Below are positions 1 through 60,770 of a stretch of 60,770 nucleotides of DNA, one piece after another. The stretch spans positions 12,177 through 72,946 of the forward strand of contig CAYJTP010000003.1 in the NCBI GenBank assembly GCA_964373175.1, read 5' to 3'. This stretch comes from an uncultured Planctomycetales bacterium. Its GTDB lineage: Bacteria; Omnitrophota; Gorgyraeia; Aquiviventales; Aquiviventaceae. Below the pieces are notes generated by a model. That model had not been told where the DNA came from. It worked only from the letters and a program-made list of their open reading frames with translations, and searched no databases. The position numbers and the translations under genes were made by a program. The first letter of the stretch is position 1, and every line of letters starts with the position of its first letter.

Positions 1-29
1 TCTGATGTCTGTCCTCTGTCCTCTGACTT

Positions 30-63
30 CCCCGGCCCGCCTTTTGCCAAAGCCGGGGCGGGC
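30..63. repeat. CCCGCC-TTTTG GC-palindrome family member
   Basis: CCCCGGCCCGCCTTTTGCCAAAGCCGGGGCGGGC. Near-identical to 3302-3338. Confidence 0.75.
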
Positions 64-76
64 TGTCATCTGAACG

Positions 77-1372
77 ATGCAAGCGTTACGACAGACTGAT
101 CCAGAAATTTACGAAGCCCTCCAGCGCGAGCTCCAGCGTCAGCACGAGCACCTCGAGCTGATCGCGTCGGAGAACTTTACGAGTCTTTCGGTCTTGGAAG
201 CCCAAGGCTCTGTCCTGACCAACAAGTACGCGGAAGGCTATCCCCACGCGCGCTGGTATGGCGGGTGCGAGTTCGTCGACGTCGCCGAGCAGCTGGCGAT
301 CGACCGCGTCAAGGCGCTCTTCGGCGCTGAACACGCCAATGTCCAGCCCCATTCCGGCACGCAGGCCAACATCGCGGTCTTCTATGCGAGCCTGCAACCG
401 GGTGACAAGATCCTCGCCATGAGTCTGGCCCATGGGGGACACTTGTCGCATGGCCATCCAAAGAATTATTCTGGCAAGTACTTCACGATCGTCCCGTACG
501 GCGTGAACAAGACCACCGAGCAAATCGACTATGACGAGCTTGAAGCCCTAGCCAACGAACATCACCCGAAGATGGTGCTCGCGGGGTATTCCGCGTATCC
601 GCGCGTGTTGGATTTCAAGCGGTTTCGCGAGATCTGCGATCGCGTGGGGGCGATCCTCCTCGTCGACATGGCCCACTTTGCCGGGCTGGTGGCCGCCGGC
701 GTGTATCCCAACCCGACGCCGTATGCGGAGTTTGTCACCTCAACGACCCACAAGACCCTCCGCGGCCCTCGTGGAGGATTTATTTTGTGCAAGCAGCCTT
801 ACGCCAAGGCGATCGATTCGGCCGTCTTTCCCGGCACGCAAGGCGGACCGTTGATGCACGTCATCGCCGCGAAGGCCGTGTGTTTCTTGGAGGCCCAGAC
901 TCCGGCATTCAAAGCGAATCAACGGCAGGTCGTTGCCAACGCGAAAGCGCTGGCGAAGACCTTAGCGGATCGAGGCTATCGCATCGTCTCTGGCGGAACG
1001 GACAACCACTTACTGCTCGTGGACCTGACCCCCAAAGGCCTCACCGGCAAGGAAGCCCAAGAAACCCTCGATCAGGCCAAGATCACCGTCAACAAGAACG
1101 CGATCCCCTTCGATCCGCTTCCGCCCGCCAAGGCCAGCGGGGTCAGGTTGGGGACGCCGGCGGTAACCACGCGCGGGATGAAGGAACGTGAGATGGAGCA
1201 AATTGCCCAGCTCATTGACGAGGCGCTGGCGAACCGGACGGATGCGGGAAGACTTCAAGCCGTTCGCCGCGGAGTGGAGGAGCTCGTCGAGCGGTTTCCA
1301 CTGTACCCTGAGCTGCGGTCAACCGGACGATCAGAAGACAGAAGTCAGAAGACAGACATCAGATCGTCATGA
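77..1372 (+). CDS. glyA: serine hydroxymethyltransferase
   Basis: 431-aa ORF, SHMT-like over its full length, including the PLP-Lys region [15 protein letters not shown]. The last ~20 codons are encoded by a word-repeat hairpin arm. Confidence 0.95.
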
Positions 1373-1439
1373 GCGACTGGGCGTGGGTTATGTGGACTAC
1401 ACCGTCTTCTGTCTTCTGTCCTCTGTCTTCTGTCCTCTG
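1331..1439. repeat. word-repeat hairpin (CAGAAGAC/GTCTTCTG family)
   Basis: Left arm 1331-1364 and right arm 1404-1439, built from 7-9 nt units. The glyA stop lies in the loop. Related copies at 1-29, 22456-22612 and 55579-55654. Confidence 0.8.
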
Positions 1440-1447
1440 GACGATGA

Positions 1448-1557
1448 TCCCACCACCTGTTTGTGGTCTGCCTTTGGCAGACCAGACAATCCTCTTGAGG
1501 CGGTCTGAGGTGGTGGGGTTGTTCGCCGGTCTTCGACCGGCCAAACAGGTGGTGGGA
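1448..1557 (+). repeat. IR-bracketed start-codon cassette, copy 1 (before nrdR)
   Basis: Arms TCCCACCACCTG 1448-1459 and CAGGTGGTGGGA 1546-1557. Pairing extends inward (TTTG/CAAA). ATG at 1557. Confidence 0.85.
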
Positions 1558-2018
1558 TGAAGTGCCCCTTCTGCGGTCATCAGGAAGATAAAGTCGTCGA
1601 CTCGCGCGCCAGCGCCGAGGGGCTGGCCATCCGCCGGCGACGCGAGTGCCTGTCCTGTCGCAAGCGGTTCACGACCTATGAGCATGTCGAAGAGCAGCGA
1701 CTCATGGTCATCAAGAAGGACGGCCGTCGCGAGCCGTTTGACCGCAAGAAGCTGCTGAATGGTCTTGTGAAAGCGTGCGAGAAACGTCCGATCAGTATGG
1801 ACCGGCTTGAGCAAGTCGTGGAGGAGATTGAGCAAGATCTCTCCAGGAACTTTGAGCGGGAGGTTCCCTCACAAGAGATCGGGGAGCGCGTCATGAAGCG
1901 GCTCCACGCCCTGGATCCGGTGGCCTACGTCCGGTTTGCCTCGGTCTATCGCGAGTTCAAGGACGCTGAGCAGTTCATGCGCGAGCTCAAAGACCTCATC
2001 AGCCAGAAAGCGAGGTAA
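1557..2018 (+). CDS. nrdR: transcriptional repressor NrdR
   Basis: 153 aa. N-terminal zinc ribbon (CPFCG...CLSCRKRF) followed by an ATP-cone. The ATG lies in the right arm of IR cassette 1. Confidence 0.95.
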
Positions 2019-2025
2019 CAGCCTG

Positions 2026-2376
2026 ATGCCCCGCATGCTGGTGGTGGATGACGAGACGAAGATCTGCGACATTCTCAAAGCCCATTTCAGCGCCAAAGGC
2101 TTTACCGTGACCTGCGCCTACACCGGCGAGGAGGCGCTGGAATCGTTGATGGATGCGCCGGTGGATGTGGTGCTCTTGGACATCCGACTGCCGGACATGT
2201 CCGGGATCGATGTCCTCAAACGCGCCAAAGAGCTGTGCCCCGACGCCAAAATCATCATGGTGACGGCCGTGGATCAAGAGGAACCCCAGACGGATGCCAA
2301 GATTTATGGGGCCTGCGGTTATGTGACCAAGCCCTTTGATTTCTCCGACGCAACCTGGGCCCAGCTCCTTGGCTAG
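2026..2376 (+). CDS. stand-alone response-regulator receiver domain protein
   Basis: Internal ATG at 2026, 7 nt after the nrdR stop. Receiver motifs VVDDE, LLDIRLPDMSG and VTKPFD. No output domain. Confidence 0.85.
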   Translation: MPRMLVVDDETKICDILKAHFSAKGFTVTCAYTGEEALESLMDAPVDVVLLDIRLPDMSGIDVLKRAKELCPDAKIIMVTAVDQEEPQTDAKIYGACGYVTKPFDFSDATWAQLLG

Positions 2377-2623
2377 ACTGTTCTCGTCAGCTTCCTTTCC
2401 CGACCTGGCACCTTTCGCCTGTTGACACCGCGCCCTCCCCTCAGGCATAGTTGAGGTAGGGCATTGTAGCGACGTGGAGGGTTTCGAAAAATCCGCCAGA
2501 GTATGGGCGGATCCGCCAAGGACGTTGGCGGAGGCAAACCTCAGCCACAAGACAAGGCTGACACGCCACGTAGTGTGGCGTGCACCGCAAGGTGGGGACG
2601 CAAAGCCGCTGGCCCTCCAGGGC

Positions 2624-2673
2624 GGTTTACGGTGAACGGTGTACGGTTAACAGTAAACCGTAAACGGTACACC
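2624..2673. repeat. word-repeat hairpin (GTTTACGG/ACCGTACAC family)
   Basis: GGTTTACGGTGAACGGTGTACGGTTAACAGTAAACCGTAAACGGTACACC. Same word family as 45332-45380. Confidence 0.7.
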
Positions 2674-2691
2674 CCGCCCGAAGGGCGGCAG

Positions 2692-2730
2692 GGCTGCCGA
2701 ACTCCAAAACACGGCAGCCGTTTTAATTTA
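2692..2730 (+). terminator. rho-independent-terminator-like hairpin
   Basis: GGCTGCCG-N12-CGGCAGCC followed by GTTTTAATTTA, in the spacer between the two receiver genes. Confidence 0.4.
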
Positions 2731-2931
2731 TGGGGCCCGTCGAGGCATTCGTTCGGTGGAACGCTTGGTGGCCCCACCGTGGCCACCTGCGCTTGGCAGA
2801 TTTTCTCGCTCGTCCCGCCTTGTGGCGGGACACCGTGGCCGCTCGAAAATCTGAACGTCCACCTCACGAATGCCTCTCCACCCACTGGGGTGGGGAAAGA
2901 GAAAGGCGTTGTTGTTGAGGTGGTGGCTGCG

Positions 2932-3285
2932 ATGCCCAGGATGCTGATCGTCGACGACGAACCGGATATCTGCGACTGCCTGTCGGCCTTCTTCAGCGCC
3001 AGGGGCTTTACGGTGCGCTGCGCCTCCACGGGGCGGGAAGCCATTGGCCAGCTGGTCCTGGAGCCTGCCGACGTGATCCTCTTGGATATCCGCTTGCCGG
3101 ATATGTGGGGCATCGAGGTCCTCAAACGCACCAAGGCGCTCTGTCCTGATACCCGGGTCATCATGGTGACCGCCGTCGATCAACCCATGACTCGGTTTGA
3201 AGCCGAAATGCACGGCGCCTTGGCTTACGTCACCAAGCCGTTTGATTTCTCTGAATCGACCTGGGCCCCTGTGTTGTCCTCGTGA
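2932..3285 (+). CDS. stand-alone response-regulator receiver domain protein (paralog of 2026-2376)
   Basis: 117 aa from ATG 2932. Shares long identical runs with the upstream receiver (MPRML, LLDIRLPDM, IMVTAVDQ, YVTKPFDFS). The rest of ORF 2503-3285 is repeat-derived. Confidence 0.85.
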   Translation: MPRMLIVDDEPDICDCLSAFFSARGFTVRCASTGREAIGQLVLEPADVILLDIRLPDMWGIEVLKRTKALCPDTRVIMVTAVDQPMTRFEAEMHGALAYVTKPFDFSESTWAPVLSS

Positions 3286-3301
3286 ATCCCATCCTTGGAC
3301 T

Positions 3302-3338
3302 CCCCGGCCCGCCTTTTGAATCTCAAGCCGGGGCGGGC
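3302..3338. repeat. CCCGCC-TTTTG GC-palindrome family member
   Basis: CCCCGGCCCGCCTTTTGAATCTCAAGCCGGGGCGGGC. Confidence 0.75.
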
Positions 3339-3390
3339 AAGACTCACGACTCAAGTGTTGTGTCTTGGGTCTCGGGTCTTGAGTCCCTCT

Positions 3391-4986
3391 TCATTGAGGT
3401 TGGTCCAGGAAGCTCTTCAGGCGGGCTTGTTGGCGCAGAGACGCGAGCCACTCTGACAGGCGTTCGTTCTGTTTGGTGGTCAGCAGGGTCTGACGGAAGG
3501 CGGCGCGTTCCTTGGCAAACTGCGCAGGATCAGCGGGGAATTGTTCTTCCACCACGGCGATCACAAATCCCTTCGGCGTCTCGAGGACGCTAGACCACTC
3601 ACCGACTTTCAGCGCAAACAACGCCTCGGTGACATTCGGAACCTCGCCCAGCGATTCGATTGGGCCACCGCGGGTAAACGGCGCGGGTCGGAGAGGATGC
3701 AACCCAAGGCTCCCCCAGGCGTTTTCCACACTGAGCCCTTCCTGTTGCTTAGCCACCAGATCATCGTGGAGCTTGGTCGCCTTCGCCTTCGCGGCCTCGC
3801 GGGCCTGCTCAGCCGCGAGTTGCTGCTCAACCGCTGATCGCACCTCTTCGAAGGGGGGGAGGCGTGAGGGAAACTCCTCGACGGCCATCAGCAAGAAGAC
3901 CCCCTCGGGCGTGTGAAACACCTGCGTCATCTGGCCGAGCGATTCCTCAAACGCCGCCTGGAGCATCTCGCGGCTTGGTCCGTTCGGGATCGTTGCGGCT
4001 GATGGATCGAGCGGTCCCACTCGATGGGTCATCAGGTGTCTGGCGAGCGCGATCTCGACAAACCGAAGCCCCGCGTCCCGATCATCCTCGAGGTCCAAGG
4101 CGAGATTCGTGAGCCGTTGTTGCGCGCGGTATTCGAGGTATCGCTGGTGAGCCGTCTCACGCACGTCTGAGAGGGGCGGCACCGAGCCATCGCTTTGCTG
4201 GAATGCCTCCTGGTGGGCTGTATAGAAGGCTTGGAGCGCCTCATCGGTTGGGGCGTGTTCCTGGGTGAGGGCCTCGGCTGCCGAGAGACCAAGGTACTCG
4301 ATCGTTCGCTTCGCCGGGTGTTGGAACGCGGCTTGATGTGTGGAGTAATACTCGCGTAGGCGTTCGGGGATCAGCGTCCGCGTGACCTCTTGTGCAAATG
4401 CCGCGGGTTCGATCAAGATCAAGGAAACCTGCAGCCGCTCATGCGCCTTCGCGTAGGCCGCCTCAAGCTCCTCGTCGGTGACCTGGACTTGCGCCTTCAC
4501 GGCGTCGAGGAGTTTCTGGATCCGCAGCTCGTCGCGGAGGAACTCCTCGAACAGCTGCGGGTTCATGCCCAGGGCCTGCACGAGCTGGTAGTAGAGCGTG
4601 GCATCGAAGCGACCATTTCGCTGGAACATCGGCTGACGTTGGATGTACCAAGCCACCTCCTCGTCCGTGACTTTCGTGCGTCGACGGGCCTCTTCCCGGA
4701 GGATCAGACGGTCCCAGGTCTGTTGGCGAAGCCAGGGCTCAAATGACTCCGGCACCTGACCCCACCTCGCCTTGAGCGTTCCGCGGATGAGTTGGGACTG
4801 TGCTTGGAAGACATCCCACGGGATGCGCCGGCCGAAGATGACCCCCGCGCTCCCTCCTGGTCCTTGGCTCGATCGACCCCCCACACCCATATGGAAGAAC
4901 AGGATGAACGGCAGGACAAAGATAATGATCAACGTCCACAGGACAATGGTCTGGCGCCGCTTCAGGCGGAGCACGCGTTTGAACAT
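3391..4986 (-). CDS. PpiD/SurA-like periplasmic chaperone (peptidyl-prolyl isomerase family)
   Basis: N-terminal membrane anchor (TIVLWTLIIIFVLPFILFF), a long helical SurA_N-like region and a degenerate parvulin-like C-terminus. Start taken at MFKRVLRLKRR. Confidence 0.65.
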   Translation of the reverse strand: MFKRVLRLKRRQTIVLWTLIIIFVLPFILFFHMGVGGRSSQGPGGSAGVIFGRRIPWDVFQAQSQLIRGTLKARWGQVPESFEPWLRQQTWDRLILREEARRRTKVTDEEVAWYIQRQPMFQRNGRFDATLYYQLVQALGMNPQLFEEFLRDELRIQKLLDAVKAQVQVTDEELEAAYAKAHERLQVSLILIEPAAFAQEVTRTLIPERLREYYSTHQAAFQHPAKRTIEYLGLSAAEALTQEHAPTDEALQAFYTAHQEAFQQSDGSVPPLSDVRETAHQRYLEYRAQQRLTNLALDLEDDRDAGLRFVEIALARHLMTHRVGPLDPSAATIPNGPSREMLQAAFEESLGQMTQVFHTPEGVFLLMAVEEFPSRLPPFEEVRSAVEQQLAAEQAREAAKAKATKLHDDLVAKQQEGLSVENAWGSLGLHPLRPAPFTRGGPIESLGEVPNVTEALFALKVGEWSSVLETPKGFVIAVVEEQFPADPAQFAKERAAFRQTLLTTKQNERLSEWLASLRQQARLKSFLDQPQ

Positions 4987-5110
4987 CGTGGGGGTATCGT
5001 AGCGTATTCCCGGCATTCCCTCAACTGTCGTCCTTCGACTATCGCTCAGGACTCACCCTGAGCGAGGCCAACGGCCGAGTCGAACGGTACTGTCTCAATT
5101 TGACGTTGAC

Positions 5111-5199
5111 ACCGCAAAATCGCAAAATCCGCAAAGACGCAAAGTCTCTCGGAGACTTCCCGTTGCGCTTTTGCGGTGCTTTTGCGGGCTCTGCGGTGT
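5111..5199. repeat. word-repeat hairpin (CGCAAAAT/TTTTGCGG family)
   Basis: ACCGCAAAATCGCAAAATCCGCAAAGACGCAAAG ... CGCTTTTGCGGTGCTTTTGCGGGCTCTGCGGTG. Confidence 0.75.
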
Positions 5200-5234
5200 G
5201 GTCAAAGTAAGACACCACCAGTCGAACGGGTTCG

Positions 5235-5264
5235 TTGACACTACGTGCATCCGTACGGTACAAT
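5235..5264 (+). promoter_or_regulatory. sigma70-like promoter upstream of hisG
   Basis: TTGACA-N18-TACAAT. Confidence 0.5.
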
Positions 5265-5273
5265 CGAACGCCT

Positions 5274-5335
5274 GTCCCGCCCTTTTGAGGACGGAGGTCC
5301 CAAGAGGGCGGGTGTCTTGACCAAAAGGGCGGGAC
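5274..5335. repeat. CCCGCCC-TTTTG palindromic element
   Basis: Perfect 14-bp arms GTCCCGCCCTTTTG / CAAAAGGGCGGGAC. Confidence 0.8.
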
Positions 5336-5398
5336 AAGTGGGAACCCCGGTTCGTCGACCGCGCAAGCGGTGGCTCATCAATCCAAGGACCAGAATCC

Positions 5399-6385
5399 AT
5401 GAAGGCCAAAAACGCTACTCGCGCAAGCGCGAGCACACCAAGCTCCGTCGGGAGCTCCGGTCGCTTGAGCCGTAAGCCCGAGCGCCCGCGAACCGCCTCA
5501 GGGTGCCTCAAGATCGGCCTGCCCAAGGGCAGTTTGCAGGAGGCGACCCTCCGGCTCTTGGAGCGGGCGGGCTTCAAGGTGCTCATCAGTGAGCGTTCCT
5601 ATGCCCCGTCCATCGATGACCCTGAACTGGAGCCGATGCTGATCCGGGCGCAGGAGATGTCTCGGTACGTCGAGCAGGGAACGCTGGATTGCGGGATCAC
5701 GGGCAACGACTGGATCTTGGAGAATGGGTCGACCGTCGAGCGGGTCGCGGAGCTCGTCTATGCGAAACGCACCAGTCATCCGGTCCGATGGGTGTTGGCC
5801 GTTCCGCTCAATTCACCGATCACAACGCTCACCGACCTCAATGGCAAGCGCATCGCGACGGAACTGGTCAACGTGACGAAGGCCTATCTGGCGAAGCATC
5901 GCGTGGCAGCGGAGGTTGAGTTTTCCTGGGGAGCGACCGAGGGCAAGGTGCGGGCGGGGTTGGTGGATGCGATCGTCGAGCTGACCGAGACCGGACAAAC
6001 GCTCATCGCCAATGGGCTGCGGATCGTCGAGACGATCTGCGAATCCACGACGCAGCTCATCGCGAATCGCCAGGCCCTCGCCGATCCCTGGAAGCGGCGA
6101 AAGATGGAAAGCCTGAAGACCTTACTGGCGGGGGCGGTTGAGGCCGAAGGCAAGGTGGGGCTCAAGCTCAACGTGCCGGAGCGGCAGCTGAAGCGGGTGA
6201 TGGACGTCCTGCCGGCGATGAAACGTCCCACCGTGTCCCAATTGTGGTCCAAAGATGGCACGGATCCGTGGTGGGCGGTGGAGGTCGTCATCGAGGAACA
6301 TCAGGTGAAGGTGCTCGTCCCGAAATTGAAAGACGCCGGGGCCCAAGACATCATCGAGTATCCCCTGAATAAAGTGATTCACTAG
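5399..6385 (+). CDS. hisG: ATP phosphoribosyltransferase, long form
   Basis: [23 protein letters not shown], followed by a catalytic core and a C-terminal regulatory domain. The Ser/Arg-rich first ~35 aa make the exact start uncertain. Confidence 0.9.
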
Positions 6386-6392
6386 CACGGAT

Positions 6393-6445
6393 GAAACCAG
6401 AAACCAGTAACCAGATGTTTTCTCTGGTTTCTGGTTACTGGTTAC
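6393..6445. repeat. word-repeat hairpin (AACCAG/CTGGTT family)
   Basis: GAAACCAGAAACCAGTAACCAGA-TGTTTTC-TCTGGTTTCTGGTTACTGGTTAC, just after the hisG stop. Related words at 48844-48872 and 51517-51566. Confidence 0.8.
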
Positions 6446-6472
6446 GTGGTTCGCATTGAGAGGAGGCGCAAC

Positions 6473-6562
6473 GTGCCAAGCGGCAGAAAGCGCAAGCTGC
6501 GGAAAATCCGCACGCACAAGCGCAAGAAATTGCGCAGGCGGATGCGGCATAAGAAGCACTAA
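6473..6562 (+). CDS. 29-aa highly basic peptide, bS22 (AURKAIP1/COX24-like) small ribosomal protein candidate
   Basis: GTG start 6 nt after GAGAGGAGG. Peptide VPSGRKRKLRKIRTHKRKKLRRRMRHKKH. Below the ORF-track length cutoff. Resembles the K/R-rich bS22 pattern (..KKRRKRM.KKKHRKLLRRTR..) from memory. Confidence 0.5.
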   Translation: MPSGRKRKLRKIRTHKRKKLRRRMRHKKH

Positions 6563-6683
6563 TCGCCGTGTCTGAGACGGCGAGTCGATCAGGGGAGTGG
6601 CCCGTCCCGGTCCTTCCAGGGGCGGGAGCGGTTGCACAGCGAGCCCTGAACCCAACAGGGGGAAGGGCGGCCCATGGCGATGG

Positions 6684-8177
6684 ATGGTGACCTCGACGAG
6701 ACTCATCTGGCTGCTGCTTTGCACACTCGGGGTGGGGGGATGCGCCCACGTGCCGTTGCAGAGCAGCCAAGAAGCCAAACGGAATGTGTACGCCTTGTAC
6801 ATGCGCGGGTTGATGCTCGAACGCTCGGCCCATCTGTCCGATGCGCTCGAGACGTATCAGCAGGCCCTGGAGCATGATTATGAGTCACCCTCCCTGTACG
6901 TGCGGATTGGCGCGACCTACGTCAAACTCGGGGAGATTCACCAAGCCCTCAAGTCGTTTCAGCGGGCGCTGACCCTCGATCCCTCTCACCGCGATGCCTT
7001 GCGGTGGGTGGCGATGCTCCACACCTCGCAGGGCGAGCTCGATGAGGCGATCCGCGCGTATGAACGCCTGATCGAGCAAGAGCCCACGGATCGCTTTGTG
7101 CTCAGCACCCTCGCCGATCTCTATGTGCTTCAAGGGCAACTCGAGCAGGCGGCCCACCTCTACGAGCGGCTCATCAAGGAATATGGCTCCTCGTCCCAGT
7201 TGCGCTTCAACCTGGGGGTGCTCTACGGGCGGCTCGGCCAGTACTCCTCAGCCATCCAGGAACTGTCCCGTGCGATGGAGCTGGCGCCCGACTCCATTGA
7301 GATTCGGGTCGTCTTGGGCCTGACCTACGAACTGAACAACCAACTGGACAAGGCCGCCGCGCATTTCGAAGACGCCATCCGCTTGGATCCCTTGAACCCA
7401 CGGCTCTACCTGCATGCTGCCCGGGTCTACGCGAGCCAGCAGCGAACCAAGGAAGCCATCGACGAATACGAGACGGCCTTGGACTTAGCCCCGAATGATC
7501 TCGAGGCACTGTTCGGGCTGGTGCGGTTATGGCTCGTGGACAAACAGTATGCCAAAGCTCAACACGTGATTGGCGAAAAACTTCCGAACGCCGCCCAACC
7601 GGCAGACCTCTATCTGATGCTCGGGGTGGTGTATCGCGAGGCCGACGCCCCGGCGGAAGCGCTGCGGGCGTTTGAACGAGCCGTGGCCCTCAACGGGACG
7701 TCCGCCCAAGCGCACTTCTACCTTGGGGCCCAGCTCGACCGCCTCCAGCGCAAACAGGAAGCCCGGCAGGAACTACGGCGTACGATTGAGCTCGATCCGA
7801 ACCACGCGGATGCGCTCAACTATTTAGGGTACCTCGATGCGGAGGCAGGCGTGAATCTCAAAGAAGCCAAGGCCTTGATCGAACGGGCCGTGGCGCTGGA
7901 TCCTGACAACGGGGCCTATCTCGATAGTCTGGGATGGGTCTCCTACCAACTGGGTGAGCTAGACGAGGCGATCCGCCAGCTTGAGCGCGCCGCCACACTC
8001 TTGGACACGGATCCGACGGTCTTCGATCATCTCGGGGATGCGTATCGGCGGCAAGGCAACCTCAAGAAGGCCCAAGCCGCCTGGGAGAACGCGCTGCGCC
8101 TCGATGCGAGCCTTGAGGTCGTGAAACACAAGCTGGAATCCCTCTTGCATCGGGACGTGATGGCGATTGCCCCATGA
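6684..8177 (+). CDS. TPR-repeat lipoprotein
   Basis: ATG 6684 gives a signal peptide with lipobox-like LGVGGC. More than 10 TPR-like repeats follow. The stop TGA sits in the left flank of IR cassette 2. Confidence 0.8.
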   Translation: MVTSTRLIWLLLCTLGVGGCAHVPLQSSQEAKRNVYALYMRGLMLERSAHLSDALETYQQALEHDYESPSLYVRIGATYVKLGEIHQALKSFQRALTLDPSHRDALRWVAMLHTSQGELDEAIRAYERLIEQEPTDRFVLSTLADLYVLQGQLEQAAHLYERLIKEYGSSSQLRFNLGVLYGRLGQYSSAIQELSRAMELAPDSIEIRVVLGLTYELNNQLDKAAAHFEDAIRLDPLNPRLYLHAARVYASQQRTKEAIDEYETALDLAPNDLEALFGLVRLWLVDKQYAKAQHVIGEKLPNAAQPADLYLMLGVVYREADAPAEALRAFERAVALNGTSAQAHFYLGAQLDRLQRKQEARQELRRTIELDPNHADALNYLGYLDAEAGVNLKEAKALIERAVALDPDNGAYLDSLGWVSYQLGELDEAIRQLERAATLLDTDPTVFDHLGDAYRRQGNLKKAQAAWENALRLDASLEVVKHKLESLLHRDVMAIAP

Positions 8178-8314
8178 TCCCCCCACCTGATGCGGGCTGC
8201 CGAAGGCAGCCCATGCAACGTGGAGTGATGGATGAGAGTGTTGAAATTCGGGTGGGACAACATCTGGTGTGTTGCATTGTCCCGCCTTCGGCGGGACAGC
8301 ATCAGGTGGTGGGA
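8178..8314 (+). repeat. IR-bracketed start-codon cassette, copy 2 (before transketolase N)
   Basis: Arms TCCCCCCACCTG 8178-8189 and CAGGTGGTGGGA 8303-8314. The upstream stop TGA is at 8175-8177. Confidence 0.85.
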
Positions 8315-9144
8315 TGACGAAACCTGATCTCACCGCGTTGCGGCGGCTGGCCGTTGAGTTACGGCAGGACATCTTGACGATGATTGCCAAGGCAGGCAGC
8401 GGCCATCCCGGCGGATCGCTCTCGATGGTGGAACTTCTCATCGGCCTGTACTGGTACGCGCTGCGGCATGATCCCAAGCATCCGTCGTGGCCGGGGCGGG
8501 ATCTCTTCTTGCTGTCGAAAGGTCATGGATGTCCGGCGCTCTATGCGGTCTTGGCGCATCGAGGCTATTTTCCGAAAGAGGAGCTCATGACGCTCCGACG
8601 CTATCCGACCCGATTGCAGGGGCACCCGGAAAAAGATTCGCCGCCAGGGGTGGAGATCGCCTCGGGGTCGCTTGGTCAAGGGCTCTCAATGGCCAACGGG
8701 ATTGCGCTCGCCGATCGCTTGGACGGCCGCACGCGGCGGATCTACTGTCTGCTGGGCGATGGGGAAATTCAGGAAGGCCAAGTGTGGGAAGCGGCGATGA
8801 CCGCCCACCATCACAAGCTGGAGAGCGTGTGCGCGATCATCGATGCGAATCAGTTGCAGCAAAACGGTCCGGTGAAAGAGATTCAAGATATCGAGCCGCT
8901 CGCCGATAAGTGGCGGGCGTTTGGGTGGCATGCGATTGAGATCGACGGCCATGACCTCGTCCGCGTGATCGACGCCTACGATGAGGCGAAGACCATCCGT
9001 GGCAAGCCTCAGGTGATTATCGCGCGAACGGTGAAGGGCAAAGGGGTTTCGTTTATGGAACTCAATCCCGCCTGGCATGGGGTGGCTCCCAAACCCGATG
9101 AATTGGACAAGGCGTTGAATGAGCTGCGGATGGTGAAGGTCTAA
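8314..9144 (+). CDS. transketolase, N-terminal (TPP-binding) subunit
   Basis: GSGHPGGSLS and GDGEIQEGQVWEA motifs. Start taken at the ATG in the right arm of IR cassette 2 (MTKPDLTALRRLA). Confidence 0.9.
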   Translation: MTKPDLTALRRLAVELRQDILTMIAKAGSGHPGGSLSMVELLIGLYWYALRHDPKHPSWPGRDLFLLSKGHGCPALYAVLAHRGYFPKEELMTLRRYPTRLQGHPEKDSPPGVEIASGSLGQGLSMANGIALADRLDGRTRRIYCLLGDGEIQEGQVWEAAMTAHHHKLESVCAIIDANQLQQNGPVKEIQDIEPLADKWRAFGWHAIEIDGHDLVRVIDAYDEAKTIRGKPQVIIARTVKGKGVSFMELNPAWHGVAPKPDELDKALNELRMVKV

Positions 9145-10103
9145 TGGCGGACAAACCGACCCGTGACGGATTTGGCGAAGGGTTGTTGGAATTGGGCAAG
9201 ACCCATCCCAATGTCGTTGCCCTGTCGGGCGATCTTGAGGACTCTGCGCGAGCGATCTGGTTCAAGAAGGCCTACCCGCATCGTTTCTTTTCCGTTGGGA
9301 TCGCGGAGCAGGATATGGTGGGCACGGCTGCGGGCCTGGCGATGATGGGCAAAATCCCCTTTGCCTGCTCATTTTCACAGTTTGTGACCGGCAAAGCCCT
9401 TGAGCAAATGCGCTTGGCCGTCTGCTACCAACAGCTCAACGTCAAGATTGTTGGCTCGCATGGGGGGTTGTCTGTCGGCGCCGATGGGGCAACCGCCGAG
9501 GCGCTGGAAGAATTTGCACACCTGCGAAGTCTTCCACATATGACCGTCCTGGCCCCCTGCGATGCCATCGAGGCGAAGAAAGCCACCTTGGCCTCCGCCG
9601 CGCATCCGGGGCCTGTGTACCTGCGCTTGGGACGCAGCCCCGTTCCGATCATCACAAAACCCGAGGAGCCTTTCACCATCGGCCAGGCGACTGTTCTGCG
9701 CGAGGGCAACGATGTGAGCCTCGTGGCCTGCGGGATCATGGTGTCGCATGCACTCCAAGCTGCAGACCTGTTGGCGAAAGAGGGGATTGACGCCCGCGTG
9801 ATGAATGTCCATACTATCAAACCGCTCGATAAGGTGATGTTGATTCGCGCGGCGCGCGAAACCGGTGCTCTGGTGACGGCCGAGGAACACACGGTCTTAG
9901 GCGGACTGGGCAGCGCAGTGGCGGAGGTGATCGTCCAAGAGCAGCCGGTGCCCATGCGGTTTGTCGGGGTGCTGGATCGCTTTGGGACCTCGGGCGATCC
10001 GGCTGATCTCCTGAAGGCGTTTGGCCTCATGCCGGAGGACATCGCGCAGGCCGCGCGGGATGTCCTTCGCTTCAAGCAACACGCTCTAGGCTCGGGGCTG
10101 TAG
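9144..10103 (+). CDS. transketolase, C-terminal (pyrimidine-binding) subunit
   Basis: Typical split-transketolase C half (GIAEQDMVGTAAGLA...). TAATG overlap with the N subunit. Confidence 0.9.
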   Translation: MADKPTRDGFGEGLLELGKTHPNVVALSGDLEDSARAIWFKKAYPHRFFSVGIAEQDMVGTAAGLAMMGKIPFACSFSQFVTGKALEQMRLAVCYQQLNVKIVGSHGGLSVGADGATAEALEEFAHLRSLPHMTVLAPCDAIEAKKATLASAAHPGPVYLRLGRSPVPIITKPEEPFTIGQATVLREGNDVSLVACGIMVSHALQAADLLAKEGIDARVMNVHTIKPLDKVMLIRAARETGALVTAEEHTVLGGLGSAVAEVIVQEQPVPMRFVGVLDRFGTSGDPADLLKAFGLMPEDIAQAARDVLRFKQHALGSGL

Positions 10104-10172
10104 ATTCAGTCAACCCTTCCCCGGCGTGCACGGTTTCGCTACCAGCAATCCTGAGGGCTGATCGACTGGTCC

Positions 10173-10583
10173 ATGGTTTCTGCTAAAAAGTGGCATATCC
10201 AGCTCTATGCCACATTGTTATTTTTTGGTGGATTGTTGTATGGGTGCACAGCCGGTCTCAGTACTACGTATTGCACCATCAATGAACTAGCCTATGCGAT
10301 TTTTTCCGGAGTCGGCGGCGTGCTTGTTTGCACGACGATCGGATGTCTGCATGGATTGAGTCATTTTCGTACATGGGCGAGAAAGCTCACGATTGTCCTC
10401 AATCTCATATTTCTCCTCCATTTGATCTTGGGAAATTTCGTCTGTAAGGGGGAAGGAAGTCTCGCATCCGTCTTGATGACCCTTCTCTTCGGTTCGGTCC
10501 CCGTGTCGTTGGTGATCTGGTATTTTTCCCGCCCACCAGTGAAAGCCTTATTTGACGAAGTGAACGCACAAGTCAGTCAGTAA
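10173..10583 (+). CDS. hypothetical small integral membrane protein
   Basis: 136 aa with about 4 hydrophobic helices and no recognisable family. The local sequence is visibly more AT-rich than its neighbours. Confidence 0.45.
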   Translation: MVSAKKWHIQLYATLLFFGGLLYGCTAGLSTTYCTINELAYAIFSGVGGVLVCTTIGCLHGLSHFRTWARKLTIVLNLIFLLHLILGNFVCKGEGSLASVLMTLLFGSVPVSLVIWYFSRPPVKALFDEVNAQVSQ

Positions 10584-10672
10584 TCACGCGACTCTTTTCA
10601 GGGCGTTAGCCTAAAGCGAGTCGGTTTGGCCTAGAACCTAGAACCTTCAACCCAGAGCACGTGGGTGATCTC

Positions 10673-11686
10673 ATGCTGCGCCTCCTAGCTCCTGCCAAGC
10701 TGAATCTTTCCCTGCACGTCGTCGGGAAACGGCCTGACGGCTACCACGAGCTCGAAACGCTCTTTGAACGCCTCGATCTGGCTGACGAACTGACGTTGGC
10801 GCCCCAGCCTCAGGGGATGACGGTCACCTGCGACGATCCGAACCTTGACTGTGGACCTGAGAACCTCGTCACCCAAGCCGCCGCGTTGGTCCAAGAGACG
10901 TGTGGCGTTCAGCAAGGCGTTGCGATCCATCTCATCAAGCGGATTCCTATCGCAAGCGGCTTAGGGGGCGGCTCCTCAGATGCCGCGACGACGCTCATCG
11001 GTCTACGCCAGCTCTGGAACGTGCGACTCTCCCGAACGCAGCTCCTCGAATTGGCGGGTCGCCTTGGCAGCGACGTGCCCTTTTTCCTCGAGGAGGCGGC
11101 GTTTGCCATTGGCCGGGGACGCGGGGATCAGTGCGAGCCGCTGGATGGCGATCTGCCGACCCTGTGGCACGCGCTGGTGGTGCCCCCCGTGCGCCTGTCG
11201 ACGAAAGACGTGTACGCTGGGTTCGACGGACGCCGCCAAGAATCCCGCTTGACCCCGCCCCAATTTGCTAAGCCGAAACGGAAACTGTTACTCAAGATGT
11301 TTTGCCGAGACGATGCGGTTTACCGTGCTGGAGCCGAGTCGGAAAAATTGGGGCGGGGCTTGACAGAACCACCCCCCTCCATTACGATGTGCCTACACGC
11401 CTTGTGCAACGGCTCGCTCGGCGAGCTCGCCAAGGGATGTTCGAATGACCTCGAACCTGAGGCGATCCGGCGTTGTCCTGTCATTACGGAGATTCAGACC
11501 TGCCTGCAGCAAAGCGGGAGTCTTGTCGCACGCATCTCCGGGAGCGGACCCGCCGTCTTTGGACTCTGTCGTTCGCGTGACCATGCCAACACCGTGGCCC
11601 AGCAGCTTCGGCAGGCTGGCTCCCCATCGTGGTCGGTTCATGTGGTCAAGACGCAGCATGGGCGTCTAGCCGATGGAGATCACTGA
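10673..11686 (+). CDS. ispE: 4-diphosphocytidyl-2-C-methyl-D-erythritol kinase
   Basis: MLRLLAPAKLNLSLHV and the GHMP motif PIASGLGGGSSDAA. Carries a 37-codon in-frame palindromic insert (11253-11358). Confidence 0.9.
   Translation: MLRLLAPAKLNLSLHVVGKRPDGYHELETLFERLDLADELTLAPQPQGMTVTCDDPNLDCGPENLVTQAAALVQETCGVQQGVAIHLIKRIPIASGLGGGSSDAATTLIGLRQLWNVRLSRTQLLELAGRLGSDVPFFLEEAAFAIGRGRGDQCEPLDGDLPTLWHALVVPPVRLSTKDVYAGFDGRRQESRLTPPQFAKPKRKLLLKMFCRDDAVYRAGAESEKLGRGLTEPPPSITMCLHALCNGSLGELAKGCSNDLEPEAIRRCPVITEIQTCLQQSGSLVARISGSGPAVFGLCRSRDHANTVAQQLRQAGSPSWSVHVVKTQHGRLADGDH
11253..11358. repeat. palindromic element inserted in frame in ispE
   Basis: Perfect 14-bp arms CCCCGCCCCAATTT / AAATTGGGGCGGGG. 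5-bp direct repeat CTTGA at 11248-11252 and 11359-11363. Confidence 0.85.
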
Positions 11687-12110
11687 GGTTCGCGTGGCCT
11701 TGCGCGACCATCCGCAAACGCGCTTGAAGGCGTACGCCACCTTGACGTTCGACAACTGCTTTGTCGTGCGCAACGTGAAGATCATCGAAGGCAAACACGG
11801 GCTCTTTGTAGCGATGCCCTCGCGAAAACCCAAAACGAGTTGCCCCAACTGCCAGGCCAAAAATGACCTGGGCCACCGCTTTTGCAGCCAGTGCGGCGCG
11901 GCCTTGCCACGGCACACCCCCCCGCTCGCTGGGACGGGGGAGCTCGAGACGTCCGACGCGCTCTCCCATCGTGACATCGCGCATCCGATTACGATGGAGT
12001 TCCGGCAATACCTCCAGAAGAAGGTCCTGGAGGCCTACGAAGCGGAGCAATCACGGGGCGGCATCTCTCCCTCTCCGAGTGGCGCAGAAGGGGAGTATGA
12101 GGCGCTCTGA
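11673..12110 (+). CDS. spoVG: SpoVG family protein with zinc-ribbon insertion
   Basis: MEITEVRV..LKAYATLTFDNCFVVRNVKIIEG..GLFVAMPSRK ... HRDIAHPIT. CPNC..CSQC is inserted between the two conserved blocks. Confidence 0.9.
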   Translation: MEITEVRVALRDHPQTRLKAYATLTFDNCFVVRNVKIIEGKHGLFVAMPSRKPKTSCPNCQAKNDLGHRFCSQCGAALPRHTPPLAGTGELETSDALSHRDIAHPITMEFRQYLQKKVLEAYEAEQSRGGISPSPSGAEGEYEAL

Positions 12111-12885
12111 CCGCGTTGAGGCGATTCGCTTACGCCAACATGGCGCAACCTATCAGGACATCCTCAAACATGTTGGGGTTGCAAAATCAACCCTCTGGCG
12201 GTGGTTCAAGGCAGAAGGGTTCGTTGAGACACGCCCTCAGCGTTTGACGGAGTTAAAACGGCAGGCGCAGCGAAGGGGCGCGATCGTCGTTCGAGAGAGA
12301 AGGGTTCAACGAACCCAGGCCATCATTGAGCAAGCGAAGCGAGAGGTTGGTACGTTGACCGAGCGCGATCTCTTCATGCTCGGCATCGCCTTCTATTGGG
12401 CAGAGGGTTCGAAGCAAAAGCCGCACAATGTCTCCGCGAGTGTGATTTTTTCCAACTCAGATCCAAGAGCGATCAAGATCTTTCTCACATGGCTTCAAGC
12501 GAGTTGTCTGATCAGTCTCAATGACGTGACGTTTGAGATCTACCTTCATGAGACGGCAGACGCGAGGAAGGCCCAATCATTCTGGGCCGAGCAGTTGAAC
12601 CTCTCCCTTCGAACGTTTCAGACCATTCGCTGGAAACGCCACGCCATTCGGTCTCGACGGAAGAACATCGGTGATGCGTATCACGGCTTGGTCCGGGTGC
12701 GTGTCCATCGCAGCGCGAACCTCAACCGGAGAATTGCGGGATGGATCGAGGGTATCTGCCAACGTGTTGGGGAGTCGGCTAACGGTAAGCCATCAGGCTT
12801 TGGACCTGAGTATCCTGGTTCGATTCCAGGCTCCCCAGCCAACTCGGCGCTGGGGCCAACGCAACTGAAGGATTGTCACTCATGA
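12097..12885 (+). CDS. HTH + single-motif LAGLIDADG-like homing-endonuclease-like protein
   Basis: N-terminal resolvase-type HTH (GATYQDILKHVGVAKSTLWRWFK). LGIAFYWAEGSK...VIFSNSDPRAIKIFLTWL resembles the LAGLIDADG core. The ORF has no stop until after it has crossed tRNA-Gln. GC looks lower than in neighbouring genes. Confidence 0.5.
   Translation: MRRSDRVEAIRLRQHGATYQDILKHVGVAKSTLWRWFKAEGFVETRPQRLTELKRQAQRRGAIVVRERRVQRTQAIIEQAKREVGTLTERDLFMLGIAFYWAEGSKQKPHNVSASVIFSNSDPRAIKIFLTWLQASCLISLNDVTFEIYLHETADARKAQSFWAEQLNLSLRTFQTIRWKRHAIRSRRKNIGDAYHGLVRVRVHRSANLNRRIAGWIEGICQRVGESANGKPSGFGPEYPGSIPGSPANSALGPTQLKDCHS
12768..12841 (+). tRNA. tRNA-Gln (anticodon TTG), CCA encoded
   Basis: Hand-folded cloverleaf. 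Acceptor stem TGGGGAG/CTCCCCA (U1-A72, G73). D stem GGCT/AGCC. Anticodon stem TCAGG/CCTGA with loop CTTTGGA. T stem CCTGG/CCAGG with loop TTCGATT. Confidence 0.9.
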
Positions 12886-14375
12886 GACCCATTCAAATCA
12901 TGATTCTTGCCGCGGGCCAAGGGACCCGCATGAAGTCGAGCCTCCCGAAAGTGTTGCATCCGATCTGCGGGCGGCCGATGATCGCGTATGCGCTTGACCT
13001 GGCGGCCGCTTCAGGGGTCAAGCAGCCGATTGTCATCGTGGGAGAAGACGCCGAGCAGATCAAACCGCAGCTCCCCAAAGAGGTCAAGGTGGTCATCCAA
13101 AAGGCTCCCCTGGGGACCGGGGATGCGGTGTTAGCCGCCAAGCGGACCTTGGGCAATCTGTCGGGGGACGTGTTGATTCTGTATGCGGATACCCCGCTTT
13201 TGCGTCGCACGACCATCCAACGGTTGATCGAATCCCATTTCAAGTCCAACGCCACGTGCACCTTCCTCACGGCACACCTCGCCGATCCTGCCGGCTATGG
13301 GCGCATTGTCCGCGAGGCGACCGGCGCCATCACGGGCGTCGTTGAGGAAGCGGAAGCCAACGCCCAGCAGCGCGCCATCCGCGAAATCAATGTCGGGCCC
13401 ATCTGCGCCAAGGCCCAGCCCTTGTTTGAAGCGCTGGCGAGTGTTGCGCCAAGCCAGACGAAGAAAGAGTGGTACCTGACCAAGGCCATCAGCATCTTGG
13501 CGACGCGGGAGGGCACGAAATTTCAAACCGTGCGGGTGGAAAAAGCGGCTGAGGCGATGGGGGTCAATTCGCGCGTGGACTTGGCGGAAGCCACGCGGGT
13601 CATCCGGCAGCGGATCCTCGACAGCCACCTGAGTAACGGCGTCACGATTGTCGATCCCCAGACGACCTTTATCGAGCACGGGGTGACGATTGGGCATGAT
13701 ACGACCATCTATCCCGGCACGGTCATTGAGTCGGACGTCGTGATTGGCAAACGGTGCGCGATCGGGCCGTTTGCCCGGCTGCGTCGCGGGGTGGTCGTGG
13801 AGGATGACGTGCGCGTTGGCAACTTCGTGGAACTCGTGCGCACAAAACTCGGCACGGGGGTTCGGATCAACCACGTGAGTTACCTTGGCGATACGACGGT
13901 GGAAGACGACGTCAACATCGGCGCGGGAACCATCACGGCCAATTTTGATGGGACCAGCAAGCTGCCCACGACGATTGGGAAGGGCGCGTTTATTGGCTGC
14001 GACACCATCCTCATTGCGCCCGTCAAGGTGGGAGCCGGCGCGGTGACTGGCGCTGGCAGCGTGATTCCGAAAGGCCGTGATGTGCCGCCGCGCGGGGTGG
14101 TGGTCGGGGTCCCCGCGCACCTCTTGGACCATAAAGCCTCCGATGCGCACGAGGCGTCAGCCGCCAAGACCAAGCCGCAGCCGGCAGCGAAGACCGGCGT
14201 CAAGAAACCGACGGGTGCAAGACGAGCCGCTCCAAAGAAACCCTCCACAAAGAAACGACCAGCCAAGCCAGTTCGCCGCCGTCCCGCGCCAGCGAAGAAG
14301 CGAAAGGGTGCCAAGCCGCCCCGGCGCAAGGGCGCCGTGGCGACGCGACTGACCGCCAAGTCGAGGCGGCGATAA
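12882..14375 (+). CDS. glmU: bifunctional UDP-GlcNAc pyrophosphorylase / GlcN-1-P acetyltransferase
   Basis: LAAGQGTRMKS, followed by a left-handed beta-helix hexapeptide region. Carries an extra 80-aa Lys/Pro/Ala/Arg-rich tail. Confidence 0.93.
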   Translation: MRPIQIMILAAGQGTRMKSSLPKVLHPICGRPMIAYALDLAAASGVKQPIVIVGEDAEQIKPQLPKEVKVVIQKAPLGTGDAVLAAKRTLGNLSGDVLILYADTPLLRRTTIQRLIESHFKSNATCTFLTAHLADPAGYGRIVREATGAITGVVEEAEANAQQRAIREINVGPICAKAQPLFEALASVAPSQTKKEWYLTKAISILATREGTKFQTVRVEKAAEAMGVNSRVDLAEATRVIRQRILDSHLSNGVTIVDPQTTFIEHGVTIGHDTTIYPGTVIESDVVIGKRCAIGPFARLRRGVVVEDDVRVGNFVELVRTKLGTGVRINHVSYLGDTTVEDDVNIGAGTITANFDGTSKLPTTIGKGAFIGCDTILIAPVKVGAGAVTGAGSVIPKGRDVPPRGVVVGVPAHLLDHKASDAHEASAAKTKPQPAAKTGVKKPTGARRAAPKKPSTKKRPAKPVRRRPAPAKKRKGAKPPRRKGAVATRLTAKSRRR

Positions 14376-14380
14376 CGACG

Positions 14381-15340
14381 ATGCCAACGCGCAACAGCGA
14401 CTTAGCGATTTTCAGCGGGAACGCCAACCCGACGCTCGCCAGAGCGGTGTGCCGGCGTCTGAAGACCAAGCTCTCCAACTGCCTCGTCGGTCGATTCAGT
14501 GACGGGGAAATCCGGGTCAAGATCAACGAGAACATTCGTGGCAAGGATGTGTTTGTCATCCAGCCAACCTGCCCACCGTCCAACGACAATCTGATGGAAC
14601 TGCTCATCATCATCGATGCGAGCCGTCGGGCGTCGGCGCGGCGCATCACGGCGGTCATCCCGTATTACGGCTACGCGAGGCAGGACCGCAAGGACCAGCC
14701 TCGAGTGCCCGTGACTGCAAAGCTCGTCGCGAATCTCATTACCACGGCCGGGGCGGACCGGGTCCTCACGATGGACCTCCACGCCGGGCAGATCCAAGGG
14801 TTCTTCGATATTCCCCTGGATCATCTCTATGCGGTGACGGTGTTTGAGCAGTACATCAGACGCAAGCGGCTCGCCCCGCTCGTCGTGGTCTCTCCCGACG
14901 TCGGTGGGATCAAGATGGCCCGGGCGTATGCCAAGCGGCTGGAGGCGGGGCTGGCGATTGTGGACAAGCGCCGCAAAACCCCGGAGTCCATCGAGGCCAT
15001 GCACATCCTCGGGGAGGTCCAAGGGAAGTGTTGTCTGCTGGTTGATGACCTGATCGCCACGGGCAGCTCCATCCTCGAGGCGGCGAGAGCCTTGAAGCGC
15101 GCTGGAGCGAAAACCATCTATGGAGCCGTGACCCACGCGGTGCTCTCAGGTCCGGCGGTGTCGAACATCGCCAGTTCCCCGTTACAAGAGTTCATCGTGA
15201 CCGATACCATCCCACTGCCCGAGGACAAACGTCATCGCAAGCTCAAGGTCCTGTCAGTCGCCCCGCTCTTGGGCGAGGCGATTCGGCGGATTCACGATGA
15301 GCGGTCCATCAGCTCGCTCTTCGATGGAGTATCCGGATGA
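14381..15340 (+). CDS. prs: ribose-phosphate pyrophosphokinase
   Basis: DLHAGQIQGFFDIP and VDDLIATGSS motifs, 319 aa. Confidence 0.95.
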   Translation: MPTRNSDLAIFSGNANPTLARAVCRRLKTKLSNCLVGRFSDGEIRVKINENIRGKDVFVIQPTCPPSNDNLMELLIIIDASRRASARRITAVIPYYGYARQDRKDQPRVPVTAKLVANLITTAGADRVLTMDLHAGQIQGFFDIPLDHLYAVTVFEQYIRRKRLAPLVVVSPDVGGIKMARAYAKRLEAGLAIVDKRRKTPESIEAMHILGEVQGKCCLLVDDLIATGSSILEAARALKRAGAKTIYGAVTHAVLSGPAVSNIASSPLQEFIVTDTIPLPEDKRHRKLKVLSVAPLLGEAIRRIHDERSISSLFDGVSG

Positions 15341-16128
15341 GCCCCAAGAAACCCAGCGGTGAACAACTGGCTGAACTCGTGGCGAAACGACGCACGACAG
15401 CGGGGACACGGGCCGTTGGCCGGTTGCGTCGGGAAGGCTTGATCCCCGGCGTGGTGTATGGCAAAACGACCTCCCCGACGCCCGTGGTGATCAGCCATCG
15501 GGATCTCGTGAAATTCCTCCACGCCAGGGCTGGTGAGCATGGGTTGGTCAAACTATCCGTCGAGGCGGACCCCGCCCTTTTGGGACGATCCGCAGAGGTG
15601 TCTCGCAGCCAAAAGGGCGGGGCGTGGCAGAAACCAGTCCTGATCAAGCATCTGCAGCGCGATCCGGTCACTGGGGAGATCACCCATGTGGACTTCCACG
15701 CGATTACGCTGACCGAGCAGATTCGCATCAAGATCCCCATCGTCTTGAAGGGTGAGCCGGTGGGGGTCAAGCAAGAGGGCGGGGTGCTCGAGCATTTCTT
15801 GCGCGACATCGAAGTCGAGTGTCTGCCCACCGCCATTCCCAAACAGGTGGAGTATGACGTCAGTGCGCTGAAGATCGGGGAGACGATCCATGTCCGGGAT
15901 CTGGCCCCGCCCGAGGGGGCACGGATGACGACAGACCCCGAAGGGGTGATTGCCTCAGTGCTGGCGCCGAAGGAAGAAAAGGTGGAAGCGGTCGCCGAAG
16001 CCGTGACGGAGCCGGAGGTGATTCGCGAGAAGAAACCGGAAGCGGAAGGTGAGGCGGCCGAAGAGAAGCCTGAGAAAGCTGAGAAACCTGAGAAACCCGA
16101 GAAGGCCGAGAAGAAAGACGACAAGTAA
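15337..16128 (+). CDS. rplY: 50S ribosomal protein L25/Ctc (general stress form)
   Basis: RRTTAGTRAVGRLRREGLIPGVVYG...HVDFH. ATGA overlap with prs. Contains an in-frame palindromic insert and an EKP/EKA repeat tail. Confidence 0.9.
   Translation: MSPKKPSGEQLAELVAKRRTTAGTRAVGRLRREGLIPGVVYGKTTSPTPVVISHRDLVKFLHARAGEHGLVKLSVEADPALLGRSAEVSRSQKGGAWQKPVLIKHLQRDPVTGEITHVDFHAITLTEQIRIKIPIVLKGEPVGVKQEGGVLEHFLRDIEVECLPTAIPKQVEYDVSALKIGETIHVRDLAPPEGARMTTDPEGVIASVLAPKEEKVEAVAEAVTEPEVIREKKPEAEGEAAEEKPEKAEKPEKPEKAEKKDDK
15570..15622. repeat. palindromic element inside rplY coding sequence
   Basis: Perfect 14-bp arms CCCCGCCCTTTTGG / CCAAAAGGGCGGGG. Confidence 0.8.
16063..16116. repeat. 6 x 9-bp imperfect tandem repeat (GAGAARSCN)
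   Basis: Encodes the EKPEKAEKPEKPEKAEK tail of L25. Confidence 0.8.
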
Positions 16129-16141
16129 CGGGGATGGATGA

Positions 16142-16297
16142 TCCCACCACCTGTCGCCGGTGGCACTTCATGGAGAGGGCTCAATGGTCGATTGCGTTTG
16201 TGCGCCACATGAACCACGTCACGCCACCGTGGCCGGTGAGCAGTTTTCAGGGGGCGGCCAGGGCTCGCGGAACGCGAGCCTGCGCCAGGTGGTGGGA
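16142..16297 (+). repeat. IR-bracketed start-codon cassette, copy 3 (before pth)
   Basis: Arms at 16142-16153 and 16286-16297. ATG at 16297. Confidence 0.85.
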
Positions 16298-16902
16298 TGA
16301 AACTCATCGTGGGCCTTGGCAATGTCGGGCAGCCCTATGAGGGTACGCGACACAATGTGGGTTTCGAGGTGGTCCGGCGACTGGCCAGAACACGCCGGGT
16401 TCAGTGGAAACCGAAATTCAAAGCGCGTGAAACGATCGCACTGTCTGGGGATTGGAAACCCGGCCACGCCGTGGTTCGGCTGTTCCTCCCGCAACTCATG
16501 ATGAATCAGTCGGGGGAAGCGTTGGCCACTGCCGCTGAACGACCGGTCCTTCCTCAGGATATGCTGATTGTGTGTGATGACGTCAATCTCCCCTTGGGGA
16601 CCCTGCGCTTGAGGCCAAAAGGGAGCGACGGGGGGCACCATGGGTTGGCTTCCTGTCTTGAGGTCCTGGGGACCCACGCGGTGGCTCGCTTGCGGATTGG
16701 CGTTGGGGCAATGCCCCTGCCGAGAGACCTGACCGAGTTTGTCTTATCGCCATTCGACGCGCAGGAGCGTCCGACGGTCCATCAGATGATCGAACAGGCT
16801 GCGGTGGCGTGTGAACTGTGGGCGACACAAGGGATTGAGGTGGCGATGAATCGTGTGAACCCCGCCAAATGGCGGGATCATGGGGGCGGGGTGAACGCGT
16901 AA
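16297..16902 (+). CDS. pth: peptidyl-tRNA hydrolase
   Basis: MKLIVGLGNVG..Y..TRHNVGF. The ATG lies in the right arm of IR cassette 3. Confidence 0.93.
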   Translation: MKLIVGLGNVGQPYEGTRHNVGFEVVRRLARTRRVQWKPKFKARETIALSGDWKPGHAVVRLFLPQLMMNQSGEALATAAERPVLPQDMLIVCDDVNLPLGTLRLRPKGSDGGHHGLASCLEVLGTHAVARLRIGVGAMPLPRDLTEFVLSPFDAQERPTVHQMIEQAAVACELWATQGIEVAMNRVNPAKWRDHGGGVNA

Positions 16903-17228
16903 TGACGACGGACCGACTGTACGAAGTGCTTGCGATCCTGAAGGCGTCCGGCACAGACGCGGAGCTGTCTCAATCGGTGGCTCAGCTGGAAGAGCCGATC
17001 AAAAAACTCGGCGGCCAGATTGAGCGATCCGAAAACTGGGGACGCCGACGCCTCTCCTATCGGATTGCGCGGCAGCAAGAGGGCCACTATCACCTGGTCC
17101 AGTTCCGGATGGCCCCGGCACAACTCGATGAACTCAAGCGGCTCCTTCGGCTCAACGAGGCGATCTTGCGCTTTCTGGTGCTCAACCGGACCGACCACCA
17201 CCTGGCCAAACAGCCAGCGGCCAGTTAA
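16902..17228 (+). CDS. rpsF: 30S ribosomal protein S6
   Basis: MTTDRLYEVLAILKAS...WGRRRLSYRI. TAATG overlap with pth. Confidence 0.9.
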   Translation: MTTDRLYEVLAILKASGTDAELSQSVAQLEEPIKKLGGQIERSENWGRRRLSYRIARQQEGHYHLVQFRMAPAQLDELKRLLRLNEAILRFLVLNRTDHHLAKQPAAS

Positions 17229-17231
17229 CCG

Positions 17232-17654
17232 ATGGCCAATCTCAATCGCGTGCTGCTGATCGGCAACCTCACCCGGGATCCTGAGCTGCGCTATACGCCA
17301 AGCGGCACCCCTGTCGCGAACCTGCGCGTGGCGGTGAACTCGTTCTTTAAAGATCAGGCTGGCCAGCGCAAAGAGGAGGCGTGTTTTGTGACCGTCGTCG
17401 TCTGGAACAAACAGGCCGAAATCTGCAACCAGTATCTCAAGAAGGGCCGGTCCGTCTTCATCGAAGGTCGGCTCATTTACCGCAGCTGGGAGCAGGCCGG
17501 CAAAACCCGCTCGACCCTGGAAGTGCGAGCCGATCGGGTCCAATTCCTTGGGCCCCCGAAAGGCAGCCCTGAGCCCGCTGAGGCACTCGCGGCGGAAGAA
17601 CCCATGGCGGACAGCGTGCCGCAAGACCAAGCCTTGGAGGAGCCCCCGTTTTAA
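17232..17654 (+). CDS. ssb: single-stranded DNA-binding protein
   Basis: MANLNRVLLIGNLTRDPELRYTPSG, an OB fold, and an acidic C-terminal tip ...LEEPPF. Confidence 0.93.
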   Translation: MANLNRVLLIGNLTRDPELRYTPSGTPVANLRVAVNSFFKDQAGQRKEEACFVTVVVWNKQAEICNQYLKKGRSVFIEGRLIYRSWEQAGKTRSTLEVRADRVQFLGPPKGSPEPAEALAAEEPMADSVPQDQALEEPPF

Positions 17655-17782
17655 GAGTCCGTTTCAAAACCTCCGCTCGTTCAGGGCTCTGGGTTCAGGG
17701 CTCAGGGTAACGGCCCTGAGCCCGCAGCCAAGAGCCGAGGAGGTCGCGTGGCCCATCAGCAGAGCATGAGGAGCTTGAGCAG

Positions 17783-18007
17783 ATGCCAATAATCCGACGA
17801 GGTCCTCCGAAATCCTGCCGGTTGTGTGCCGAGCGGATTGACGAGATCGATTACAAGGAGCTCGATCGGCTGAGCCGGTTTGTCAGTGAGCGAGGGAAGA
17901 TCACCCCCTCACGCATTACCGGGACCTGTGCCAGGCACCAACGACGGTTGGCCGTGGCGATCAAGCGGGCCCGGTATATGGCCCTCCTGCCGTACGTCGC
18001 GATGTAA
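17783..18007 (+). CDS. rpsR: 30S ribosomal protein S18
   Basis: [42 protein letters not shown]. Confidence 0.93.
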
Positions 18008-18013
18008 ACATGA

Positions 18014-18168
18014 GAAGACTCAAGAAGGCTTTAAAGGGCTTGAGAGGGCCCAGAGGGCAGTATGACCGAGAAACGATCCAATGCCTTCTGGCCTTTTTTG
18101 CCTTCTTACGCCTGCTGTGCCCTCTTGTGATCTTCTCAAGTCTTCTTGAGCCTTCTCAAGCCTTCTCC
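18014..18168. repeat. word-repeat hairpin (CTCAAGAAGGC/GCCTTCTCAAG family)
   Basis: Fills the rpsR-rplI spacer. The arms are made of CTTGAGA/TCTCAAG-type units. Confidence 0.7.
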
Positions 18169-18170
18169 TA

Positions 18171-18614
18171 ATGGATGTCATTCTTCTGAAAGACGTCGAG
18201 CAAGTCGGCAAAGCGGGGGGTGTCGTGCATGTCAAGCCCGGCTTTGCCCGCAATTACTTATTCCCGCAAGGCCTCGCTCTTGAGGCCAACCCGGCCACCC
18301 TGCGAGCCGTCGAGGAACGCACGCGCCAAGCCCAAGCGAAACTCACCCGCGTGCGCGAGCAGGCCGAACAGCTCAAGCGCCAACTCGAAAGCCGCTCGCT
18401 CAGCGTGAAGCTGACCCTCGGCGAGCACGACGTGGCCTTCGGGTCGATCACCGCCCACGACATCGTGGAGATGCTCGCCCAAGAAGGCATCACGCTTGAA
18501 AAGCACGCCATCAAGCTGGACGAACCCATCAAGACCCTGGGGATCTACGACGTGCCGGTGCGTCTCCATCCTGAGGTCACCGCGACGCTCAAGCTGTGGG
18601 TCGTCAAGGCCTGA
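18171..18614 (+). CDS. rplI: 50S ribosomal protein L9
   Basis: MDVILLKDVEQVGKAGGVVHVKPGFARNYLFPQGLA. Confidence 0.93.
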   Translation: MDVILLKDVEQVGKAGGVVHVKPGFARNYLFPQGLALEANPATLRAVEERTRQAQAKLTRVREQAEQLKRQLESRSLSVKLTLGEHDVAFGSITAHDIVEMLAQEGITLEKHAIKLDEPIKTLGIYDVPVRLHPEVTATLKLWVVKA

Positions 18615-18624
18615 AGGAAAAGAC

Positions 18625-18732
18625 ATTGCGGATTGTGCCCGCCTGCCCCACGACCCAAGGAGCGGGCAGGGAATGCGGATTGCGGATTGAATAATCTCTC
18701 AAATCCAAAATCGACAATCCAAAATCCGCAAT
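18625..18732. repeat. word-repeat hairpin (GCGGATT/AATCCGC family)
   Basis: Lies in the rplI-dnaB spacer. Same word family as 54676-54742. Confidence 0.75.
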
Positions 18733-18757
18733 AGACGAAGTTCGTGAAAGGACTTCA

Positions 18758-20092
18758 ATGGATTTGCCAGAACTCACCACCCTCGAGCGGCTTCCCCCGC
18801 AGAACCTCGACGCCGAGATGGCAGTCCTCGGTTCGATGCTCCTTGAAGAAGAGGCGCTGGCGACGGCTGCCGAGTTCTTGGAAGAAGAAGCCTTCTATAA
18901 AGAGGCCCATCGCAGGATCTTTGCGGCGATCCTCAGCCTCTACAAGGGCAACGTGGCCGTGGATCTGGTCACCTTGACGAACGAGCTGAAGCGCCGCAAC
19001 GTCCTTGAGGAAGTCGGCGGGCCAAGCTACTTGGCCACCTTGACGAGCGTGGTGCCGACGGCCGGGAATATTGAACACTACTGCCAGATCGTCAAGGAAA
19101 AAGCCATCCTGCGCAACCTCATCAGAGCCTCAACCCACATTGCCAGCGAATGCTACGAGGAAACCACCGCTGCGGATCTGCTCCTCGATCGGGCGGAAGC
19201 GAGAATCTTCGACATCGCCTCGAAGAAGATCAAGCGCGACGCGGTCGCCGTCAAGGAGCTGATCAAAAGTTCCATTGAGACCATCGACACCCTCTACCAG
19301 CGCAAGGGCTTTATCACCGGTCTGCCGACCGGATTTACGGAGCTGGACCAGATGCTCGCAGGACTGCAGCCTGCGGAGTTGATCGTCGTCGCGGGCCGGC
19401 CCGCCATGGGCAAGAGCAGCCTTGCCCTGAGCATCGCCGAGCACGTCGCGTTGGTGGAAAAAGCTCCCGTGGCGATCTTCAGTTTGGAAATGTCCAAGGA
19501 ACATCTTGTCCAACGGATGCTGTGTTCCCACGCCCGGATTAACGCGCACAATGTCCGCACGGGGATGCTGGCGACCAGCGACTGGCCGAAGCTCACGCAG
19601 GCCGCGGGCAAACTCTCCGAGACCCCGCTCTTCATCGATGACACGCCGGGGCTCTCCGTCTTGGAACTGCGGGCCAAGGCCCGGCGGTTGAAGAGCCGTC
19701 AGGGGATTGCGCTGGCGATCCTCGATTACCTGCAGTTGATGGAGGAGCGCTCGCGGTCGGAGAACCGTCAGCAAGAGATCGCGGTGATCTCGCGCAACCT
19801 TAAAGCCCTGGCCCGGGAGCTCAACATCCCGATCATCGCGGTCAGTCAGCTCTCGCGGGCCCCCGAGCGCCGCGAGACGTTTCGTCCCCGATTATCGGAT
19901 CTCCGGGAATCCGGCTCGATTGAGCAGGATGCCGATGTCGTCCTCCTCCTGTTCCGGGAGGAATACTACAATCCGTCGGAAGACAATAAAGGTATCGCGG
20001 AAATCCTCATCGGCAAGCAGCGTAACGGCCCGACCGGCACCGTGAAGCTCGCCTTCCTCAAGGAGTACACGCGATTCGAAAACCTCGCGTAG
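18758..20092 (+). CDS. dnaB: replicative DNA helicase
   Basis: 444 aa. PPQNLDAEMAVLGSML N-terminal domain and Walker A GRPAMGKSS. No intein. Confidence 0.95.
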   Translation: MDLPELTTLERLPPQNLDAEMAVLGSMLLEEEALATAAEFLEEEAFYKEAHRRIFAAILSLYKGNVAVDLVTLTNELKRRNVLEEVGGPSYLATLTSVVPTAGNIEHYCQIVKEKAILRNLIRASTHIASECYEETTAADLLLDRAEARIFDIASKKIKRDAVAVKELIKSSIETIDTLYQRKGFITGLPTGFTELDQMLAGLQPAELIVVAGRPAMGKSSLALSIAEHVALVEKAPVAIFSLEMSKEHLVQRMLCSHARINAHNVRTGMLATSDWPKLTQAAGKLSETPLFIDDTPGLSVLELRAKARRLKSRQGIALAILDYLQLMEERSRSENRQQEIAVISRNLKALARELNIPIIAVSQLSRAPERRETFRPRLSDLRESGSIEQDADVVLLLFREEYYNPSEDNKGIAEILIGKQRNGPTGTVKLAFLKEYTRFENLA

Positions 20093-20136
20093 GGTCTGGC
20101 GTCCACCGGCCACGGGCGCTGCAACTGCTCGGTCTG

Positions 20137-22437
20137 GTGGTCGTGACGACTGCCGCGATCACCGGCGCGATCGCAAAAGACGACACGGCCACAACCACCG
20201 CACCCGCAGGCCGTCGGGTGGTGATGGTGGAGGTGCGAGGCACGAGCACGATTGCCAAGGAAACGTGCTTAGCGCGGGTGCAAACCAAGCCGGGGATGCC
20301 CTATCAGGACAGCATCATCAGCGAGGATATCCGACGCCTCTATGCGCTGGGCTACTTCACTGACGTGCAGGTTGAGACCGAGTCCATTCCTGAAGGGTTG
20401 CAGGTCATCTTCGTGGTGAAGGAGAAACCCACGCTTGGCGCGATCGACGTTGAGGGCGCTCGACGCCTGCGCAAAGACCGCGTCCTCAAGCTCCTGGGGA
20501 TCAAGAAGGGCGAGCTCTACGATCCCCGCAAGCTCAAGGAGGGGGTTGACCACGTGAAAGCGGAGTATCACCGCAAGGGCTACTTTCAAGCAGAAGTTGC
20601 CACGAACCTCGTGGAGGATCCTAAGACCAACACGGCGACCGTCTACGTGGTGGTGGACGAAGGTCCCCGGATGCGCATGAAGGAGATCTTCGTGGAGGGC
20701 AACCTCGCCTTTCCGGATCGCCAGATTCGCCGGCTCCTGAAGACCAAGCGGAAGCAGTGGTTGACGTCAGGGGTGTATGATGAGCAGGTGTTCGAGGAGG
20801 ACCTCGAGCGCGTTCGGTCCTTCTATCGCCGCCATGGCTATCAGGATGTCGCGGTGACAAAGACCGTCGCGGTGGATCCTTCCGGTAAAGGGTTGGTGGC
20901 GAAGCTGACAATTACCGAAGGCCTCCAGCATCGGGTGGGTCAGGTCGCGATGGCGGGGGCGGTGCTCTTCCCAGAACATGAGCTGCGCAAGTGGCTCACG
21001 TTGAAACCGGGAGCCGTGTACGACACGGAGGCGCTGCAGGCCGACCTGCGGGCCATCAAGCAGTATTATGGCGACCGTGGGTACATCAATGCGCAGGTGA
21101 ATCCCGACACCCAGCTGGATGACGCCACGAAACGCGTCAATCTGACCTTTCGGATTACGGAGAATGAACTCGTGTATGTGAACCGGGTCGAGGTCCGCGG
21201 GAACCTGCACACCAAGGACGTCGTCATCCGTCGGGAGCTGCGCATTGCCCCAGGACAGCCCTTTGACGGGAAAAAGATCCGCCGTTCGATCGAACGGCTC
21301 TATAATCTCGGGTTCTTTGAAGAGGTTGATGTCAATACCGAGCCGACCACCCAGCCCGATCATCAGGATCTTGTCGTCGAGGTCAAAGAAGCCAAGACTG
21401 GCAGTTTCAGTTTTGGCGGGGGGCTTTCCTCGGTGGATCGCCTCGTGGGACTGGTCGAGGTCGAGCAGCGCAATTTTGACTTGAGGAACTTCCCGACGTT
21501 TACGGGGGCGGGGCAGGATCTCCGGTTCCGCGCCGAGGTCGGGACTGTCCGTCGCTTCTTTGATCTGTCATTTACCGAGCCCTGGATCTTTGGCTATCCG
21601 TGGTCGTTTGGGATCGATGTGTTCAACCGGACTCGCCTGCGCAGCCGCAATCTGGGATTGGCGTTTGAAGAGGAGCGCCAGGGTGGGGGGATTCGGCTGG
21701 GCAAGGAGTTTACTGACACGCTCCGACTGGATCTGAACTATCAGCTCTTTCGGATCGCAATCTCCGATGTCGTGGCGGATGCCTCAGCTGACCTGAAAGC
21801 CGAGCAGGGTCGCAATCACGTCAGCGTGGGCGGACTCACGCTCACATGGGATACCCGGGATAACCGGTTCGATCCAACAAAGGGATTCTATGCGTTTGGG
21901 TCGGCGGATTTGGCTGGCGGGATCCTTGGCGGAGACAAGGAGTTCTACCGGTTCCAAGGTGGGGCCAGCGCCTATCTGTCCCATTTTGACCGGTTTGTCT
22001 TTGAAAGCCGTGCGCGGGCTGGTCTCGTGAACGAGTTTTCCAATACTCCCGAAGTCCCCATCTTTGAGCGATTCTTCGCCGGGGGGAGCAACACCATTCG
22101 AGGGTTCCGCGAGCGGCGTGTCGGACCCGTGGATTCAGCATCCAACGACCCCATCGGTGGGGAAGCCATGTTCCTTGGGACGCTGGAAGAGGTCGCCACC
22201 CTGTTGAAGGACGAGCGGGGCAAACCCATCCTCAAAGGATCGCTCTTCTACGATGTCGGGAACGTCTGGCGGCACCTCAGTGATTTTGGCAGCTCCCTGA
22301 AATCAGGCGTGGGGATTGGGACGCGGGTGAACACCCCGATTGGCCCGGTTCGTGTGGATATAGGGTTTCCAGTCAGCCGTCTTGCAAGCGAGAAGCGCCG
22401 GCCTCGTCTGCATTTCAACATTAGTCGGAGCTTCTAA
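20137..22437 (+). CDS. bamA: outer membrane protein assembly factor BamA
   Basis: POTRA repeats followed by an Omp85 barrel ending ...RLHFNISRSF. The signal-peptide-like sequence continues upstream of the first canonical start, so the start is uncertain. Confidence 0.88.
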   Translation: MVVTTAAITGAIAKDDTATTTAPAGRRVVMVEVRGTSTIAKETCLARVQTKPGMPYQDSIISEDIRRLYALGYFTDVQVETESIPEGLQVIFVVKEKPTLGAIDVEGARRLRKDRVLKLLGIKKGELYDPRKLKEGVDHVKAEYHRKGYFQAEVATNLVEDPKTNTATVYVVVDEGPRMRMKEIFVEGNLAFPDRQIRRLLKTKRKQWLTSGVYDEQVFEEDLERVRSFYRRHGYQDVAVTKTVAVDPSGKGLVAKLTITEGLQHRVGQVAMAGAVLFPEHELRKWLTLKPGAVYDTEALQADLRAIKQYYGDRGYINAQVNPDTQLDDATKRVNLTFRITENELVYVNRVEVRGNLHTKDVVIRRELRIAPGQPFDGKKIRRSIERLYNLGFFEEVDVNTEPTTQPDHQDLVVEVKEAKTGSFSFGGGLSSVDRLVGLVEVEQRNFDLRNFPTFTGAGQDLRFRAEVGTVRRFFDLSFTEPWIFGYPWSFGIDVFNRTRLRSRNLGLAFEEERQGGGIRLGKEFTDTLRLDLNYQLFRIAISDVVADASADLKAEQGRNHVSVGGLTLTWDTRDNRFDPTKGFYAFGSADLAGGILGGDKEFYRFQGGASAYLSHFDRFVFESRARAGLVNEFSNTPEVPIFERFFAGGSNTIRGFRERRVGPVDSASNDPIGGEAMFLGTLEEVATLLKDERGKPILKGSLFYDVGNVWRHLSDFGSSLKSGVGIGTRVNTPIGPVRVDIGFPVSRLASEKRRPRLHFNISRSF

Positions 22438-22455
22438 CACAAGGAGATCAGATGG

Positions 22456-22612
22456 CAGAGGTCAGAGGTCCCTGCCCGCCCCTCGGATCACAGGGCAGGC
22501 GGGAGAAGTCAGAGATCAGAGGACAGAAAGCAATGATCAGGACGAGGCGCTCACGTTCGCCGTGGTTTGTCTGTCTTCTGTCTGCTGTCGTCTGCTGTCT
22601 GTTGTCTGTTCC
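22456..22612. repeat. word-repeat hairpin enclosing the skp start codon
   Basis: CAGAGGTCAGAGGTC..core..AGAAGTCAGAGATCAGAGGACAG (5' UTR) pairs with GTCTGTCTTCTGTCTGCTGTCGTCTGCTGTCTG (codons 12-27). Confidence 0.75.
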
Positions 22613-23093
22613 TTGTTCCCCGTCTGACGCCGCCGACACAAAAATTGGCTACGTGGATCTGGCGCGGGTTTTTGATGGGTATCAGCGGACGAAGGAATCC
22701 GACCAGGTCTTAGAACAAACCAGCAAGCAGAAACAAACCGAGCTGGAGGGTCGCGTGAACGAGCTGAAGAAACTGCGCCAGAACCTCGAGCTCCTCAACG
22801 ACCAAACCAAGGAGGCCAAGGCCAGGGAAATCGAAGAGAAGTCTGACGAGTTTCAACGCCTGAAGACGCGCACCGAACGGGAGCTCGTGCGCAAGCGCAA
22901 CCAGCTCGCCAAGGACATCCTCGATGAAATTCAGCAGACGGTGACGGAGTACGCCAAAGCGAACGGGTTTTCGCTCGTCCTGGATCAACGCTCCTTGTTG
23001 TATGGCCAGGATGCCTATGATGTGACCGACGATGTGCTGAAACTCCTGAACAGTCGCTACGCGACGAAAACCAGCAAATCGGATAAGCGCTAG
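22533..23093 (+). CDS. skp: OmpH/Skp family periplasmic chaperone
   Basis: Signal peptide followed by KIGYVDLARVFDGYQRTKE and a coiled-coil region. The signal-peptide codons are a word-repeat hairpin arm. Confidence 0.8.
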   Translation: MIRTRRSRSPWFVCLLSAVVCCLLSVPCSPSDAADTKIGYVDLARVFDGYQRTKESDQVLEQTSKQKQTELEGRVNELKKLRQNLELLNDQTKEAKAREIEEKSDEFQRLKTRTERELVRKRNQLAKDILDEIQQTVTEYAKANGFSLVLDQRSLLYGQDAYDVTDDVLKLLNSRYATKTSKSDKR

Positions 23094-24413
23094 ATGTCCG
23101 AGGCTCAACGCACGCTGGCGAAAGACGTCTCGATCCGTGGTCTTGGCATTCACACCGCTGAGGCCGTGACCCTGCGGATTCTCCCAGCGCCCGCAGATAC
23201 CGGGGTGATCTTCATCCGGACGGATTTACCCCATCGGCCCACGATCCCGGCCAGTCCCAAGCATCTCGTCGATCCTGGAGTCGGCATGCGCCGGACGAGT
23301 CTGGCCAAAGACGGGGTGGAAGTCCAGACCGTTGAGCATTTCATGGCGTCCCTCTATGGGCTGGGGATCGATAACGCCTATGTCGAAGTGACGGGTCCTG
23401 AGCTGCCGGGGGTCGACGGCTCAGCGTCGCCGTTTGTCCACCTGTTGAAATCGGCTGGGACCGTGGAGCAACAGGCCCCACGGAAATTCTTCTCCCTCCG
23501 TGAGCCTATCATGGTGCAAGAAGACGACTCGATGCTGGCGGTGTTTCCCGACCGGACGTTGAAGATCTCCTACACCTTGAGCTACAACCACCCCATCTTG
23601 AGAGCCCAGTTTGCAAGCTTCAATTCCCTGGAAACCCTGTTTGAAGACACCATCGCCCCAGCCCGAACGTTCTGTCTCTTGGAAGAGGCGGAGGCCCTCC
23701 GGGCCAAGGGCTTTGGGAAGGGGGCGACGTATGAGAACACCTTGGTCATCGGTAACGGCGGGGTGATCCAGAATACGCTGCGCTTTGAAGACGAGTTTGT
23801 CCGGCACAAGATTCTCGATCTGGTAGGGGATCTGTACCTGTTAGGGACCCGCTTGCACGCCTCGGTCATCGCCATCAAAAGCGGCCATCCGTTGAACGCG
23901 AAGCTCCTCCACAAACTGGATCAGGCGATGGAACAGTGGCGCGTGGGCTCGCTCCAATCGGGGACGCGCGAGGTCATGGTCGGGCCGCAGCTCGACATCA
24001 CCCAGATCCAAAAGATCTTGCCCCACCGCTACCCATTTCTCCTCGTGGATCGGATTGTGGAGTTGACGGACACCAAAGCCGTCGGGTTGAAATGCGTGAC
24101 GATTAACGACTACTTCTTTCGGGGGCATTTTCCTGATCGGCCGGTGATGCCGGGGGTCCTGCTCGTTGAGGCGATGGCGCAAGTCGGGGGGATCCTGATC
24201 TTGAATAAACCTGAGCACAAGCGCAAGCTCGCGTACTTCATGGCGGTGGACCAGGTGAAGTTTCGCAAGCCCGTGGTCCCAGGGGACCAACTCATTATTG
24301 AGGCGGAGTTAGGGAAGATCCGCTCCAGGACGGGGCAGATTACGAGCCGGGCGTCCGTCGATGGGAAGGTCGTCTGTGAAGGTGAACTGATGTTTGCGTT
24401 AACCGATGCGTGA
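23094..24413 (+). CDS. lpxC/fabZ: bifunctional UDP-3-O-acyl-GlcNAc deacetylase / 3-hydroxyacyl-ACP dehydratase
   Basis: LpxC fold over the N-terminal ~280 aa. The C-terminal FabZ hotdog domain has LPHRYPFLLVDRI...GHFP..PVMPGVL. Confidence 0.9.
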   Translation: MSEAQRTLAKDVSIRGLGIHTAEAVTLRILPAPADTGVIFIRTDLPHRPTIPASPKHLVDPGVGMRRTSLAKDGVEVQTVEHFMASLYGLGIDNAYVEVTGPELPGVDGSASPFVHLLKSAGTVEQQAPRKFFSLREPIMVQEDDSMLAVFPDRTLKISYTLSYNHPILRAQFASFNSLETLFEDTIAPARTFCLLEEAEALRAKGFGKGATYENTLVIGNGGVIQNTLRFEDEFVRHKILDLVGDLYLLGTRLHASVIAIKSGHPLNAKLLHKLDQAMEQWRVGSLQSGTREVMVGPQLDITQIQKILPHRYPFLLVDRIVELTDTKAVGLKCVTINDYFFRGHFPDRPVMPGVLLVEAMAQVGGILILNKPEHKRKLAYFMAVDQVKFRKPVVPGDQLIIEAELGKIRSRTGQITSRASVDGKVVCEGELMFALTDA

Positions 24414-25239
24414 CGCGGACGTGAACGCCAAGGCTCGGGTGCGGCGCCGCGCCTCTCGAGGCACGGCGGTTCATCCGATGGCGCTTGTGGATCCCCAGGC
24501 CGTCTTGGAGGCTGGGGTCGACGTGGGTCCGTATGCGGTGGTCGGTCCCCAGGTGCGGATTGGTTCCCGGACTCGGATCGGCGCGCACTGTGTGATCGAG
24601 GGAGACACTACCATCGGCTCCGACTGCCAGCTTTTTACGGGCGCGGTCATCGGGAGCATTCCTCAAGATCTCAAGTATACCGGCGAGAAAACCCAGCTGA
24701 TCATCGGGGACCGCAACCGGATCCGCGAGTACGTGACGATCAATTCAGGCACCAAAGGGGGCGGCGGCAAAACCGTCATTGGCTCGGACTGTTTGCTCAT
24801 GGCGTATTCCCATGTCGCCCACGACTGTTTCATCGGGAACCAGGTGGTCATCGCCAATAGCGCGGCCCTGGCCGGGCATATCCTCGTGGAAGATGCCGCC
24901 GTCATCGGCGGGTTGGTGGGGATTCATCAGTTTGTGCGTGTGGGGACCCTCGCCATCATCGGGGGTCTGTCGCGGGTGGTCCAAGACGTCCCCCCGTACG
25001 CCACGTGCGTCGGCTACCCCGCCAAGGTCTTTGGGGTGAACACCGAGGGGTTGCGTCGGGCCGGGATCTCGAAAGACGCCAAGGAGCATCTGCGCAAGGC
25101 CTTCCGCGTGCTGTTCCACTCCGGCCTGTTGATGAGCCACGCCATCGATCAGGTGGCGCAGGACGCCAATCACTGCCCAGAAGTCGACCATCTCCTGAGC
25201 TTCATTCGACAGTCGAAACGCGGCGTCTGCCGCGCCTAG
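24406..25239 (+). CDS. lpxA: acyl-ACP--UDP-GlcNAc O-acyltransferase
   Basis: VHPMALVDPQAVLEAGVDVGPYAVVG hexapeptide beta-helix followed by a helical C-terminal domain. Overlaps the lpxC/fabZ stop. Confidence 0.9.
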   Translation: MRDADVNAKARVRRRASRGTAVHPMALVDPQAVLEAGVDVGPYAVVGPQVRIGSRTRIGAHCVIEGDTTIGSDCQLFTGAVIGSIPQDLKYTGEKTQLIIGDRNRIREYVTINSGTKGGGGKTVIGSDCLLMAYSHVAHDCFIGNQVVIANSAALAGHILVEDAAVIGGLVGIHQFVRVGTLAIIGGLSRVVQDVPPYATCVGYPAKVFGVNTEGLRRAGISKDAKEHLRKAFRVLFHSGLLMSHAIDQVAQDANHCPEVDHLLSFIRQSKRGVCRA

Positions 25240-25274
25240 ACCCGCTCAACCAACAACAGCCTGACCCCAAGCCC

Positions 25275-26114
25275 ATGCCTGATGCGTGTGCGGTGATCGC
25301 GGGAGCTGGCTCGTTTCCCCGTCATGTGGCGCAGGAAGCCAGACGCCAAGGCCTGACGGTGGTGGGGATCGGGCTTCAAGGCTGGGTCGATCGTGACTTT
25401 GCTCAGCATGTCGATGTGTATGAGGAGATCGCGATTGGGCAACTGAAACGCCTCATCGACCGGCTGGATGCTCACCACGTGCGCCAAGCCGTGATGGCGG
25501 GGAAAGTCACGAAAGAAATCTTGTTTGATTCGCGCGTCCGCTTCGATCCTGAGGCCCTGGGCATTGTGACGCATGTGAAGGAGTTTTCCGTCAACGCGCT
25601 GTTGGGGGCGCTGGCTGCGCGTCTTGCCAAGGCCGGGATCACGTTGCTGGATTCCTCGACGTTCCTCAAGCCCAACCTCTGCCCGAAGGGCGTGTTGACC
25701 AGGCGGGAACCGACGCATGAGGAGCAGGAAGACATCCGCCTGGGAATGCAGGCCGCTCGGCACCTCGCGCAGTTGGATATCGGCCAGACCGTCGTCGTGA
25801 AGCATCGGGTCGTCGTGGCGGTCGAGGCCTTGGAAGGGACCGACGCGGCCATTCAACGAGCCGGCCACCTGGCCGGGCGGGACCTCGTCGTCATCAAGAT
25901 GGCCTCCCCCACCCAAGACATGCGCTTCGATCTGCCCATCCTTGGTCCCCAGACCATCGCGGTGGCCATCGCCTCGGGGGTTCGGTGTCTGGCGGTGGAA
26001 GCCGCAAAGACGCTGCTGCTTGAACGAGACGCGCTGATCGCCCACGCCGACGACGCTAACCTCAGTCTCGTGGGCGTTGAAATCCCTGATCCGGTGCACA
26101 CGGATCGGACATGA
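25275..26114 (+). CDS. lpxI: LpxI family (DUF1009) UDP-2,3-diacylglucosamine hydrolase
   Basis: AVIAGAGSFP...DIGQTVVVKHRVVVAVEALEGTDAAIQRAG. The stop TGA sits in the left flank of IR cassette 4. Confidence 0.78.
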   Translation: MPDACAVIAGAGSFPRHVAQEARRQGLTVVGIGLQGWVDRDFAQHVDVYEEIAIGQLKRLIDRLDAHHVRQAVMAGKVTKEILFDSRVRFDPEALGIVTHVKEFSVNALLGALAARLAKAGITLLDSSTFLKPNLCPKGVLTRREPTHEEQEDIRLGMQAARHLAQLDIGQTVVVKHRVVVAVEALEGTDAAIQRAGHLAGRDLVVIKMASPTQDMRFDLPILGPQTIAVAIASGVRCLAVEAAKTLLLERDALIAHADDANLSLVGVEIPDPVHTDRT

Positions 26115-26256
26115 TCCCCCCACCTAGCTTCCCCCCCGGCTGTCGCCGGCGTCGGGCCGGGGGGGCCGACCTCGTGGGAAGCGAAGTATTGATTCGCCTT
26201 CCCGCCGTTGGCGGGATCCGCCAGAGGCGCGATCGGCGAATAGACAGGTGGGGGGA
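26115..26256 (+). repeat. IR-bracketed start-codon cassette, copy 4 (before rhomboid)
   Basis: Arms TCCCCCCACCTA 26115-26126 and CAGGTGGGGGGA 26245-26256. The upstream stop TGA is at 26112-26114. Confidence 0.8.
26131..26165. repeat. GC palindrome shared with 36593-36624 (opposite orientation)
   Basis: CCCCCCCGGCTGTCGCCGGCGTCGGGCCGGGGGGG. Its reverse complement matches 36593-36624 with 1 mismatch over 32 nt. Confidence 0.8.
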
Positions 26257-26936
26257 TGATCCCGGTTCGTGATACCATTCCCTCCAACCGCACCGCGTGG
26301 GTGGTTCGCGCCGTGCTCCTGGCCAACGTTGGGCTGTTCTTCCTGGAGTTGCGGCAAGGCGCTGCGGTTGAGACGATGCTCTATCGGTTTGGGGTCGTGC
26401 CGGCCGACTGGGAGTTGAGTACCCTCCACGACGTCTTCCAATGGCCTCGGCTGATCGGGACGCTGATCACCTCGCAGTTTCTGCATGGTGGCTTGCTGCA
26501 TTTAGGATCCAATATGCTCTATCTCTGGATCTTCGGGGACAACGTTGAGGATCTGTTAGGGCACGGGCGCTTCCTGTTGTTGTATCTCGGCAGCGGCATC
26601 GCGGCGGGGCTGGTCCAGTTGGCGATGCAGCCGCAAGCGACGGTGCCGATGATTGGCGCAAGCGGGGCGATCGCCGGCGTGTTGGGGGCGTATTTCCTGT
26701 TGTTCCCGTTTGCCCGGATCGTCACGCTCATTCCCTGGTTTTTCTTCTGGCAGTTCGTGGAGCTCCCGGCGTTTGTGTTTTTAGGATTCTGGTTTGTCCT
26801 CCAGTGGCTCCAAGGGATGACGACGATTGGCCAGATGGTCCATCTGGGCGGAGTGGCGTGGTGGGCCCATGTCGGGGGATTCGTTGGCGGACTGGTCTTT
26901 GCGGTGAATCTGCGCCCTCGCCGACGCTATTTTTAA
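26256..26936 (+). CDS. rhomboid family intramembrane serine protease
   Basis: FLHGGLLHLGSNMLYLWIFG and GASGAIAGVLGAY motifs, 6 TM helices. The ATG lies in the right arm of IR cassette 4. Confidence 0.85.
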   Translation: MIPVRDTIPSNRTAWVVRAVLLANVGLFFLELRQGAAVETMLYRFGVVPADWELSTLHDVFQWPRLIGTLITSQFLHGGLLHLGSNMLYLWIFGDNVEDLLGHGRFLLLYLGSGIAAGLVQLAMQPQATVPMIGASGAIAGVLGAYFLLFPFARIVTLIPWFFFWQFVELPAFVFLGFWFVLQWLQGMTTIGQMVHLGGVAWWAHVGGFVGGLVFAVNLRPRRRYF

Positions 26937-26990
26937 CCCCACCGACCTTCCCCGACCCGTATAATAGGCTGGTTGTTGAACCGTGATGCC

Positions 26991-28199
26991 ATGAAGACCG
27001 ATGCGGTCTTGCTCCACGAAAAAGAGGCCTTTACCAAAGTTGAGGCCCCCTGCCCCTATTTCGGGACGTGCGGCGGCTGCAGCCTGCAGGATCTCGCCTA
27101 CGCCGATCAGATTGCCTTGAAGCACCAGTGGCTTCTCCGATCCGTTGGCGAATTGGATCCAACGCTGCCAGTCGAGGTGGTGCCGCTCGATGACCCGTGG
27201 CGCTACCGCAATAAAGCTGAACTGACCTTCAGCGAATCCCAGCAGCACTTGACGTTAGGCTATCATGCCGCACGGTCGTTTTGGCGCATCGTGGATATCG
27301 AGGACTGTCTGCTGCTGCCTGAGGCCATGAGTGCAGTGCTGCGCGATGTCAGGGGGTTGGCGCAACGGACCGGCCTGCCAGCCTACAATCCAAGGACCCA
27401 CCACGGGTTTTTCCGGTACCTCACCCTGCGATTCAGCCACGCCACAGGGAAGCTCCTGGTCTGTCTGATGACGACCCAGGGGACGCGCTCAGTCATTGAA
27501 GACATGGCGGATGAACTCATCCGTCGGCATCCGGAGATGACGAGCTTCTACTGGGGCATCAACCAGAAAGTCGCGGATGTTGCCATTCCCGATGAGCTGT
27601 TTCTCCTGCGAGGCCATCCCTATCTGGAAGACCGCATCGGGCCGTTTGCGATTCAACTGCATCCCTTGAACTTCCTCCAGCCCACCCCCCTCCAAGCTGA
27701 ATGGATGTATGCCAGACTCGTGGAGCTCGTCAGCAGTGTGCCCTCCGGAATCGCCTGGGATCTCTACTGCGGGATCGGGTTGATCGCGTTCTACCTGGCC
27801 TCAAAATACCGGACGGTGTATGGGATCGATGTGGATGCGCATAACCTCCAGATGGCTCACCTCAACGCCAGGCAGAACGCGATCACCAACGTCCAGTTTC
27901 ATTTGGGTCGGACCGAAGAGCTCCTGGCCAACAAACGCTTTTGGCTGTCGGAGGCAAAGCCCGACGTGGTTGTTGTAGATCCCCCCAGATCTGGGCTGCA
28001 TCACCGGGTGACTGGAGCGCTCCTCGCCGCCAGACCAAAGCAAATCGTCTATCTCTCCTGCAACCTCCAAGCCCTCACCCGGGATCTCAAGCTGCTCGTG
28101 AGCGGATTTCCGCGCTATCGGCTGTGCCAGGCCGTCGCGTTCGATCTGTTTCCTCACACCAATCACCTCGAAGTCCTCACCCTCCTTGAACGGGCGTGA
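26991..28199 (+). CDS. RumA/TrmA-family RNA (uracil-5-)-methyltransferase
   Basis: Fe-S Cys cluster CPYFGTCGGCSLQ, a SAM-binding region DLYCGIG, and DPPRSG...YLSCN. ATG 26991 is preferred because the TTG at 26973 lies only 8 nt from a TATAAT box. Confidence 0.8.
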   Translation: MKTDAVLLHEKEAFTKVEAPCPYFGTCGGCSLQDLAYADQIALKHQWLLRSVGELDPTLPVEVVPLDDPWRYRNKAELTFSESQQHLTLGYHAARSFWRIVDIEDCLLLPEAMSAVLRDVRGLAQRTGLPAYNPRTHHGFFRYLTLRFSHATGKLLVCLMTTQGTRSVIEDMADELIRRHPEMTSFYWGINQKVADVAIPDELFLLRGHPYLEDRIGPFAIQLHPLNFLQPTPLQAEWMYARLVELVSSVPSGIAWDLYCGIGLIAFYLASKYRTVYGIDVDAHNLQMAHLNARQNAITNVQFHLGRTEELLANKRFWLSEAKPDVVVVDPPRSGLHHRVTGALLAARPKQIVYLSCNLQALTRDLKLLVSGFPRYRLCQAVAFDLFPHTNHLEVLTLLERA

Positions 28200-29734
28200 T
28201 GGCGCTCCGCCTGCCTTGGGTGGTTCCCGGCGATCTGGACGGATTGTTTGGGCTCTTCCTCGACAACGTCATCCAGTTGTTGCTGATCACCGTGCTGTGC
28301 CACCAGGTGGTCGGTATCCCCCTGGCGTTCGTGTGGGGGACCATCTTGCCAGGGGCAGCGATCTCGATCGTCGTTGGAAATCTCTTTTATGCGTGGCAGG
28401 CGCGACGGCTTGCCTACCAGACAGGGCGACCTGATGTCACCGCCCTCCCGTATGGCATTAATACGGTGAGCCTGTTTGCGTATGTCTTGCTCGTCATGAA
28501 GCCGATTGCCGATCAGACCCGCGATCCCCTCTTGGCATGGCGGGTGGGATTGCTGGCTTGTTTCGTCAGCTCGCTGCTTGAGATGAGTGGGGCGTTTGTG
28601 GGGGGGTGGCTCCGACGCGTCACGCCGCGTGCGGGATTGCTCGCCTCGCTCGCCGGCATTGCGATGACGTTTATTGCCATGGACTTCGTCTTGCGCACGT
28701 TTGACAACCCCCTGGTGGCCCTGTTGCCGCTCGCCATCATCTTGGCTCAGTATATGTCGAAGGTGGCCCTGCCGTTACGCCTCCCGGCGGGGTTGGTGGC
28801 CGTTGTCGTCGGGGTTCTCCTGTCTCGGCTCATCCCTGGATACCAGACCGCCGTCCCCAGCGGGGCGGCGTGGGGGATCGCCTGGCCCCATCTCTCGCTC
28901 ACAGAACTCGTGTCCACCCTAAAGCCCGAATACCTGTGGGCCTACCTCTCCGTGACGGTGCCTGTAGGCTTGGGCAACGCCCTGGGCAGTCTCCAGAATC
29001 TTGAGAGTGCTGAGGCTGCTGGGGATCGCTATGCCGTCCGATCCTCCTTACTGGTCAATGGGCTGGGGTCGCTGGTCGCCTGTAGCTTTGGGAGTTGCTT
29101 CCCCACGACGATTTACATTGGCCATGCCGGATGGAAAGCCTTGGGCGCCCGCTCGGGCTACTCGCTCCTCAATGGGGTGGCGATTGTGTTGCTGTGTCTC
29201 ACGGGGACTGTCGGCTGGGTCTTTCAGGCGATCCCGCTCGAAGCGGGAATGGGCATCTTGTTGTGGGTGGGGATCATCATCACCGCTCAGGCGTTTCAAG
29301 AGACCCCCAAGGCCCATGCGCTCGCCGTCGCCCTCGGCTTGTTTCCCGCGATTGCCGCGTGGGCTCTCATGGTCCTCGAACAAGGTCTCAAGGCGGTTGG
29401 GAGTAGCTTGCTGGCACTGGCGAGTCAACCGCAGAGCGGGATCGCTCTGCGCGGCCTCATCAGTGTCGAGCGGGGATTCTTGTTCACGTCGATGATTATG
29501 GCATCGATCGCGGTGTGGCTGATTGAACGGCAATTCCTGAAAGCCGCCGGGTGGGCATTTGTTGCGGCAGCCCTCAGTCTCTTGGGATTGATCCACGCCT
29601 ATGTCTTGACCCCCGGGGGGCTCGTCAGCCCCACGGCCCTTCACCTAGGCAGCCCCTTTGTGATCAGTTATACTCTATGTGGGTTGTTTTTTCTCGGGAT
29701 GCATCACTGGGTTCGACGCAAGGAGGTTCGATGA
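28199..29734 (+). CDS. polytopic permease, NCS2-like (xanthine/uracil/vitamin C permease-type) by resemblance
   Basis: About 12 TM helices. The N-terminal GDLDGLFGLFLDNVIQLLLI pattern is recalled from this permease family. Assignment is tentative. Confidence 0.5.
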   Translation: MALRLPWVVPGDLDGLFGLFLDNVIQLLLITVLCHQVVGIPLAFVWGTILPGAAISIVVGNLFYAWQARRLAYQTGRPDVTALPYGINTVSLFAYVLLVMKPIADQTRDPLLAWRVGLLACFVSSLLEMSGAFVGGWLRRVTPRAGLLASLAGIAMTFIAMDFVLRTFDNPLVALLPLAIILAQYMSKVALPLRLPAGLVAVVVGVLLSRLIPGYQTAVPSGAAWGIAWPHLSLTELVSTLKPEYLWAYLSVTVPVGLGNALGSLQNLESAEAAGDRYAVRSSLLVNGLGSLVACSFGSCFPTTIYIGHAGWKALGARSGYSLLNGVAIVLLCLTGTVGWVFQAIPLEAGMGILLWVGIIITAQAFQETPKAHALAVALGLFPAIAAWALMVLEQGLKAVGSSLLALASQPQSGIALRGLISVERGFLFTSMIMASIAVWLIERQFLKAAGWAFVAAALSLLGLIHAYVLTPGGLVSPTALHLGSPFVISYTLCGLFFLGMHHWVRRKEVR

Positions 29735-30414
29735 CTTCGATGAACACGAATCGGCGCAACCACCTCCAGCTCAACGAGCCCTGGCGGGTCTTCCGCATCA
29801 TGGGAGAATTCGTCGAGGGGTTTGATGAGCTCTCTGATCTCACGGATGCCGTGTCGATCTTTGGCTCGTCCAAGATCAGTCGGACGGACAAATACTATCA
29901 CTTGGCAGAGGCGGTTGCCAAGGCCCTGGTCAACGCGGGCTATGCGGTGATCACCGGGGCAGGTCCTGGGATCATGGAGGCGGCGAACAAGGGGGCCACC
30001 CAAGCCAACGGGGAATCCATCGGGTTAAATATCGAGATCCCGATCCCTCAGGAGCCCAATCGGTACGTGAAGCGCTTGCTGAACTTCCGGTATTTTTTCA
30101 GCCGCCGGGTGATGTTTGTGAAATACTCCAAAGCCTTCGTCGTGATGCCCGGGGGATTTGGAACCTTGGATGAGCTGTTTGAGCTCGTGACACTGATCCA
30201 GACGAAGAAGATTCAGCCGATCCCGGTGATTCTCATCGGGCGGGAATATTGGATGGGGCTCTTGCACTGGTTAACAGACGAGGGCCTGCGCCGGGGCTAC
30301 CTGGATCCCAGCGATCTCAAGCTGTTTACGGTGTGTGAAACCCCCGCAGAAATCGTCAAGACCATCCGCGCGTTTTACCGCAAGCCTGTGTCCGCCGCGC
30401 GCCGACGGCGTTGA
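29731..30414 (+). CDS. LOG family (TIGR00730-type) nucleotide 5'-monophosphate nucleosidase
   Basis: GGGPGIMEAAN-like GAGPGIMEAANKGA and PGGFGTLDELFE motifs. AGGAGG SD. ATGA overlap with the permease. Confidence 0.85.
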   Translation: MTSMNTNRRNHLQLNEPWRVFRIMGEFVEGFDELSDLTDAVSIFGSSKISRTDKYYHLAEAVAKALVNAGYAVITGAGPGIMEAANKGATQANGESIGLNIEIPIPQEPNRYVKRLLNFRYFFSRRVMFVKYSKAFVVMPGGFGTLDELFELVTLIQTKKIQPIPVILIGREYWMGLLHWLTDEGLRRGYLDPSDLKLFTVCETPAEIVKTIRAFYRKPVSAARRRR

Positions 30415-31214
30415 GCCGGTGGGACCAGCAACACCAGCATCTCCTCGTGAATCCGTCCGTTTGACGCCACGACCTGTCCGTTCTCAAGCCGCACTGAATG
30501 GCCACGGAAATCGGTGACTCGTCCGCCGGCTTCCTGCACCAGGAGAATCCCCGCGGCGATGTCCCACGGCCAGAGATCCCGCTCATAGAACCCGTCGTGT
30601 CGACCGCAGGCCACATACGCCAGGCTCAGGCTGGTGCACCCAATGCGCCGGACGGCATGGCAACGGCTCTGAAACGCCGTAAACCATTGCAGGAACGGTT
30701 TGGGGTGGTGGCGGAATCGAGCCGAGAACCCTGTGGACAACAGGCTCATCGCCAGCTGCCGCGTGGGTGAAACCCGAATACGTTTGCCATTGAGCCAGCT
30801 CCCGCGGCCACGCAGGGCCGTATACGTTTCGCGTCGCATGGGATCGTGCACGACCCCGACCAAGCATTCGCCTCGATGGACCAGTCCGATCGAGATCGCG
30901 AAGGTGAGGGCGCCGTGCACGAAGTTGGTCGTGCCATCGAGGGGATCGACAATCCAGCGGTAGGGAGCGTCGGGGTTGGTGAGGGCGTGCTCTTCTCCTT
31001 GGAATCCATGATCTGGAAACCGCCGCTGGATGGCGTGATGGAGCAAGCGCTCGGAGGCACGGTCGATCTCCGTGACGAGGTCAATGGGGTTGCGCTTGGT
31101 GCGGATGGTTTTGGGCCGGCCCGCCCACGAGGCGAGAAGCCTGCCTGCCTGGTGCGCGGCGCGCGTGGCCACCGTGAGATATTGCTCAAGCGGTTGATGA
31201 GACATGAAGCGCAT
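30375..31214 (-). CDS. suhB: inositol monophosphatase family protein
   Basis: DLVTEIDRASE, WIVDPLDGTTNFVHG and the WDIAAG motif. The start is either 31214 or 31205. The longer track ORF runs into IR cassette 5. Confidence 0.85.
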   Translation of the reverse strand: MRFMSHQPLEQYLTVATRAAHQAGRLLASWAGRPKTIRTKRNPIDLVTEIDRASERLLHHAIQRRFPDHGFQGEEHALTNPDAPYRWIVDPLDGTTNFVHGALTFAISIGLVHRGECLVGVVHDPMRRETYTALRGRGSWLNGKRIRVSPTRQLAMSLLSTGFSARFRHHPKPFLQWFTAFQSRCHAVRRIGCTSLSLAYVACGRHDGFYERDLWPWDIAAGILLVQEAGGRVTDFRGHSVRLENGQVVASNGRIHEEMLVLLVPPAQRRRRAADTGLR

Positions 31215-31302
31215 TATACGGGCACCACAGGCGTTCAGCAAGTCTTCCAACTGTTTTCCACGTGGCATCTTGGGTATACTTGACGCGTTGGAGGGATCAT
31301 GA

Positions 31303-31451
31303 TCCCACCACCTGTGCCGGCCCCGCCTCTCGGCGGGGCCCGAATGCCAACACAGGTTCGTGAGGTGTGGATCATGGGTCAGCCGCTGCATTCGTCGCGG
31401 CGGTGATGTCGGCGAGACTCCGCAAGCCGCCGTAAGGCGCAGGTGGTGGGA
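31303..31451 (+). repeat. IR-bracketed start-codon cassette, copy 5 (before glpK)
   Basis: Arms at 31303-31314 and 31440-31451. ATG at 31451. Confidence 0.85.
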
Positions 31452-32935
31452 TGATTCTGGCCATTGACCAAGGCACAACCGGAACCAGCGTGTTGGCGTT
31501 CGACCGCAAGGGTCGGGTCATCGCCCAGGGCTATGAGGAACTGCCCCAATATTTTCCCAAGCCGGGCTGGGTGGAACATGATCCAGAGGACATGCTGGCT
31601 GTGACCCTGCGGGTGATCAAGCGGACGCTTGACCGCGCCCATCTTCGCGCCACACAGCTTCTCGCTATCGGGATCACGAACCAGCGCGAGACGACCGTGC
31701 TCTGGGATCGGCGGACCGGACGGTCCGTGGCCAAGGCAATCGTGTGGCAGTGCCGGCGGACCGCCCCGATGTGTGAACGCTTGAAACGCCGTGGCCTTGA
31801 ACCGACAGTGCGTCGCAAGACGGGTCTGGTCCTCGATGCCTATTTTTCAGGCACCAAGGTGCGCTGGTTCCTCGACAATCTCCGAGGACTTGCCGCACGA
31901 GCGAAGCGGGGCGAGATTGCCTTCGGCACCGTCGACAGCTGGCTGCTCTGGCACTTGACCGGCGGCCGCATCCATGCCACGGACTACACGAATGCCTCGC
32001 GCACCCTGCTGTATAACATCCGCGCCTTGAGCTGGGATGACGACCTGCTGCGAATGTTCGCCATCCCGCGCACGCTCCTTCCAGCCGTGAAGTCGTCCAG
32101 CGGGCTCTTCGGGACCACGACGCGCATCGGGCCCCTTGCTGCAGGGATCCCGATTGCCGGAATCGCGGGTGACCAACAAGCTTCCCTGGTGGGCCACGGA
32201 TGCCTTGAGGCGGGCGATGCCAAAAACACCTACGGCACGGGATGTTTTCTCCTGCTGCAGACGGGCGCTCGCGTCGTGCTGAGTCGGCACGGGCTCATCA
32301 CGACCTTAACCTACGGGGGAAGGGAGTCGCCAAGCTATGCCTTGGAAGGCAGCGTCTTTATTGCCGGTGCCGCGATTCAATGGTTGCGGGACGGCCTGAA
32401 GGTGATCAAGACCGCCGCCGAAACGGAAGGAATCGCCAAGGGCGTCAAGAGTACCGGCGGGGTCTATGTGGTTCCTGCATTTGTGGGACTGGGCGCGCCC
32501 TATTGGGACATGCACGCGCGAGGAGGGATTGTCGGCCTCACCAGGGGGACGACTCGAGATGTGCTGGTGCGCTCGACGTTGGAGTCGCTCGCCTATCAGA
32601 CCCGTGACGTCGTGGAGGCGATGCAGCGCGATAGCGGCATCCGTCTCAAGCGACTTCAGGTCGACGGGGGCGCAGCCCGCAATAACTGGCTCATGCAGTT
32701 TCAGGCGGATCTGTTGGGGATTGACGTCGTGCGGCCCGCGCTGGTGGCCAATACCGCCAAGGGCGCGGCGTTGTTGGCCGGGATCGCCATGGGGTGGTGG
32801 GATCCAAGACGGCTGTCGACCTTGATGGGTGCGCCTGAGCGGATCTTTCGTCCACGGATGAACGCCCAAGAGCGCCAACGCCTGTACGCAGGGTGGCACG
32901 AGGCGGTTCAGCGGATGCGAACGCAGCGTCGGTAA
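31451..32935 (+). CDS. glpK: glycerol kinase
   Basis: MILAIDQGTTGTS...GITNQRETTVLWD. The ATG lies in the right arm of IR cassette 5. Confidence 0.95.
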   Translation: MILAIDQGTTGTSVLAFDRKGRVIAQGYEELPQYFPKPGWVEHDPEDMLAVTLRVIKRTLDRAHLRATQLLAIGITNQRETTVLWDRRTGRSVAKAIVWQCRRTAPMCERLKRRGLEPTVRRKTGLVLDAYFSGTKVRWFLDNLRGLAARAKRGEIAFGTVDSWLLWHLTGGRIHATDYTNASRTLLYNIRALSWDDDLLRMFAIPRTLLPAVKSSSGLFGTTTRIGPLAAGIPIAGIAGDQQASLVGHGCLEAGDAKNTYGTGCFLLLQTGARVVLSRHGLITTLTYGGRESPSYALEGSVFIAGAAIQWLRDGLKVIKTAAETEGIAKGVKSTGGVYVVPAFVGLGAPYWDMHARGGIVGLTRGTTRDVLVRSTLESLAYQTRDVVEAMQRDSGIRLKRLQVDGGAARNNWLMQFQADLLGIDVVRPALVANTAKGAALLAGIAMGWWDPRRLSTLMGAPERIFRPRMNAQERQRLYAGWHEAVQRMRTQRR

Positions 32936-32937
32936 CC

Positions 32938-34572
32938 ATGAGCCGTCGAGACGAGCTACTCAGCAAGCTCCGGACCGAATCGTTTGACCTCCTCATCATT
33001 GGCGGAGGGATCGTCGGAGCGGGGATTGCCCGTGATGCCGCCATGCGAGGCCTTCGCGTCGCCTTGATTGAGCGTGGAGACTTTGCGGGAGGGACGAGCT
33101 CCAAGACCTCCAAGCTGATCCATGGCGGCTTACGGTATCTCGAGCAGGGGCATCTGCGGTTAGTCGCTGAGAGCTTGAGAGAGCGGCACATCCTGCGCAC
33201 GATCGCCCCCCAGCTCGTGCGGCCCCTCTCCCTCATGATTCCGGTCTACAAAGGCGATCCCCGCGCGCCATGGAAGATCGCCCTGGGGTTGACCTTCTAT
33301 GACTGGATGGCCATCCAGTGGGGTCTCCACGGCCGTCGGATGTCCTCAACGCACGCGGCACTTCGCATGGAGCCGAAACTGAGGGCTGAGGGGTTGCGCG
33401 CCGCGGGGTCCTACGTCGACTGCCAGATGGACGATGCGCGTCTGTGTCTGGCCAATATCCTTCAGGCGGTGAACTTCGGGGCTGTCTGCGGCAATTATGT
33501 CCGTCTGTTGGCGTTTGAACGGACCCCCGCACGGCTCTGGAGCGCCGTCGTTGAAGACGTCAACACGCATGAACGCTTTGCGGTCAAGGCCACCGTCTTT
33601 ATCAACGCCACAGGGCCCTGGGCCGATACCGTCAGAACGCTGAGCGAGAAAGACGCTGGCCGTGCCCTGGCCCCAACGAAGGGGATCCATCTCCTCGTGC
33701 CACGCCTGCTCAATCACGCGCTCTTCTTTCAAGCCCGATCCGATCGCCGAATGATGTTCCTCCTGCCGTGGGGGGAGTACTCCTTGATTGGCACCACCGA
33801 GTCCACCCAGTTCGACTCGCTCGATACCCTGCAGGCTCGTCCAGAAGAGGTGGACTACCTCTTGAGTGAGGTCAACCGCATCGTCCCAGAGGCTGCTGTG
33901 AAACCAACCGATATCGTGGCGACCTATGCCGGGGCGCGTCCCTTGTTGGCCTTCGCCGGCTCCCCGACCCATGCCTCGCGAGAACACCGCATCGAGATCG
34001 ACCGCTACGGGCTGGTGAGCGTTCTGGGCGGCAAGTACACGACCTATCGACTCATGGCGAAGCAAACCGTCGATCTCGTGATCAAACGCTGGGGGCTGCA
34101 TGCTGAACACTGTTTGACCGATCAGATCACCTTGCTTGAGCCAACCCATGCGGTGGTGGTGAATCGCTGGCAGGATGTGTCGCGCAGGATTCCTCAAGAA
34201 CTCCTGGCACGGCTGTTGACGGTCTACGGCACCGGCGCGTTTCACATCTTGCGGCTGTTGGAATTTGAACCTCAGCTCGGGCAGCCGGTGTGCCCCCATC
34301 ACGACTACATCCAGGCGGAACTCGTCCACGCGATGCAGGAAGAGTTGGCCTGCACCATCAGCGACGTGTTGATTCGGCGGACCCGTATTGCCTATAGCGC
34401 CTGCCAAGGCCTCGATCTGCTTTCGACGCTCACAGAGCTCCTCCAACGGTACTGCCGGTTCTCTCCCGGTGAGCTGGAGATGCAGCTCCAGGACTACCGC
34501 CAGTTTCTCACCGACAGCCTGGCCTGCGTGTCGAAGCCCCCGCTCGTTGCGGACGTCTCGTCACGCACCTAG
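32938..34572 (+). CDS. glpD: FAD-dependent glycerol-3-phosphate dehydrogenase/oxidase
   Basis: DLLIIGGGIVGAGIARDAAMRG...SSKTSKLIHGGLRYLE. Confidence 0.9.
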   Translation: MSRRDELLSKLRTESFDLLIIGGGIVGAGIARDAAMRGLRVALIERGDFAGGTSSKTSKLIHGGLRYLEQGHLRLVAESLRERHILRTIAPQLVRPLSLMIPVYKGDPRAPWKIALGLTFYDWMAIQWGLHGRRMSSTHAALRMEPKLRAEGLRAAGSYVDCQMDDARLCLANILQAVNFGAVCGNYVRLLAFERTPARLWSAVVEDVNTHERFAVKATVFINATGPWADTVRTLSEKDAGRALAPTKGIHLLVPRLLNHALFFQARSDRRMMFLLPWGEYSLIGTTESTQFDSLDTLQARPEEVDYLLSEVNRIVPEAAVKPTDIVATYAGARPLLAFAGSPTHASREHRIEIDRYGLVSVLGGKYTTYRLMAKQTVDLVIKRWGLHAEHCLTDQITLLEPTHAVVVNRWQDVSRRIPQELLARLLTVYGTGAFHILRLLEFEPQLGQPVCPHHDYIQAELVHAMQEELACTISDVLIRRTRIAYSACQGLDLLSTLTELLQRYCRFSPGELEMQLQDYRQFLTDSLACVSKPPLVADVSSRT

Positions 34573-34634
34573 TCTCTGCGAGCGCCCTCCTGGTGTTGAC
34601 AGACGCTCGCCAGCACGCGAAGATGATGTGATCC

Positions 34635-35765
34635 ATGCAGACCCCAGACACTGACGCCGCACGTTACGCGAGGATCCGCTATCGCCTCCTCCTGCTTGAG
34701 TTGGGCGGGTGGTGCCTTTTTTTGGTCGCCTATCAGGCCGGCGGGGTTTCCAGGGTGGTGGCCACATGGGTTTCCTCGTGGACACCGCACGAGCCCCTGC
34801 AGCTGCTCGGCTACCTTGGAGTGTTTGGAGTCATCTCGTACCTCATCTTTGTTCCGCTCCATCTGTACAGCGGGTTCCTGCTCGAACATCGCTTCGGTCT
34901 CTCCCGTCTGACATTCCCTCGCTGGGTGTGGCGGGAAGCCAAACGCCTTCTGGTGAGCGCAACGTTCAGCCTGGCGCTCTTTGAAGGGTTGTATGCCCTG
35001 TTGCGGTCTGCTCCGAGGAGTTGGCCAGTCTTTGCGACCATCGGATGGGTGGGGGTGAGTGTGGGGCTTGCGCGCGTGTTTCCGACGTGGTTGCTGCCAA
35101 TTTTTTACCAGACGGCCCCAATCAGCGATGAGTCGCTTGGGCAACGGTTGCTTGCGCTCTGTCGGCGGACGAGTCTGCCGGTGCTTGGGGTGTTTCGCGT
35201 GGCCCTCGGCGCGGAGACTCGCAAGGCAAACGCCGCCCTGGCCGGGTTAGGCCGCACGCGGCGGGTGCTGCTCTCTGACACCTTGCTTGAGCACTTCACC
35301 CCTGACGAGATTGAGACGGTGCTGGCGCATGAGCTTGGCCATCATCGGCATCGCCATCTGCTCAAGCTTCTCATCCTCAGCGGCGTTGGCTCCTGGGTCG
35401 CGTTTTCGCTTTTGGCGACAAGCTCAGAGGTTTGGTTAAATCGGCTGGACTTGCATGGCTTAGCGGACATCGCAGGGTTTCCCATCGTGTTGTTGTCGCT
35501 GTCGCTCATGGGCCTGGCGGGCCTGCCGATGCACAATGCGATCTTGCGCCATTTTGAATGGCAGGCGGATCGGTTTGCCGTGACCGTGACCAAGCGGCCA
35601 GCCGCCTTCGCCGGAGCCTTACGCAAATTGGGGGAATTGAACCTCGCCGATCCTCACCCCCCTCGTTGGATCGAATGGTTGTTCTATGATCATCCGCCTA
35701 TTCAGCAACGCATCCAGGCGGCTGAGGCTGCGTCTGCCACTCGCCCCGCCCTTTTGCGCGCTTGA
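34635..35765 (+). CDS. M48 (Ste24/HtpX-like) zinc metallopeptidase
   Basis: N-terminal TM helices and an HELGHHRH zinc motif. The C-terminal codons (..TRPALLRA) come from a palindrome arm. Confidence 0.8.
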   Translation: MQTPDTDAARYARIRYRLLLLELGGWCLFLVAYQAGGVSRVVATWVSSWTPHEPLQLLGYLGVFGVISYLIFVPLHLYSGFLLEHRFGLSRLTFPRWVWREAKRLLVSATFSLALFEGLYALLRSAPRSWPVFATIGWVGVSVGLARVFPTWLLPIFYQTAPISDESLGQRLLALCRRTSLPVLGVFRVALGAETRKANAALAGLGRTRRVLLSDTLLEHFTPDEIETVLAHELGHHRHRHLLKLLILSGVGSWVAFSLLATSSEVWLNRLDLHGLADIAGFPIVLLSLSLMGLAGLPMHNAILRHFEWQADRFAVTVTKRPAAFAGALRKLGELNLADPHPPRWIEWLFYDHPPIQQRIQAAEAASATRPALLRA

Positions 35766-35797
35766 CCTGAAAGGAACGACTGGGCAAAAGAGCGGGG
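35744..35797. repeat. CCCGCCC-TTTTG palindromic element spanning the M48 peptidase stop codon
   Basis: Arms CCCCGCCCTTTTGC / GCAAAAGAGCGGGG (1 mismatch). The stop at 35763-35765 lies in the loop. Confidence 0.75.
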
Positions 35798-35865
35798 TTG
35801 ACGGGGGGAAACATTCACTGTTAGAGTGCATGAAAAAGGAGGTACTGCCTTAAATTGCGATGTCT

Positions 35866-36036
35866 ATACCACAGAACCACAGAACGGCCACAGAAGCCCA
35901 GAGAGATCCCGACGAGGATTCTCTGTGTCTCTGCGCCTGCCCGCCCCTCGTTTACCCGCGGCAGGCAGGGAATTTCCGCCACACTGCTTGGCGGATCCGC
36001 CAAGCTTTTTGGCGGACTGTGTCCTCTGTGGTGTGA
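35866..36036. repeat. composite word-repeat hairpin (CCACAGAA/TTCTGTGG family)
   Basis: Flanked by an 11-bp direct repeat AAAAAGGAGGT (35833-35843 and 36059-36069). Same word family as 37531-37631. Confidence 0.75.
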
Positions 36037-36076
36037 AGCAGGAAATGAAGGCACTACCAAAAAGGAGGTGATACGC

Positions 36077-36391
36077 ATGCTGGCTGAACTTGCAGTGGTG
36101 CCTATTGGCACACCCAGCGCGAGCCTCAGTAGTCTGTTGGCTCAGGTGGCCAGGCTCGTGGATGAGAGCGGCTTGGACTACCGGGTTGGCCCAATGGGGA
36201 CCGCCGTCGAAGGGGAATGGGATCAGGTGATGCAACTGGCCAAACGGTGTCACCAGGCGATGCTGCAACACGTCAGTCGCGTCATGACGACCATTCGGAT
36301 TGACGATCGCACAGATACACCCGGCGTCGGACGCATCACCCAGAAGGTCCAGTCACTTGAAGCCAAAGCGGGAATCCCCCTCAAGAAATAA
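36077..36391 (+). CDS. MTH1187/YkoF-like (UPF0045) thiamine-binding family protein
   Basis: MLAELAVVPIGT...VGPMGTAVEG. 104 aa from ATG 36077, preceded by AAAAAGGAGGT. Confidence 0.75.
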   Translation: MLAELAVVPIGTPSASLSSLLAQVARLVDESGLDYRVGPMGTAVEGEWDQVMQLAKRCHQAMLQHVSRVMTTIRIDDRTDTPGVGRITQKVQSLEAKAGIPLKK

Positions 36392-36395
36392 CGGT

Positions 36396-36674
36396 GTGCT
36401 CGTGACGTCCAAGACCGTTCGCGTCGGTCAGGTTGCCGTCGTTGCCGCCATTGGGTTCCTCAGTTGTGCGCAAAGTCTCCCGGATCACGCGAAGGTTATT
36501 CGGGTCATCGACGGGGACACCATCGAGCTCGCGGATGGACGGCTCGTGCGCTATATCGGGATTGATACGCCGGAGTTTCGACGTTGGGCCCGCCCCCCCG
36601 GCCCGACACCGGCGACAGCCGGGGCGAACGGCGGGCCGGGGCGACTCGCTAGTGCTTCGACAGCATTGACATGA
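36396..36674 (+). pseudogene. truncated thermonuclease (SNase-like) lipoprotein gene
   Basis: A signal/lipobox-like N-terminus, then VIRVIDGDTIEL.DGRLVRYIGIDTPE. The SNase fold then stops and the frame runs into a GC palindrome (36593-36624). No remainder of the domain is seen downstream. Confidence 0.45.
36593..36624. repeat. GC palindrome shared with 26131-26165
   Basis: CCCCCCCGGCCCGACACCGGCGACAGCCGGGG. Sits at the truncation point of the SNase-like ORF. Confidence 0.8.
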
Positions 36675-36701
36675 GGGGTCCAGGGGCTCCATCCTGTCGA
36701 A

Positions 36702-36801
36702 GCAGTCCATAGTCAAGAGTCCATAGTCGATAGTCAGACGAAACAACCAGGACTGCAACTCGTTGTTGGCTATGGACTACAGACTATGGACGATCGACTG
36801 C
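36702..36801. repeat. word-repeat hairpin (CCATAGTC/GACTATGG family)
   Basis: GTCCATAGTCAAGAGTCCATAGTCGATAGTC ... GGCTATGGACTACAGACTATGGAC. Confidence 0.75.
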
Positions 36802-36875
36802 TCCGTCCACGCCCCGCGAGGGTAACTTAGAGTCATGCGGATCGCCCGACTACGCAAATCAAAGTGGACGGAGCA

Positions 36876-37262
36876 CTAGGTGGCTTGTGAGCTGACGAGG
36901 AGTTTGATCAGTTGGCGAAACGTCGGGACGCGACGGACGTTGGCCAAATCCGGGTCCTTCATCAAATACTCGAAGTCGTCGTAGCCAAGCGAGACGGCTC
37001 GACGGAGAGATTCCAGCGCCTCATCGAGACGGCCTAGGAGGCTGTAACTACAGGCCAGGTTGTACCAGGTCACCGCGTCGCTCGCTTTCAGTTGGGCGAG
37101 TTGTTGGTCCACCGCAAGCCCCTTCTCGTACCACCCGCGTCGGGTGTACGCCTCGCCAAGCGCCGTGAGGGCGTCGACGAAATTCGGGTACCGCTGCACG
37201 AGCTGCTCGTAAAAGGCAATCTCGAACTCCAGGATCTCGTGCGATTTCGATGGCTTCGACAT
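36876..37262 (-). CDS. small TPR-repeat protein
   Basis: 128 aa with three TPR-like repeats (ALGEAYTRRGWYEKGLAV..., WYNLACSYSLLGRLDEALE...). Confidence 0.75.
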   Translation of the reverse strand: MSKPSKSHEILEFEIAFYEQLVQRYPNFVDALTALGEAYTRRGWYEKGLAVDQQLAQLKASDAVTWYNLACSYSLLGRLDEALESLRRAVSLGYDDFEYLMKDPDLANVRRVPTFRQLIKLLVSSQAT

Positions 37263-37513
37263 ACGACCTCCTGATATTTCTGGCTATTGTGACAGGCGGT
37301 GACCACTTGTCAAGTGGAGCTCCACCCCGCCACGGCGGGGTGGCACCCTGCAACCACGCCCCGCGTGGGGCGACATCCCGCCCACGCGCACGATGCGGCC
37401 ACGCGGGCCCACGGCCGAAGGCCGTGGCCCGATGGCGGGGTCGACCGCAGGGATGGCCGATCCATGATCCGGCGGACGGATTGGGATCCCAACGGTACCA
37501 TCGCGTCGGTAGT

Positions 37514-37642
37514 GTCCTAATTTCAGCCGTCACACCACAGAAGCACAGAACGCCACGGAGGCACAGAGCGCGTCTTCCTGCAACCGCCTCTGTGTTTCTG
37601 TGGGATTTCGTGTCTCTGTGGTGTCACAGAGCAAGTTAGGAC
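37514..37642. repeat. word-repeat hairpin with 7-bp terminal inverted repeats GTCCTAA/TTAGGAC
   Basis: Flanked by a 14-bp direct repeat GGTACCATCGCGTC (37494-37507 and 37643-37656). Confidence 0.8.
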
Positions 37643-37719
37643 GGTACCATCGCGTCACGGATAGCGGACGGAGCCTTCCCCTTCGAGTATAATAGTATCC
37701 CCAAGTTCCCGACGGAACC

Positions 37720-39177
37720 ATGAGCGCACACGCTTTACGTGACCTCATATTGTCTCAGGTCAAGGCCTTTGCGAAGGCGAAAGGCCTCTCCCTCTATCTG
37801 GTGGGTGGGTTCATTCGCGATGCGCTCCTTGACCGCGACCATCTCCCATCGAATGTGGATTTCGCCATCCCCGCGCATGCCTTGGAAGTCGCCCAGGAAC
37901 TGGCCGCCCGCCTTGGCGGGACGTATGTGTGTTTGGACGACGTCGTCGCGACAGGCCGCGTTGTCGTGTCCACCCCTCAAGAGCGCGTGGAGCTGGATCT
38001 GGCAGATTTCCGGGGCGCGGCGATTACAGATGATCTGGCCCGGCGGGATTTCACGATCAACGCGATGGCGCTGCCCCTGGAGGCATGGCGCGAGGGGTCG
38101 TGGGATCACGCCTCCCTGATCGATCCACTCGGCGGTCAGCACGATCTCGCCCAGCGGCGGTTGCGGGCCTGTTTTGCCGAGACGTTTTTGGAGGATCCCG
38201 TGCGGATTCTACGCGCCGTTCGCTTCGCCGTCGAATACGACGCATCGCTGGACCCCGCGCTCCTGCCGTTGATGGGAACCGCGGCGTCCCGATTGGCCAC
38301 CGTCGCTGGCGAGCGCATTGGTCATGAGCTGTTTGCCGTGTTGCAGACCAACCGCGCTTCCTGGGCGCTCCAGGAACTCAATCGGGCAGGGGTCCTGGAC
38401 GTTCTCTTTCCTGAGCTCCAAGCGGGGCGGGGCGTTGAGCAAGGGGGGTATCACCACTTAGATGTCTTGGACCATCAACTTGAGACAGTTGCCCAATGTG
38501 ATCGCATCCTGACCGATTGTCGAGAGTTTTCCTCCGTCCTTCAAACACCGGTCATGCAGTACTGTGACACCATGGTGGTGGAGGGGCGGTCTCGCAAGGC
38601 GTTGATTAAACTCGGTGGGCTCCTGCATGATGTCGGAAAACCTGGCACCAGACGGGTCAAGGAGGATGGGGAGATTTGGTTCCTTGGCCATGAGCAGTTC
38701 GGGGCCATGCTGGTGGCGACGACGGCTGAACGCCTGCGGCTCTCAAAACGGGAAAGCGAGATGACCCAGCGGCTGGTCCTCTACCATTTGCGGCCCGGGC
38801 ATCTGAGTCGAGAACCCCACCTCACCCCCCGAGCGATCTATCGGTTCTTTCGCGATTTAGGCGACGATGGGCCGGCCTGTCTCTTGCTGTGGTGGGCTGA
38901 TCGGATGGCCACCCGCGGACCCGCCTCGCGGCTCGACCAGATCGATCAACAGCGCGAGCGTCTTGAAGAGCTCCTGCACGCCTATTTCCTCAAACCGGAG
39001 GAAACGATCAAGCCCCCGCGGCTGATTGATGGGCATCAGCTCATGGACGCCCTCGGTCTTGCTGCCGGCCCGCGCGTCGGGCAGCTCCTCCGGGCGATTG
39101 AAGAAGCGCAGGCAGAAGGCACCGTCCACTCCACCCAAGAAGCCCTCTCGTTTGCCAAGTCACTCCTCAACGAGTGA
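37720..39177 (+). CDS. cca: CCA-adding enzyme / poly(A) polymerase family with HD domain
   Basis: LVGGFIRDALL...DFTINAMA head domain followed by HD region LLHDVGKP. Confidence 0.85.
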   Translation: MSAHALRDLILSQVKAFAKAKGLSLYLVGGFIRDALLDRDHLPSNVDFAIPAHALEVAQELAARLGGTYVCLDDVVATGRVVVSTPQERVELDLADFRGAAITDDLARRDFTINAMALPLEAWREGSWDHASLIDPLGGQHDLAQRRLRACFAETFLEDPVRILRAVRFAVEYDASLDPALLPLMGTAASRLATVAGERIGHELFAVLQTNRASWALQELNRAGVLDVLFPELQAGRGVEQGGYHHLDVLDHQLETVAQCDRILTDCREFSSVLQTPVMQYCDTMVVEGRSRKALIKLGGLLHDVGKPGTRRVKEDGEIWFLGHEQFGAMLVATTAERLRLSKRESEMTQRLVLYHLRPGHLSREPHLTPRAIYRFFRDLGDDGPACLLLWWADRMATRGPASRLDQIDQQRERLEELLHAYFLKPEETIKPPRLIDGHQLMDALGLAAGPRVGQLLRAIEEAQAEGTVHSTQEALSFAKSLLNE

Positions 39178-40463
39178 TGACGCCTCCTCGGGGCCCAGCG
39201 CGGTTGATCTGGCTGTGCCGGGCGGCGGCTGTTGGGTTCTGCGTGTCCGGGTTGACGCTGTGTCCCCACGCAGCCTCCGCAGAGCCCCTCGTTGTGGGGA
39301 CGGCCAAACTTGACCTGATCCCTCCGGTGAAGACGCCGCTGGCTGGCTACAGCCGGCGCAAAGGGCGGCTGGCGACCGGCGTCCATGATCCACCCTTTGT
39401 GCGGGTGGTGGCGATCCACGCTGACGACACGACTGTCGCACTGGTGAGTTGCGATCTGCTCGTGATCGACGAACGGCTCTTCGATGCGGTCAAGACCCGG
39501 TTTCAAGCCACCGAACCACACCGGCCGATCCATCTCCTGCTTGCAGCGACCCATACCCACTCCGGTCCTGGAGCCTATGGACAGAAGTGGTTGGAAAAAA
39601 TTTCGATGGGGCACTTTGATCCGGTCGTCTTTGAGTTCCTCGCCTCGCGCATCGCCCAAGCCATTTCCACGGCCTTGGCAAAGATGCAGCCGGTGACCAT
39701 GAGCGATGCCGCGACGATGACCACCGGGTTGGTCACAAACCGCATGCGTCCTGACGGCGTGGTGGATCCTGAGTTGAGCGTCGTCGCATTTCTGGATGCG
39801 CAGCGTAACCCGGTTGCTGTGGTGGTGGATTTCAGCGCCCATCCGACGACGTTGGGAGCCTGGAACACCTTACTGAGCGCAGATTATCCGGGTGTGTTGG
39901 CCCAGCAGATTGAGCAGCGCTATCCAACGTCGGTGTGCCTGTTTCTGGCTGGCGCGGTGGGGGATCAAGGCCCGGTCAAACAGGGAGAGGGGTTCGACCG
40001 GCCCACGTGGCTCGGGACGGAGTTAGCAACGCACGTCTCAGTGTTGGTCGATCAGTCCCATCCAGAGCCTGTGCCGTCAGTCTTCGTGGAGCAGCGCGTC
40101 GTGCGCCTCCCCCCGGCGCATCTTCGCCTCGGATCCGTGTTGCTGCCGTCGTGGTTCAGCCAACCGTTCGTCGATGACGACGCGACGCTCACCGTCATCG
40201 CCATTGGTCCGGTGCTCCTCATGGGTGTCCCGTGTGATTTCAGTGCCGAACTGGGCCTGACGCTCAAATCGTATGCTCGCGAGAAAGGCTTTCGGCCTCT
40301 TGTGGTTGGGTTTGCCAATGACTACATCGGCTACTGCTTGCCAGAACGGTGGTATCGGACGCAGGCGTATGAAGCCATGCTGGCGTTTAATGGCCCGAGG
40401 ACGGGTGAGCTGCTCGTCGAGACGCTCAAGCAGATGATCGATCAACTTGCGAGTGATGAGTGA
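39177..40463 (+). CDS. neutral/alkaline ceramidase-like secreted hydrolase
   Basis: Signal peptide, then GTAKLDLIPPVKTPLAGY...VVAIHADD...ATHTHSGPG. The final codons SDE-stop are word-repeat sequence. Confidence 0.65.
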   Translation: MTPPRGPARLIWLCRAAAVGFCVSGLTLCPHAASAEPLVVGTAKLDLIPPVKTPLAGYSRRKGRLATGVHDPPFVRVVAIHADDTTVALVSCDLLVIDERLFDAVKTRFQATEPHRPIHLLLAATHTHSGPGAYGQKWLEKISMGHFDPVVFEFLASRIAQAISTALAKMQPVTMSDAATMTTGLVTNRMRPDGVVDPELSVVAFLDAQRNPVAVVVDFSAHPTTLGAWNTLLSADYPGVLAQQIEQRYPTSVCLFLAGAVGDQGPVKQGEGFDRPTWLGTELATHVSVLVDQSHPEPVPSVFVEQRVVRLPPAHLRLGSVLLPSWFSQPFVDDDATLTVIAIGPVLLMGVPCDFSAELGLTLKSYAREKGFRPLVVGFANDYIGYCLPERWYRTQAYEAMLAFNGPRTGELLVETLKQMIDQLASDE

Positions 40464-40629
40464 TGAGTGCCCGCCCCCCCGGCCCGCCGAAAGCGTCCGC
40501 CGGGGCGGGCGGCGATCGCCAGAGGCGGGCCGGGGATGAGTGATGAGTGACAAACAGCCTTACGCTATTTATCGTTGGGCGCTCATGATCGTAGTTGCTG
40601 CACTCGTCACTCACCACTCGTCACTCACC
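40451..40629. repeat. word-repeat hairpin (GTGATGA/TCACTCAC family) with GC-palindrome core
   Basis: GAGTGATGAGTGATGAGTG ... GATGAGTGATGAGTGAC ... CTCGTCACTCACCACTCGTCACTCACC. Spans the ceramidase-like stop and the C45 start. Confidence 0.75.
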
Positions 40630-41790
40630 ACGGCGGAAGCTGCTCGCTTGGAAGTCCACGAGGGCTTGCCCGTGGCCTACCTGGAAGGCACCCCCTACGA
40701 ACTGGGATACCAACACGGGCAGCTTCTCAGAGACACGGTCCAACACGCGGTCGCGCAGATCCTGGGATACTTCAGGGGGTATCCGAAGCTTCCCCTGCTC
40801 GGAAGCCTTGCGATCAATTGGTGGCTGGATCGGCCGTGGAAGCAAGCCCTGCCCTTTATCCCGGCGGAGGACCTTGAGGAGCTGCGCGGGCTCGCCGATG
40901 CATCAGGGGTGCCGCTGCGTGAACTCTGGCGCCTCCACGCGATTCCCGATCGTACGTACGCTTGTTCCAGCCTGGCCGTGTGGGGGCAGGCGACCGTCGA
41001 TGGGCGGCTCATCCACACGCGGAATCTCGACTGGAATATCGATGCCGGGATCCAGCGCTACGCGGTCGTCTTTGTCGTCAAACCCAAGGGAAGACACGCG
41101 TATGTGAACCTCGGCTGGGCTGGGTTCATTGGTGTGTTGACTGGCGTCAACGACCAGCGCATTTCGATTGGCCAGGTGGGGGCGGAGACGACGGACTTGT
41201 CGTATCGGGGACTGCCCATGACGTTCGTGATGCGCAAGGCGCTTGAAGAGGCAGGCGGTCTCGATGAGGCGATCCGCGTGATTCAAGCAGCCCCCAGAAC
41301 GGTCGGCGTGAATTATGTCGTGGCTGACGCGAAGGTCCCGAGGGCGGTTGCGATTGAGACGACCCGGCAACTCGTCAGCGTGTTTGGGGCGAATGATCCG
41401 AGGGAACGCGCCGTGTCGTATGCGCGGCCGATCGCGGATTGCGTCTTTCGAGCCGATACCGCCATGGATCCACAGATTCGTGATCGGCAGCTCGCCTCGG
41501 ATGGCAAGCCGAGCATTCCTGGACTTGAACCGCCAGGCGGGTCTGCCTATGAGGTGCGGTATTTAGGCCAAGCGGCGGGAATCTCAGCCCACTATGGCCG
41601 GATCACTGTCCAGGTCGCCACACAGATCGCGAAGACTGTTGCGCCGAGCTCGAACATCCAGAGCGTGATTGTGGCCTGGCCTGAGGTGTGGGTGGCCAAC
41701 GCCCAAGGAACGACGCCCGCAGCTCGGATGACCTACCATCGGCTTGATCTTGAGCAGTTGTTTGCCACGACGCCGGCTACTCGCCAATAA
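40543..41790 (+). CDS. C45-family (acyl-CoA:6-APA acyltransferase-like) Ntn peptidase
   Basis: Signal peptide, then ..[26 protein letters not shown] (nucleophile Cys context). Confidence 0.65.
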
Positions 41791-42190
41791 TCTTCACCAC
41801 GACCCGCTTCTTGCGCTTGCCGTCAAACTCCGCATAGAACACCTGCTCCCATGGGCCAAGATCGAGCTTGCCCCTCGTGATCGGCAGGACCGCCTGGTGA
41901 TGCACGAGGGTGCGTTTGAGGTGGGCGTCGCCGTTATCTTCACCGGTCAGATGGTGCTTGTAGTCGGATCGAAACGGCGCCAGCCGTTCCAGGAGCTCCC
42001 AGAAATCCTGCCACAGCCCCTCTTCGTCGTCATTGACCCAGATGCCCGCGGTGATATGCATCGCGGAGACGAGACAGAAGCCCTCTTGCACGCCACTTCG
42101 CGCGACCAGCTGCTCGACGGTGTCGGTGATGTTGAGCAGATCCCGTCGGGTTTTCGTCTTGAACCAGAGATACTCTGTGAGGTGTCTCAT
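41777..42190 (-). CDS. yjbQ: YjbQ/UPF0047 secondary thiamine-phosphate synthase family protein
   Basis: 137 aa. ...[15 protein letters not shown].. and HLKRTL motifs typical of UPF0047. Confidence 0.85.
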
Positions 42191-42250
42191 GACACACCCT
42201 CCTTGTTGAACGGGTTCGGCTGTGTTGCGGAAGACTCAGAGGACCACTCG

Positions 42251-43225
42251 TTACGATGTGGCTTGAGAGGCTGGGGCGGGGCGGGAGGGGGCGAGTTGCG
42301 TCAGTTCGCGCGGGAGGCCGAAATTCACGTCTTCACGAACCAGCTCCAACTCTTCCACACGGGTCGCCCCGAGGCGTTTGAGAGACGTGACGACTTCCTG
42401 CACCAGATGTTCCGGCGCGGATGCCCCTGAGGTCACGCCGACGCAGCGCACCCCCTCAAACCACTGCGGGTTGATCTCCTGGGCGTCATTAATCAGGTAG
42501 GCTTTCCGTCCCACACCTTCGGCAACCTCGGTGAGGCGGATGGAGTTCGAGCTGTTCTTGGCGCCGATCACCAGGATCACTTCGGCTTCTTTGGCGATGG
42601 CCTTGACCGCGTTCTGCCGATTTTGCGTGGCGTAGCAGATGTCATCCTTGGGCGGCATGACGAGCGTGGGAAACCGTTGCCTGAGGACATCGAAGATCGC
42701 TTTGGTGTCATCGACGCTTAAGGTCGTCTGGGTAATGATGGCGACTTTCTCTGGGTTTTGGACCTGCACCTGCTTCGCGTTTTCGACAGTCTGCACGAGC
42801 TGGATCGCCTGGGGCGCTTCCCCGGTGGTTCCGATGACCTCATCGTGCCCGTCGTGGCCCACCAAGAGAATCGAGTAGCCTTCGGAGGCATAGCGGACCG
42901 CTTCGCTGTGGACTTTGGTCACCAAAGGGCAGGTGGCGTCGATCACGCGCAAGCCGCGCGTCTTGGCCAGTTCCCGAACCGCTGGCGCGATCCCATGGGC
43001 GCTGAAGATCGCAATCGCTCCGTGGGGGACCTCATCGAGCTCCTCGACGAACACCGTGCCTTTCTGACGTAGCGCATTGACCACATGGGGGTTGTGGACG
43101 ATCTCTCTGCGCACATAGACCGGCTCCTGGACCTGCTCGAGGGCCCGCTCCACGACCTCAATGGCCCGTTCGACGCCTGCACAGAAGCCGCGCGGCTTCG
43201 CCAAGATGATTTTTTCGAGGGACAT
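42251..43225 (-). CDS. ispH: 4-hydroxy-3-methylbut-2-enyl diphosphate reductase
   Basis: PRGFCAGVERAI...IVHNPHVV...CPLVTKVH. Confidence 0.95.
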   Translation of the reverse strand: MSLEKIILAKPRGFCAGVERAIEVVERALEQVQEPVYVRREIVHNPHVVNALRQKGTVFVEELDEVPHGAIAIFSAHGIAPAVRELAKTRGLRVIDATCPLVTKVHSEAVRYASEGYSILLVGHDGHDEVIGTTGEAPQAIQLVQTVENAKQVQVQNPEKVAIITQTTLSVDDTKAIFDVLRQRFPTLVMPPKDDICYATQNRQNAVKAIAKEAEVILVIGAKNSSNSIRLTEVAEGVGRKAYLINDAQEINPQWFEGVRCVGVTSGASAPEHLVQEVVTSLKRLGATRVEELELVREDVNFGLPRELTQLAPSRPAPASQATS

Positions 43226-43403
43226 GTCGAGCGCTATTATACGCGCTAGGTCGCTCGTCAGGCAAGAAGAACTGTACTGGTTGCTCTAATGAGGAGCGCG
43301 TTGCGACGCGACGTCAGATTGCTTGACGTCAGGTTTCTTCACGAAGGAGGACAGAGGATGAGATGAAGAGAAGGGATGTGTTGCGCGGAGCTGATGAGAG
43401 AGG

Positions 43404-44633
43404 TTAGTCCCCAGCCCAACCACCCTTGCCACTACTACTACCTCCGCTGGAGCTGCCACCGCTTGAGCTTGAGGAGCTGCTTGAGCTTGAGGAGCTGCTT
43501 GAGCTTGAGGAGTTCGTCACGTCGACAAAATCAGGAAGTCCATCACCCCCACTGCTGCCCCCGCGGTTGCCCCAGAAATTGACCACGATCTTGGCCAGGG
43601 TCGGGCTGAAGTTCACAGGGTTATTGTCCACTCGCTTGTCATATAACGCATAGCCCCCCGCGCCTTCTGCGACTGGCGCGCCAGCCGGCCGGTTCATCGT
43701 GACCTTCTTCACCACGGCGGCGCCTTGGAACCAATGGCCTTCGATCACCATCGGCATGGTGGGGGCATAGATCAACGCGGCGGTCCGGCCCGTCTGGCCT
43801 CCATTGCCGCCCTTCAGGACGATGGCATCGTCACTGCCTGGACGCGGCTTGGCAAAAATCCTCAAGTTCTCAGCCCGATAGCGCTTCGGGTGGTTCGGGT
43901 CCGGATTGGGATCGTTCGAGTGCTTGCCGTAGAGAAAGCTGTTGTCTACGAGAATGGGGCCCTCCACGTACAAATCCACCGGATTGCCGTCGGTGCGCAG
44001 GATGGCCCCGTTGGTCAGCGAAATCCACGTCGCATAGTACGTGATCGCGTAGGTTCTTCGATCAATGACGACCGTGCCTCCCGGCAGAATGACCGGTACG
44101 CCTCCACTCAGGACGAGTTCATTATTCACTGCCCCAGGAATCTGATGGACAAAGCCGGTGATCGCCGTAGGCACCTTAACAGGAGCCAGCTCAGGCATGT
44201 CGAGAGTCTTGCGTTGTCCGTCCCACGTGCTGTTACTCGTCGTGACCACCGAGGAAATAGGTGGAGCCTCATCCTTTAAGAAAATGTCGCCCTTGAGGCG
44301 CGATTGCTCCAACAGTTGAATCGTGGTGGGGGTGGCCGCCTGGGTCGACGCTAAGGCCATCGAACTTTTTTCCGAGCTGACCCCCCCGTCCGAACTGGAT
44401 CCGCCGCTGGAACTCGAACTGCTACTCGATCCACCGCTGGAGCTCGAACTACTACTCGATCCCCCACTCGAACTCGAGCTTGAACTTGAGCTTGAACTTG
44501 AGCTTTCCCCCATGCCACCTCCTGCGAGGGCAAGAGGAATCGTTGCGACGAGCAACACCAGGACCATCGCCAGGTGGAGAAAGGTAATCGCCGATTGACG
44601 CATCACACGTGTCTCGTTCGTCACTGTTCTCAT
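43404..44633 (-). CDS. secreted Ser-rich protein homologous to the C-terminal body of the large PilX-like protein
   Basis: Start taken at MRTVTNE, 4 nt after the upstream stop. Signal peptide and poly-Ser/Gly tracts. The block DLYVEG...NLRIFA...ALIYAP...GAAVVKK aligns with DLYITG...NLRIFV...AVVYAP...GAVVAKQ of 45493-47610. Confidence 0.55.
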   Translation of the reverse strand: MRTVTNETRVMRQSAITFLHLAMVLVLLVATIPLALAGGGMGESSSSSSSSSSSSSGGSSSSSSSSGGSSSSSSSSGGSSSDGGVSSEKSSMALASTQAATPTTIQLLEQSRLKGDIFLKDEAPPISSVVTTSNSTWDGQRKTLDMPELAPVKVPTAITGFVHQIPGAVNNELVLSGGVPVILPGGTVVIDRRTYAITYYATWISLTNGAILRTDGNPVDLYVEGPILVDNSFLYGKHSNDPNPDPNHPKRYRAENLRIFAKPRPGSDDAIVLKGGNGGQTGRTAALIYAPTMPMVIEGHWFQGAAVVKKVTMNRPAGAPVAEGAGGYALYDKRVDNNPVNFSPTLAKIVVNFWGNRGGSSGGDGLPDFVDVTNSSSSSSSSSSSSSSSSSGGSSSGGSSSGKGGWAGD

Positions 44634-44637
44634 GGGA

Positions 44638-45294
44638 TTAATTCCCTGATCCTCCCCCACTGGAACTCCCGCTGCTTGAGCTCCCGCTGCTTGAGCTCCC
44701 GCCGCTTCCGATTCCTTCGCCGAGGTGGCCGACCACCCCGGAGTGGGCTTCGATGGAGTCGAGGGCGAAGATCGCGTGTTTAAAGGTATAGACAGGCTTT
44801 CGCCGCTCAATCTCTCCGGCGATGAGGTGGGTGGCCTGCCTAGTCCCCTTGCTGGCTGTACCTTGGCTGACAATGCGGTAGCGATCGAACTGTCCGGTTT
44901 GGCGATCGGCGAGACAAATCTGGTAGGTGGTGCTGAGCGCGTTGTTGAGAAGGAACAGAGCCTGTGAGGTGATGCAACTGGCTTCGCAGTTGGTACGTCC
45001 GTCGCGTCGGCATTGTGGGTTGTCCTTTAAGGGGGTCGTGAGGGTGTCTGGAGGATTCCATAAGAGGCTGTTGAAGGCCAGATCAAGACCCGTTTCCGAG
45101 GTCCAGAAGGCCTGGCTGAGATCGACGGTGCGTTCGGATGTCCGGAGATCCTGGGTGCTGCGGGTGAGCATGGCGGTTGAGAGCGCCACGATCCAGATGA
45201 CCAGAAAGTAGCAGTAGCCGAGGAGGGCAAACCCGCCCTCCGACTGCAGCAGGGAACAGCGGTGTGTTCGAGCCTGACAGGTTGTGTGCGTCAT
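44638..45294 (-). CDS. PilX N-terminal domain (type IV pilus minor-pilin-like) protein, short form
   Basis: MTHTTCQARTHRCSLLQSEGG/FALL prepilin-like leader, a hydrophobic helix, and QAFWTSETGLD. The first 25 codons are identical to those of 45493-47610. Confidence 0.6.
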   Translation of the reverse strand: MTHTTCQARTHRCSLLQSEGGFALLGYCYFLVIWIVALSTAMLTRSTQDLRTSERTVDLSQAFWTSETGLDLAFNSLLWNPPDTLTTPLKDNPQCRRDGRTNCEASCITSQALFLLNNALSTTYQICLADRQTGQFDRYRIVSQGTASKGTRQATHLIAGEIERRKPVYTFKHAIFALDSIEAHSGVVGHLGEGIGSGGSSSSGSSSSGSSSGGGSGN

Positions 45295-45313
45295 CTCTCG
45301 CCTTCGGCAGCCC
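45220..45313. repeat. 94-bp perfect direct repeat, copy A
   Basis: Identical to 47536-47629. Covers 19 nt of leader plus codons 1-25 of the short PilX-like gene. Confidence 0.95.
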
Positions 45314-45331
45314 AACCACCCTTCGGGTGGC

Positions 45332-45380
45332 GTTTACAGTTTACCGTGTACCGTTCACCGTACACCGTTCACGGTACACC
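45332..45380. repeat. word-repeat element (ACCGTACAC family)
   Basis: GTTTACAGTTTACCGTGTACCGTTCACCGTACACCGTTCACGGTACACC, in the leader of the short PilX-like gene. Confidence 0.7.
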
Positions 45381-45393
45381 GCCCGTTGGGTTT

Positions 45394-45425
45394 GTGGCTT
45401 TGCGCCATACGGTTGCCCGTATGTT
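45394..45425 (-). promoter_or_regulatory. conserved 32-nt leader element, copy A (short PilX-like gene)
   Basis: Identical to 47740-47771. On the minus-strand RNA it contains CAUACGG-GCAA-CCGUAUG (7-bp stem, GNRA loop). Confidence 0.5.
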
Positions 45426-45492
45426 GCCTTTCTCGTGTGCGAGCCTTCCTTGGAAATAGCAAGGGAACAGATGATTCGTGGGACGGCGTTCA

Positions 45493-47610
45493 TTAACAGT
45501 GCATCGGCACGCCGTTCTCGTCGAGCTGTGGACCCTTTCCACCACCACAGCGACCCCCACTGCTACTGCTACTGCCAACACCTCCACTACTACTTCCCCC
45601 ACGGTCTTCACCCCTGTCGGTACCCCCTTGGACCAAGAAGCGCCCCAGGCGATACCACAGCGTGAAGATTTCTGGCTGTGCGGTGTTCACCGAGAACTTG
45701 GACCCGCCCAGACTCTCATCATAGAACACATGCGAGTTCGTCGAGACGTCCGCTTGCTTGGCCACGACCGCCCCGATCATCGCATGGTAGGGTCCAATCT
45801 TGATGTTGGTCTTTGGCGCATAGACCACCGCGGCGGTCACCCCTGCTGAAAACTGGACGCTTGCCGAGGGCGAGGTCACAAAGATGCGCAGGTTCTTTGG
45901 CGCATACTGATGGAGCGGGGTATGGAACGGTTCCTGCGCGCTGCCGAGTTGTTTCTGGCCATAGAGCTCGCCCCCATGCTGGGAGATATTGCCGGTGATG
46001 TAGAGGTCAACGGGTCCCTGCGTCCAGAGGACTGGCGAGACCTGGTCGGTTTTGTAGGTCGTCTGCGTGACGTACTCGGTTTTTGTCTGATAGGTCACCA
46101 CGTCTTTGTAGGTGGTTTTTGCGACCATCTTCGTCTGACACTGGTTTGTCGTCGAGCACTGGTTTGTCGTCGAGCACTGGTTTGTCGTCGAGCACTGGTT
46201 TGTCGTCGAGCACTGCTGGGTCGTCACCGGGGTGCAGGTCGTGACGGGGTTGCAGGTTGTCACCGGGGTGCAGGTCGTCGAGCACTGGTTTGTCGTTGTG
46301 CAGGGGTTCCCGGCTGCATAGGCCGGTTCTCCAAAGAGCAAGCAGAGCATCCAGTTCTCGGCATCCGGTTGCCTGTCCCACAAAAACGCGTCACCACCAC
46401 CCCCGCCCCCGTCTGAGGGACAGACCGTCACGGGTGTGCACTTCGTGGTGCATTGGTTCGTCGTCGAGCACTGGTTCGTCGTCGAGCACTGCTGGGTCGT
46501 CACCGGGGCGCAGGTCTGAACGGGCGTACAGGTCTGAACGGGCGTACAGGTCTGGACCGGCGTGCAGGTGGTCACATCTTGGCAGGTCGTGACCGGCTCC
46601 TGCGTCGTGACCGGCTCCTGCGTCGTGACCGCCACCTGCGTGGTGACAGGGACCTGGGTCGTGACCGGCACCTGGATGGTGGCGGTGTCCATGGACAGGT
46701 TGCTGGCTTTGTAGACACCTGGCGCAAGCGATCGCGTCGTCCCATTGAGCACGATGGCTCCAAGATTCTGTGCAGTGCTTGGAGGCACGATGGAAGTTGG
46801 GAGGAGCGCCTGCTGCTCGAGCTCCCCCACCGTCGCTGCTCCCTGCGAGTTTTCGAAGGTACTGCTCCTGTCAACGGTGACCGCCGTCGTGGGAACGCCC
46901 TTGGGGATCAGGATATCGCCCTTGACGGTGGAACTATTCGCAACTTTGATCAGATCGGTTTGGTCCTTCGCCGTGGTGGCGAGGTTCCCGTAGCGTCTCG
47001 TCTCATATGATTGGGGCAACTTGAATTTGTTGTTTTCATATCCCCCGAGGAGCGCTGACGCAATGGATCCGAAGGTTGAGCTGTTCACGCTGATCTTGTC
47101 GGTTGACAGGAGCGCGTTGGTGAGTCGCAGGTTACTTGACGGGATCGTCACAAGCATCGTGATGTCCTGGGCGATCGTGTTGCTGACCCCTGTGGCGATG
47201 ACGTTGTATTGGCCTGTTTCGGTGAGGCAGATGTCGTAGCTGCTGACCGTGGGACTGCTCTGATTCGATGCGAGCGTGTCGGCGGCTACGGGGATGGGAG
47301 TCGCTGAGGTGGTGTTCGACGCCAGCAGACTGGTCTTTGTAATGCAGTAGTTTGTGGCGAGTGCTGGGGGATTGACCTTGAGGGTGTACAGCGATTCATC
47401 GAGGGCCGCTTCGGCTTGCCAGAACGCCCGGTTTTGCTCCAGGGCAATCTGGGCATGCCGGACCTCCATGGAGCTTCTGGTGAACATGGCGGTGGTCAGG
47501 AGGGTAAACCAGAACACGAGAAGATAGCTATAGAGGAGGAGGGCAAACCCGCCCTCCGACTGCAGCAGGGAACAGCGGTGTGTTCGAGCCTGACAGGTTG
47601 TGTGCGTCAT
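45493..47610 (-). CDS. PilX N-terminal domain protein, long form with Cys/Thr hexapeptide repeat stalk
   Basis: Same leader and helix as the short form. Repeats (VTTQxP)n, (TPVQTC)3 and (QCSTTN)n, followed by a C-terminal beta-rich body. Confidence 0.6.
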   Translation of the reverse strand: MTHTTCQARTHRCSLLQSEGGFALLLYSYLLVFWFTLLTTAMFTRSSMEVRHAQIALEQNRAFWQAEAALDESLYTLKVNPPALATNYCITKTSLLASNTTSATPIPVAADTLASNQSSPTVSSYDICLTETGQYNVIATGVSNTIAQDITMLVTIPSSNLRLTNALLSTDKISVNSSTFGSIASALLGGYENNKFKLPQSYETRRYGNLATTAKDQTDLIKVANSSTVKGDILIPKGVPTTAVTVDRSSTFENSQGAATVGELEQQALLPTSIVPPSTAQNLGAIVLNGTTRSLAPGVYKASNLSMDTATIQVPVTTQVPVTTQVAVTTQEPVTTQEPVTTCQDVTTCTPVQTCTPVQTCTPVQTCAPVTTQQCSTTNQCSTTNQCTTKCTPVTVCPSDGGGGGGDAFLWDRQPDAENWMLCLLFGEPAYAAGNPCTTTNQCSTTCTPVTTCNPVTTCTPVTTQQCSTTNQCSTTNQCSTTNQCSTTNQCQTKMVAKTTYKDVVTYQTKTEYVTQTTYKTDQVSPVLWTQGPVDLYITGNISQHGGELYGQKQLGSAQEPFHTPLHQYAPKNLRIFVTSPSASVQFSAGVTAAVVYAPKTNIKIGPYHAMIGAVVAKQADVSTNSHVFYDESLGGSKFSVNTAQPEIFTLWYRLGRFLVQGGTDRGEDRGGSSSGGVGSSSSSGGRCGGGKGPQLDENGVPMHC
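46139..46210. repeat. perfect tandem repeat, 4 x 18 bp (CACTGGTTTGTCGTCGAG)
   Basis: Encodes (QCSTTN)4 on the minus strand. Degenerate 18-bp-period arrays continue to about 46680. Confidence 0.9.
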
Positions 47611-47629
47611 CTCTCGCCTTCGGCAGCCC
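47536..47629. repeat. 94-bp perfect direct repeat, copy B
   Basis: Identical to 45220-45313. Covers 19 nt of leader plus codons 1-25 of the long PilX-like gene. Confidence 0.95.
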
Positions 47630-47739
47630 TGCTACCCCACACCCAGCGCGAACCCCTTTCGTCGTACCAACACCGTCGCGTTCAGCGCATGCATTCCGCC
47701 ATGATCACCGCGATGAATGCAGCGCTGGGTGTGGGGCCA

Positions 47740-47771
47740 GTGGCTTTGCGCCATACGGTTGCCCGTATGTT
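47740..47771 (-). promoter_or_regulatory. conserved 32-nt leader element, copy B (long PilX-like gene)
   Basis: Identical to 45394-45425. Lies downstream of the predicted promoter, so it falls in the 5' leader. Confidence 0.5.
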
Positions 47772-47806
47772 ACCCTTTCGGAGCGAGCCGTTCTTTGGTC
47801 ATTACG

Positions 47807-47836
47807 ACTATACCACGCCGGGCCATCTAGTGTCTA
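47807..47836 (-). promoter_or_regulatory. sigma70-like promoter with AT-rich UP-like tract for the long PilX-like gene
   Basis: On the minus strand, TAGACA-N18-TATAGT. Preceded (47838-47878) by the only strongly AT-rich tract in the window. Confidence 0.45.
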
Positions 47837-47913
47837 GTTATTTTAAAACATTTTTTAAATAGTACATTTAATTAGTCAGGTAGAGGGCCTTTCTGCTGGA
47901 GTTCGTGGTTGAT

Positions 47914-48906
47914 CTAGGGAATCAAAAGGTGCGTTTGGAAGAAACGGAGACTCGCGTACTTCAGGTAGGGAAGCACGAGATACGTCGTATAGTGGCCAAG
48001 TGGAATAAACACCGCCTCAGGGCGTCCGGCTGCCTTCCAGAGCCGGAGGGCGTTTGGCGTGCCGATGGTCCGGTCAATCAAGGCAATCACCATCAGGAGC
48101 TGGCGTGAATCGACATACGGCGTAAGGCGCAGGGGGTCCGTCTGCAGCTGCTCTGCGAGGATGGCGTGCATCGTGGCCGGGTCAAGGTGGTGAGCGGCTA
48201 AGTACTTGGCGCGCGGCTTGGCAATGAGCTTGTCGCGGGAATCGCGCAGGATATCCGCGAGGCTGCCTCCAGCGAGTGCAACGACATGGCATCGCAGCCG
48301 CGGGTCAACCGCCGCCGTCATGAGGTTGGCAATCCCTCCCATGCTGATGCCAAAGCCGCAAAGACGTGTTGAATCGACCTGGGGGTGACTCGCGATCCAA
48401 TCGAGGATCTGGCGGTTGCGGAAGATTCCTTGTCGCAGCAGCAGCTCCAGGTGCTTGGCATCTTTTTCGGGTGACACCTTCAAGGTCTTGCGGTGGACCA
48501 AGGCGACATGGAAGCCGCGGCTTGCGAAAAAGCGGCAGATGCCGCGTTCGAGCGGGTAGTCCCCGCCGAGGATCGGCGAGAAGAGAATTGCCGGATGCTT
48601 CCCGGGACGGATGACCTCAAACCACTCGAATTCGACGGTGGGCTCGGTCGGCTCAAAATCAGGCGCGGTAAGGGGAAACCGCACAAGCAGCCGCTGGTAG
48701 CGGCGTCGGACCTCGAGTGGTTCACTCGTGGCTTGAGGGGTCGTCTGAGGATAGGTGTAGTACGCGGTCATCTCACGGGGAAGCCGGAGCGGACCGCGAT
48801 ACCGGGCATCGAGGGGCACATGGGCGCAACCGGTTGCCCCAGTCACCAGGAACCAGGAACCAGTAACCAGAGAAAGAAAAGAAAGGGGTCTGTTGATTTC
48901 CATCAC
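47914..48906 (-). CDS. alpha/beta hydrolase lipoprotein
   Basis: Lipobox LVTGATGC and nucleophile elbow GFGISMGG. Confidence 0.7.
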   Translation of the reverse strand: MMEINRPLSFLSLVTGSWFLVTGATGCAHVPLDARYRGPLRLPREMTAYYTYPQTTPQATSEPLEVRRRYQRLLVRFPLTAPDFEPTEPTVEFEWFEVIRPGKHPAILFSPILGGDYPLERGICRFFASRGFHVALVHRKTLKVSPEKDAKHLELLLRQGIFRNRQILDWIASHPQVDSTRLCGFGISMGGIANLMTAAVDPRLRCHVVALAGGSLADILRDSRDKLIAKPRAKYLAAHHLDPATMHAILAEQLQTDPLRLTPYVDSRQLLMVIALIDRTIGTPNALRLWKAAGRPEAVFIPLGHYTTYLVLPYLKYASLRFFQTHLLIP

Positions 48907-48912
48907 TGACGC

Positions 48913-50139
48913 TTACTGCGGCTTGCTCACGGTGGATGGCTTGCTTTCTTGAGAGGACTCTCCAACAGGCGCTGTCACGTAAATGGGATTGGAGAAGATC
49001 CAGGGCTTGCCTTGGCGGGTGGCTTCCAGGCGGTAGACGCCGGGCTCCCGGACCGGAACGTGCCACACGGCTCCGCTCGAGGTGGCGATCTGTTGCCCAT
49101 CCTTGAACAAGGCGAGTTGGGCTGGGGCGGGCAGGATCGCCGTCAGCTGGAGATTGGGCATAAGGCTGACCTCATCACCCATGATCCCCACCACCGTCGT
49201 CGTATCCTCCGCCATGAACGTGAAGTGGCTTGCATCCGTGACAAGGTCGATAGAGAAATAGGCATGGCCATGGCGCAAGGCGTCGTAGAGCGCTTCGGCG
49301 GAGACCTTGGCGTCTCGAATCAAGAGGTGGGTTCGGATCAACTTGAACATGATGTCATAGGGGGCGATTTTGAGGCCGAGCAAACGCACCTCGTGGGCAT
49401 CGCTTGAACCGATCCCCACCACCTTGCCGTGGAGGCGCAAGAGCTCATCCCATTTGGCCAGGGGATCGTAGGGACGTGCCACAATCGAGAGAAACATGGC
49501 ATCCGCCGGCATCGTGAAACTCCACAACACCAGTTGGAGTTTGCTGTGGTCGAGGGATTCGTGGGCCACGTTAAAACCCTCCACGCCTGTGAAGCCGTGG
49601 ACGGTCCAGTCGGTCCAGCGGCGTTTCCGGAAGTAGGGATGCGCGATGAAGCCTAAGCCCCCTTGGCGGTTGACCTCGTCGATGATGGCTTGCGTGGGCT
49701 GGTGGCGAGAAATCTCGTCCTGGACATTCAAGGCGAGATAATGCCCGCCGCGCGTGGAGATTTCCTCGCCCACCAAGATCAGGGTCATGCCATACCAGCC
49801 CTGCTTGCCATCGCGTAGGGGTTTCAGGGTGTTATGATCCGTGACGATCAGGTAGTCGAGTTGTTGCTGGTTGGCGACGCGGGCGATGTCCTCAAAGGTG
49901 CCGCCGCCGTCGGAATACACCGTGTGGATGTGGATGACGCCGGTGACATCGTGATACCCGTCATCGAGCACTTCCGCTGCGTACGGTTCCCCGTGAGGCA
50001 CATGTCGCTTGATCGGGCTCACGAAGGCGCAACCCGCTGCGAGCAGACAAAGCAGCAAGATAGTGGCGAAGTGGCGAAGTGGCGAAGTGGCGAGGCAAAC
50101 CCTTTGCCACTTTGCCATCTTGCCACTTAGCCACTGCAT
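48913..50139 (-). CDS. PHP-domain (CehA/McbA-like) metallohydrolase lipoprotein
   Basis: Start taken 2 nt after the pmbA stop. Lipobox LLAAGC. HIHTVYSDGGG PHP motif. Confidence 0.7.
   Translation of the reverse strand: MQWLSGKMAKWQRVCLATSPLRHFATILLLCLLAAGCAFVSPIKRHVPHGEPYAAEVLDDGYHDVTGVIHIHTVYSDGGGTFEDIARVANQQQLDYLIVTDHNTLKPLRDGKQGWYGMTLILVGEEISTRGGHYLALNVQDEISRHQPTQAIIDEVNRQGGLGFIAHPYFRKRRWTDWTVHGFTGVEGFNVAHESLDHSKLQLVLWSFTMPADAMFLSIVARPYDPLAKWDELLRLHGKVVGIGSSDAHEVRLLGLKIAPYDIMFKLIRTHLLIRDAKVSAEALYDALRHGHAYFSIDLVTDASHFTFMAEDTTTVVGIMGDEVSLMPNLQLTAILPAPAQLALFKDGQQIATSSGAVWHVPVREPGVYRLEATRQGKPWIFSNPIYVTAPVGESSQESKPSTVSKPQ
50062..50134. repeat. word-repeat hairpin (GTGGCGAA/TTGCCAC family) inside the first 26 codons of the PHP gene
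   Basis: AGTGGCGAAGTGGCGAAGTGGCGAAGTGGCGAGGCAAA ... TTTGCCACTTTGCCATCTTGCCACTTAGCCAC. Confidence 0.8.
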
Positions 50140-50141
50140 GG

Positions 50142-51491
50142 TCAGTCTTCGGAGCGACCGGTGAACCGAAACTTCGAAAGATGCAGCATCGGCATCACGG
50201 CACAGGCCCCGTCTTGTGTGGCATCGGCGATGACGCGGCGTTCTTTCGAAATCCCGACGACGTGGTTGAGCGCCTCCAGGAGACTTTGGGTGAAGCGCAT
50301 GGTGGTAATCGGAGCGTTCAATTTGCCGTCCTCGATCAAACACGCCCCCTCGCGGGTCAGGCCGGTCATGAGGGCCTCGCGCGGATTCAACAGGCCGTTG
50401 ATGTAATGAAAGCGAGGGATCAACAGGCCTCGTGGGCAAGCGCGGATGAGATCCTCTCGTCGCGTTGTCCCCGGTTCCACGGACAGGTTTGCGGGAAGCG
50501 GGCCTTCCACCTCATCGGGGGGCAGGGCATGCCCCGTCGAGGGATGGCCATAGAGGAGGCCGTAGGTCGTGTCATAGACGATCCCCGACGCCTTCCCCCG
50601 ATCAATCAACAGCACGCGTTGTTTGGGCGTGCCTTCGAAGTCAAAGGGAACCCGCAAGCCCGCCGGATCGTTGCCGTCGTCGGCAATCGTGATGGCGCGT
50701 GCCATGACCTGTTCCCCCATCCGCCCGGCCAGGAAGCTGGTGCGCTCTTGGAAGCTCTTCGCCCCAAAGGCAATGTAGCCCAGCCACTCCAGGAGCTCGG
50801 CGACCGCCTCAGGCTCCAGGAGGACGGCATACGTCCCGATGGGAAGCGTGATGGGATCGCGGCGATGGAGGCACTGTTTGAGGGAACGCTCCAGCAACTG
50901 CTCGAGGTCCAGTCGGTCGATGTGGCGGTGGACTCCGCTGGCGAACCCGGAGAGTTTGCGATAGAACGTGACCAGTTTGGTTCCCGCCACGGTGGAGGCG
51001 GTGTAACAGGAGACCCGGCGTGAGTTGACCACGGCCAACTCGTCCTCGCCGACCACGAAGGAACCCGCCAGTTGTGCGTCAAGTCCCTGACACACATGAA
51101 AGAGGTGTTTCAGCGTGCCGATCAGTTGTGGGGCGGGGAGCTGGGCGGTGGTCTTCACGTAGTCCTGGGTTGAGCGGCGGTGAACATCACTGGGAAGCGG
51201 CGGGAGATCTTTGAGGGGTGGGGCGTGCCGGGCAATCTCCAACGCCGCCTTGAGACCATGGTGGAGGCTGGCGTGGTCTAAGGTGTCTGTGACGGCGACC
51301 CCCACGCGACGGTCGGCGATGACCTTCACGTAGACCGTCACGCTTTCCTGCACGAGATCCTGGTGGATCCGCGCCATGGCAAACCGCACCACCCGTCGGG
51401 TCTGGGCTTGGGCGCAGACGCTTGTCGCGTCGGCTTTCGAACGTTTCACCAGGCGTTCAAGTTCAGCCAGAATGCGATCAGCGCCAATCAT
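50142..51491 (-). CDS. pmbA: PmbA/TldE metalloprotease subunit
   Basis: TldD/PmbA fold throughout. ATG 51491 (MIGADRILAEL) is preferred because the upstream codons belong to a word-repeat hairpin. Confidence 0.85.
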   Translation of the reverse strand: MIGADRILAELERLVKRSKADATSVCAQAQTRRVVRFAMARIHQDLVQESVTVYVKVIADRRVGVAVTDTLDHASLHHGLKAALEIARHAPPLKDLPPLPSDVHRRSTQDYVKTTAQLPAPQLIGTLKHLFHVCQGLDAQLAGSFVVGEDELAVVNSRRVSCYTASTVAGTKLVTFYRKLSGFASGVHRHIDRLDLEQLLERSLKQCLHRRDPITLPIGTYAVLLEPEAVAELLEWLGYIAFGAKSFQERTSFLAGRMGEQVMARAITIADDGNDPAGLRVPFDFEGTPKQRVLLIDRGKASGIVYDTTYGLLYGHPSTGHALPPDEVEGPLPANLSVEPGTTRREDLIRACPRGLLIPRFHYINGLLNPREALMTGLTREGACLIEDGKLNAPITTMRFTQSLLEALNHVVGISKERRVIADATQDGACAVMPMLHLSKFRFTGRSED

Positions 51492-51579
51492 CGCTCTCTC
51501 GCAGCCACGACACCAAAGACCAGTAACCTGAAACTCGCGATGTTCTGGCAACTGGTTTCTGGTTTCACTCTTTCCTCCA

Positions 51580-53076
51580 TCAGCGGGCCGGGGCGATCAT
51601 CACGCCGTCAAATCGCGCGAATGGCGCTCCATGCCCCACGTGCATCGACTGCACCGGCTCGCCCTTCGCGCAGTTGGGGACTCCCCACAGTCTCCAGGTT
51701 TGGCGGTTCGAGACCTCCGTACACCGCTGCCAAAATTGATGCGTGATGCCGGTGTACAAGGGGTTCTTGAGGATCGCCCCGAGTTTCCCGTTGATGATCT
51801 CCCAGGCCAGTTCTGTCGTAAACTGAAAGTTGAGGCGGCGATCGTCAATCGACCAGCTCTTGTTGGTCGACAACAGATACCCGCGCTTGATGTCCTGGAT
51901 CAGCTCCTCGAAGGTTGCGGTGCCGGGTTCGAGGTTCACATTCGTCATACGCACAAGCGGCGGGGCATCCCACAGCTCGGCCCGCATCGCTCCACCGCTA
52001 GCAGGGAATCCCACCCTCGCGGCCGATTCCCGGGAACTGAGATAGCCGACGAACATGCCGCTGCGCACGAGGTCCACCCGCTGGGCGGGCGTGCCTTCGT
52101 CGTCGTAGCCGAAGCTGCCCACCCCGCCGGGGATCGTGGCGTCCGCGACAATCGTCACGTGGTCAGAGCCGTAGCGAAAATGCCCCAACCGATCTGGGGT
52201 GAGGAAACTGCCTCCCGCATAGCTCAGTTCCTGGCCGAGGACACGGTCCAGCTCGACGGGATGTCCGCACGATTCATGGAGTTGCATGACGACTTGCGTG
52301 GGATCGAGGACGAGGGTGGTCAGTCCGGCCTTGGGCGGGTCCGTGCGCAACAGATGCAACACCTCGGTCTGGATGGTCTTGGCCCCGCCCACTAAGTCCA
52401 AGCCCTTGACGTACTCAAACCCCGCTTGAGCGAGCGCCCCGTGGTGTGAGTTGGGGTAGCTGCGCGTTTGGACTTCAGCGCCTTGCTGGGCGACGACCTC
52501 AAGACCCGCGCCGCTTTCAACAATGTGCTGCTCGATGCGGGAGCCTTCGGTAGACGCGAAATACTTCGTGCGCTTGAAGAAATCCATGTGGCCCGTCGCC
52601 CGCTTGATGGGTTTGGGTCCGAGGAGGCTTGAGGTGGCCCACAGGAGGTAGTCGAGTTTTTTCGCAAGCGGCACGTCGAATGGATCGATCTGCCAGGGTG
52701 AGCGGTGGATGGCCTTCACAGGCTGACTGGGACACAGGCGGACGGACTTTTTGTTGATGGCGGCGGACGCCTTCGCCAGGGCCACGGCCTGCGCGGAGGT
52801 CCGTTTGAGGCTGGCAAGCGCCAGGTGCGGCGTCGATGCGAATCCCCACGAGCCGCGGATTAAGACCCGAATCCCGACCCCCGCGCTTTCCGAGAGGCTG
52901 ATCGAGGTGACACGGTTGCCATCAACGACCAGGCTTTCATGGAGGAGGCGCTCAAACCGCACGTCCGCATAATCGACATTCCGATGGGTGAGTTCGCGGA
53001 CCAATTGCAGCACGAGGTCTTGCGGGATGCTGAATTTCGCCATGCGCGGATCAATCAAGGTCACCGATGATACCAC
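51580..53076 (-). CDS. tldD: TldD metalloprotease subunit
   Basis: HESCGHPVELD (HExxxH) motif. GTG at 53076, with an alternative ATG at 53043. Confidence 0.9.
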   Translation of the reverse strand: MVSSVTLIDPRMAKFSIPQDLVLQLVRELTHRNVDYADVRFERLLHESLVVDGNRVTSISLSESAGVGIRVLIRGSWGFASTPHLALASLKRTSAQAVALAKASAAINKKSVRLCPSQPVKAIHRSPWQIDPFDVPLAKKLDYLLWATSSLLGPKPIKRATGHMDFFKRTKYFASTEGSRIEQHIVESGAGLEVVAQQGAEVQTRSYPNSHHGALAQAGFEYVKGLDLVGGAKTIQTEVLHLLRTDPPKAGLTTLVLDPTQVVMQLHESCGHPVELDRVLGQELSYAGGSFLTPDRLGHFRYGSDHVTIVADATIPGGVGSFGYDDEGTPAQRVDLVRSGMFVGYLSSRESAARVGFPASGGAMRAELWDAPPLVRMTNVNLEPGTATFEELIQDIKRGYLLSTNKSWSIDDRRLNFQFTTELAWEIINGKLGAILKNPLYTGITHQFWQRCTEVSNRQTWRLWGVPNCAKGEPVQSMHVGHGAPFARFDGVMIAPAR

Positions 53077-53138
53077 AAGTCCCGCGCTTTGTCTTGTGGC
53101 GCGAGGCCAACCTTGTTAGAATATCGGCTCATCGATGG

Positions 53139-53279
53139 TCCCACCACCTGGCTGTCGCGGCTTCACGCGATAACCAACCGCGCAGGATGCCGCGACCGAG
53201 GCGGGTGGTGGGAGGCAAGAGGATTGAGCACGCCCGCCGCGGGTCCCGCCCGCAGGCGGGACACAACCAGGTGGTGGGA
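53139..53279 (+). repeat. IR-bracketed start-codon cassette, copy 6 (before ATP-grasp gene)
   Basis: Arms at 53139-53150 and 53268-53279. Flanked by ATGG on both sides. Confidence 0.85.
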
Positions 53280-54670
53280 TGGACTACGTCCCTGAGCATC
53301 TCCTCCGCCACCGATTGAGGCGTCTCAGCCGTCGGGATCTGACGGAGCGCTTGCAGGCGGCGCGGGCGCTCAGTACGGTGCGCGGCTTGCGGTTCCTCGA
53401 TGATCGCAGCCGCCCCCGGACGATTGACCTGGCGTTGGTGCCCTGGCTGCTCACCCCAGCGCAGATCGCGTTCTTTCGCCAGGTGGCCCAGCTCCTGGCC
53501 GATGCGCTCCTGCGGCTTCCCCATCTCTATGCCCAGCAGGCGCGCGTTCGCCAGCTCCTGTTCTTCGATGACACCCACGCATCCTGGGTGCGCCTGGCTT
53601 CCCACCCACGCAGCCGTCCGCTGGCGGTGATGGGACGGCTCGATTCCACCGCGACATTCTCCCACGCGGGATGGCGCAGGGCCTTTGCGATGCTTGAGCC
53701 AAATGCGGTGGGGGTGGGCGGGGTGCACTATGCGCCGACGGCCTGTTCAGTGGTGCTCGATGTGTTGGGGGATGTCCTTGAGCAGGCCTTTCCTGCCTAC
53801 CGAGTCGTTCCCACCCCTGATCCCCGCCAGTTGTTGATGGAGGAACTCACGGGGGTGAGCCGACGGCTTGGTCGGCGCATCCGTTCGGTTGCGCTCATCG
53901 AAAACGCGGACTATACCACCGGGACGGATGAGTTTGGCCAGTTGGCCCGGTATTTCTGCCAACACGGGTTGCACGCCCTCGTCGCTGATCCGCGGGAATT
54001 CCGTCTGTCGCACGGCCGGCTTGTGGCCCAGGGGCGCGAGATCGATCTCCTCTATCGGGACTGCGAACTGAGCGAGTTCGTGGAGATGGAGGCTGGCGGG
54101 CGTCGCTTGACGGCGCTGCGCCACGCCATTCAGGACGGCCGTCTGATCTCGGGGCTGTTGTGGGAGTTCGACCACAAGTCCAGTTGGGAGCTGTTTACGG
54201 ATCCTGTGTTTGGGCGCTACTTTTCTTTGCGCCAGCGACGATTCTTCCGCGCGCATCTGCCCTGGACCCGGCTCGTTCGTGAGGCGGTGGTCTCTGACCC
54301 AACGGGGAAGCGGACCGACCTCATCCGCTACATCAGGCGACACCGGGAGCATCTTGTGTTAAAACCGAACACCCTCTACGGGGGCCAAGGCGTCGTCGTA
54401 GGATGCACCGCGACGCCGGCGCTGTGGGACCGAACCATCGCCAAAGCCCTGCGGGGCTCCACCCACTACGTCGTCCAGCAACTGGCTCGCGTCAGGACTC
54501 ATCGGTTTCCCATTCTCGATCATGGGAGACCGCGAGAAGTAGAGCGTCAGGTCGTCTCTGGATTCTTCTTTAACTCGTCTCACGTCGGGCTGGTGGGGCG
54601 CTTCTCAAGCGATCCCGTCGTGAATGTGTCCCGAGGGGGCGGATTGCTCGCGGCCCTCATGGTCCAATGA
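53279..54670 (+). CDS. circularly permuted ATP-grasp / glutathionylspermidine-synthase-like protein
   Basis: 463 aa. ...HLVLKPNTLYGGQGVVVG... and a C-terminal NVSRGGG pattern recalled from the CP-ATP-grasp type 2 family. The ATG lies in the right arm of IR cassette 6. Confidence 0.5.
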   Translation: MDYVPEHLLRHRLRRLSRRDLTERLQAARALSTVRGLRFLDDRSRPRTIDLALVPWLLTPAQIAFFRQVAQLLADALLRLPHLYAQQARVRQLLFFDDTHASWVRLASHPRSRPLAVMGRLDSTATFSHAGWRRAFAMLEPNAVGVGGVHYAPTACSVVLDVLGDVLEQAFPAYRVVPTPDPRQLLMEELTGVSRRLGRRIRSVALIENADYTTGTDEFGQLARYFCQHGLHALVADPREFRLSHGRLVAQGREIDLLYRDCELSEFVEMEAGGRRLTALRHAIQDGRLISGLLWEFDHKSSWELFTDPVFGRYFSLRQRRFFRAHLPWTRLVREAVVSDPTGKRTDLIRYIRRHREHLVLKPNTLYGGQGVVVGCTATPALWDRTIAKALRGSTHYVVQQLARVRTHRFPILDHGRPREVERQVVSGFFFNSSHVGLVGRFSSDPVVNVSRGGGLLAALMVQ

Positions 54671-54675
54671 AAGGT

Positions 54676-54742
54676 GGATTGCGGATTTGGGATTGCGGAT
54701 TTGCGATTGTGTGTAAATCCGAAATCCGCAATCCGAAATTCC
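54676..54742. repeat. word-repeat hairpin (GCGGATT family)
   Basis: GGATTGCGGATTTGGGATTGCGGATTTGCGATTG-TGTGT-AAATCCGAAATCCGCAATCCGAAATTCC. Confidence 0.8.
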
Positions 54743-54748
54743 TCTAGT

Positions 54749-55576
54749 ATGCCGATGGGCGAAAAGTTAGTTCTTGATTTAGAAACCCAGCGAGATTTCA
54801 CCGAGGTCGAAGGACGCCGCCATGAACTGCTGGGGGTGTCGGTCGTGGGGATTTACCGCTACGGTGCGGACCGATATGAAGCCTATCAGGAATCGGACCT
54901 GGCGGTCTTCGCGCCGCTCCTCCAACAGGCGGAGCTGGTGATTGGATTCAACATCAAGCGCTTTGACCTGCCGGTCCTCGCGCCCTATCTGTCCTTTTCG
55001 ATCTCGACGATTCCGGTGCTGGATCTGCTCGACGACGTGGTGAAACACCTGGGCCACCGGGTGAGTCTTGAGAGTCTCGCCCAAGCGACCCTCGGGCGCG
55101 GCAAAACGGGGAGCGGGCTTGACGCGCTGCGGTGGTTTAAGGAAGGGAAGTTCGATCTCATCAAACAGTACTGCCTGGACGATGTCCGCCTGACCAAGGA
55201 GCTCTATGAATACGGCAAACAGCACGGACGGCTCTATGCCGAAAACCGCTACGGCACCGGGAGGTTGGAGATCCCGGTGTTCTGGCCGGAGCGCAAGCGG
55301 GATCTCGCCTCGATGTTGAAGATGCTGACCGAAGCCTACGAGAAACGCCTGCAAGTAGAAATCGAGTACCTCTCGATGAGCGTCCAGACGGGCGAGTCGC
55401 CCCAGCGCGTGCGCCGCGTCGATGTCTATCATATCCGCGAGCCGTACTTCGAAGGCTACTGCCACTTCCGCAAGGACCTGCGCCAGTTTCGCATCGACCG
55501 CCTCCTCGACATCAAACCCACCTGGCAGCGCTACACGATCCCCGCAGATTTTGTCCCAACTGCCATTGCCGAATGA
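54749..55576 (+). CDS. DEDD-type 3'-5' exonuclease (RNase H-like fold) fused to a C-terminal WYL domain
   Basis: Exo motifs LVLDLETQ, GFNIKRFDLPVL and QYCLDDVRLTKELY. The C-terminal VEIEY...YFEGYCHFRKDLRQFRIDRLLDI matches the WYL pattern. Confidence 0.6.
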   Translation: MPMGEKLVLDLETQRDFTEVEGRRHELLGVSVVGIYRYGADRYEAYQESDLAVFAPLLQQAELVIGFNIKRFDLPVLAPYLSFSISTIPVLDLLDDVVKHLGHRVSLESLAQATLGRGKTGSGLDALRWFKEGKFDLIKQYCLDDVRLTKELYEYGKQHGRLYAENRYGTGRLEIPVFWPERKRDLASMLKMLTEAYEKRLQVEIEYLSMSVQTGESPQRVRRVDVYHIREPYFEGYCHFRKDLRQFRIDRLLDIKPTWQRYTIPADFVPTAIAE

Positions 55577-55578
55577 TC

Positions 55579-55654
55579 AAAGACAGACCTCAGACAACAG
55601 ACATCAGTTTAGCGATCTGTAGTCTGAAGTCTGAGGTCTGACGTCTGAAGTCTG
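55579..55654. repeat. word-repeat hairpin (CAGAC/GTCTG family) abutting the MBL gene ATG
   Basis: AAAGACAGACCTCAGACAACAGACATCAG ... CTGTAGTCTGAAGTCTGAGGTCTGACGTCTGAAGTCTG followed directly by ATG 55655. Confidence 0.8.
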
Positions 55655-56404
55655 ATGAAAATCGTCATCCTCGGCAGTGGCACCGGCGTCCCCGTCAAGA
55701 CGCGTGGCTACGCCGGGATCCATGTTCGCGTGGCGGGCGAGCACCTCCTCCTCGACGCTGGCCCAGGGACCTTGAAGCAGCTTGTCAGGCTTGGGGTGAC
55801 CTATGTGGACCTTGACCGGATTTTCCTCACCCATTACCATCCGGATCACTGCCTCGACCTCGTCTCGATCCTGTTTGCGATGCGCCTGCCCGAGCCCGCC
55901 CGGACAACACCCCTCATCATCTATGGTCCGCGGGGACTGCGCACGCTGTACCGACGTCTCAACACGGCGTTTCATCACTGGATCGCCCCGCGCACCTACC
56001 GCTTGACGCTGCGCGAACTCGGCGACACGACGTTGCGGCTCGGCGGCTATACGGTGCGGACCAAACGGATGAACCACTCAACCGCGGCTCTAGGCTATCG
56101 GCTCGAGGCTCAAGGCAAAAGCGTCACCTATTCGGGTGATACGGATGTGTGTCCAGAAATTGTCCAGCTTGGCCACAAGGCGGACCTCCTCATCCTGGAG
56201 TGTTCCATGACCGATGAGCGCAAAGTGCGCGGCCACCTCACGCCAACCGAATGCGGCCAGATCGCGGCTCACGCCCGCTGCCGTCGTCTGGTTCTCACCC
56301 ACTTCTATCCAGTCTTCCAGGGTTATCACATCCGCCAACGGGTGCGCCGGTCGTTTCATGGGCCTGTGACCCTCGCCACAGATTTTGCCTCGTTTCGTCT
56401 CTAG
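55655..56404 (+). CDS. MBL-fold metallo-hydrolase (short RNase Z/ElaC-like)
   Basis: MKIVILGSGTG and THYHPDHCLD motifs. Confidence 0.8.
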   Translation: MKIVILGSGTGVPVKTRGYAGIHVRVAGEHLLLDAGPGTLKQLVRLGVTYVDLDRIFLTHYHPDHCLDLVSILFAMRLPEPARTTPLIIYGPRGLRTLYRRLNTAFHHWIAPRTYRLTLRELGDTTLRLGGYTVRTKRMNHSTAALGYRLEAQGKSVTYSGDTDVCPEIVQLGHKADLLILECSMTDERKVRGHLTPTECGQIAAHARCRRLVLTHFYPVFQGYHIRQRVRRSFHGPVTLATDFASFRL

Positions 56405-56582
56405 CCCTGTCAGGTCCCTCGACGGTTCCATGATTTAAGGCTGGCTGCTGCGGGTTTCCCACCCCCCGCGCCACACACTCTCGGGCGTTTCCCATTGTTG
56501 AGATCCAGCAGACGTTTTATTAACTGCCGCAGCTGAAGAGGAACGAGACATGGCGCGTCCAGGGAGGCGTTGCGGGGTCACA

Positions 56583-56611
56583 TTGACAGCGCGGTATGGA
56601 AGCGGGATAAT
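56583..56611 (+). promoter_or_regulatory. sigma70-like promoter upstream of htpX
   Basis: TTGACA-N17-GATAAT, about 60 nt upstream of the ATG. Confidence 0.55.
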
Positions 56612-56670
56612 GATGTACCTGCAGCGAAGGGAAACCTCTCACCCGCAGGCCACACAGGAGGCAACAATCC

Positions 56671-57531
56671 ATGAACGTGCTCAAGACAGGGTTTTTGCTC
56701 GTGTTGCTGAGCGTGTTGCTGGTTTTCATCGGGCATGTGCTGGGCGGACCACAGGGGGCAACGATCGCCTTTGGGTTTGCCCTGCTCCTGAACCTGGTGT
56801 CCTACTGGTTCAGCGACAAGATCGTGCTGGCGATGTATCGGGCAAAGCCCTTGGGTGAGGCGGAGGCCCCTCAGGTTTACCGGGTCATCCGGGAGATCGC
56901 CTCTCGCAGCCAGATCCCGATGCCGAAGCTCTACTGGATTTCGACCATCACGCCTAACGCATTCGCCACTGGACGAAGTCCTTCGCATGCGTCGGTTGTG
57001 GTGACGTCCGGGTTATTGCAGATCATGGGTGAAGAGGAGCTCAAAGGCGTCCTCGCGCATGAGCTCAGCCACGTCAAGAACCGCGACACGCTGACCATGA
57101 CGATTGCCGCGGCGATTGCCGGGGCAATCATGTGGCTGGCAGATATGGCGCGGTGGGGGTTGATGTGGGGTGGGGCGCGACGAGATGAGCGTGAAAATCG
57201 TGGTGCCGGGACGTTGCAGCTTGTGGTGCTTATGCTCGTCATTATTCTAGCGCCGCTTGCAGCCATGCTGATCCAACTGGCGATTGCTCGCACGCGCGAG
57301 TACGGGGCAGATGAGACCGGGGCGCATCTTGCCGGCAGCCCCTATGGCCTGGCGAGTGCGTTGGAAAAACTTCAGACAGCCAGCCGTGAGTGTCCACTTC
57401 CCAATGCCAATCCCGCGACGGCGCACCTGTTCATTGTGAATCCGCTATCGGCCGGTACAATCGCCTCGCTCTTTTCCACGCATCCGCCGATCGAAGAGCG
57501 CGTTCGCCGCTTGCGCCAGATGCGCCTGTAA
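56671..57531 (+). CDS. htpX: zinc metalloprotease HtpX
   Basis: HELSHVKNRD motif and 4 TM helices. AGGAGG SD. A consensus sigma70 promoter lies upstream. Confidence 0.9.
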   Translation: MNVLKTGFLLVLLSVLLVFIGHVLGGPQGATIAFGFALLLNLVSYWFSDKIVLAMYRAKPLGEAEAPQVYRVIREIASRSQIPMPKLYWISTITPNAFATGRSPSHASVVVTSGLLQIMGEEELKGVLAHELSHVKNRDTLTMTIAAAIAGAIMWLADMARWGLMWGGARRDERENRGAGTLQLVVLMLVIILAPLAAMLIQLAIARTREYGADETGAHLAGSPYGLASALEKLQTASRECPLPNANPATAHLFIVNPLSAGTIASLFSTHPPIEERVRRLRQMRL

Positions 57532-57600
57532 TTCCGTTGGCCTGTTAGCCAGTGCACCGGTTGACCCGTGCACTCGCTCACTGGCGAAACCCGACATCGG

Positions 57601-58152
57601 ATGAGATCCGACTGGGTCACCATCAGCGCCCACACAGCATCCACGACGGGACGTCGAAGACGATGTCTGGCTCGCATCGGGCATGGGGTGGTGATCGGGA
57701 TGATGAGCACGTCGGTGCTGATCCCTGCCTCCGCCGAGCCGCCCGCCCGTCCAGAGGCAAGCGCCAAGCGGGACGGGGCGACCGACACACAAGGGTTGCA
57801 CCTCTCGGCCCAGGTCGATAAGACCACGGTCGATGTCGGAAGCCAACTGACCCTCACCCTGACGATTGAGGGCGAGTTTGCCAAGGCAGAGTTGCAGCCG
57901 GTTGAATTCCCCAAGGCCCTGCCGGTTGTGGCCCAGAGCCGCTCGACGAATCTTTCGATCCAGTTGGGTCGCGTGCAGCGATCCGTCAGCCTGGTCTATG
58001 TGCTGCTTGCCCAGGAACCCGGGACGTTTCAACTCGGGCCGTTTCAGGTGACCTATCACGGAAAACCAATCCTCACCGACCCTATCCAGATCGTCGTCAA
58101 TAAACCGATCTTGCCCCCTCACCTCGAGGAGCATGAGCGCATTACCCTCTAA
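57601..58152 (+). CDS. BatD-like (oxygen-tolerance family) N-terminal domain protein
   Basis: Signal peptide ...VLIPASA/E, then VDKTTVDVGSQLTLTLTIEG...GTFQLGPFQVTYHGK...SDPIQIVV-like pattern. Confidence 0.55.
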   Translation: MRSDWVTISAHTASTTGRRRRCLARIGHGVVIGMMSTSVLIPASAEPPARPEASAKRDGATDTQGLHLSAQVDKTTVDVGSQLTLTLTIEGEFAKAELQPVEFPKALPVVAQSRSTNLSIQLGRVQRSVSLVYVLLAQEPGTFQLGPFQVTYHGKPILTDPIQIVVNKPILPPHLEEHERITL

Positions 58153-58186
58153 CACCGCAACCGCTAGGGCCTTGTTCTCGTCGAGC

Positions 58187-58202
58187 ACACAACATCTTGT
58201 AG
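58187..58202 (+). promoter_or_regulatory. NrdR-box-like site 1 upstream of nrdJ
   Basis: ACACAACATCTTGTAG, 12/16 match to the recalled consensus acaCwAtATaTwGtgt. Confidence 0.45.
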
Positions 58203-58242
58203 AGATGCCAAACTTTTCGCTTGACATCACCCCCCCCTCTAA

Positions 58243-58258
58243 CCACAATACGTTGTGG
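58243..58258 (+). promoter_or_regulatory. NrdR-box-like site 2 upstream of nrdJ
   Basis: CCACAATACGTTGTGG, with perfect 6-bp palindromic arms. Overlaps a possible -10 (TTGACA 58221-58226, N17, CACAAT). Confidence 0.55.
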
Positions 58259-58326
58259 ATCAAGCTGGCTGGAAAACAAGATCTGGGGGATTTCAGGTAT
58301 ACTGATTGAGGTAGAGGAGGAGGGGG

Positions 58327-60770
58327 ATGGCTGAACACCTCAAGACAGGCGGTCGCTTGACGGTGACACCGACGGCTCCACGGGTGCTCCACGAGGAGCC
58401 CGCTGACGGGAAGACGGAGCAAGGCGTATCCGTCCCGCGTCGGTGGACCCGAGCCGGCATTCATCCCTTCGATGAGGTGCCCTGGGAACTGCGCACCGCC
58501 TCGATCGCCAACGAGAAGGGCGAGGTGGTATTCGAGCAGAAGGATGTGGAAGTCCCCAATTTTTATTCCCAGCTGGCGACCAATGTCGTCGTCTCCAAGT
58601 ACTTCCGGGGTGCCCTCGGCACGCCTCAGCGAGAGCGCAGCCTCAAGCAGCTCATCAGCCGGGTTGCGAACACCATCGCCGAGTGGGGGATCAAGGATGG
58701 GTATTTCGCGACGCCCGAGGATGCCGAGGCCTTTCGTGCGGAGTTGATCTACCTCCTCCTGCACCAATACGCCGCGTTCAATTCCCCCGTGTGGTTCAAC
58801 GTCGGCATTGAGCCCCGCCCGCAGTGCAGCGCCTGTTTCATCCTCTCGGTGGACGACACGATGGATTCGATCCTGGAGTGGTACCGCAATGAGGGGATGA
58901 TCTTTAAGTTTGGGTCGGGCTCAGGGGTGAACGTGTCACCCATTCGGTCCTCGCGCGAACGGCTCGCTGGTGGGGGCACGGCCTCAGGGCCCGTGTCGTT
59001 CATGAAAGCGGCCGATGCCTCAGCCGGGGTCATCAAGAGCGGGGGCAAGACGCGCCGGGCGGCCAAGATGGTCGTCATGAACGCCGAGCATCCCGACATC
59101 AAACCGTTCATCCTCTGTAAGTGGAAGGAAGAGGAGAAAGCCCACAAGTTGATCGACTTGGGCTACGATGCCTCAATCGACGGGGAGGCGTACTCCTCGG
59201 TGTTCTTCCAGAACGCGAACAACTCCGTCCGGGTGACCGATGAGTTCATGCGGCGGGCCCTCAACGATGAGGACTGGGAGCTCCGGGCCGTCACGACCGG
59301 CGAGGTGATCGAGCGCGTGAAGGCCAGAGACTTGTTGCGGCTCATCGCCGAGGCCACCTGGCACTGCGGCGATCCGGGGATGCAGTTTGACACGACGATC
59401 AATGACTGGCACACCTGTCCCAACACCGGTCGGATCAACGCGAGCAACCCGTGTTTTACGGGAGACGCACGCGTCTACACCGACAAGGGCCTCATTCCAT
59501 TCAAGGAACTGTACGAACGCTCGCAACTGGGCGAGACCTTTCGGGTCTTCACGCACGATCAGGCCAATCCGGATCAGCCGATGCCGACCGTGAGTGCCAC
59601 AAAGCCCACACGGGTCATGTGCACAGGGACCAACGAGGTCTATCGGCTTCGGTTTTCGAACGGGGTTGAAGTGAAAGCAACCGCGAACCACCGATTCTTC
59701 ACGACGAATCGGGGTATGGTGGCCGCGAAAGACTTGAAGCTGACCGACGAAGTCATGCTGCTTGACCAGCCAGTCGAGTTGCTCTCCGCTTCTCTTGCTA
59801 TTGATTTGGATGACGCGTCTATTTTTGTAAGCGGCTGGGGCGGCCGTGACACGAAAGAGCACAAGCCGGTTCAATTACCTCGGGTATGGACGTCTCGATT
59901 GGCGGAGTACGTGGGCTATCTCGTTGGTGATGGAAGTGTGGTAGAAGCTACTGACGCCGAGCACCGCTTGAGTACCGCCTCGGTTGTTTTTGGCGACGAG
60001 TCGGAGGCTGACGAACTGACTCCACATTTTGAACAGGTCTTCGCCGACATGGGCGTCACCCAGACACAAACAGTGACGATGCCGAACGGAACGGTGCAGT
60101 TTCGGGTGAATCGCACGCCTGTGGTGCGATTCCTGAAACAATTGGGCGTGTGTGAATGTAGAGCCCATGAGAAGCGAGCCCCACGCACGATCTTCCAAAC
60201 GCCGACTCACATCATCGCCGCGTTCCTGCGGGGATTGTTTACCGCGGATGGGTGTGTCTATGACGGCAGGACAAGTCGGTACGTCGGACTGGGTAGCACC
60301 TCATCTCAGCTTCTCAAAGAGGTCCAGCAGCTTTTGCTTCTCTTCGGAATTCGCAGCCGTTTCTATCGCATCTCTGGTGAAAGAAAAAAGTTCTCATACA
60401 CGAAGAAAGACGGCACATATGTTAAATACACGTCGAAGCCGCTTTACGACCTCCGAATTAGCGGCCCATCGATCGTTCATTTCAAGGAGCACATTGGTTT
60501 CTTGACGACCCAGAAGCAGGCGAAGCTCGATCAGCTCCTCGCGACTCATGAGTTCTACCGAGATGGCATCACAACTCGACTCGCTGAAAAGGCTCACCTT
60601 GACTCCGAGCCTACATACAATTTGACGGAGCCAAAGAACCACAGCTACATCGTGAACGGACTTGTTGTAGCGAACTGCTCAGAATATATGCACTTAGATA
60701 ATTCCGCCTGCAACTTGGCCAGCGTCAACCTCTTGAAATTCCTCGACGATGACGGCAACTTCCTGATCGA
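58327..60770 (+). CDS. nrdJ: adenosylcobalamin-dependent (class II) ribonucleotide reductase, 5' partial, interrupted by an intein
   Basis: Open to the window end, so absent from the ORF track. ...VVFEQKDVEVPNFYSQLATNVVVSKYFRG...GSGSGVN.S.IRS...GRINASNP[intein]CSEYMHLDNSACNLASVNL. Confidence 0.9.
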   Translation, partial: MAEHLKTGGRLTVTPTAPRVLHEEPADGKTEQGVSVPRRWTRAGIHPFDEVPWELRTASIANEKGEVVFEQKDVEVPNFYSQLATNVVVSKYFRGALGTPQRERSLKQLISRVANTIAEWGIKDGYFATPEDAEAFRAELIYLLLHQYAAFNSPVWFNVGIEPRPQCSACFILSVDDTMDSILEWYRNEGMIFKFGSGSGVNVSPIRSSRERLAGGGTASGPVSFMKAADASAGVIKSGGKTRRAAKMVVMNAEHPDIKPFILCKWKEEEKAHKLIDLGYDASIDGEAYSSVFFQNANNSVRVTDEFMRRALNDEDWELRAVTTGEVIERVKARDLLRLIAEATWHCGDPGMQFDTTINDWHTCPNTGRINASNPCFTGDARVYTDKGLIPFKELYERSQLGETFRVFTHDQANPDQPMPTVSATKPTRVMCTGTNEVYRLRFSNGVEVKATANHRFFTTNRGMVAAKDLKLTDEVMLLDQPVELLSASLAIDLDDASIFVSGWGGRDTKEHKPVQLPRVWTSRLAEYVGYLVGDGSVVEATDAEHRLSTASVVFGDESEADELTPHFEQVFADMGVTQTQTVTMPNGTVQFRVNRTPVVRFLKQLGVCECRAHEKRAPRTIFQTPTHIIAAFLRGLFTADGCVYDGRTSRYVGLGSTSSQLLKEVQQLLLLFGIRSRFYRISGERKKFSYTKKDGTYVKYTSKPLYDLRISGPSIVHFKEHIGFLTTQKQAKLDQLLATHEFYRDGITTRLAEKAHLDSEPTYNLTEPKNHSYIVNGLVVANCSEYMHLDNSACNLASVNLLKFLDDDGNFLI
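59452..60675 (+). mobile_element. 408-aa intein with LAGLIDADG homing endonuclease, inserted at the catalytic-Cys NPCSEY motif
   Basis: Block A CFTGDARV and block B TANHRF. DOD motifs YLVGDGSV and GLFTADGCV. C-terminus IVNGLVVAN followed by extein Cys. In frame. AT-richer than the exteins. Confidence 0.88.

Follow-up and report, generated by a model that had tools for sequence, protein, structure and literature searches.

Simple sequence repeats with a heptamer unit are over-represented in bacteria, and a slippage hypothesis is on record. To our knowledge this over-representation has been recognized since 2007, and we know of no mechanism or function found for it. The STRR (short tandemly repeated repetitive sequences) of heterocystous cyanobacteria are said, in work by Mazel from 1990, to consist of a few genome-wide words arranged mostly in direct arrays and, going by the title of a 1997 paper by Vioque, reportedly also occur inside the RNase P RNA gene. 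These 7-bp repeats form inter-cistronic hairpins, for example between hupS and hupL, for which a role in transcript stability or translational coupling was proposed (PMC2670836). In Xanthomonas, the heptamer GGGAATC forms 70-75 convergent array pairs, located on average 28 nt past the upstream ORF (Rehm et al. 2015, PMC4692102); about three quarters of the heptamers occur as inverted pairs capable of forming stem-loops, 89-93% are intergenic, they are under-represented between divergent genes, and their length and sequence vary between close species (PMC4692102). TAACTGA direct repeats, present in Beggiatoaceae, cyanobacteria and Bacteroidetes, number 2-6 copies and lie right beside start codons (PMC4679880). 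The hairpins formed by REP sequences stabilize RNA 3' ends without terminating transcription. In a 2015 study, Liang, Rudd and Deutscher are reported to have found that REPs lying about 15 nt or less from a stop codon lower translation of the upstream gene.

The 60,770-nt stretch of DNA analyzed here (the window), from an uncultured bacterium, harbors a many-worded version of the heptamer hairpins of cyanobacteria and Xanthomonas; the novelty lies in the size of the word repertoire, in the lineages involved and in the overlap with coding sequence. Strong hairpins whose arms are arrays of complementary short words are present in most gene gaps, and they are real and widespread. The analysis established how they are built, their statistics, where they lie, the independence of their arms, their turnover, their overlap with genes and their spread across phyla. 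Since pairing of TRF consensus units was too strict (6 pairs only), we used a census of periodicity and reverse complementarity instead. This census detected 36 arrays with a period of 5-12 nt, against 1-12 (about 7) in each of 20 dinucleotide shuffles; 16 of the 36 have a reverse-complement partner array at most 250 nt away, a configuration found in none of the 20 shuffles. All 16 paired arrays reside in spacers or at gene edges, with some arms running into gene termini, and about 18 of the about 32 spacers of at least 40 nt, counted by hand on the ORF list, hold a hairpin. Copy number ranges from 2.1 to 6.7. As RNA, nine of 12 hairpins fold with z-scores from -3.5 to -7.1; a search of the window against Rfam at gathering score returned only one tRNA and two c-di-GMP-I riboswitches. 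The original prediction, in which tandem words face complementary tandem words in a constant architecture while the word varies among loci, was borne out by the census, and 14 of its 18 loci are clear word-hairpins. The words, announced as 7-9 nt long, are short indeed but essentially heptamers: of the 36 arrays, 25 have a 7-nt period, 3 a period of 8 and 3 one of 9-12, and 14-nt double units are frequent within the heptamer arrays.

Some of the listed loci hold only part of the structure. Positions 1-29 belong to H1 (1-31; hairpins are numbered in order along the window), the TCTGTCC-unit right arm of a CAGA-type hairpin, cut by the window edge. A REP-like GC hairpin follows H1 at 32-63, upstream of glyA. 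At 48844-48872 there is an array, but a single one with no partner; it is made of ACCAGGA units (48837-48873, minus strand), which are in frame with the gene at 47914-48906 and fall within its N-terminal signal region. The loci at 51517-51566 (H16, ACCAG words, z = -1.4) and 45332-45380 (H14, z = -2.0) are weak or partial hairpins. H14 (45331-45380, minus strand) is a GGTGNAC heptamer array inside a c-di-GMP-I riboswitch (45303-45438), where it constitutes most of a 56-nt expansion in the terminal loop of the riboswitch's second stem. H3 (2623-2673), a GGTNNAC-word hairpin between two response-regulator genes, is weak as well (z = -1.6). Far stronger are the 8-nt CGCAAAAT hairpin H4 (5110-5200, z = -5.8) in the divergent spacer between a SurA-like gene and hisG, the AACCAGA hairpin H5 (6391-6452, z = -5.3), which begins 6 nt past the hisG stop codon, and the CCATAGTC hairpin H11 (36701-36802, z = -5.6) in a convergent spacer. 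H15 (50058-50136, z = -7.1), an 8-nt AGTGGCGA hairpin between two minus-strand genes and possibly in the N-terminal region of a lipoprotein, has four perfect AGTGGCGA copies in its left arm and a diverged right arm with the same G.T mismatch in every unit. A further hairpin, H6 (17684-17736, word GGGCTCA, z = -6.0), sits between ssb and rpsR and was absent from the original list.

The focal hairpin, H2 (1332-1438), lies at the end of glyA. Its left arm (1332-1363) is built of CAGAAGA-type units and its right arm (1404-1439) of GTCTTCT/GTCCTCT units, the two being 92% complementary over 25 nt; the RNA minimum free energy is -49.3 kcal/mol (z = -3.5), and none of 200 shuffles folds as well. The left arm encodes the last 13 SHMT residues, and the stop codon (1370-1372) falls within the loop. 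The 7-nt direct repeat GGACGAT bounds H2 at 1325-1331 and 1439-1445. Removing H2 together with an adjacent TIR element in silico yields ...ELRSTGR* with an ATGA stop/start overlap as in L004 and L007; in L005 the nrdR ATG is inside the glyA reading frame. Judging from the sequence, H2 seems to have been inserted into a glyA-nrdR junction whose two genes formerly overlapped. Flanking repeats are also found around H12 (37508-37642), a CACAGAAG hairpin in a divergent spacer that is bounded by 14-nt copies of GGTACCATCGCGTC (37494-37507 and 37643-37656) and whose ends carry GTCCTAA/TTAGGAC. Both cases bring to mind non-autonomous mobile elements of the MITE or REPIN kind, in which a word family would represent copies inserted by a trans-acting enzyme, and the arrays repeats of its sub-terminal binding sites. 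The same explanation could accommodate the left arm of the GCGGATT hairpin H8 (18625-18732, z = -4.3), located between rplI and dnaB, which is identical at 31 of 31 positions to an arm in a different spacer, the ssb-rpsR spacer of L083 (686-718).

Other small elements in the window genome, namely a REP-like insert and a TIR element with 4-bp duplications, are clearly mobile, a circumstance that also favors transposition. In the left arm of H8, the units are interrupted, in phase, by a REP-like GC element of 33 nt (18638-18670) that is missing from the L083 copy. Similar elements are found in the left arm of H9 (at 22471-22503) and within H10 (35866-36036), a composite CCACAGAA hairpin built around a REP-like element (35936-35969) and inner palindromes. 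What had been taken for a GC core of the hairpins is instead this separate 33-nt element, nested in the left arm; it is a conserved palindrome repeated in the genome, whereas word-hairpins share only the word. Against a mobile origin of the word-hairpins themselves, the direct repeats flanking 33 of them (all loci) match the null distribution, H2 (7 nt) and H12 (14 nt) being the exceptions; general target duplication is thus lacking. Within a word family, conservation does not extend to loops or termini, the flanks are devoid of words, and no transposase was found among the 30 window proteins scanned. The more than ten word families in 60 kb would call for many enzymes or for a single one that reads structure only. 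All things considered, we regard the mobile-element explanation as unlikely, with the proviso that the repeats around H2 and H12 leave room for some mobility.

Permuting the order of the right-arm units did not lower complementarity in any of 10 hairpins tested: the two arms are independent arrays, and such interchangeable order again sits poorly with inserted copies. Units combine a conserved 4-nt core with variable positions, as in CAGA+NNN. More than ten distinct words are present in the window and about 40 across the 52 heptamer loci of the lineage. The claim of a different word at each locus needs qualification: words do differ among loci, but the same families come back more often than chance predicts, both inside a genome and from one genome to another, and in some cases the sites are non-orthologous. 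Thirteen pairs of loci have identical canonical words versus 2.3 expected, an excess that would also suit the mobile-element explanation; sharing was tested as pair counts against letter-shuffled words, single-linkage clustering at no more than one mismatch having chained nearly everything. A derivation of the words from their flanks was looked for and not found: of 11 flank-word matches (3.2 expected), 10 are at the edges of H6 and H17 and are attributed to array-boundary effects. Of 14 relatives compared at the orthologous bamA-skp site, 7 have a full hairpin, with the words CAGAGGT, CAGAAGT, CAGAGAC, GACAAGC, GGGCTCN and GGGGCAN; in one more, L109, the left array stands alone, and the remaining 6 lack the hairpin altogether. 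The CAGA-type words group in one BamA clade. This persistence at orthologous sites with drifting words fits evolution in place rather than transposition. Between L086 and L087, flanking genes are 99.1% identical, yet one hairpin spacer is rearranged and its word changed from CGTCGTT to CGCTCGT. The strain comparison that had been proposed gave no copy-number change within the window strain across four sequencing runs.

The data from these runs bear on the trivial possibility that the hairpins are an assembly artefact of low-complexity reads. Such hairpins do break short-read assemblies, and contigs end at some of the repeats (L001 at 5114, L002 at 2699). However, six contigs from four independent Logan runs and two projects are 100% identical to the window strain, including across H3 and H6-H8, and homologous hairpins occupy the same sites in different species from other metagenomes. 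We consider an artefact exceedingly improbable. Nor is the pattern confined to the window: family-level relatives are equally rich in word-hairpins, and similar hairpins exist in Acidobacteriota, Verrucomicrobiota and low-GC lineages.

In 9 of 13 co-directional cases the hairpin starts 3-14 nt past the upstream stop codon or overlaps it. H7 (18011-18169), made of words of about 10 nt (CTCAAGAAGGC), fills the rpsR-rplI spacer from 4 nt past the rpsR stop to 2 nt before the rplI ATG; the GCGGATT hairpin H17 (54674-54741, z = -5.9) extends from 4 nt past the upstream stop to 8 nt before the next ATG; and the CAGACNT hairpin H18 (55579-55658, z = -4.7) begins 3 nt past the upstream stop and has the next ATG (55655) within its last unit. 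Where the ATG directly adjoins a hairpin, as in rplI and the genes starting at 54749 and 55655, all three genes are without an SD; where it is at least 25 nt away, again in three genes, an SD is present in each. Contrary to the original description, several hairpins extend beyond intergenic sequence, with arms that reach into the C-terminus of SHMT, the signal peptide of Skp, a riboswitch loop and two further N-terminal signal regions; apart from that loop, the sequences entered are tolerant coding sequence, the SHMT tail and signal peptides. The skp frame is open across the entire CAGAGGT hairpin H9 (22448-22619), which lies past the bamA stop codon; the hydrophobic core of the Skp signal peptide is coded by its right arm. 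Three species have the charged n-region of this peptide coded by the purine-rich arm and the hydrophobic core by the complementary one. Likewise, the GAGTGAT hairpin H13 (40447-40631) overlaps the upstream stop (40463), contains a nested GC hairpin (40477-40535) and has the downstream ATG (40543) in a second left array; its right arm encodes part of an N-terminal hydrophobic segment.

Strong GC-containing stem-loops just past stop codons invite comparison with Rho-independent terminators or attenuators, and a terminator role had been entertained in the original prediction. We reject intrinsic termination: no word-hairpin is followed by a U-tract, terminator-like sites occur at chance level (24 vs 17.2, 18 vs 15.3, 19 vs 16.1), and many of the hairpins are interior to a single conserved gene string, ssb-rpsR-rplI-dnaB-bamA-skp. 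The terminator pattern was matched only by two short inner stem-loops, in H5 and H10, and by no whole word-hairpin. Moreover, the start codon or coding sequence of the gene that follows falls inside several hairpins, and one hairpin is lodged in a riboswitch aptamer loop. We consider termination or attenuation very improbable. Folding shows no bias toward the sense RNA: the sense strand gives the better fold for 6 hairpins, the antisense strand for 5, and 3 fold equally, with 54 G.U pairs on the plus strand and 44 on the minus strand. With no consistent sense-strand bias, the signal speaks neither for nor against selection at the RNA level.

The regularity of the units might also reflect a protein that recognizes DNA or RNA in steps of 7 nt, the arrays being binding platforms and the hairpin competing with the sites or presenting them. 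Candidates would be a cold-shock/OB-fold protein that binds single strands or, if DNA is the target, a binder of the nucleoid or gyrase type such as BIMEs have. Units made of a 4-nt core with variable positions, reminiscent of the Xanthomonas (GGGANTN)n, and a 7-nt period maintained across unrelated words and phyla are in line with this idea, for which CspB offers a precedent, being cited in a statement of PMC4679880 as binding heptamer repeats with one protein per unit. However, the cores differ wholly (CAGA, ACCAG, GGATT, GGTG, AGTC, GAGTG), so that no sequence-specific protein fits; 8- and 10-nt periods also occur, and no candidate gene is linked to the hairpins. We hold this explanation to be improbable.

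The account that we favor, with a likelihood slightly better than even, is that word-hairpins are palindromic heptanucleotide microsatellites whose arms are expanded separately by slippage and which, as co-transcribed RNA stem-loops, have a REP/STRR-like effect. Slippage as the generator, and the RNA-level consequences, are what we infer from the arrangement just described. The starting point would be a short stem-loop, located in a spacer, at the edge of a gene or within the loop of an RNA. Each arm would then expand by replication slippage in units of 7 nt, at times 8-10 and commonly as 14-nt double units, to give a long imperfect hairpin with arms that are arrays of complementary words. The arms would evolve fast and largely independently; related or different words would be found at orthologous spacers of related species because the word drifts in place. 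Seeding may occur at existing hairpin tips, such as the terminal loop of a riboswitch stem, and spread would be limited by the tolerance of the sequence invaded, as in the SHMT tail and signal peptides. Co-transcribed within operons, the hairpins would form stable RNA stem-loops (-20 to -100 kcal/mol) beginning a few nucleotides past the upstream stop and often reaching or enclosing the next start codon. They could be expected to act in the manner of REP and STRR, as a barrier to 3' exonucleases or as a processing site, and by looping out the inserted sequence they might keep the upstream stop and downstream start close, so that translational coupling is maintained.

Some observations argue against slippage. 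The strain sampled in four runs has no copy-number variation and no direct sign of slippage, and simple slippage leaves the near-equal lengths of the arms and the period of 7 unexplained. The flanking repeats of H2 and H12, the shared 31-nt arm and the above-chance sharing of words hint at copying between sites. One could imagine that the hairpins are both product and substrate of a dedicated structure-reading process that works in 7-nt steps to build, copy and maintain inter-cistronic stem-loops across several phyla, a proposal that we put forward as doubtful speculation; hairpin-primed templated synthesis or a hairpin-recognizing enzyme could be responsible. Were such a process real, the hairpins would amount to a general post-transcriptional layer clamping stop and start codons together in operons, and could also be recruited as coding sequence, as in the Skp signal peptide.

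Whichever the origin, this lineage presents the phenomenon in an extreme and easily analyzed form, with many words in a single genome and most operon spacers occupied by hairpins; orthologous sites can be traced across species, and the arms intrude into a riboswitch loop as well as into the tail of a protein and signal peptides. Three questions become testable: the origin of the 7-nt step, the matching of the arms, and the role in translational coupling or mRNA stability. There are practical implications as well: the hairpins mislead ORF callers (several listed ORF starts run through them) and inflate the apparent intergenic "RNA structure" in metagenome screens.

Among known systems, heptamer-repeat hairpins are already on record in cyanobacteria and Xanthomonas, so the notion of a superfamily unlike anything described is overstated. 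Like STRR, the word-hairpins have 7-nt tandem units in at least two copies, a non-coding bias and a position between co-transcribed genes, and the STRR said to lie in RNase P RNA parallel the array in the c-di-GMP-I riboswitch loop. Unlike STRR, with their few words (STRR1-3), more than ten words are used in 60 kb in a systematically inverted arrangement, and the host is not a cyanobacterium, since the closest relatives of its SHMT (76-79%) are from MAGs labelled Omnitrophota or Planctomycetales. The resemblance to Xanthomonas extends to conserved and variable unit positions, to close convergent complementary arrays and to a location nearer the 3' end of the upstream ORF. Xanthomonas, however, has one dominant G-rich, quadruplex-capable word, whereas here the words are many and mostly G4-incapable, a G3 tract being present only in GGGCTCA (H6); the coding-sequence overlap and nested REP-like inserts seen here are unreported for Xanthomonas (PMC4692102). 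TAACTGA repeats are likewise intergenic heptamer arrays, but of a single word, nearly always direct (1 inverted in 170) and upstream of starts, whereas word-hairpins are inverted and follow stops. As predicted, the hairpins are unlike REP/BIME or classical MITEs: their sequence is not conserved over the full length, and target-site duplication is not a general feature. The contrast with MITEs comprises the absence of a fixed-length target duplication, arms with interchangeable unit order and unrelated loops. With the REP, BIME and REPIN sequences of proteobacteria they share the character of extragenic palindromes just past genes and within operons, forming RNA stem-loops; REPs, however, are conserved in sequence over about 35 nt and are served by a RAYT transposase of their own, whereas word-hairpins have neither conserved sequence nor defined ends, and the better REP analogue in the window is the nested 33-nt GC hairpin.

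The focal hairpin, H2 (1331-1439, between the SHMT gene glyA and nrdR), carries on the plus strand a left arm of TCAGAAG ACAGAAG TCAGAAG ACAGACA TCAGA, followed by a loop of some 40 nt, and a right arm of GTCTTCT GTCTTCT GTCCTCT GTCTTCT GTCCTCT G. Tandem Repeats Finder detects periods 7 and 14 in both arms, an inverted-repeat finder pairs 25-nt arms that are 92% complementary, and RNA folding gives -49.3 kcal/mol versus -36.2 ± 3.7 for shuffles (z = -3.5). A census of arrays (at least three units, period 5-12, self-match of at least 75%), followed by a search for reverse-complement partners no more than 250 nt away, returned 36 arrays in the window as against 1-12 in each of 20 dinucleotide-preserving shuffles. 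Sixteen window arrays have a reverse-complement partner, as opposed to none in all 20 shuffles. Period 7 prevails (25/36), and 14-nt double units are frequent. Folding z-scores lie between -3.5 and -7.1 for nine of twelve hairpins; 2621-2675, 51515-51568 and 45329-45382 fold weakly. Array census, partner counts and folding thus confirm the hairpins with complementary word arms described in the original prediction. Its 18 loci comprise 14 clear word-hairpins, one arm cut by the window edge, one lone array (48844-48872) and two weak cases; a further word-hairpin (GGGCTCA, 17684-17736) had escaped it, and its interpretation as a whole is supported in part.

An assembly artefact, one concern attached to that prediction, is contradicted by six Logan contigs of the same strain (L001, L002, L163-L166), from four runs in two projects, that are 100% identical to the window over H3 and H6-H8. 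Ends of the short-read contigs L001 and L002 (window 5114, 2699, 1493 and 1547) fall at or beside hairpins and terminal-inverted-repeat (TIR) elements; such repeats therefore fragment short-read metagenome assemblies of this lineage. Nor is the pattern confined to the window. The source is an uncultured diderm bacterium of 60% GC whose top SHMT matches (76-79%) are in MAGs labelled Omnitrophota or Planctomycetales. Relatives with BamA 64-75% identical are equally or more rich in paired arrays (up to 0.65/kb versus 0.26/kb in the window), and the same architecture occurs in loci of Vicinamibacterales and other Acidobacteriota, in Verrucomicrobiota and in distant lineages of 41-53% GC.

The two arms match by word, not unit against unit: permuting the unit order of the right arm never lowered its complementarity to the left (10/10 hairpins). 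The left arm of hairpin H15 consists of four perfect AGTGGCGA units, and its right arm has diverged, retaining an identical G.T mismatch in every unit; this shows that whatever exchange takes place between arms is slower than homogenisation within one. We found no sense-RNA bias in stability or G.U pairs that would demonstrate RNA-level selection. Two direct heptamer arrays lack a complementary partner, one of TTGGGTC type (3355-3385) in a convergent spacer beside a REP-like element, the other of CCTAGAA type (10629-10653) upstream of a gene at 10661; each may be a one-armed or decayed version of the word-hairpins.

At the orthologous bamA-skp site of 14 related species, seven have a full hairpin, one (L109) the left array only and six neither. 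The word is CAGAGGT in the window, CAGAAGT in L083 and L085, CAGAGAC in L084, GACAAGC in L088 and in L109 (where the partner arm is absent), GGGCTCN in L086 and GGGGCAN in L097. The CAGA-type words fall within one BamA clade, which fits inheritance with word drift. L086 and L087 have flanking genes 99.1% identical and one rearranged hairpin spacer in which CGTCGTT has become CGCTCGT, so the hairpins change far more rapidly than the sequence around them.

Some observations hint at copying between sites. Identical words are shared by 13 locus pairs (2.3 expected; maximum 7 over 200 randomisations), partly at non-orthologous sites, and the 31-nt left arm of the window rplI-dnaB hairpin, minus its GC insert, is identical to an arm of the L083 ssb-rpsR hairpin. 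H2 is bordered on both sides by GGACGAT, and H12 by a 14-nt direct repeat. Deleting H2 and the neighbouring TIR element in silico gives a glyA end of ...ELRSTGR* whose TGA overlaps the nrdR ATG, restoring the ATGA overlap present in L004 and L007 (in L005 the nrdR ATG lies within the glyA frame). One could envision from this that the hairpins are mobile elements. We consider it unlikely, however: flanking repeats of 33 hairpins follow the null distribution, loops and ends are not conserved, and the words, searched for in the hairpin flanks, were not found there.

The "GC core" that the original prediction placed inside many hairpins is present in several of them and belongs to a distinct family of GC-rich, REP-like hairpins about 33 nt long. 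Its two subfamilies, CCTGCCCGCC-N12-GGGCAGGCGGG and CCCCGGCCCGCC...GCCGGGGCGGGC, occur in the window (32-63, 3304-3338, 18638-18670, 22471-22503, 35936-35969, 36589-36639, 40477-40535) and in relatives (L083 1499, 2947 and 9340; L097 416; L109 1443). Their halves are ordered A-B...A'-B', so that two alternative helices are possible. The element sits within the left array of H8 (rplI-dnaB), H9 (bamA-skp), H13 and L109 without breaking the 7-nt phase, and a paralogous GCGGATT arm in L083 has neither insert nor target duplication; the REP-like element is therefore an independent insertion. The TIR element is present in six copies of 112-158 nt (1447-1558, 8177-8315, 16141-16298, 26114-26257, 31302-31452, 53138-53280) with terminal inverted repeats TCCCACCACCTG / CAGGTGGTGGG, flanked by a 4-bp direct repeat, ATGA in five and ATGG in one. 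In all six the downstream gene (nrdR, transketolase-N, pth, rhomboid, FGGY kinase, 53279) takes its ATG from the right-hand repeat, and the left-hand ATGA preserves the upstream TGA stop in at least two. The element looks like a MITE targeting start codons or stop-start overlaps and restoring both codons; its GGTGGTGGG is a possible Shine-Dalgarno sequence. It is also found in L084, L091 and L092, and glyA and nrdR overlap at ATGA in relatives lacking it. In the window this formerly overlapping junction is split at 1325-1559 by two successive insertions, H2 and the TIR element, with gain of a new, H2 arm-encoded SHMT tail; in L003 the corresponding position holds a small CAGAAGT-type hairpin.

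Hairpins occupy co-directional spacers, among them all spacers of the ssb-rpsR-rplI-dnaB and bamA-skp string, as well as two divergent spacers and one convergent. In 9/13 co-directional cases they overlap the upstream stop codon or start at most 14 nt past it, and their ends often reach the following start codon: H7 stops 2 nt upstream of the rplI ATG, H17 8 nt upstream of the ATG that follows it, and in H18 the next ATG lies within the hairpin. A Shine-Dalgarno sequence is missing from all three genes with an ATG directly next to a hairpin and present in three spaced by at least 25 nt, a small sample. No T-run lies 3' of any hairpin and terminator-like sites throughout the window are at shuffle level; the proposed role as intrinsic terminators is therefore rejected.

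Arms also enter coding sequence. In H2 the left arm codes for the final 13 SHMT residues, and the stop codon lies in the loop. In the window, L083 and L085 the skp frame is open across the entire bamA-skp hairpin, whose first unit (CAGATGN) contains the skp ATG; the charged n-region of the signal peptide is encoded by the purine-rich left arm and its hydrophobic core by the pyrimidine-rich right arm (L083 N-terminus: MTEVRNQKSEVRGQRSGN-AVICHLFSVFCLLMSVFCPLV-QA|GELKIGY). N-terminal signal regions are also the site of H13, H15 and the lone array 48837-48873, and a 56-nt terminal-loop expansion of one stem of a c-di-GMP-I riboswitch is mostly one array. Arrays therefore occupy every kind of insertion-tolerant sequence, the outcome that a mutational or selfish process would give. 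The two c-di-GMP-I riboswitches (45303-45438 and 47619-47784, both minus strand; 54.6 and 49.5 bits) have second-stem terminal loops enlarged by 56 nt (the heptamer array) and by 90 nt (an irregular hairpin, stem of 13 bp). They sit upstream of repeat-rich protein genes with a DUF7305 match (45493-47610 directly; 44638-45315, then 43404-44873). Long tandem repeats with in-frame units of 18, 30 and 36 nt (43461-44707, 46131-46674), in up to 4.9 copies, some 100% identical, occur within the two minus-strand genes downstream of the riboswitches. c-di-GMP probably controls these genes, whose repeat-containing products would be secreted or surface proteins. A 9-nt-period repeat (GAGAAACCT-type, 16062-16114) at the 3' end of the L25 gene encodes a lysine/glutamate-rich EKPEK-type tail and is a true coding repeat outside the hairpin class.

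We lean towards regarding the hairpins as palindromic heptanucleotide microsatellites. Short stem-loops would be the starting point, slippage would lengthen each arm, and the arrays would be tolerated at sites of low constraint; in the transcript, they would act as REP/STRR-like stem-loops that hold stop and start codons near each other. As originally proposed, the hairpins are unlike REP/REPIN sequences, having no conserved sequence, and unlike MITEs, having no general duplication or conserved ends; intrinsic terminators differ in their U-tract. Heptamer SSRs are over-represented in bacteria according to work cited in PMC4692102. Cyanobacterial STRR repeats of 7 bp fold into hairpins in intergenic positions such as hupS-hupL, with a proposed role in transcript stability or translational coupling (PMC2670836). 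Two Xanthomonas species have 186 and 183 GGGAATC arrays, including 70 and 75 convergent pairs, which are 89-93% intergenic, have a mean distance of 28 nt to the upstream ORF and differ between species (PMC4692102). Both systems have architecture and placement in common with the window hairpins; the latter, however, have a large word vocabulary, different host lineages, overlap with coding sequence and nested REP-like inserts.

Follow-up and report, generated by a model that had tools for sequence, protein, structure and literature searches.

Inverted-repeat cassettes at start codons in Omnitrophota: probable copies of a MITE-like element proposed to act as a translational relay

Introduction

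The mycobacterial MIRUs (Supply et al. 1997) are described as mobile repeats that take start codons as insertion sites with minimal effect on expression, their internal ORF being coupled by -4 overlaps (PMC12548453, PMC3184786). The elements reported here resemble them in being short GC-rich repeats within operons, also in tandem, in having both filled and empty sites with a short direct repeat when filled, and in an internal ORF that overlaps the stop codon of one neighbouring gene and the start codon of the next. Terminal and internal GC-rich inverted repeats are another common feature, those at the ends of MIRUs being imperfect. The differences are the phylum, the size (100–160 nt here, about 40–100 nt for MIRUs), perfect and invariant 12-nt terminal repeats that carry a Shine-Dalgarno (SD) sequence, a 3-nt duplication, a closing stem of 16 bp that encloses three hairpins, and extremely diverse interiors. 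The two are likened by architecture, and homology is not assumed. The original prediction knew of no described element class with such a geometry, but MIRUs provide a precedent (PMC12548453, PMC3184786).

Bacterial MITEs (Correia, ERIC, RUP and IS-derived elements) share a small size, terminal inverted repeats and a target-site duplication with the elements described here; they too lack a transposase gene, are dispersed in many copies and form subfamilies within genomes. An ordinary MITE may be situated at any point of intergenic DNA, whereas the present elements occupy the start codon itself, preserve the reading frame, and have interiors that are not conserved across the family. These interiors are far more diverse than is usual for bacterial MITE families.

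Other systems are similar in their working or position. In the synthetic bicistronic designs, and in natural coupling by a leader ORF, a short leader carries the SD for the following gene towards its 3′ end, and its stop overlaps the AUG of that gene; translation of the leader strips inhibitory structure and delivers ribosomes (PMC12548453). This is a likeness of working and not of membership, the present element being natural, apparently mobile, and present at about one copy in every 10 kb. Rickettsia palindromic elements are also palindromic mobile repeats that survive by keeping open frames (PMC3184786), but they lie inside coding regions and join the protein, whereas here a separate, out-of-frame mini-cistron is usual. 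The Neisseria REP2 and Borrelia upstream repeats lie directly upstream of genes and supply the RBS and ATG (PMC3184786); they also carry promoters and 5′ UTRs, and terminal inverted repeats, target duplication and a through-ORF are not described for them. No account of the element turned up in a literature search on the arm sequence, Omnitrophota repeats and start-codon MITEs.

Six Cassettes at Start Codons

The window (the whole stretch of 60,770 nt that was analysed) carries six cassettes bracketed by inverted arms, all of which were found where the original prediction had placed them. The cassettes and the two intact mini-ORFs passing through them are as follows.

1448..1557, + strand: copy 1, 110 nt; perfect 12-nt arms at 1448–1459 and 1546–1557; TGA direct repeats at 1445–1447 and 1558–1560; nrdR (1557–2018, Pfam NrdR) downstream
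1444..1560, + strand: relay mini-ORF of copy 1; ATG at 1444, 38 codons; stop TGA (1558–1560) overlapping the nrdR ATG (1557–1559)
8178..8314, + strand: copy 2, 137 nt; TGA repeats at 8175–8177 and 8315–8317
8174..8317, + strand: relay mini-ORF of copy 2; ATG at 8174, 47 codons, MIPPPDAGC...GQHQVVG; ATGA overlap at each end
16142..16297, + strand: copy 3, 156 nt (0 mod 3); TGA repeats at 16139–16141 and 16298–16300; precedes pth (16297–16902)
26115..26256, + strand: copy 4, 142 nt (1 mod 3), variant arms; TGA repeats at 26112–26114 and 26257–26259; precedes a rhomboid gene (26256–26936)
31303..31451, + strand: copy 5, 149 nt (2 mod 3); TGA repeats at 31300–31302 and 31452–31454; precedes an FGGY/GlpK-like gene (31451–32935)
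53139..53279, + strand: copy 6, 141 nt (0 mod 3); TGG repeats at 53136–53138 and 53280–53282; precedes a gene of 463 aa (53279–54670)

The arms occur far above chance expectation. With up to two mismatches the motif was found 23 times in the window against 7.6 expected (none of 100 shuffles reached 23), and the gapped two-arm pattern five times against 0.00 expected. Four of the six cassettes have perfect arms (TCCCACCACCTG / CAGGTGGTGGGA). The left arm of copy 2 (TCCCCCCACCTG) has one mismatch, while in copy 4 (TCCCCCCACCTA / CAGGTGGGGGGA) an A-to-C change at position 5 is compensated and position 12 forms an A.C mismatch. As predicted, the terminal A of the right arm supplies in all six cases the A of the ATG at the head of a long + strand ORF, and the arm carries AGGTG 5 nt upstream of that ATG. 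That this would be the only SD-like sequence present proved incorrect, as copies 3 and 5 still have the original SD-like sequence (GGGGA and GGAGGG, respectively) ahead of the left ATG.

An ATG lies directly before the left arm of each cassette, and all six are flanked by 3-nt direct repeats (five TGA, one TGG). The left TGA of copy 2 is the stop codon of an upstream TPR gene (6597–8177), and the A of its right arm together with the following TG forms the start of the transketolase-N gene (8314–9144); at copy 4 the left TGA (26112–26114) doubles as the stop of lpxI (25005–26114). The flanking repeat, the left ATG and the mini-ORF did not figure in the original prediction.

Genes downstream of the cassettes show no common function. 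Pfam matches to NrdR, transketolase N, Pth, rhomboid and an FGGY (GlpK-like) kinase confirm five of the six gene labels proposed beforehand; the sixth, an 'ATP-grasp' at 53279, has a single sub-threshold profile match (E = 0.003). The matches of NrdR, Pth and FGGY begin at residues 1–3, indicating that these ATGs are the true starts.

The hairpin GTCCCGCC-loop-GGCGGGAC reported for copies 2 and 6 is present in both. Copy 1 holds an internal third copy of the right arm (1507..1518, + strand, GAGGTGGTGGGG), as does copy 6 (53202–53213, CGGGTGGTGGGA). These are possibly alternative pairing partners of the left arm, or scars of recombination between tandem copies.

Copies in Other Genomes

The element is common in Omnitrophota genomes and extends into neighbouring MAGs. 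A scan of species-representative genomes gave >112 matches in about 25 assemblies, mostly Omnitrophota MAGs, and the copy set, found by a search with intact arms, came to 128, with an oriented subset of 116. Two arm variants were allowed besides the invariant 12 nt. The copies are 100–160 nt long, their sole ORF is the relay of 35–54 codons, and they occur in hosts of 36–69% GC at a density of about 1 per 10 kb, or about one gene in ten.

Left and right 3-nt flanks agree in 120 of the 128 copies and read TGA/TCA in 110; the rarer flanks co-vary on left and right (TGG/TGG, TAA/TAA, CGA/CGA, TAG/TAG), and 8 of 12 copies with atypical flanks also lie 2–3 nt ahead of a start codon. The bias towards start codons that the original prediction had proposed checking is strong, with 107 of the 116 oriented copies heading an ORF of at least 80 codons. 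The left TGA closes a long upstream ORF in 76 of the 116. The target TGA is preceded by A in 95 copies and by G in 11; the base following it shows no bias. The insertion site is the TGA of ATGA, either a 4-nt stop/start overlap within an operon, or a start codon followed by A. A target preference beyond A-TGA was rejected, because the periodicity of upstream G equals the codon periodicity of the upstream genes. Within the window all six copies are at starts, though about 210 intergenic TGA/TCA triplets were on offer.

The interiors consist of two to four GC-rich hairpins and have no conserved core. Those in the window are not alignable with each other, in agreement with the view that they are non-homologous, but this does not extend to all copies, as copy 5 is a member of a 21-copy 'CGCC' family from other genomes. 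Three copies of 0 mod 3 length (L069, L076, L085) form in-frame fusions with the gene downstream.

Evidence of Mobility

Orthologous empty sites have one ATGA only, the junctions having been read by eye since the MAFFT alignments of filled and empty sites were partly misaligned where upstream flanks diverge. Presence or absence of the insertion differs between close relatives. Near-identical interiors were found at different loci of one MAG in ten clusters, and tandem copies have a 3-nt spacer in common. In one relative, the orthologous nrdR site (gene 82% identical) has the same arms around an unalignable interior. The elements thus combine terminal inverted repeats, a duplication of fixed length, insertion polymorphism and small size without a transposase gene, which are the features of MITEs. 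It is from footprints alone that we infer mobilisation. A search for a parent IS, as arm pairs 260–4000 nt apart in 114 loci (8-kb pieces) and the window, returned degenerate pairs at chance level only. Unpaired exact arms are contig-end truncations or deletion scars (e.g., L011 1313).

Closing Stem and Folding

The arms pair in every minimum free energy (MFE) fold (116 of 116, mean z-score -7.1), as had been proposed, although the closing stem is typically longer than the 12–13 bp first suggested: it comprises 16 bp, made up of 12 invariant and four covarying pairs, and the terminal repeat reaches 16 nt in 74 of the 116 copies. In copy 1 the arms pair at 12 of 12 positions in a fold of -70 kcal/mol (z = -7.9). 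Covariation of the arms, another of the checks suggested, is evident at position 5 (A-U in 86 copies, C-G in 23, mismatched in 7) and at pairs 13–16, where both sides have changed in 26–49 of 103 distinct sequences. The closing helix has a covariation score of 0.26, compared with 0.08 for shuffles (none of 500 reached 0.26) and at most 0.065 for slid controls. Compensatory changes were also seen in hairpins 1 and 3 of the 21-copy family.

MFE and G.U counts are equal on the two strands (Wilcoxon p = 0.46), a comparison that does not separate pairing in the sense RNA from pairing at the level of DNA. The conserved pairing may act on DNA and not on mRNA. Copies with broken and intact relays do not differ in stem strength. 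That the stem hides the SD and AUG is a fair prediction from the folding models.

A Mini-ORF through the Element

In most copies a mini-ORF (MIPPP…QVVG) runs from the left ATG through the cassette to a TGA overlapping the ATG of the gene. Of the 116 oriented copies, 89 have a length of 2 mod 3 (p = 1e-21) and fall into 15 length classes, and 84 of these 89 have an open through-frame. Thus, 84 of 116 copies have a through-ORF with ATGA at either end. Stops occur in the relay frame of 25 copies, compared with 60–70 in control frames (p ~1e-8). All relay ORFs start with MIPPP, and conservation is confined to five N-terminal and four C-terminal residues, which are dictated by the arms.

The through-ORF is absent in the other 32 copies (28%), including four of the six in the window, while the downstream gene is intact. 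In copy 3 the uORF from ATG 16138 ends within the element (stop at 16210), in copy 4 the uORF from 26111 overruns it (stop at 26270), in copy 5 the relay frame has an internal stop at 31404 despite a length of 2 mod 3, and in copy 6 the uORF from 53135 ends at 53171. Since stem and downstream gene remain intact in the 32 copies, the full relay is not obligatory.

Proposed Function and Alternative Explanations

We consider that the cassettes are probably copies of a non-autonomous, MITE-like element, either tolerated at or targeted to stop/start junctions, that functions as a translational relay. Because the element ends in A and the target is duplicated, the upstream stop is kept and the downstream ATG is rebuilt, and from the sequences the host gene probably remains translatable after insertion. 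In the mRNA, the arms would close the 16-bp stem, masking both the AUG and the SD that the arm carries (AGGUGG). Ribosomes that come from the upstream gene, or load at the original SD and AUG, would translate the mini-ORF and melt the stem; after termination at UGA, re-initiation could occur at the overlapping AUG, or the SD would be freed for a fresh 30S subunit. Coupling most plausibly runs via the mini-ORF, from the original ATG of the host to the regenerated ATGA. Expression of the host gene would be scarcely affected, and insertions so nearly invisible could therefore persist at about one gene in ten. The scarcity of copies in intergenic DNA, and at TGA stops lacking an overlapping start, is not readily accounted for by harmlessness alone. 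The 'translational gate or coupling device' of the original prediction is reasonable as regards coupling and the buried SD/AUG, but the cassette itself appears to be a mobile insertion.

If correct, this would be a very clean natural case of a transposon built to spare translation: one 12-nt end gives the RBS, its complement masks the RBS, and with the 3-nt duplication both stop and start are rebuilt, the frame through the element being maintained over the 15 length classes. By our analysis, the logic of MIRUs and of bicistronic designs would have arisen independently in an uncultured phylum. The elements would offer a tractable system for distinguishing transposon targeting of start codons from selective filtering, and for exploring the limits of translational coupling against a structure of -88 kcal/mol.

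A mobile element might instead have been exapted under positive selection, the MIPPP leader placing about 10% of genes under EF-P/polyproline-stalling control, or the very stable structure governing the processing or stability of mRNA within operons. Perfect arms surround interiors that have diverged past alignment in hosts of widely different GC content, MIPPP opens every relay ORF, and ATGA junctions in the window are highly occupied (2 occupied versus 5 unoccupied candidates, of which about 3 are credible). The start-codon bias also exceeds what harmlessness alone predicts. However, conservation of the arms is partly due to ascertainment by the intact-arm search, and the PPP is automatic, since one of the three frames across the complement of a G-rich SD encodes it. 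The varying presence of the element between close relatives and the tolerance of broken relay ORFs also argue against exaptation, which we regard as unlikely.

A somewhat different form of co-option, similarly doubtful, is an element directed to stop/start junctions whose arms, through a left arm that mimics an anti-SD and also encodes the stalling-prone MIPPP leader, have come to control about one gene in ten jointly. The common control would be, for example, unmasking of the arm-borne SD that depends on EF-P or on ribosome supply. If true, it would amount to a regulatory layer built by a transposon across the genome.

A non-mobile cis-regulatory RNA of the host, in which a signal opens a 12–16-bp stem over the SD/AUG and copies are alike because of their function, would fit the covarying arms that pair in all predicted folds and the strongly non-random structure. 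It is nevertheless very improbable, given that the 3-nt flanks are duplicated and co-vary, orthologous empty sites exist, near-identical copies precede unrelated genes of one genome, and the predicted stability shows no sense-strand bias. The downstream genes have no common function, and the interior has no conserved core for a ligand or protein. An Rfam gathering scan of the window gave no match to a cassette (one tRNA and two c-di-GMP-I riboswitches were found elsewhere), and a riboswitch or other curated RNA family was rejected for lack of both a match and a conserved core.

The equal stability of both strands would suit a derivative of a single-strand element (HUH, IS200/IS605, RAYT) or an attC-like site, inserted as a DNA hairpin 3′ of a fixed ATGA and not through the staggered cut of a DDE transposase. 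So would the subterminal hairpins, a covarying stem of free sequence, the fixed orientation to ATGA (15 same-orientation pairs versus 0 opposite), the asymmetry of the A.C variant (21 versus 1 for its mirror) and the asymmetric target preference (A at -1). Against this, non-TGA flanks change together, which marks a true target duplication and not a fixed element end. PATE/REPIN elements derived from IS200/IS605 have no terminal inverted repeats or target duplication and insert 3′ of a fixed tetra- or pentanucleotide; they were rejected as a match, the terminal repeats here being perfect and both flanks co-varying. IS200/IS605 elements themselves lack perfect terminal inverted repeats. Integron attC sites have RYYYAAC ... 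GTTRRRY core sites, are found in cassette arrays and produce no target duplication. They were also rejected: the arm sequence is unrelated and lacks these core motifs, there is no cassette array, the copies are dispersed before housekeeping genes, and their flanks are duplicated. We therefore give a single-strand origin very little credence.

That the cassettes are ordinary small protein genes (35–54 aa, MIPPP...QVVG) with functional products is scarcely credible: the frame is open and length is kept in steps of three, but only the arm-dictated terminal residues (five and four) are conserved, the interiors cannot be aligned and read as Arg/Ala/Gly/Pro-rich translations of GC hairpins, and 28% of copies have lost the frame while retaining the element.

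The putative relay elements also have consequences for annotation and assembly. Gene callers are expected to yield spurious 'proteins' of 35–55 aa or unexplained operon gaps of 100–160 nt at these sites. Assemblies break at the repeats, as is seen in the two Logan contigs matching the window.

Arms, junctions and host genes of the six cassettes

The six cassettes of the window (copies 1–6, with left ends at 1448, 8178, 16142, 26115, 31303 and 53139) all lie exactly where the original prediction placed them. Four carry perfect 12-nt terminal arms, TCCCACCACCTG on the left and CAGGTGGTGGGA on the right; the left arm of copy 2 has a single change, and in copy 4 the change at arm position 5 (A-to-C / T-to-G) is compensated and the A at position 12 is not. 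With up to two mismatches, the arm motif has 23 matches in the window against 7.6 expected, a number reached by 0 of 100 shuffles, and the gapped two-arm pattern occurs five times against 0.00 expected. As proposed, the last A of the right arm is in all six copies the A of an ATG opening a long plus-strand ORF. Pfam confirmed the labels of five downstream genes (NrdR, transketolase N, Pth, rhomboid and an FGGY (GlpK-like) kinase), while the sixth, 'ATP-grasp', gave a sub-threshold match only. Since the profile matches start at residues 1–3 in NrdR, Pth and FGGY, the ATGs of these genes are real starts.

The left arm is preceded by ATGA in copies 1–5 and ATGG in copy 6, and the right arm is followed by TGA and TGG, respectively. 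Each cassette is thus flanked by a 3-nt direct repeat and has an ATG directly preceding its left arm, two features that had been overlooked. The left TGA of two copies is the stop codon of the upstream gene:
6597–8177, TPR protein gene, upstream of copy 2
25005–26114, LpxI gene, upstream of copy 4

Inside copies 1 and 6 lies a third arm, of the right-arm type, at 1507–1518 (GAGGTGGTGGGG) and 53202–53213 (CGGGTGGTGGGA), 71–75 nt away from the left arm. This internal arm may offer another sequence to pair with, or it may have been left behind when tandem copies recombined.

Distribution

One genome per species was scanned for two arms separated by 105–135 nt, a pattern specifying neither ATG nor flanks, and at least 112 stretches matched. 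The matches listed come from about 25 assemblies, most labelled Candidatus Omnitrophota or Omnitrophica WOR_2, together with some MAGs labelled Planctomycetales and one Auribacterota; the GC content of these hosts is 36% to 69%. The window is absent from the scanned species-representative genomes, and its nearest match among those listed is an Omnitrophica WOR_2 MAG, 82% identical over nrdR. Re-scanning the fetched DNA gave 131 arm pairs, 128 with enough flank for analysis; 116 copies were oriented by their duplication, and orientation-dependent counts use these 116.

Fetched pieces from low-GC hosts (L016; L083, an Auribacterota MAG, 39% GC; L047, 36% GC; L111 and L098, 46% GC) carry identical 12–16-nt arms around AT-rich interiors. 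The arms stay conserved in genomes of widely differing composition, and the interior drifts to that of the host. Single arm-pair matches in MAGs of unrelated phyla (L024, Sphaerochaeta; L082, Myxococcota; L088, Patescibacteria) have unduplicated flanks and lie away from start codons; these could be mis-binned contigs, decayed copies or transfers. In the Logan assemblies ERR4904392/ERR4904391 (L001, L002), contigs 100% identical to the window begin at window positions 1493 and 1547, within the first cassette or at its right arm; the cassette repeats interrupt short-read assemblies.

Insertion with target-site duplication

Identical 3-nt flanks were found in 120 of the 128 copies, the triplet being TGA (or TCA on the other strand) in 110. 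Non-TGA flanks change jointly on both sides (TGG/TGG, TAA/TAA, CGA/CGA, TAG/TAG), as expected of a staggered cut and not of an element with a fixed end inserted beside a fixed tetranucleotide. Orthologous genes of related MAGs provide both filled and empty sites, with a single ATGA at the empty ones:
L045 versus L056 and L067
L037 versus L114
L071 and L011 versus L023
L106 versus window copy 4 and L057

Near-identical interiors at different loci within a single MAG form ten clusters, which indicates recent copying. Both the window and L093 have a filled nrdR site, with identical arms and flanks and an unalignable interior, a sequence pattern that suggests re-insertion and replacement at one site.

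Tandem elements parted solely by the duplicated triplet occur in L029 (3136–3293/3297–3436, and a further pair at 4468–4577/4581 onward) and L022 (63–187/191–342). Given their junction sequence (...GGTGGGATGATCCCACC...), the mini-ORFs would be chained via ATGA overlaps. In L011 (1313–1365) an element with an internal deletion retains the left ATGA and left arm plus about 33 nt; its right arm is gone, and the remnant continues in frame into the beginning of a gene for an S17-like ribosomal protein.

Association with start codons

The predicted bias toward starts holds among the oriented copies: 107 of 116 head an ORF that is at least 80 codons long or runs off the contig. This bias may come from targeting or from selection. 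In 76 copies an upstream ORF of at least 80 codons ends exactly on the left TGA, marking a place where two operon genes formerly overlapped by ATGA. The base preceding the TGA is strongly skewed (A 95, G 11, C 7, T 3) and the base following it is unbiased. This asymmetry in the flanking sequence argues that the A reflects a start codon, not a symmetric transposase preference. Copies with other flanks behave similarly, 8 of 12 lying at TAATG, TAAATG, TAGATG or CGATG, 2–3 nt upstream of a start, where the duplicated triplet is usually a stop codon. By a crude gene model, the window outside the elements holds about 210 intergenic TGA/TCA triplets, 27 TGA stops and about 16 (A/G)TGA starts, giving a naive probability of about 6e-8 that all six copies lie at starts. 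Two operon-internal ATGA junctions of the window are occupied, against five candidate unoccupied ones, about three of them credible.

Folded structure

At least 10 of the 12 arm pairs form in the predicted fold of all 116 copies, with a mean MFE of −88 kcal/mol and a mean z-score of −7.1 (−3.3 when the interior is folded by itself). In most copies the closing stem encloses three hairpins (73 copies) or four (33 copies). A long-range stem of 12–13 bp had been proposed; the arms do pair, but the stem is 16 bp. Pairs 13–16, which lie outside the search pattern, show full complementarity in 75 of the 116 copies and come in more than 25 sequence versions. The covariation expected of such a stem is present, each of these pairs having 26–49 double changes among 103 distinct end-pairs; position 17 is unpaired in 90 of the 103. 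The closing-stem covariation score is 0.26; shuffles give 0.08 (none of 500 reaches 0.26) and slid controls no more than 0.065. The interiors had been described as non-homologous, and within the window they are unalignable; copy 5 belongs to a 21-copy family found in other genomes, with compensatory changes in hairpins 1 and 3 (10 of 27 predicted pairs).

No difference in stability or G.U content was found between the sense and antisense strands. Because the two are equal, the constraint on pairing may apply at the DNA level (a transposition intermediate, for instance) as well as in mRNA.

Reading frame through the element

In the frame of the left ATG the arm encodes M-I-P-P-P. This frame is open across the whole of copies 1 and 2, ending ...Q-V-V-G-stop at the right-hand TGA, which overlaps the ATG of the gene as ATGA. 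Of the 116 copies, 89 have a length of 2 mod 3 (binomial p = 1.3e-21), spread over 15 length classes from 101 to 158 nt; in 84 of these no stop interrupts the ORF between the left ATG and the right-hand TGA. Stops interrupt this frame in 25 of 116 copies, versus 66 for the other sense frame and 70 and 60 for the antisense frames (Fisher p about 5e-8 and 3e-9). The peptides have MIPPP and QV(V/G)G alone in common, both set by the arms, and their interiors are Arg/Ala/Gly/Pro-rich translations of GC hairpins; judged from these sequences, the conserved property is translatability, not a protein. Related interiors face the same way relative to the gene in 15 pairs and opposite ways in none, and an asymmetric arm variant with A on the left and C on the right was seen 21 times, its mirror image once.

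The through-frame is lost in 32 copies, including window copies 3–6. As their stem is equally good and the downstream gene intact, the full relay is favoured, not indispensable. Some copies of length 0 mod 3 (L069, 2298–2435; L076, 4159–4299; L085, 49–189) read in frame into the downstream gene, lengthening its product by 47 aa at the N-terminus, with a GTG or CTG in the left flank as the start.

Proposed mechanism

The last base of the element is A, and TGA is duplicated. When the element inserts into the TGA of ATGA, an ATGA therefore remains on the left (upstream stop and original start) and another is recreated on the right. The right arm puts AGGUGG, complementary to the canonical 16S rRNA 3′ end, 5–7 nt before the regenerated AUG. 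The arm stem would hide this SD and the AUG. Ribosomes ending the upstream gene, or starting at the original SD and AUG, would translate the mini-ORF and melt the stem, and would then re-initiate at the overlapping AUG, or the SD would become exposed. A truncated uORF too would cross the left arm and open the stem, which may be why broken relays are tolerated. The MIPPP leader or the structure may also have been exapted for regulation. The same logic applies in termination-reinitiation coupling at ATGA overlaps and in leader-ORF 'delivery' of ribosomes (reviewed in PMC12548453).

Relation to known elements

No Rfam family matches the element, and a literature search found no published description of it. 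The suggestion that no element class of this kind had been described is contradicted by MIRUs, which share start-codon insertion and a coupled internal ORF (PMC12548453, PMC3184786). MIRUs are apparently mobile repeats that insert at start codons, with an internal ORF coupled to the gene at −4 spacing, minimising the effect on expression (PMC12548453). According to Delihas, MIRU sites occur both filled and empty, the direct repeats are tetranucleotides and the terminal inverted repeats imperfect, and the elements contain GC-rich internal inverted repeats and ORFs that overlap the adjacent genes (PMC3184786). By analogy with these descriptions, the Omnitrophota element would work like a MIRU. 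It differs in phylum and size, in its perfect, SD-carrying arms, its 3-nt duplication, its 16-bp stem and three-hairpin architecture, and its extremely diverse interiors. On sequence it has every testable hallmark of a MITE save a parent IS, for which 114 loci and the window gave no credible arm pair spaced 260–4000 nt apart. The finding is real and striking, and the element is not a new class; it belongs to a known kind, the start-codon-inserting, translationally coupled repeat or MITE.

Other features of the window

Two c-di-GMP-I riboswitch aptamers (Rfam RF01051) bracket a long minus-strand ORF (45493–47610), one per side:
45303–45438, minus strand, c-di-GMP-I aptamer, 54.6 bits
47619–47784, minus strand, c-di-GMP-I aptamer, 49.5 bits

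A second repeat class, apart from the cassettes, comprises intergenic hairpins whose arms each consist of a 7-nt unit repeated a few times in tandem:
1332–1439, directly upstream of cassette 1
6393–6452
17681–17736
18670–18727
36704–36799
54676–54739
55584–55655

The unit varies from site to site, for example (CAGAAGA)n facing (GTCTTCT)n or (GGATTTG)n facing (AAATCCG)n, and the period is constant at 7. In L056 the element has similar CAATCCG repeats on its upstream side.

What the first reader, a model, noticed from the sequence alone, without database searches (positions are those of the whole stretch)
11248..11363. A MITE-like palindromic element is inserted in frame inside ispE with a 5-bp target duplication
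Seen in sequence: perfect 14-bp terminal inverted repeats CCCCGCCCCAATTT (11253-11266) and AAATTGGGGCGGGG (11345-11358) are flanked by direct repeats CTTGA (11248-11252 and 11359-11363). The element plus one duplication is 111 bp, which is exactly 37 codons with no stop. It adds ..TPPQFAKPKRKLLLKMFCRDDAVYRAGAESEKLGRGL.. between the conserved STKDVY and NDLEPEA regions. From memory, E. coli IspE has a much shorter linker there. Established knowledge: in-frame palindromic insertions in essential genes are known from Rickettsia (RPEs). This copy has the clearest transposition footprint in the window.
Basis: partly seen in the sequence, partly recalled or inferred. Interest (0 to 1): 0.7.

Follow-up and report, generated by a model that had tools for sequence, protein, structure and literature searches.

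The report
In-frame palindromic insert in ispE
A 106-bp hairpin-forming DNA element with a 5-bp target duplication sits in frame in a floppy surface loop of the essential enzyme IspE of an Omnitrophota bacterium, exactly at the edge of what looks like an ancient promoter hidden inside the gene; this kind of insert is known from Rickettsia, but this family, host and insertion hotspot are new.

Summary
There are perfect 14-bp inverted repeats (11253-11266 / 11345-11358), CTTGA direct repeats on both sides, and 111 nt (37 codons) with no stop. The window has six perfect inverted repeats of 14 bp or more, against 0.03 expected.

The gene is ispE of a Candidatus Omnitrophota bacterium. The insert maps to a loop with no counterpart in solved IspE structures, and AlphaFold predicts it disordered.

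Orthologue DNA shows clean empty sites (…TTGACA…). It also shows filled sites with the same termini: 88 bp in L001 and a 20-bp perfect palindrome with TTGA repeats in L207. One-armed remnants (L082, L083) and unrelated palindromes (L085, L206) occupy the same codon position.

The window holds related palindromes. One lies in frame inside ribosomal protein L25 and is homologous to an intergenic copy. So a MITE/RPE-like in-frame insertion is well supported. Mobility of this particular copy is not shown: no second copy was found.

Unexpectedly, the duplicated TTGA is the start of a TTGACA-N17-TAnnAT motif. Its synonymous sites are frozen in 12 of 12 close orthologues and in about 47 of 80 distant ones. 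In the close clade a structured conserved block follows it.

Verdict: a new member of a known kind, with an interesting hotspot context.

The parts
10673..11686 (+). ispE coding sequence (337 aa) that hosts the element
   Evidence: ORF list; Pfam GHMP_kinases_N and GHMP_kinases_C; solved IspE structures; homologues named IspE from Candidatus Omnitrophica
11248..11252 (+). Left direct repeat CTTGA (target-site duplication)
   Evidence: Sequence. Empty sites in L208, L209 and L210 carry a single (C)TTGA
11253..11266 (+). Left terminal inverted repeat CCCCGCCCCAATTT (encodes T-P-P-Q-F)
   Evidence: The same CCCCGCCCCAA is present in L001, and CCCCGCCCC in L207
11267..11344 (+). 78-nt interior of the element, unique to this lineage
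   Evidence: No similarity to any fetched locus or to the rest of the window. No protein shares three 5-mers with the encoded peptide. Only marginal similarity to the L001 interior, z = 2.1
11345..11358 (+). Right terminal inverted repeat AAATTGGGGCGGGG (encodes K-L-G-R-G)
   Evidence: It is also present without a left arm in the insert-free orthologues L082 (29 of 30 nt identical) and L083
11359..11363 (+). Right direct repeat CTTGA
11360..11388 (+). Promoter-like TTGACA-17 nt-TACGAT; the -35 hexamer is the Leu230-Thr231 codons and overlaps the right direct repeat
   Evidence: Promoter scan, 10 of 12. TTG ACA in 12 of 12 close orthologues although TTGACA is 1 of 99 Leu-Thr dicodons in the window. 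About 47 of 80 distant ispE loci have it at the homologous codons
11395..11476 (+). Conserved block with frozen synonymous sites that folds into a three-helix structure; it contains a 26-nt stretch (11459-11484) invariant in the 9 orthologues of the codon alignment (a few single-base differences appear in L209 and L210, added later)
   Evidence: Codon alignment; RNAalifold; pair counts of 99% paired with 5 compensated pairs, 0 of 500 shuffles; the covariance model finds it only in the close clade; no Rfam match

Best explanation
The segment 11253-11358 is a non-autonomous, hairpin-forming repeat element of the MITE / Rickettsia-palindromic-element kind. It integrated at the TTGA of the Leu-Thr codons TTG ACA of ispE and duplicated (C)TTGA. 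Element plus duplication is 111 nt with no stop in the ispE frame, so the gene stays intact and the element is translated as 37 extra residues in a disordered surface loop between helix 177-193 and helix 237-246. Because the target is duplicated, an intact TTGACA is regenerated next to the downstream TAnnAT, so the promoter-like motif embedded in ispE is not destroyed. The same site recurs in other Omnitrophota lineages because it combines a DNA-level conserved TTGA target with a loop that tolerates extra residues. With time such elements decay. Loss of the interior leaves mini-palindromes (L207, L084). Loss of the left part leaves a right-arm remnant (L082, L083). Slippage between the direct repeats restores the empty site. 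Shown here: the TIR/TSD anatomy, the empty and filled sites, preservation of the reading frame, the loop location, and related dispersed palindromes in the same genome. Inferred: the transposition mechanism and the enzyme, translation of the insert, the direction of the decay series, and activity of the promoter.
For: Anatomy and statistics. Empty versus filled orthologous sites: L208, L209 and L210 read ...TTGACA..., while L001 reads ...GC CTTGA[CCCCGCCCCAAC..64 nt..GTTGGGGCAGGG CTTGA]CAGG, with flanks nearly identical to its sister L210. L207 reads GCC TTGA CCCCGCCCCGCGGGGCGGGG TTGA CA, a 24-nt in-frame insertion. All variants are multiples of three without stops. Loop location. The genome is rich in palindromic repeats: family 2 has 6 copies with a co-varying 3-bp TSD (TGA, or TGG on both sides), and there are 15 CCCGCC-cored hairpins against 0.7 expected. 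A second in-frame palindrome lies in the L25 gene (15570-15622). It is absent from solved bL25 structures, is a mini-hairpin in the L083 orthologue, and is homologous throughout to the intergenic copy at 5273-5336, z = 7.7. In-frame MITE and RPE insertions are documented (review PMC10969869).
Against: No second copy of this element (termini plus interior) is in the 60.8-kb window or in any fetched locus, and no protein in 5.8 billion shares its peptide. No transposase with matching ends is in the window. Every element with these termini that I saw is at this one site in ispE. The arms are base-for-base conserved between lineages with about 60% nucleotide identity, while the interiors are barely alignable. 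That pattern fits selection or recombination as well as recent transposition. Right-arm-only remnants exist but left-arm-only ones do not. L084 and L206 differ almost only in a 115-nt patch here, so homologous recombination can move these segments.
Confidence: 0.65

Rival explanations
1. The palindromes are not classical cut-and-paste MITEs. They would be REP/REPIN- or IS200/IS605-type hairpin elements placed by a single-strand-specific HUH (Y1/RAYT-like) enzyme 3' of a fixed short target (TTGA), and/or spread between lineages by homologous recombination anchored in the invariant flanking blocks. On this view the 'TSD' is the target plus an identical cleavage sequence at the element's right end.
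For: The same TTGA-adjacent position is used in every case. The genome has a strongly over-represented class of short GC-rich CCCGCC hairpins resembling REPs. The L25 and 5273 copies show no TSD. The L084/L206 patch shows recombination in this very region. The distribution on the IspE tree is patchy.
Against: No RAYT or IS200/IS605 transposase was seen in the window. The 4-5-bp direct repeats are perfect in three independent elements, which is what a staggered-cut TSD gives. Family 2 in the same genome shows a co-varying TSD.
Confidence: 0.17
2. The hairpin is a host cis-regulatory feature, not selfish DNA. A stem-loop or protein-binding palindrome would be maintained immediately upstream of the intragenic promoter: the right arm and its A-tract occupy about -36 to -52, the UP-element position. 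It would tune transcription of the downstream spoVG-glmU-prs-rplY-pth genes, and the protein insert would be a by-product.
For: The insert abuts the 5' edge of a block with frozen synonymous sites that starts exactly at TTGACA. The right arm is retained alone in several lineages while the left never is. Arm sequences are conserved at the DNA level across lineages. Unrelated palindromes occupy the same spot in L085 and L206. One arm position shows a compensated change between the window and L001 (T-A to C-G).
Against: Many close relatives, and most Omnitrophota IspE genes, have no palindrome at all, so it is dispensable. Nothing upstream of TTGACA is conserved among empty-site orthologues. The TSD-type direct repeat is unexplained by a regulatory origin. 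The hairpin has no U-tract and is not terminator-like.
Confidence: 0.12
3. The palindrome arose in situ by a replication template switch (inverted duplication of the pre-existing GGGGCGGGG next to TTGACA), with no mobile element involved.
For: The right arm exists on its own in insert-free orthologues (L082, L083). That could be the ancestral state from which a left arm was copied.
Against: The left flank carries a direct copy (CTTGA), not an inverted copy (TCAAG), of the right flank. The 78-nt interior is not derived from nearby sequence. A simple in-frame deletion turns the full element into the L082 form. The sister pair L210/L001 shows a clean insertion into a site that lacks GGGGCGGGG.
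Confidence: 0.04
4. It is a chance inverted repeat in an ordinary variable linker, or a metagenome assembly artefact.
For: The IspE linker is length-variable in this phylum. Palindromes can break or confuse assemblers: the closest relative, P0023, has a stop and a contig end here.
Against: A perfect inverted repeat of 14 bp or more is expected 0.03 times per window, and this one also has a 5-bp direct repeat. The same architecture appears in independent assemblies from other samples (L001 from JGI, L207 from NCBI). The reading frame is intact.
Confidence: 0.02

Closest known systems
Rickettsia palindromic elements (RPEs)
   Same: They are palindromic elements of about 100-150 bp inserted in frame into conserved, often essential, protein genes, and are translated as extra peptide segments compatible with the fold. 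They are shared and decaying among orthologues (review PMC10969869; the rest from my own knowledge of Ogata et al. 2000).
   Different: The host phylum differs (Candidatus Omnitrophota). No sequence relationship was tested or is expected. Here there is a clear 4-5-bp target duplication and a perfect 14-bp TIR. The same codon position is occupied recurrently by same-termini and by unrelated palindromes. The site coincides with a promoter-like hexamer.
Bacterial MITEs that occur intragenically (ERIC/IRU, Correia/NEMIS, Coxiella QMITEs, Anabaena MITEs)
   Same: They are small, have TIRs and a TSD, encode no transposase, can form in-frame fusions with host ORFs, and can carry or create promoter elements (PMC10969869; PMC3184786 and PMC5896051 listed).
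   Different: Those families are defined by many dispersed copies and, in several cases, a known parent IS. For the ispE element, no second copy and no parent IS were found in the available sequence.
REP / REPIN elements mobilised by RAYT transposases
   Same: They are GC-rich hairpins that are strongly over-represented in a genome. The window has 15 CCCGCC-cored hairpins against 0.7 expected, some nested in larger elements. The REPIN concept is in PMC3116915 (listed).
   Different: REPs are extragenic, 20-40 nt, and lack a TSD. The ispE element is 106 bp, intragenic, and has direct repeats. No RAYT gene was seen in the window.
Internal prs promoter inside E. coli ispE (ychB)
   Same: It is a promoter for the downstream gene embedded in the ispE coding sequence. 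The best sigma-70-like site inside E. coli ispE is TTGATG-18-TAGAAT at nt 665, giving a leader of about 300 nt to prs. That agrees with my recollection of the published 302-nt prs leader (Hove-Jensen; Post et al. 1993; from memory, not verified here).
   Different: It lies about 100 nt further downstream, and the E. coli codons homologous to TTGACA are CTC CCG. The motif found here is at the Leu-Thr codons and is shared by many other phyla.

Membership tests
MITE (prokaryotic miniature inverted-repeat transposable element) | Small size with no transposase gene | tested here: met
   The element is 106 bp and has no separate ORF beyond the ispE frame
MITE (prokaryotic miniature inverted-repeat transposable element) | Terminal inverted repeats | tested here: met
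   The TIRs are perfect over 14 bp, with 0.03 such repeats expected per window
MITE (prokaryotic miniature inverted-repeat transposable element) | Target-site duplication, with an empty site in relatives | tested here: met
   CTTGA is present on both sides. Single TTGACA empty sites are seen in L208, L209 and L210, and L210/L001 form an empty/filled sister pair. L207 has TTGA repeats
MITE (prokaryotic miniature inverted-repeat transposable element) | Multiple dispersed copies of the same family in one genome | tested here: inconclusive
   No second copy was found in the 60.8-kb window, and the rest of the genome is not available. Related palindromes with a CCCGCC core do exist, including the homologous pair 5273-5336 / 15570-15622
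MITE (prokaryotic miniature inverted-repeat transposable element) | A cognate autonomous IS with matching TIRs | tested here: inconclusive
   None was found in the window. The HTH ORF 12082-12885 matches only transposase-type HTH domains, far below the family cut-offs. The whole genome is not testable
Rickettsia palindromic elements (RPE-1 to RPE-10) | Member of one of the RPE sequence families of Rickettsia genomes | tested here: not met
   The host is Candidatus Omnitrophota. Sequence comparison with RPE consensus sequences was not possible (none on hand). This is an analogue, not a member
Rickettsia palindromic elements (RPE-1 to RPE-10) | In-frame insertion in a conserved protein gene at a structurally tolerant position | tested here: met
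   The insert is 37 codons with no stop. The loop is absent from solved IspE structures and predicted disordered
Rickettsia palindromic elements (RPE-1 to RPE-10) | The insert is transcribed and translated with the host protein | not testable with these tools
   This needs metatranscriptome or metaproteome data
REP / REPIN | Short extragenic GC-rich palindromes in high copy, associated with a RAYT gene | tested here: not met
   The ispE element is intragenic, 106 bp long and has direct repeats. No RAYT was seen among the annotated window ORFs. The short CCCGCC hairpins in the window may qualify as REP-like
IS200/IS605-derived palindromic elements (PATE-like) | Insertion 3' of a fixed tetra- or pentanucleotide, no true TSD, subterminal hairpins at each end | tested here: inconclusive
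   A fixed TTGA lies 5' of the element in the window, L001 and L207. However, pairing is between the two ends rather than within each end, and no TnpA gene is available

The most novel reading that the evidence does not exclude
The IspE loop would be a landing pad created by an ancient intragenic promoter. The Leu-Thr codons are really a -35 hexamer (TTGACA-N17-TAnnAT) conserved across many bacterial phyla. In this Omnitrophota clade, mobile hairpins would be repeatedly captured, swapped (also by recombination) and partly retained immediately upstream of it because they modulate transcription of the downstream spoVG-glmU-prs-rplY-pth genes and of a structured RNA leader that starts at about 11395. 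That would make it an exchangeable promoter-upstream module living inside the coding sequence of an essential enzyme.
Probability: 0.2. Interest if true: 0.75.

Novelty: new member of a known kind. Interest (0 to 1): 0.5.

Why it matters
The finding extends the 'selfish DNA inside protein-coding genes' phenomenon, best known from Rickettsia, to an uncultivated phylum. It offers an unusually clear natural series at one orthologous site: empty, full, collapsed and one-armed forms. That series could be used to study how palindromic inserts are gained, tolerated and lost in essential genes.

It also shows that annotation pipelines and protein alignments in such genomes will contain repeat-derived loop segments, here in IspE and in ribosomal protein L25.

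The context may matter more than the element. The target is the -35-like hexamer of a promoter-like motif with frozen synonymous sites, shared by ispE genes of many phyla. If real, this would be a striking case of a regulatory signal dictating two conserved amino acids of an enzyme, and it would explain why this position is a hotspot.

Tried and rejected
**Searches that did not help**
- Genome-collection scan with the IspE alignment. It was useless for close orthologues but served later as a cross-phylum control.
- Metagenome scan with the two-arm pattern CCCCGCCCCAA-N55-85-TTGGGGCRGGG. More than 120 hits came back, but they are dominated by an unrelated 91-101-nt family (GGCCC-CCCCGCCCCAATTCTGGGGAGC...) in the JAABU* assemblies. 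None shares the window's interior or its CTTGA flanks, so the scan says nothing about mobility of this element.
- Peptide search with the insert plus short flanks: no candidates.
- Rfam, by E-value on 10-13 kb and by gathering score on the whole window: nothing at the element or at the conserved block.
- The covariance model of the conserved block does not detect distant ispE loci.
- DNA for the closest relative, P0023, could not be retrieved.

**Ideas rejected**
- Overlapping ORFs as the cause of the frozen synonymous sites. The + frame ORF 11445-11669 starts at an ATG that is not conserved (AAT GAC becomes AAC GAT in orthologues). The antisense ORF 11320-11484 shares its third codon positions with ispE, so it would not freeze them (inference).
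- L083 as an empty site for the family-2 element between L25 and pth. The junctions are not cleanly comparable.
- E. coli as carrier of the same TTGACA site. Its homologous codons are CTC CCG, and its internal promoter-like site lies about 100 nt downstream.
- The HTH ORF 12082-12885 as the transposase. Only a weak N-terminal HTH similarity was found.
- A template-switch origin. The left flank is a direct copy of the right flank, not an inverted one.
Full report
**1. The observation**

The arm pattern occurs only at these two places in the window. Perfect inverted repeats of 14 bp or more within 220 nt occur six times in the window, against 0.03 expected from Markov shuffles. This is the only one flanked by a direct repeat longer than 3 bp. 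Either strand folds into a long hairpin closed by the 14-bp stem, at -45 kcal/mol and z about -2.6.

The ORF 10673-11686 reads through the element. Element plus one repeat is 111 nt, or 37 codons, with no stop.

**2. The host gene and organism**

The ORF is IspE. It matches Pfam GHMP_kinases_N and GHMP_kinases_C, and the best solved structures are IspE from Thermus, Mycobacterium and E. coli. The closest database proteins are IspE of Candidatus Omnitrophica MAGs at 55-63% identity.

Gene order is transketolase - ispE - spoVG - (HTH ORF, tRNA-Gln) - glmU - prs - rplY/ctc - pth.

**3. Where the insert falls in the protein**

Against M. tuberculosis IspE, query residues 202-239 have no counterpart. 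Against T. thermophilus IspE, 74 query residues face 28.

An AlphaFold2 model built on 37 orthologues has mean pLDDT 88. Residues 194-236 are coil between helices 177-193 and 237-246, and residues 200-227 have pLDDT below 50. So the insert is an unstructured loop in an otherwise confidently folded enzyme.

**4. Orthologues at the protein level**

The linker between ...LSTKxxY and HALRNG is a length hotspot in Omnitrophota IspE. It is typically 17-21 residues but reaches 126.

The invariant feature is L-T. Immediately upstream of L-T some lineages carry inserts:
- a 'LTPPQ…KLG(R/Q)G-LT' type (the window and P0031);
- collapsed forms (P0024 LTPP-RGAG-LT; P0004);
- right-end-only forms (P0008 QKLGRG-LT, P0007, P0002, P0014, P0017);
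- a second type, 'FDPST…VEGFD-LT' (P0083, P0114, P0064, P0111, P0044);
- other forms.

**5. Orthologues at the DNA level (twelve loci)**

*Empty sites*
- L208: AGG GTC TTG ACA GAG
- L209: ACG GAC TTG ACA
- L210: TCC GCC TTG ACA GGG

*Filled sites*
- Window: CGC TTGA[CCCCGCCCCAATTT..78..AAATTGGGGCGGGG CTTGA]CA
- L001: GCC TTGA[CCCCGCCCCAAC..64..GTTGGGGCAGGG CTTGA]CA. Its upstream flank is almost identical to that of its sister L210, so this is a textbook empty/filled pair.
- L207: GCC TTGA[CCCCGCCCCGCGGGGCGGGG TTGA]CA, a perfect 20-nt palindrome plus TTGA, 24 nt in frame.
- L084: a degenerate mini-palindrome flanked by GGCTTG repeats.

*One-armed forms*
- L082 (…TCG CAA AAA TTG GGG CGG GGC TTG ACA GAA) is 29 of 30 nt identical to window 11339-11368.
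- L083 keeps GGGCGGGGC.
- A single in-frame deletion converts the window form into the L082 form.

*Other palindromes at the same spot*
- L085 carries nested TCGAA-based inverted repeats flanked by TTCGAC.
- The 18-nt insert of L211 resembles part of the L085 element.
- L206 carries two 9-bp hairpins.

All of these variants keep the reading frame.

**6. Phylogenetic distribution**

On a neighbour-joining tree of 75 IspE proteins with the linker removed, the palindrome-bearing sequences are scattered. Each has a close relative with an empty site: P0031 next to P0067, P0024 next to P0021, and the window next to P0003. This needs either repeated gain, repeated precise loss, or lateral exchange.

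Lateral exchange is real here. L084 and L206 are 97% identical, and 49 of their 53 differences lie in one 115-nt patch covering the linker, the spacer after TTGACA and a downstream hairpin.

**7. Is it a repeat family?**

No other copy of this element was found in the window, in any fetched locus, or as a peptide. The metagenome scan with the arm cores returned mainly an unrelated abundant family and was uninformative.

The genome nevertheless clearly hosts palindromic repeats:
- **Family 2.** Six copies of 112-158 bp with TIR (A)TCCCACCACCTG. There are 17 arm matches against 1.6 expected. The copies sit at gene junctions, where their ends provide TGA and ATG. The flanking triplet co-varies: TGA on both sides, but TGG on both sides in copy 53138.
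- **CCCGCC/GGCGGG-cored hairpins.** Fifteen have perfect arms of 8 bp or more, against 0.7 expected.
- **A palindrome in the L25 gene.** CCCCGCCCTTTTGG-25-CCAAAAGGGCGGGG at 15570-15622 lies in frame in the ribosomal protein L25/Ctc gene. It encodes about 19 residues that are absent from solved bL25 structures. In the L083 orthologue the same position holds the mini-hairpin GCCCCGCC-GAT-GGCGGGGC. This palindrome is homologous along its whole length to an intergenic copy at 5273-5336 (z = 7.7). That copy starts right after a TTGACA-18-TACAAT promoter-like site.

So dispersed palindromes that land in frame in essential genes are a property of this genome. The ispE element shares their C-rich arm core.

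**8. The unexpected context**

The duplicated TTGA is the start of TTGACA-17-TACGAT (11360-11388). This is one of only two sigma-70-like sites in the 3 kb scanned.

In the window's genes TTG is 18% of Leu codons, ACA is 10% of Thr codons, and TTGACA is 1 of 99 Leu-Thr dicodons. Yet 12 of 12 orthologues use TTG ACA and keep TAnnAT 17 nt downstream. They do so through amino-acid changes (ITM, ISM, LTM, VTM, LNI, LSM), always with AGC for Ser and a T-ending preceding codon.

Synonymous sites are frozen from TTGACA for about 125 nt. Third-position agreement is 0.74-0.85 there, against 0.56-0.66 elsewhere in the gene. The region includes a 26-nt stretch (11459-11484) identical in all nine orthologues of the codon alignment. 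L209 and L210, added later, each show a few single-base differences within that stretch.

This block folds into a three-helix structure beginning at 11395, about where a transcript from that promoter would start. In it, 99% of cells are paired, against 32-47% when the partners are slid. Five pairs show compensatory double changes, which 0 of 500 shuffles reach. It has no Rfam match, and a covariance model finds it only in the close clade.

The hexamer pair itself is far older. At the protein-aligned homologous codons, about 47 of 80 ispE loci from many phyla read TTGAC(A) + 17 nt + a TAnnAT-like hexamer. The score distribution is bimodal. The exact regex hits 19 times in 94 kb, against about 0.3 expected, always at +540 to +610 of the gene.

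E. coli lacks the motif at this position. It does have a promoter-like site about 100 nt downstream that fits the known internal prs promoter (the literature on that promoter is from memory).

Promoter activity here is inferred, not shown.

**9. Interpretation**

I add three points:
- The target is a DNA-level conserved hexamer. That explains why the same site is hit or retained in different lineages, and why the duplication leaves the motif intact.
- The orthologues show a decay series: full, collapsed, one-armed, empty.
- Recombination between lineages contributes to the patchy distribution.

Three things remain open: the enzyme and mechanism (a DDE-type staggered cut versus HUH single-strand insertion); whether this copy is or was mobile in this genome; and whether the retained right arm with its A-tract, lying at about -36 to -52 of the promoter-like motif, has been co-opted. 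The asymmetric retention of the right arm and the cross-lineage identity of the arms are not fully explained by a purely selfish-element model.

**10. Novelty and score**

In-frame palindromic inserts in essential genes are an established phenomenon (RPEs, intragenic ERIC and QMITE elements; PMC10969869). No paper in the searched library links such elements to Omnitrophota. I classify the element as a new member of a known kind and score interest at 0.5.

The promoter-like motif and the structured block embedded in ispE were noticed in passing. They may deserve a separate, higher-priority follow-up.

Noticed in passing
window 11360-11388, and the homologous codons in L001, L082-L085, L206-L211 and L002-L081: The Leu-Thr codons of IspE are TTGACA, followed 17 nt later by TAnnAT, in 12 of 12 close orthologues and about 47 of 80 distant ispE genes from many phyla. 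This holds despite unfavourable codon usage (TTGACA is 1 of 99 Leu-Thr dicodons in the window). It looks like an ancient intragenic sigma-70-type promoter whose -35 dictates two conserved residues. E. coli lacks it at this position.
   Followed up: partly
window 11395-11476 (26-nt near-invariant stretch at 11459-11484): A block with frozen synonymous sites lies inside the ispE 3' half. It folds into a three-helix structure that starts at the predicted transcription start. 99% of cells are paired and 5 pairs show compensatory changes. Hairpin P2 alternates between GCTCGC..GCGAGC and GCCCCG..CGGGGC. There is no Rfam match, and it is detected only in the close Omnitrophota clade.
   Followed up: partly
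window 15570-15622 (inside the L25/ctc gene 15337-16128) and window 5273-5336: A second in-frame palindrome (CCCCGCCCTTTTGG-25-CCAAAAGGGCGGGG) adds about 19 residues to a loop of ribosomal protein L25. The L083 orthologue has a mini-hairpin GCCCCGCC-GAT-GGCGGGGC at the same spot. The element is homologous throughout (z = 7.7) to an intergenic copy at 5273-5336, which begins right after a TTGACA-18-TACAAT promoter-like site upstream of hisG.
   Followed up: partly
window 1447-1558, 8177-8315, 16141-16298, 26114-26257, 31302-31452, 53138-53280: A six-copy MITE-like family with TIR (A)TCCCACCACCTG and subterminal GTCCCGCC hairpins. The copies sit exactly at gene junctions, so that their ends supply a TGA stop for the upstream gene and an ATG start for the downstream gene. 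The flanking triplet co-varies (TGA on both sides; TGG on both sides in the last copy), which indicates a 3-bp target duplication.
   Followed up: partly
whole window (for example 2812-2831, 8278-8298, 31319-31340, 37322-37343, 53243-53262): Short GC-rich hairpins with a CCCGCC/GGCGGG core are strongly over-represented: 15 with perfect arms of 8 bp or more, against 0.7 expected. They form a REP-like class, and some copies lie inside ORFs.
   Followed up: no
L084:1501-2478 versus L206:615-1607: Two ispE genes are 97% identical and differ almost only in one 115-nt patch covering the linker palindrome, the -35/-10 spacer and hairpin P2 (49 of 53 differences). This looks like a recombination tract anchored in the invariant blocks.
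   Followed up: partly
P0023 (ENA contig in ERZ27297570; no DNA retrievable): In the closest relative (89% identity), ispE stops right after ...GQESR, exactly at the left edge of the insert. A second ORF in another frame then runs to the contig end about 73 nt later. This could be a frameshifted copy of the element or an assembly break in the palindrome.
   Followed up: no
window 11673-12110: The SpoVG homologue carries a zinc-ribbon insertion (residues about 54-79; Pfam Zn_Ribbon_1 and DZR) within the SpoVG domain.
   Followed up: no
window 12082-12885 and 12768-12841: An ORF with an N-terminal transposase-like HTH (HTH_23), otherwise unmatched, lies between spoVG and glmU. Its 3' end overlaps a tRNA-Gln(TTG) gene. 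It is absent from the spoVG-glmU junction of L083, and a similar HTH_23 gene follows ispE in L210.
   Followed up: partly
window 45303-45438 and 47619-47784 (minus strand): Two c-di-GMP-I riboswitch aptamers were found. The 15-bp inverted repeat at 47635-47736 lies inside the second one, so it is riboswitch structure rather than a repeat element.
   Followed up: no
window 1332-1439, 6393-6452, 54676-54739, 55584-55640: Intergenic inverted arrays built from short 7-nt-like units (CAGAAGA/CAGAAGT, AACCAGA, GGATTGC/GGATTTG, CAGACCT). Their nature is unknown.
   Followed up: no
L086-L205 (metagenome contigs, mostly JAABU* assemblies): An abundant palindromic element family of about 91-101 nt with about 30-bp termini, GGCCC-CCCCGCCCCAATTCTGGGGAGC. 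There are often several copies per contig. It is unrelated to the window element except for the searched core.
   Followed up: no
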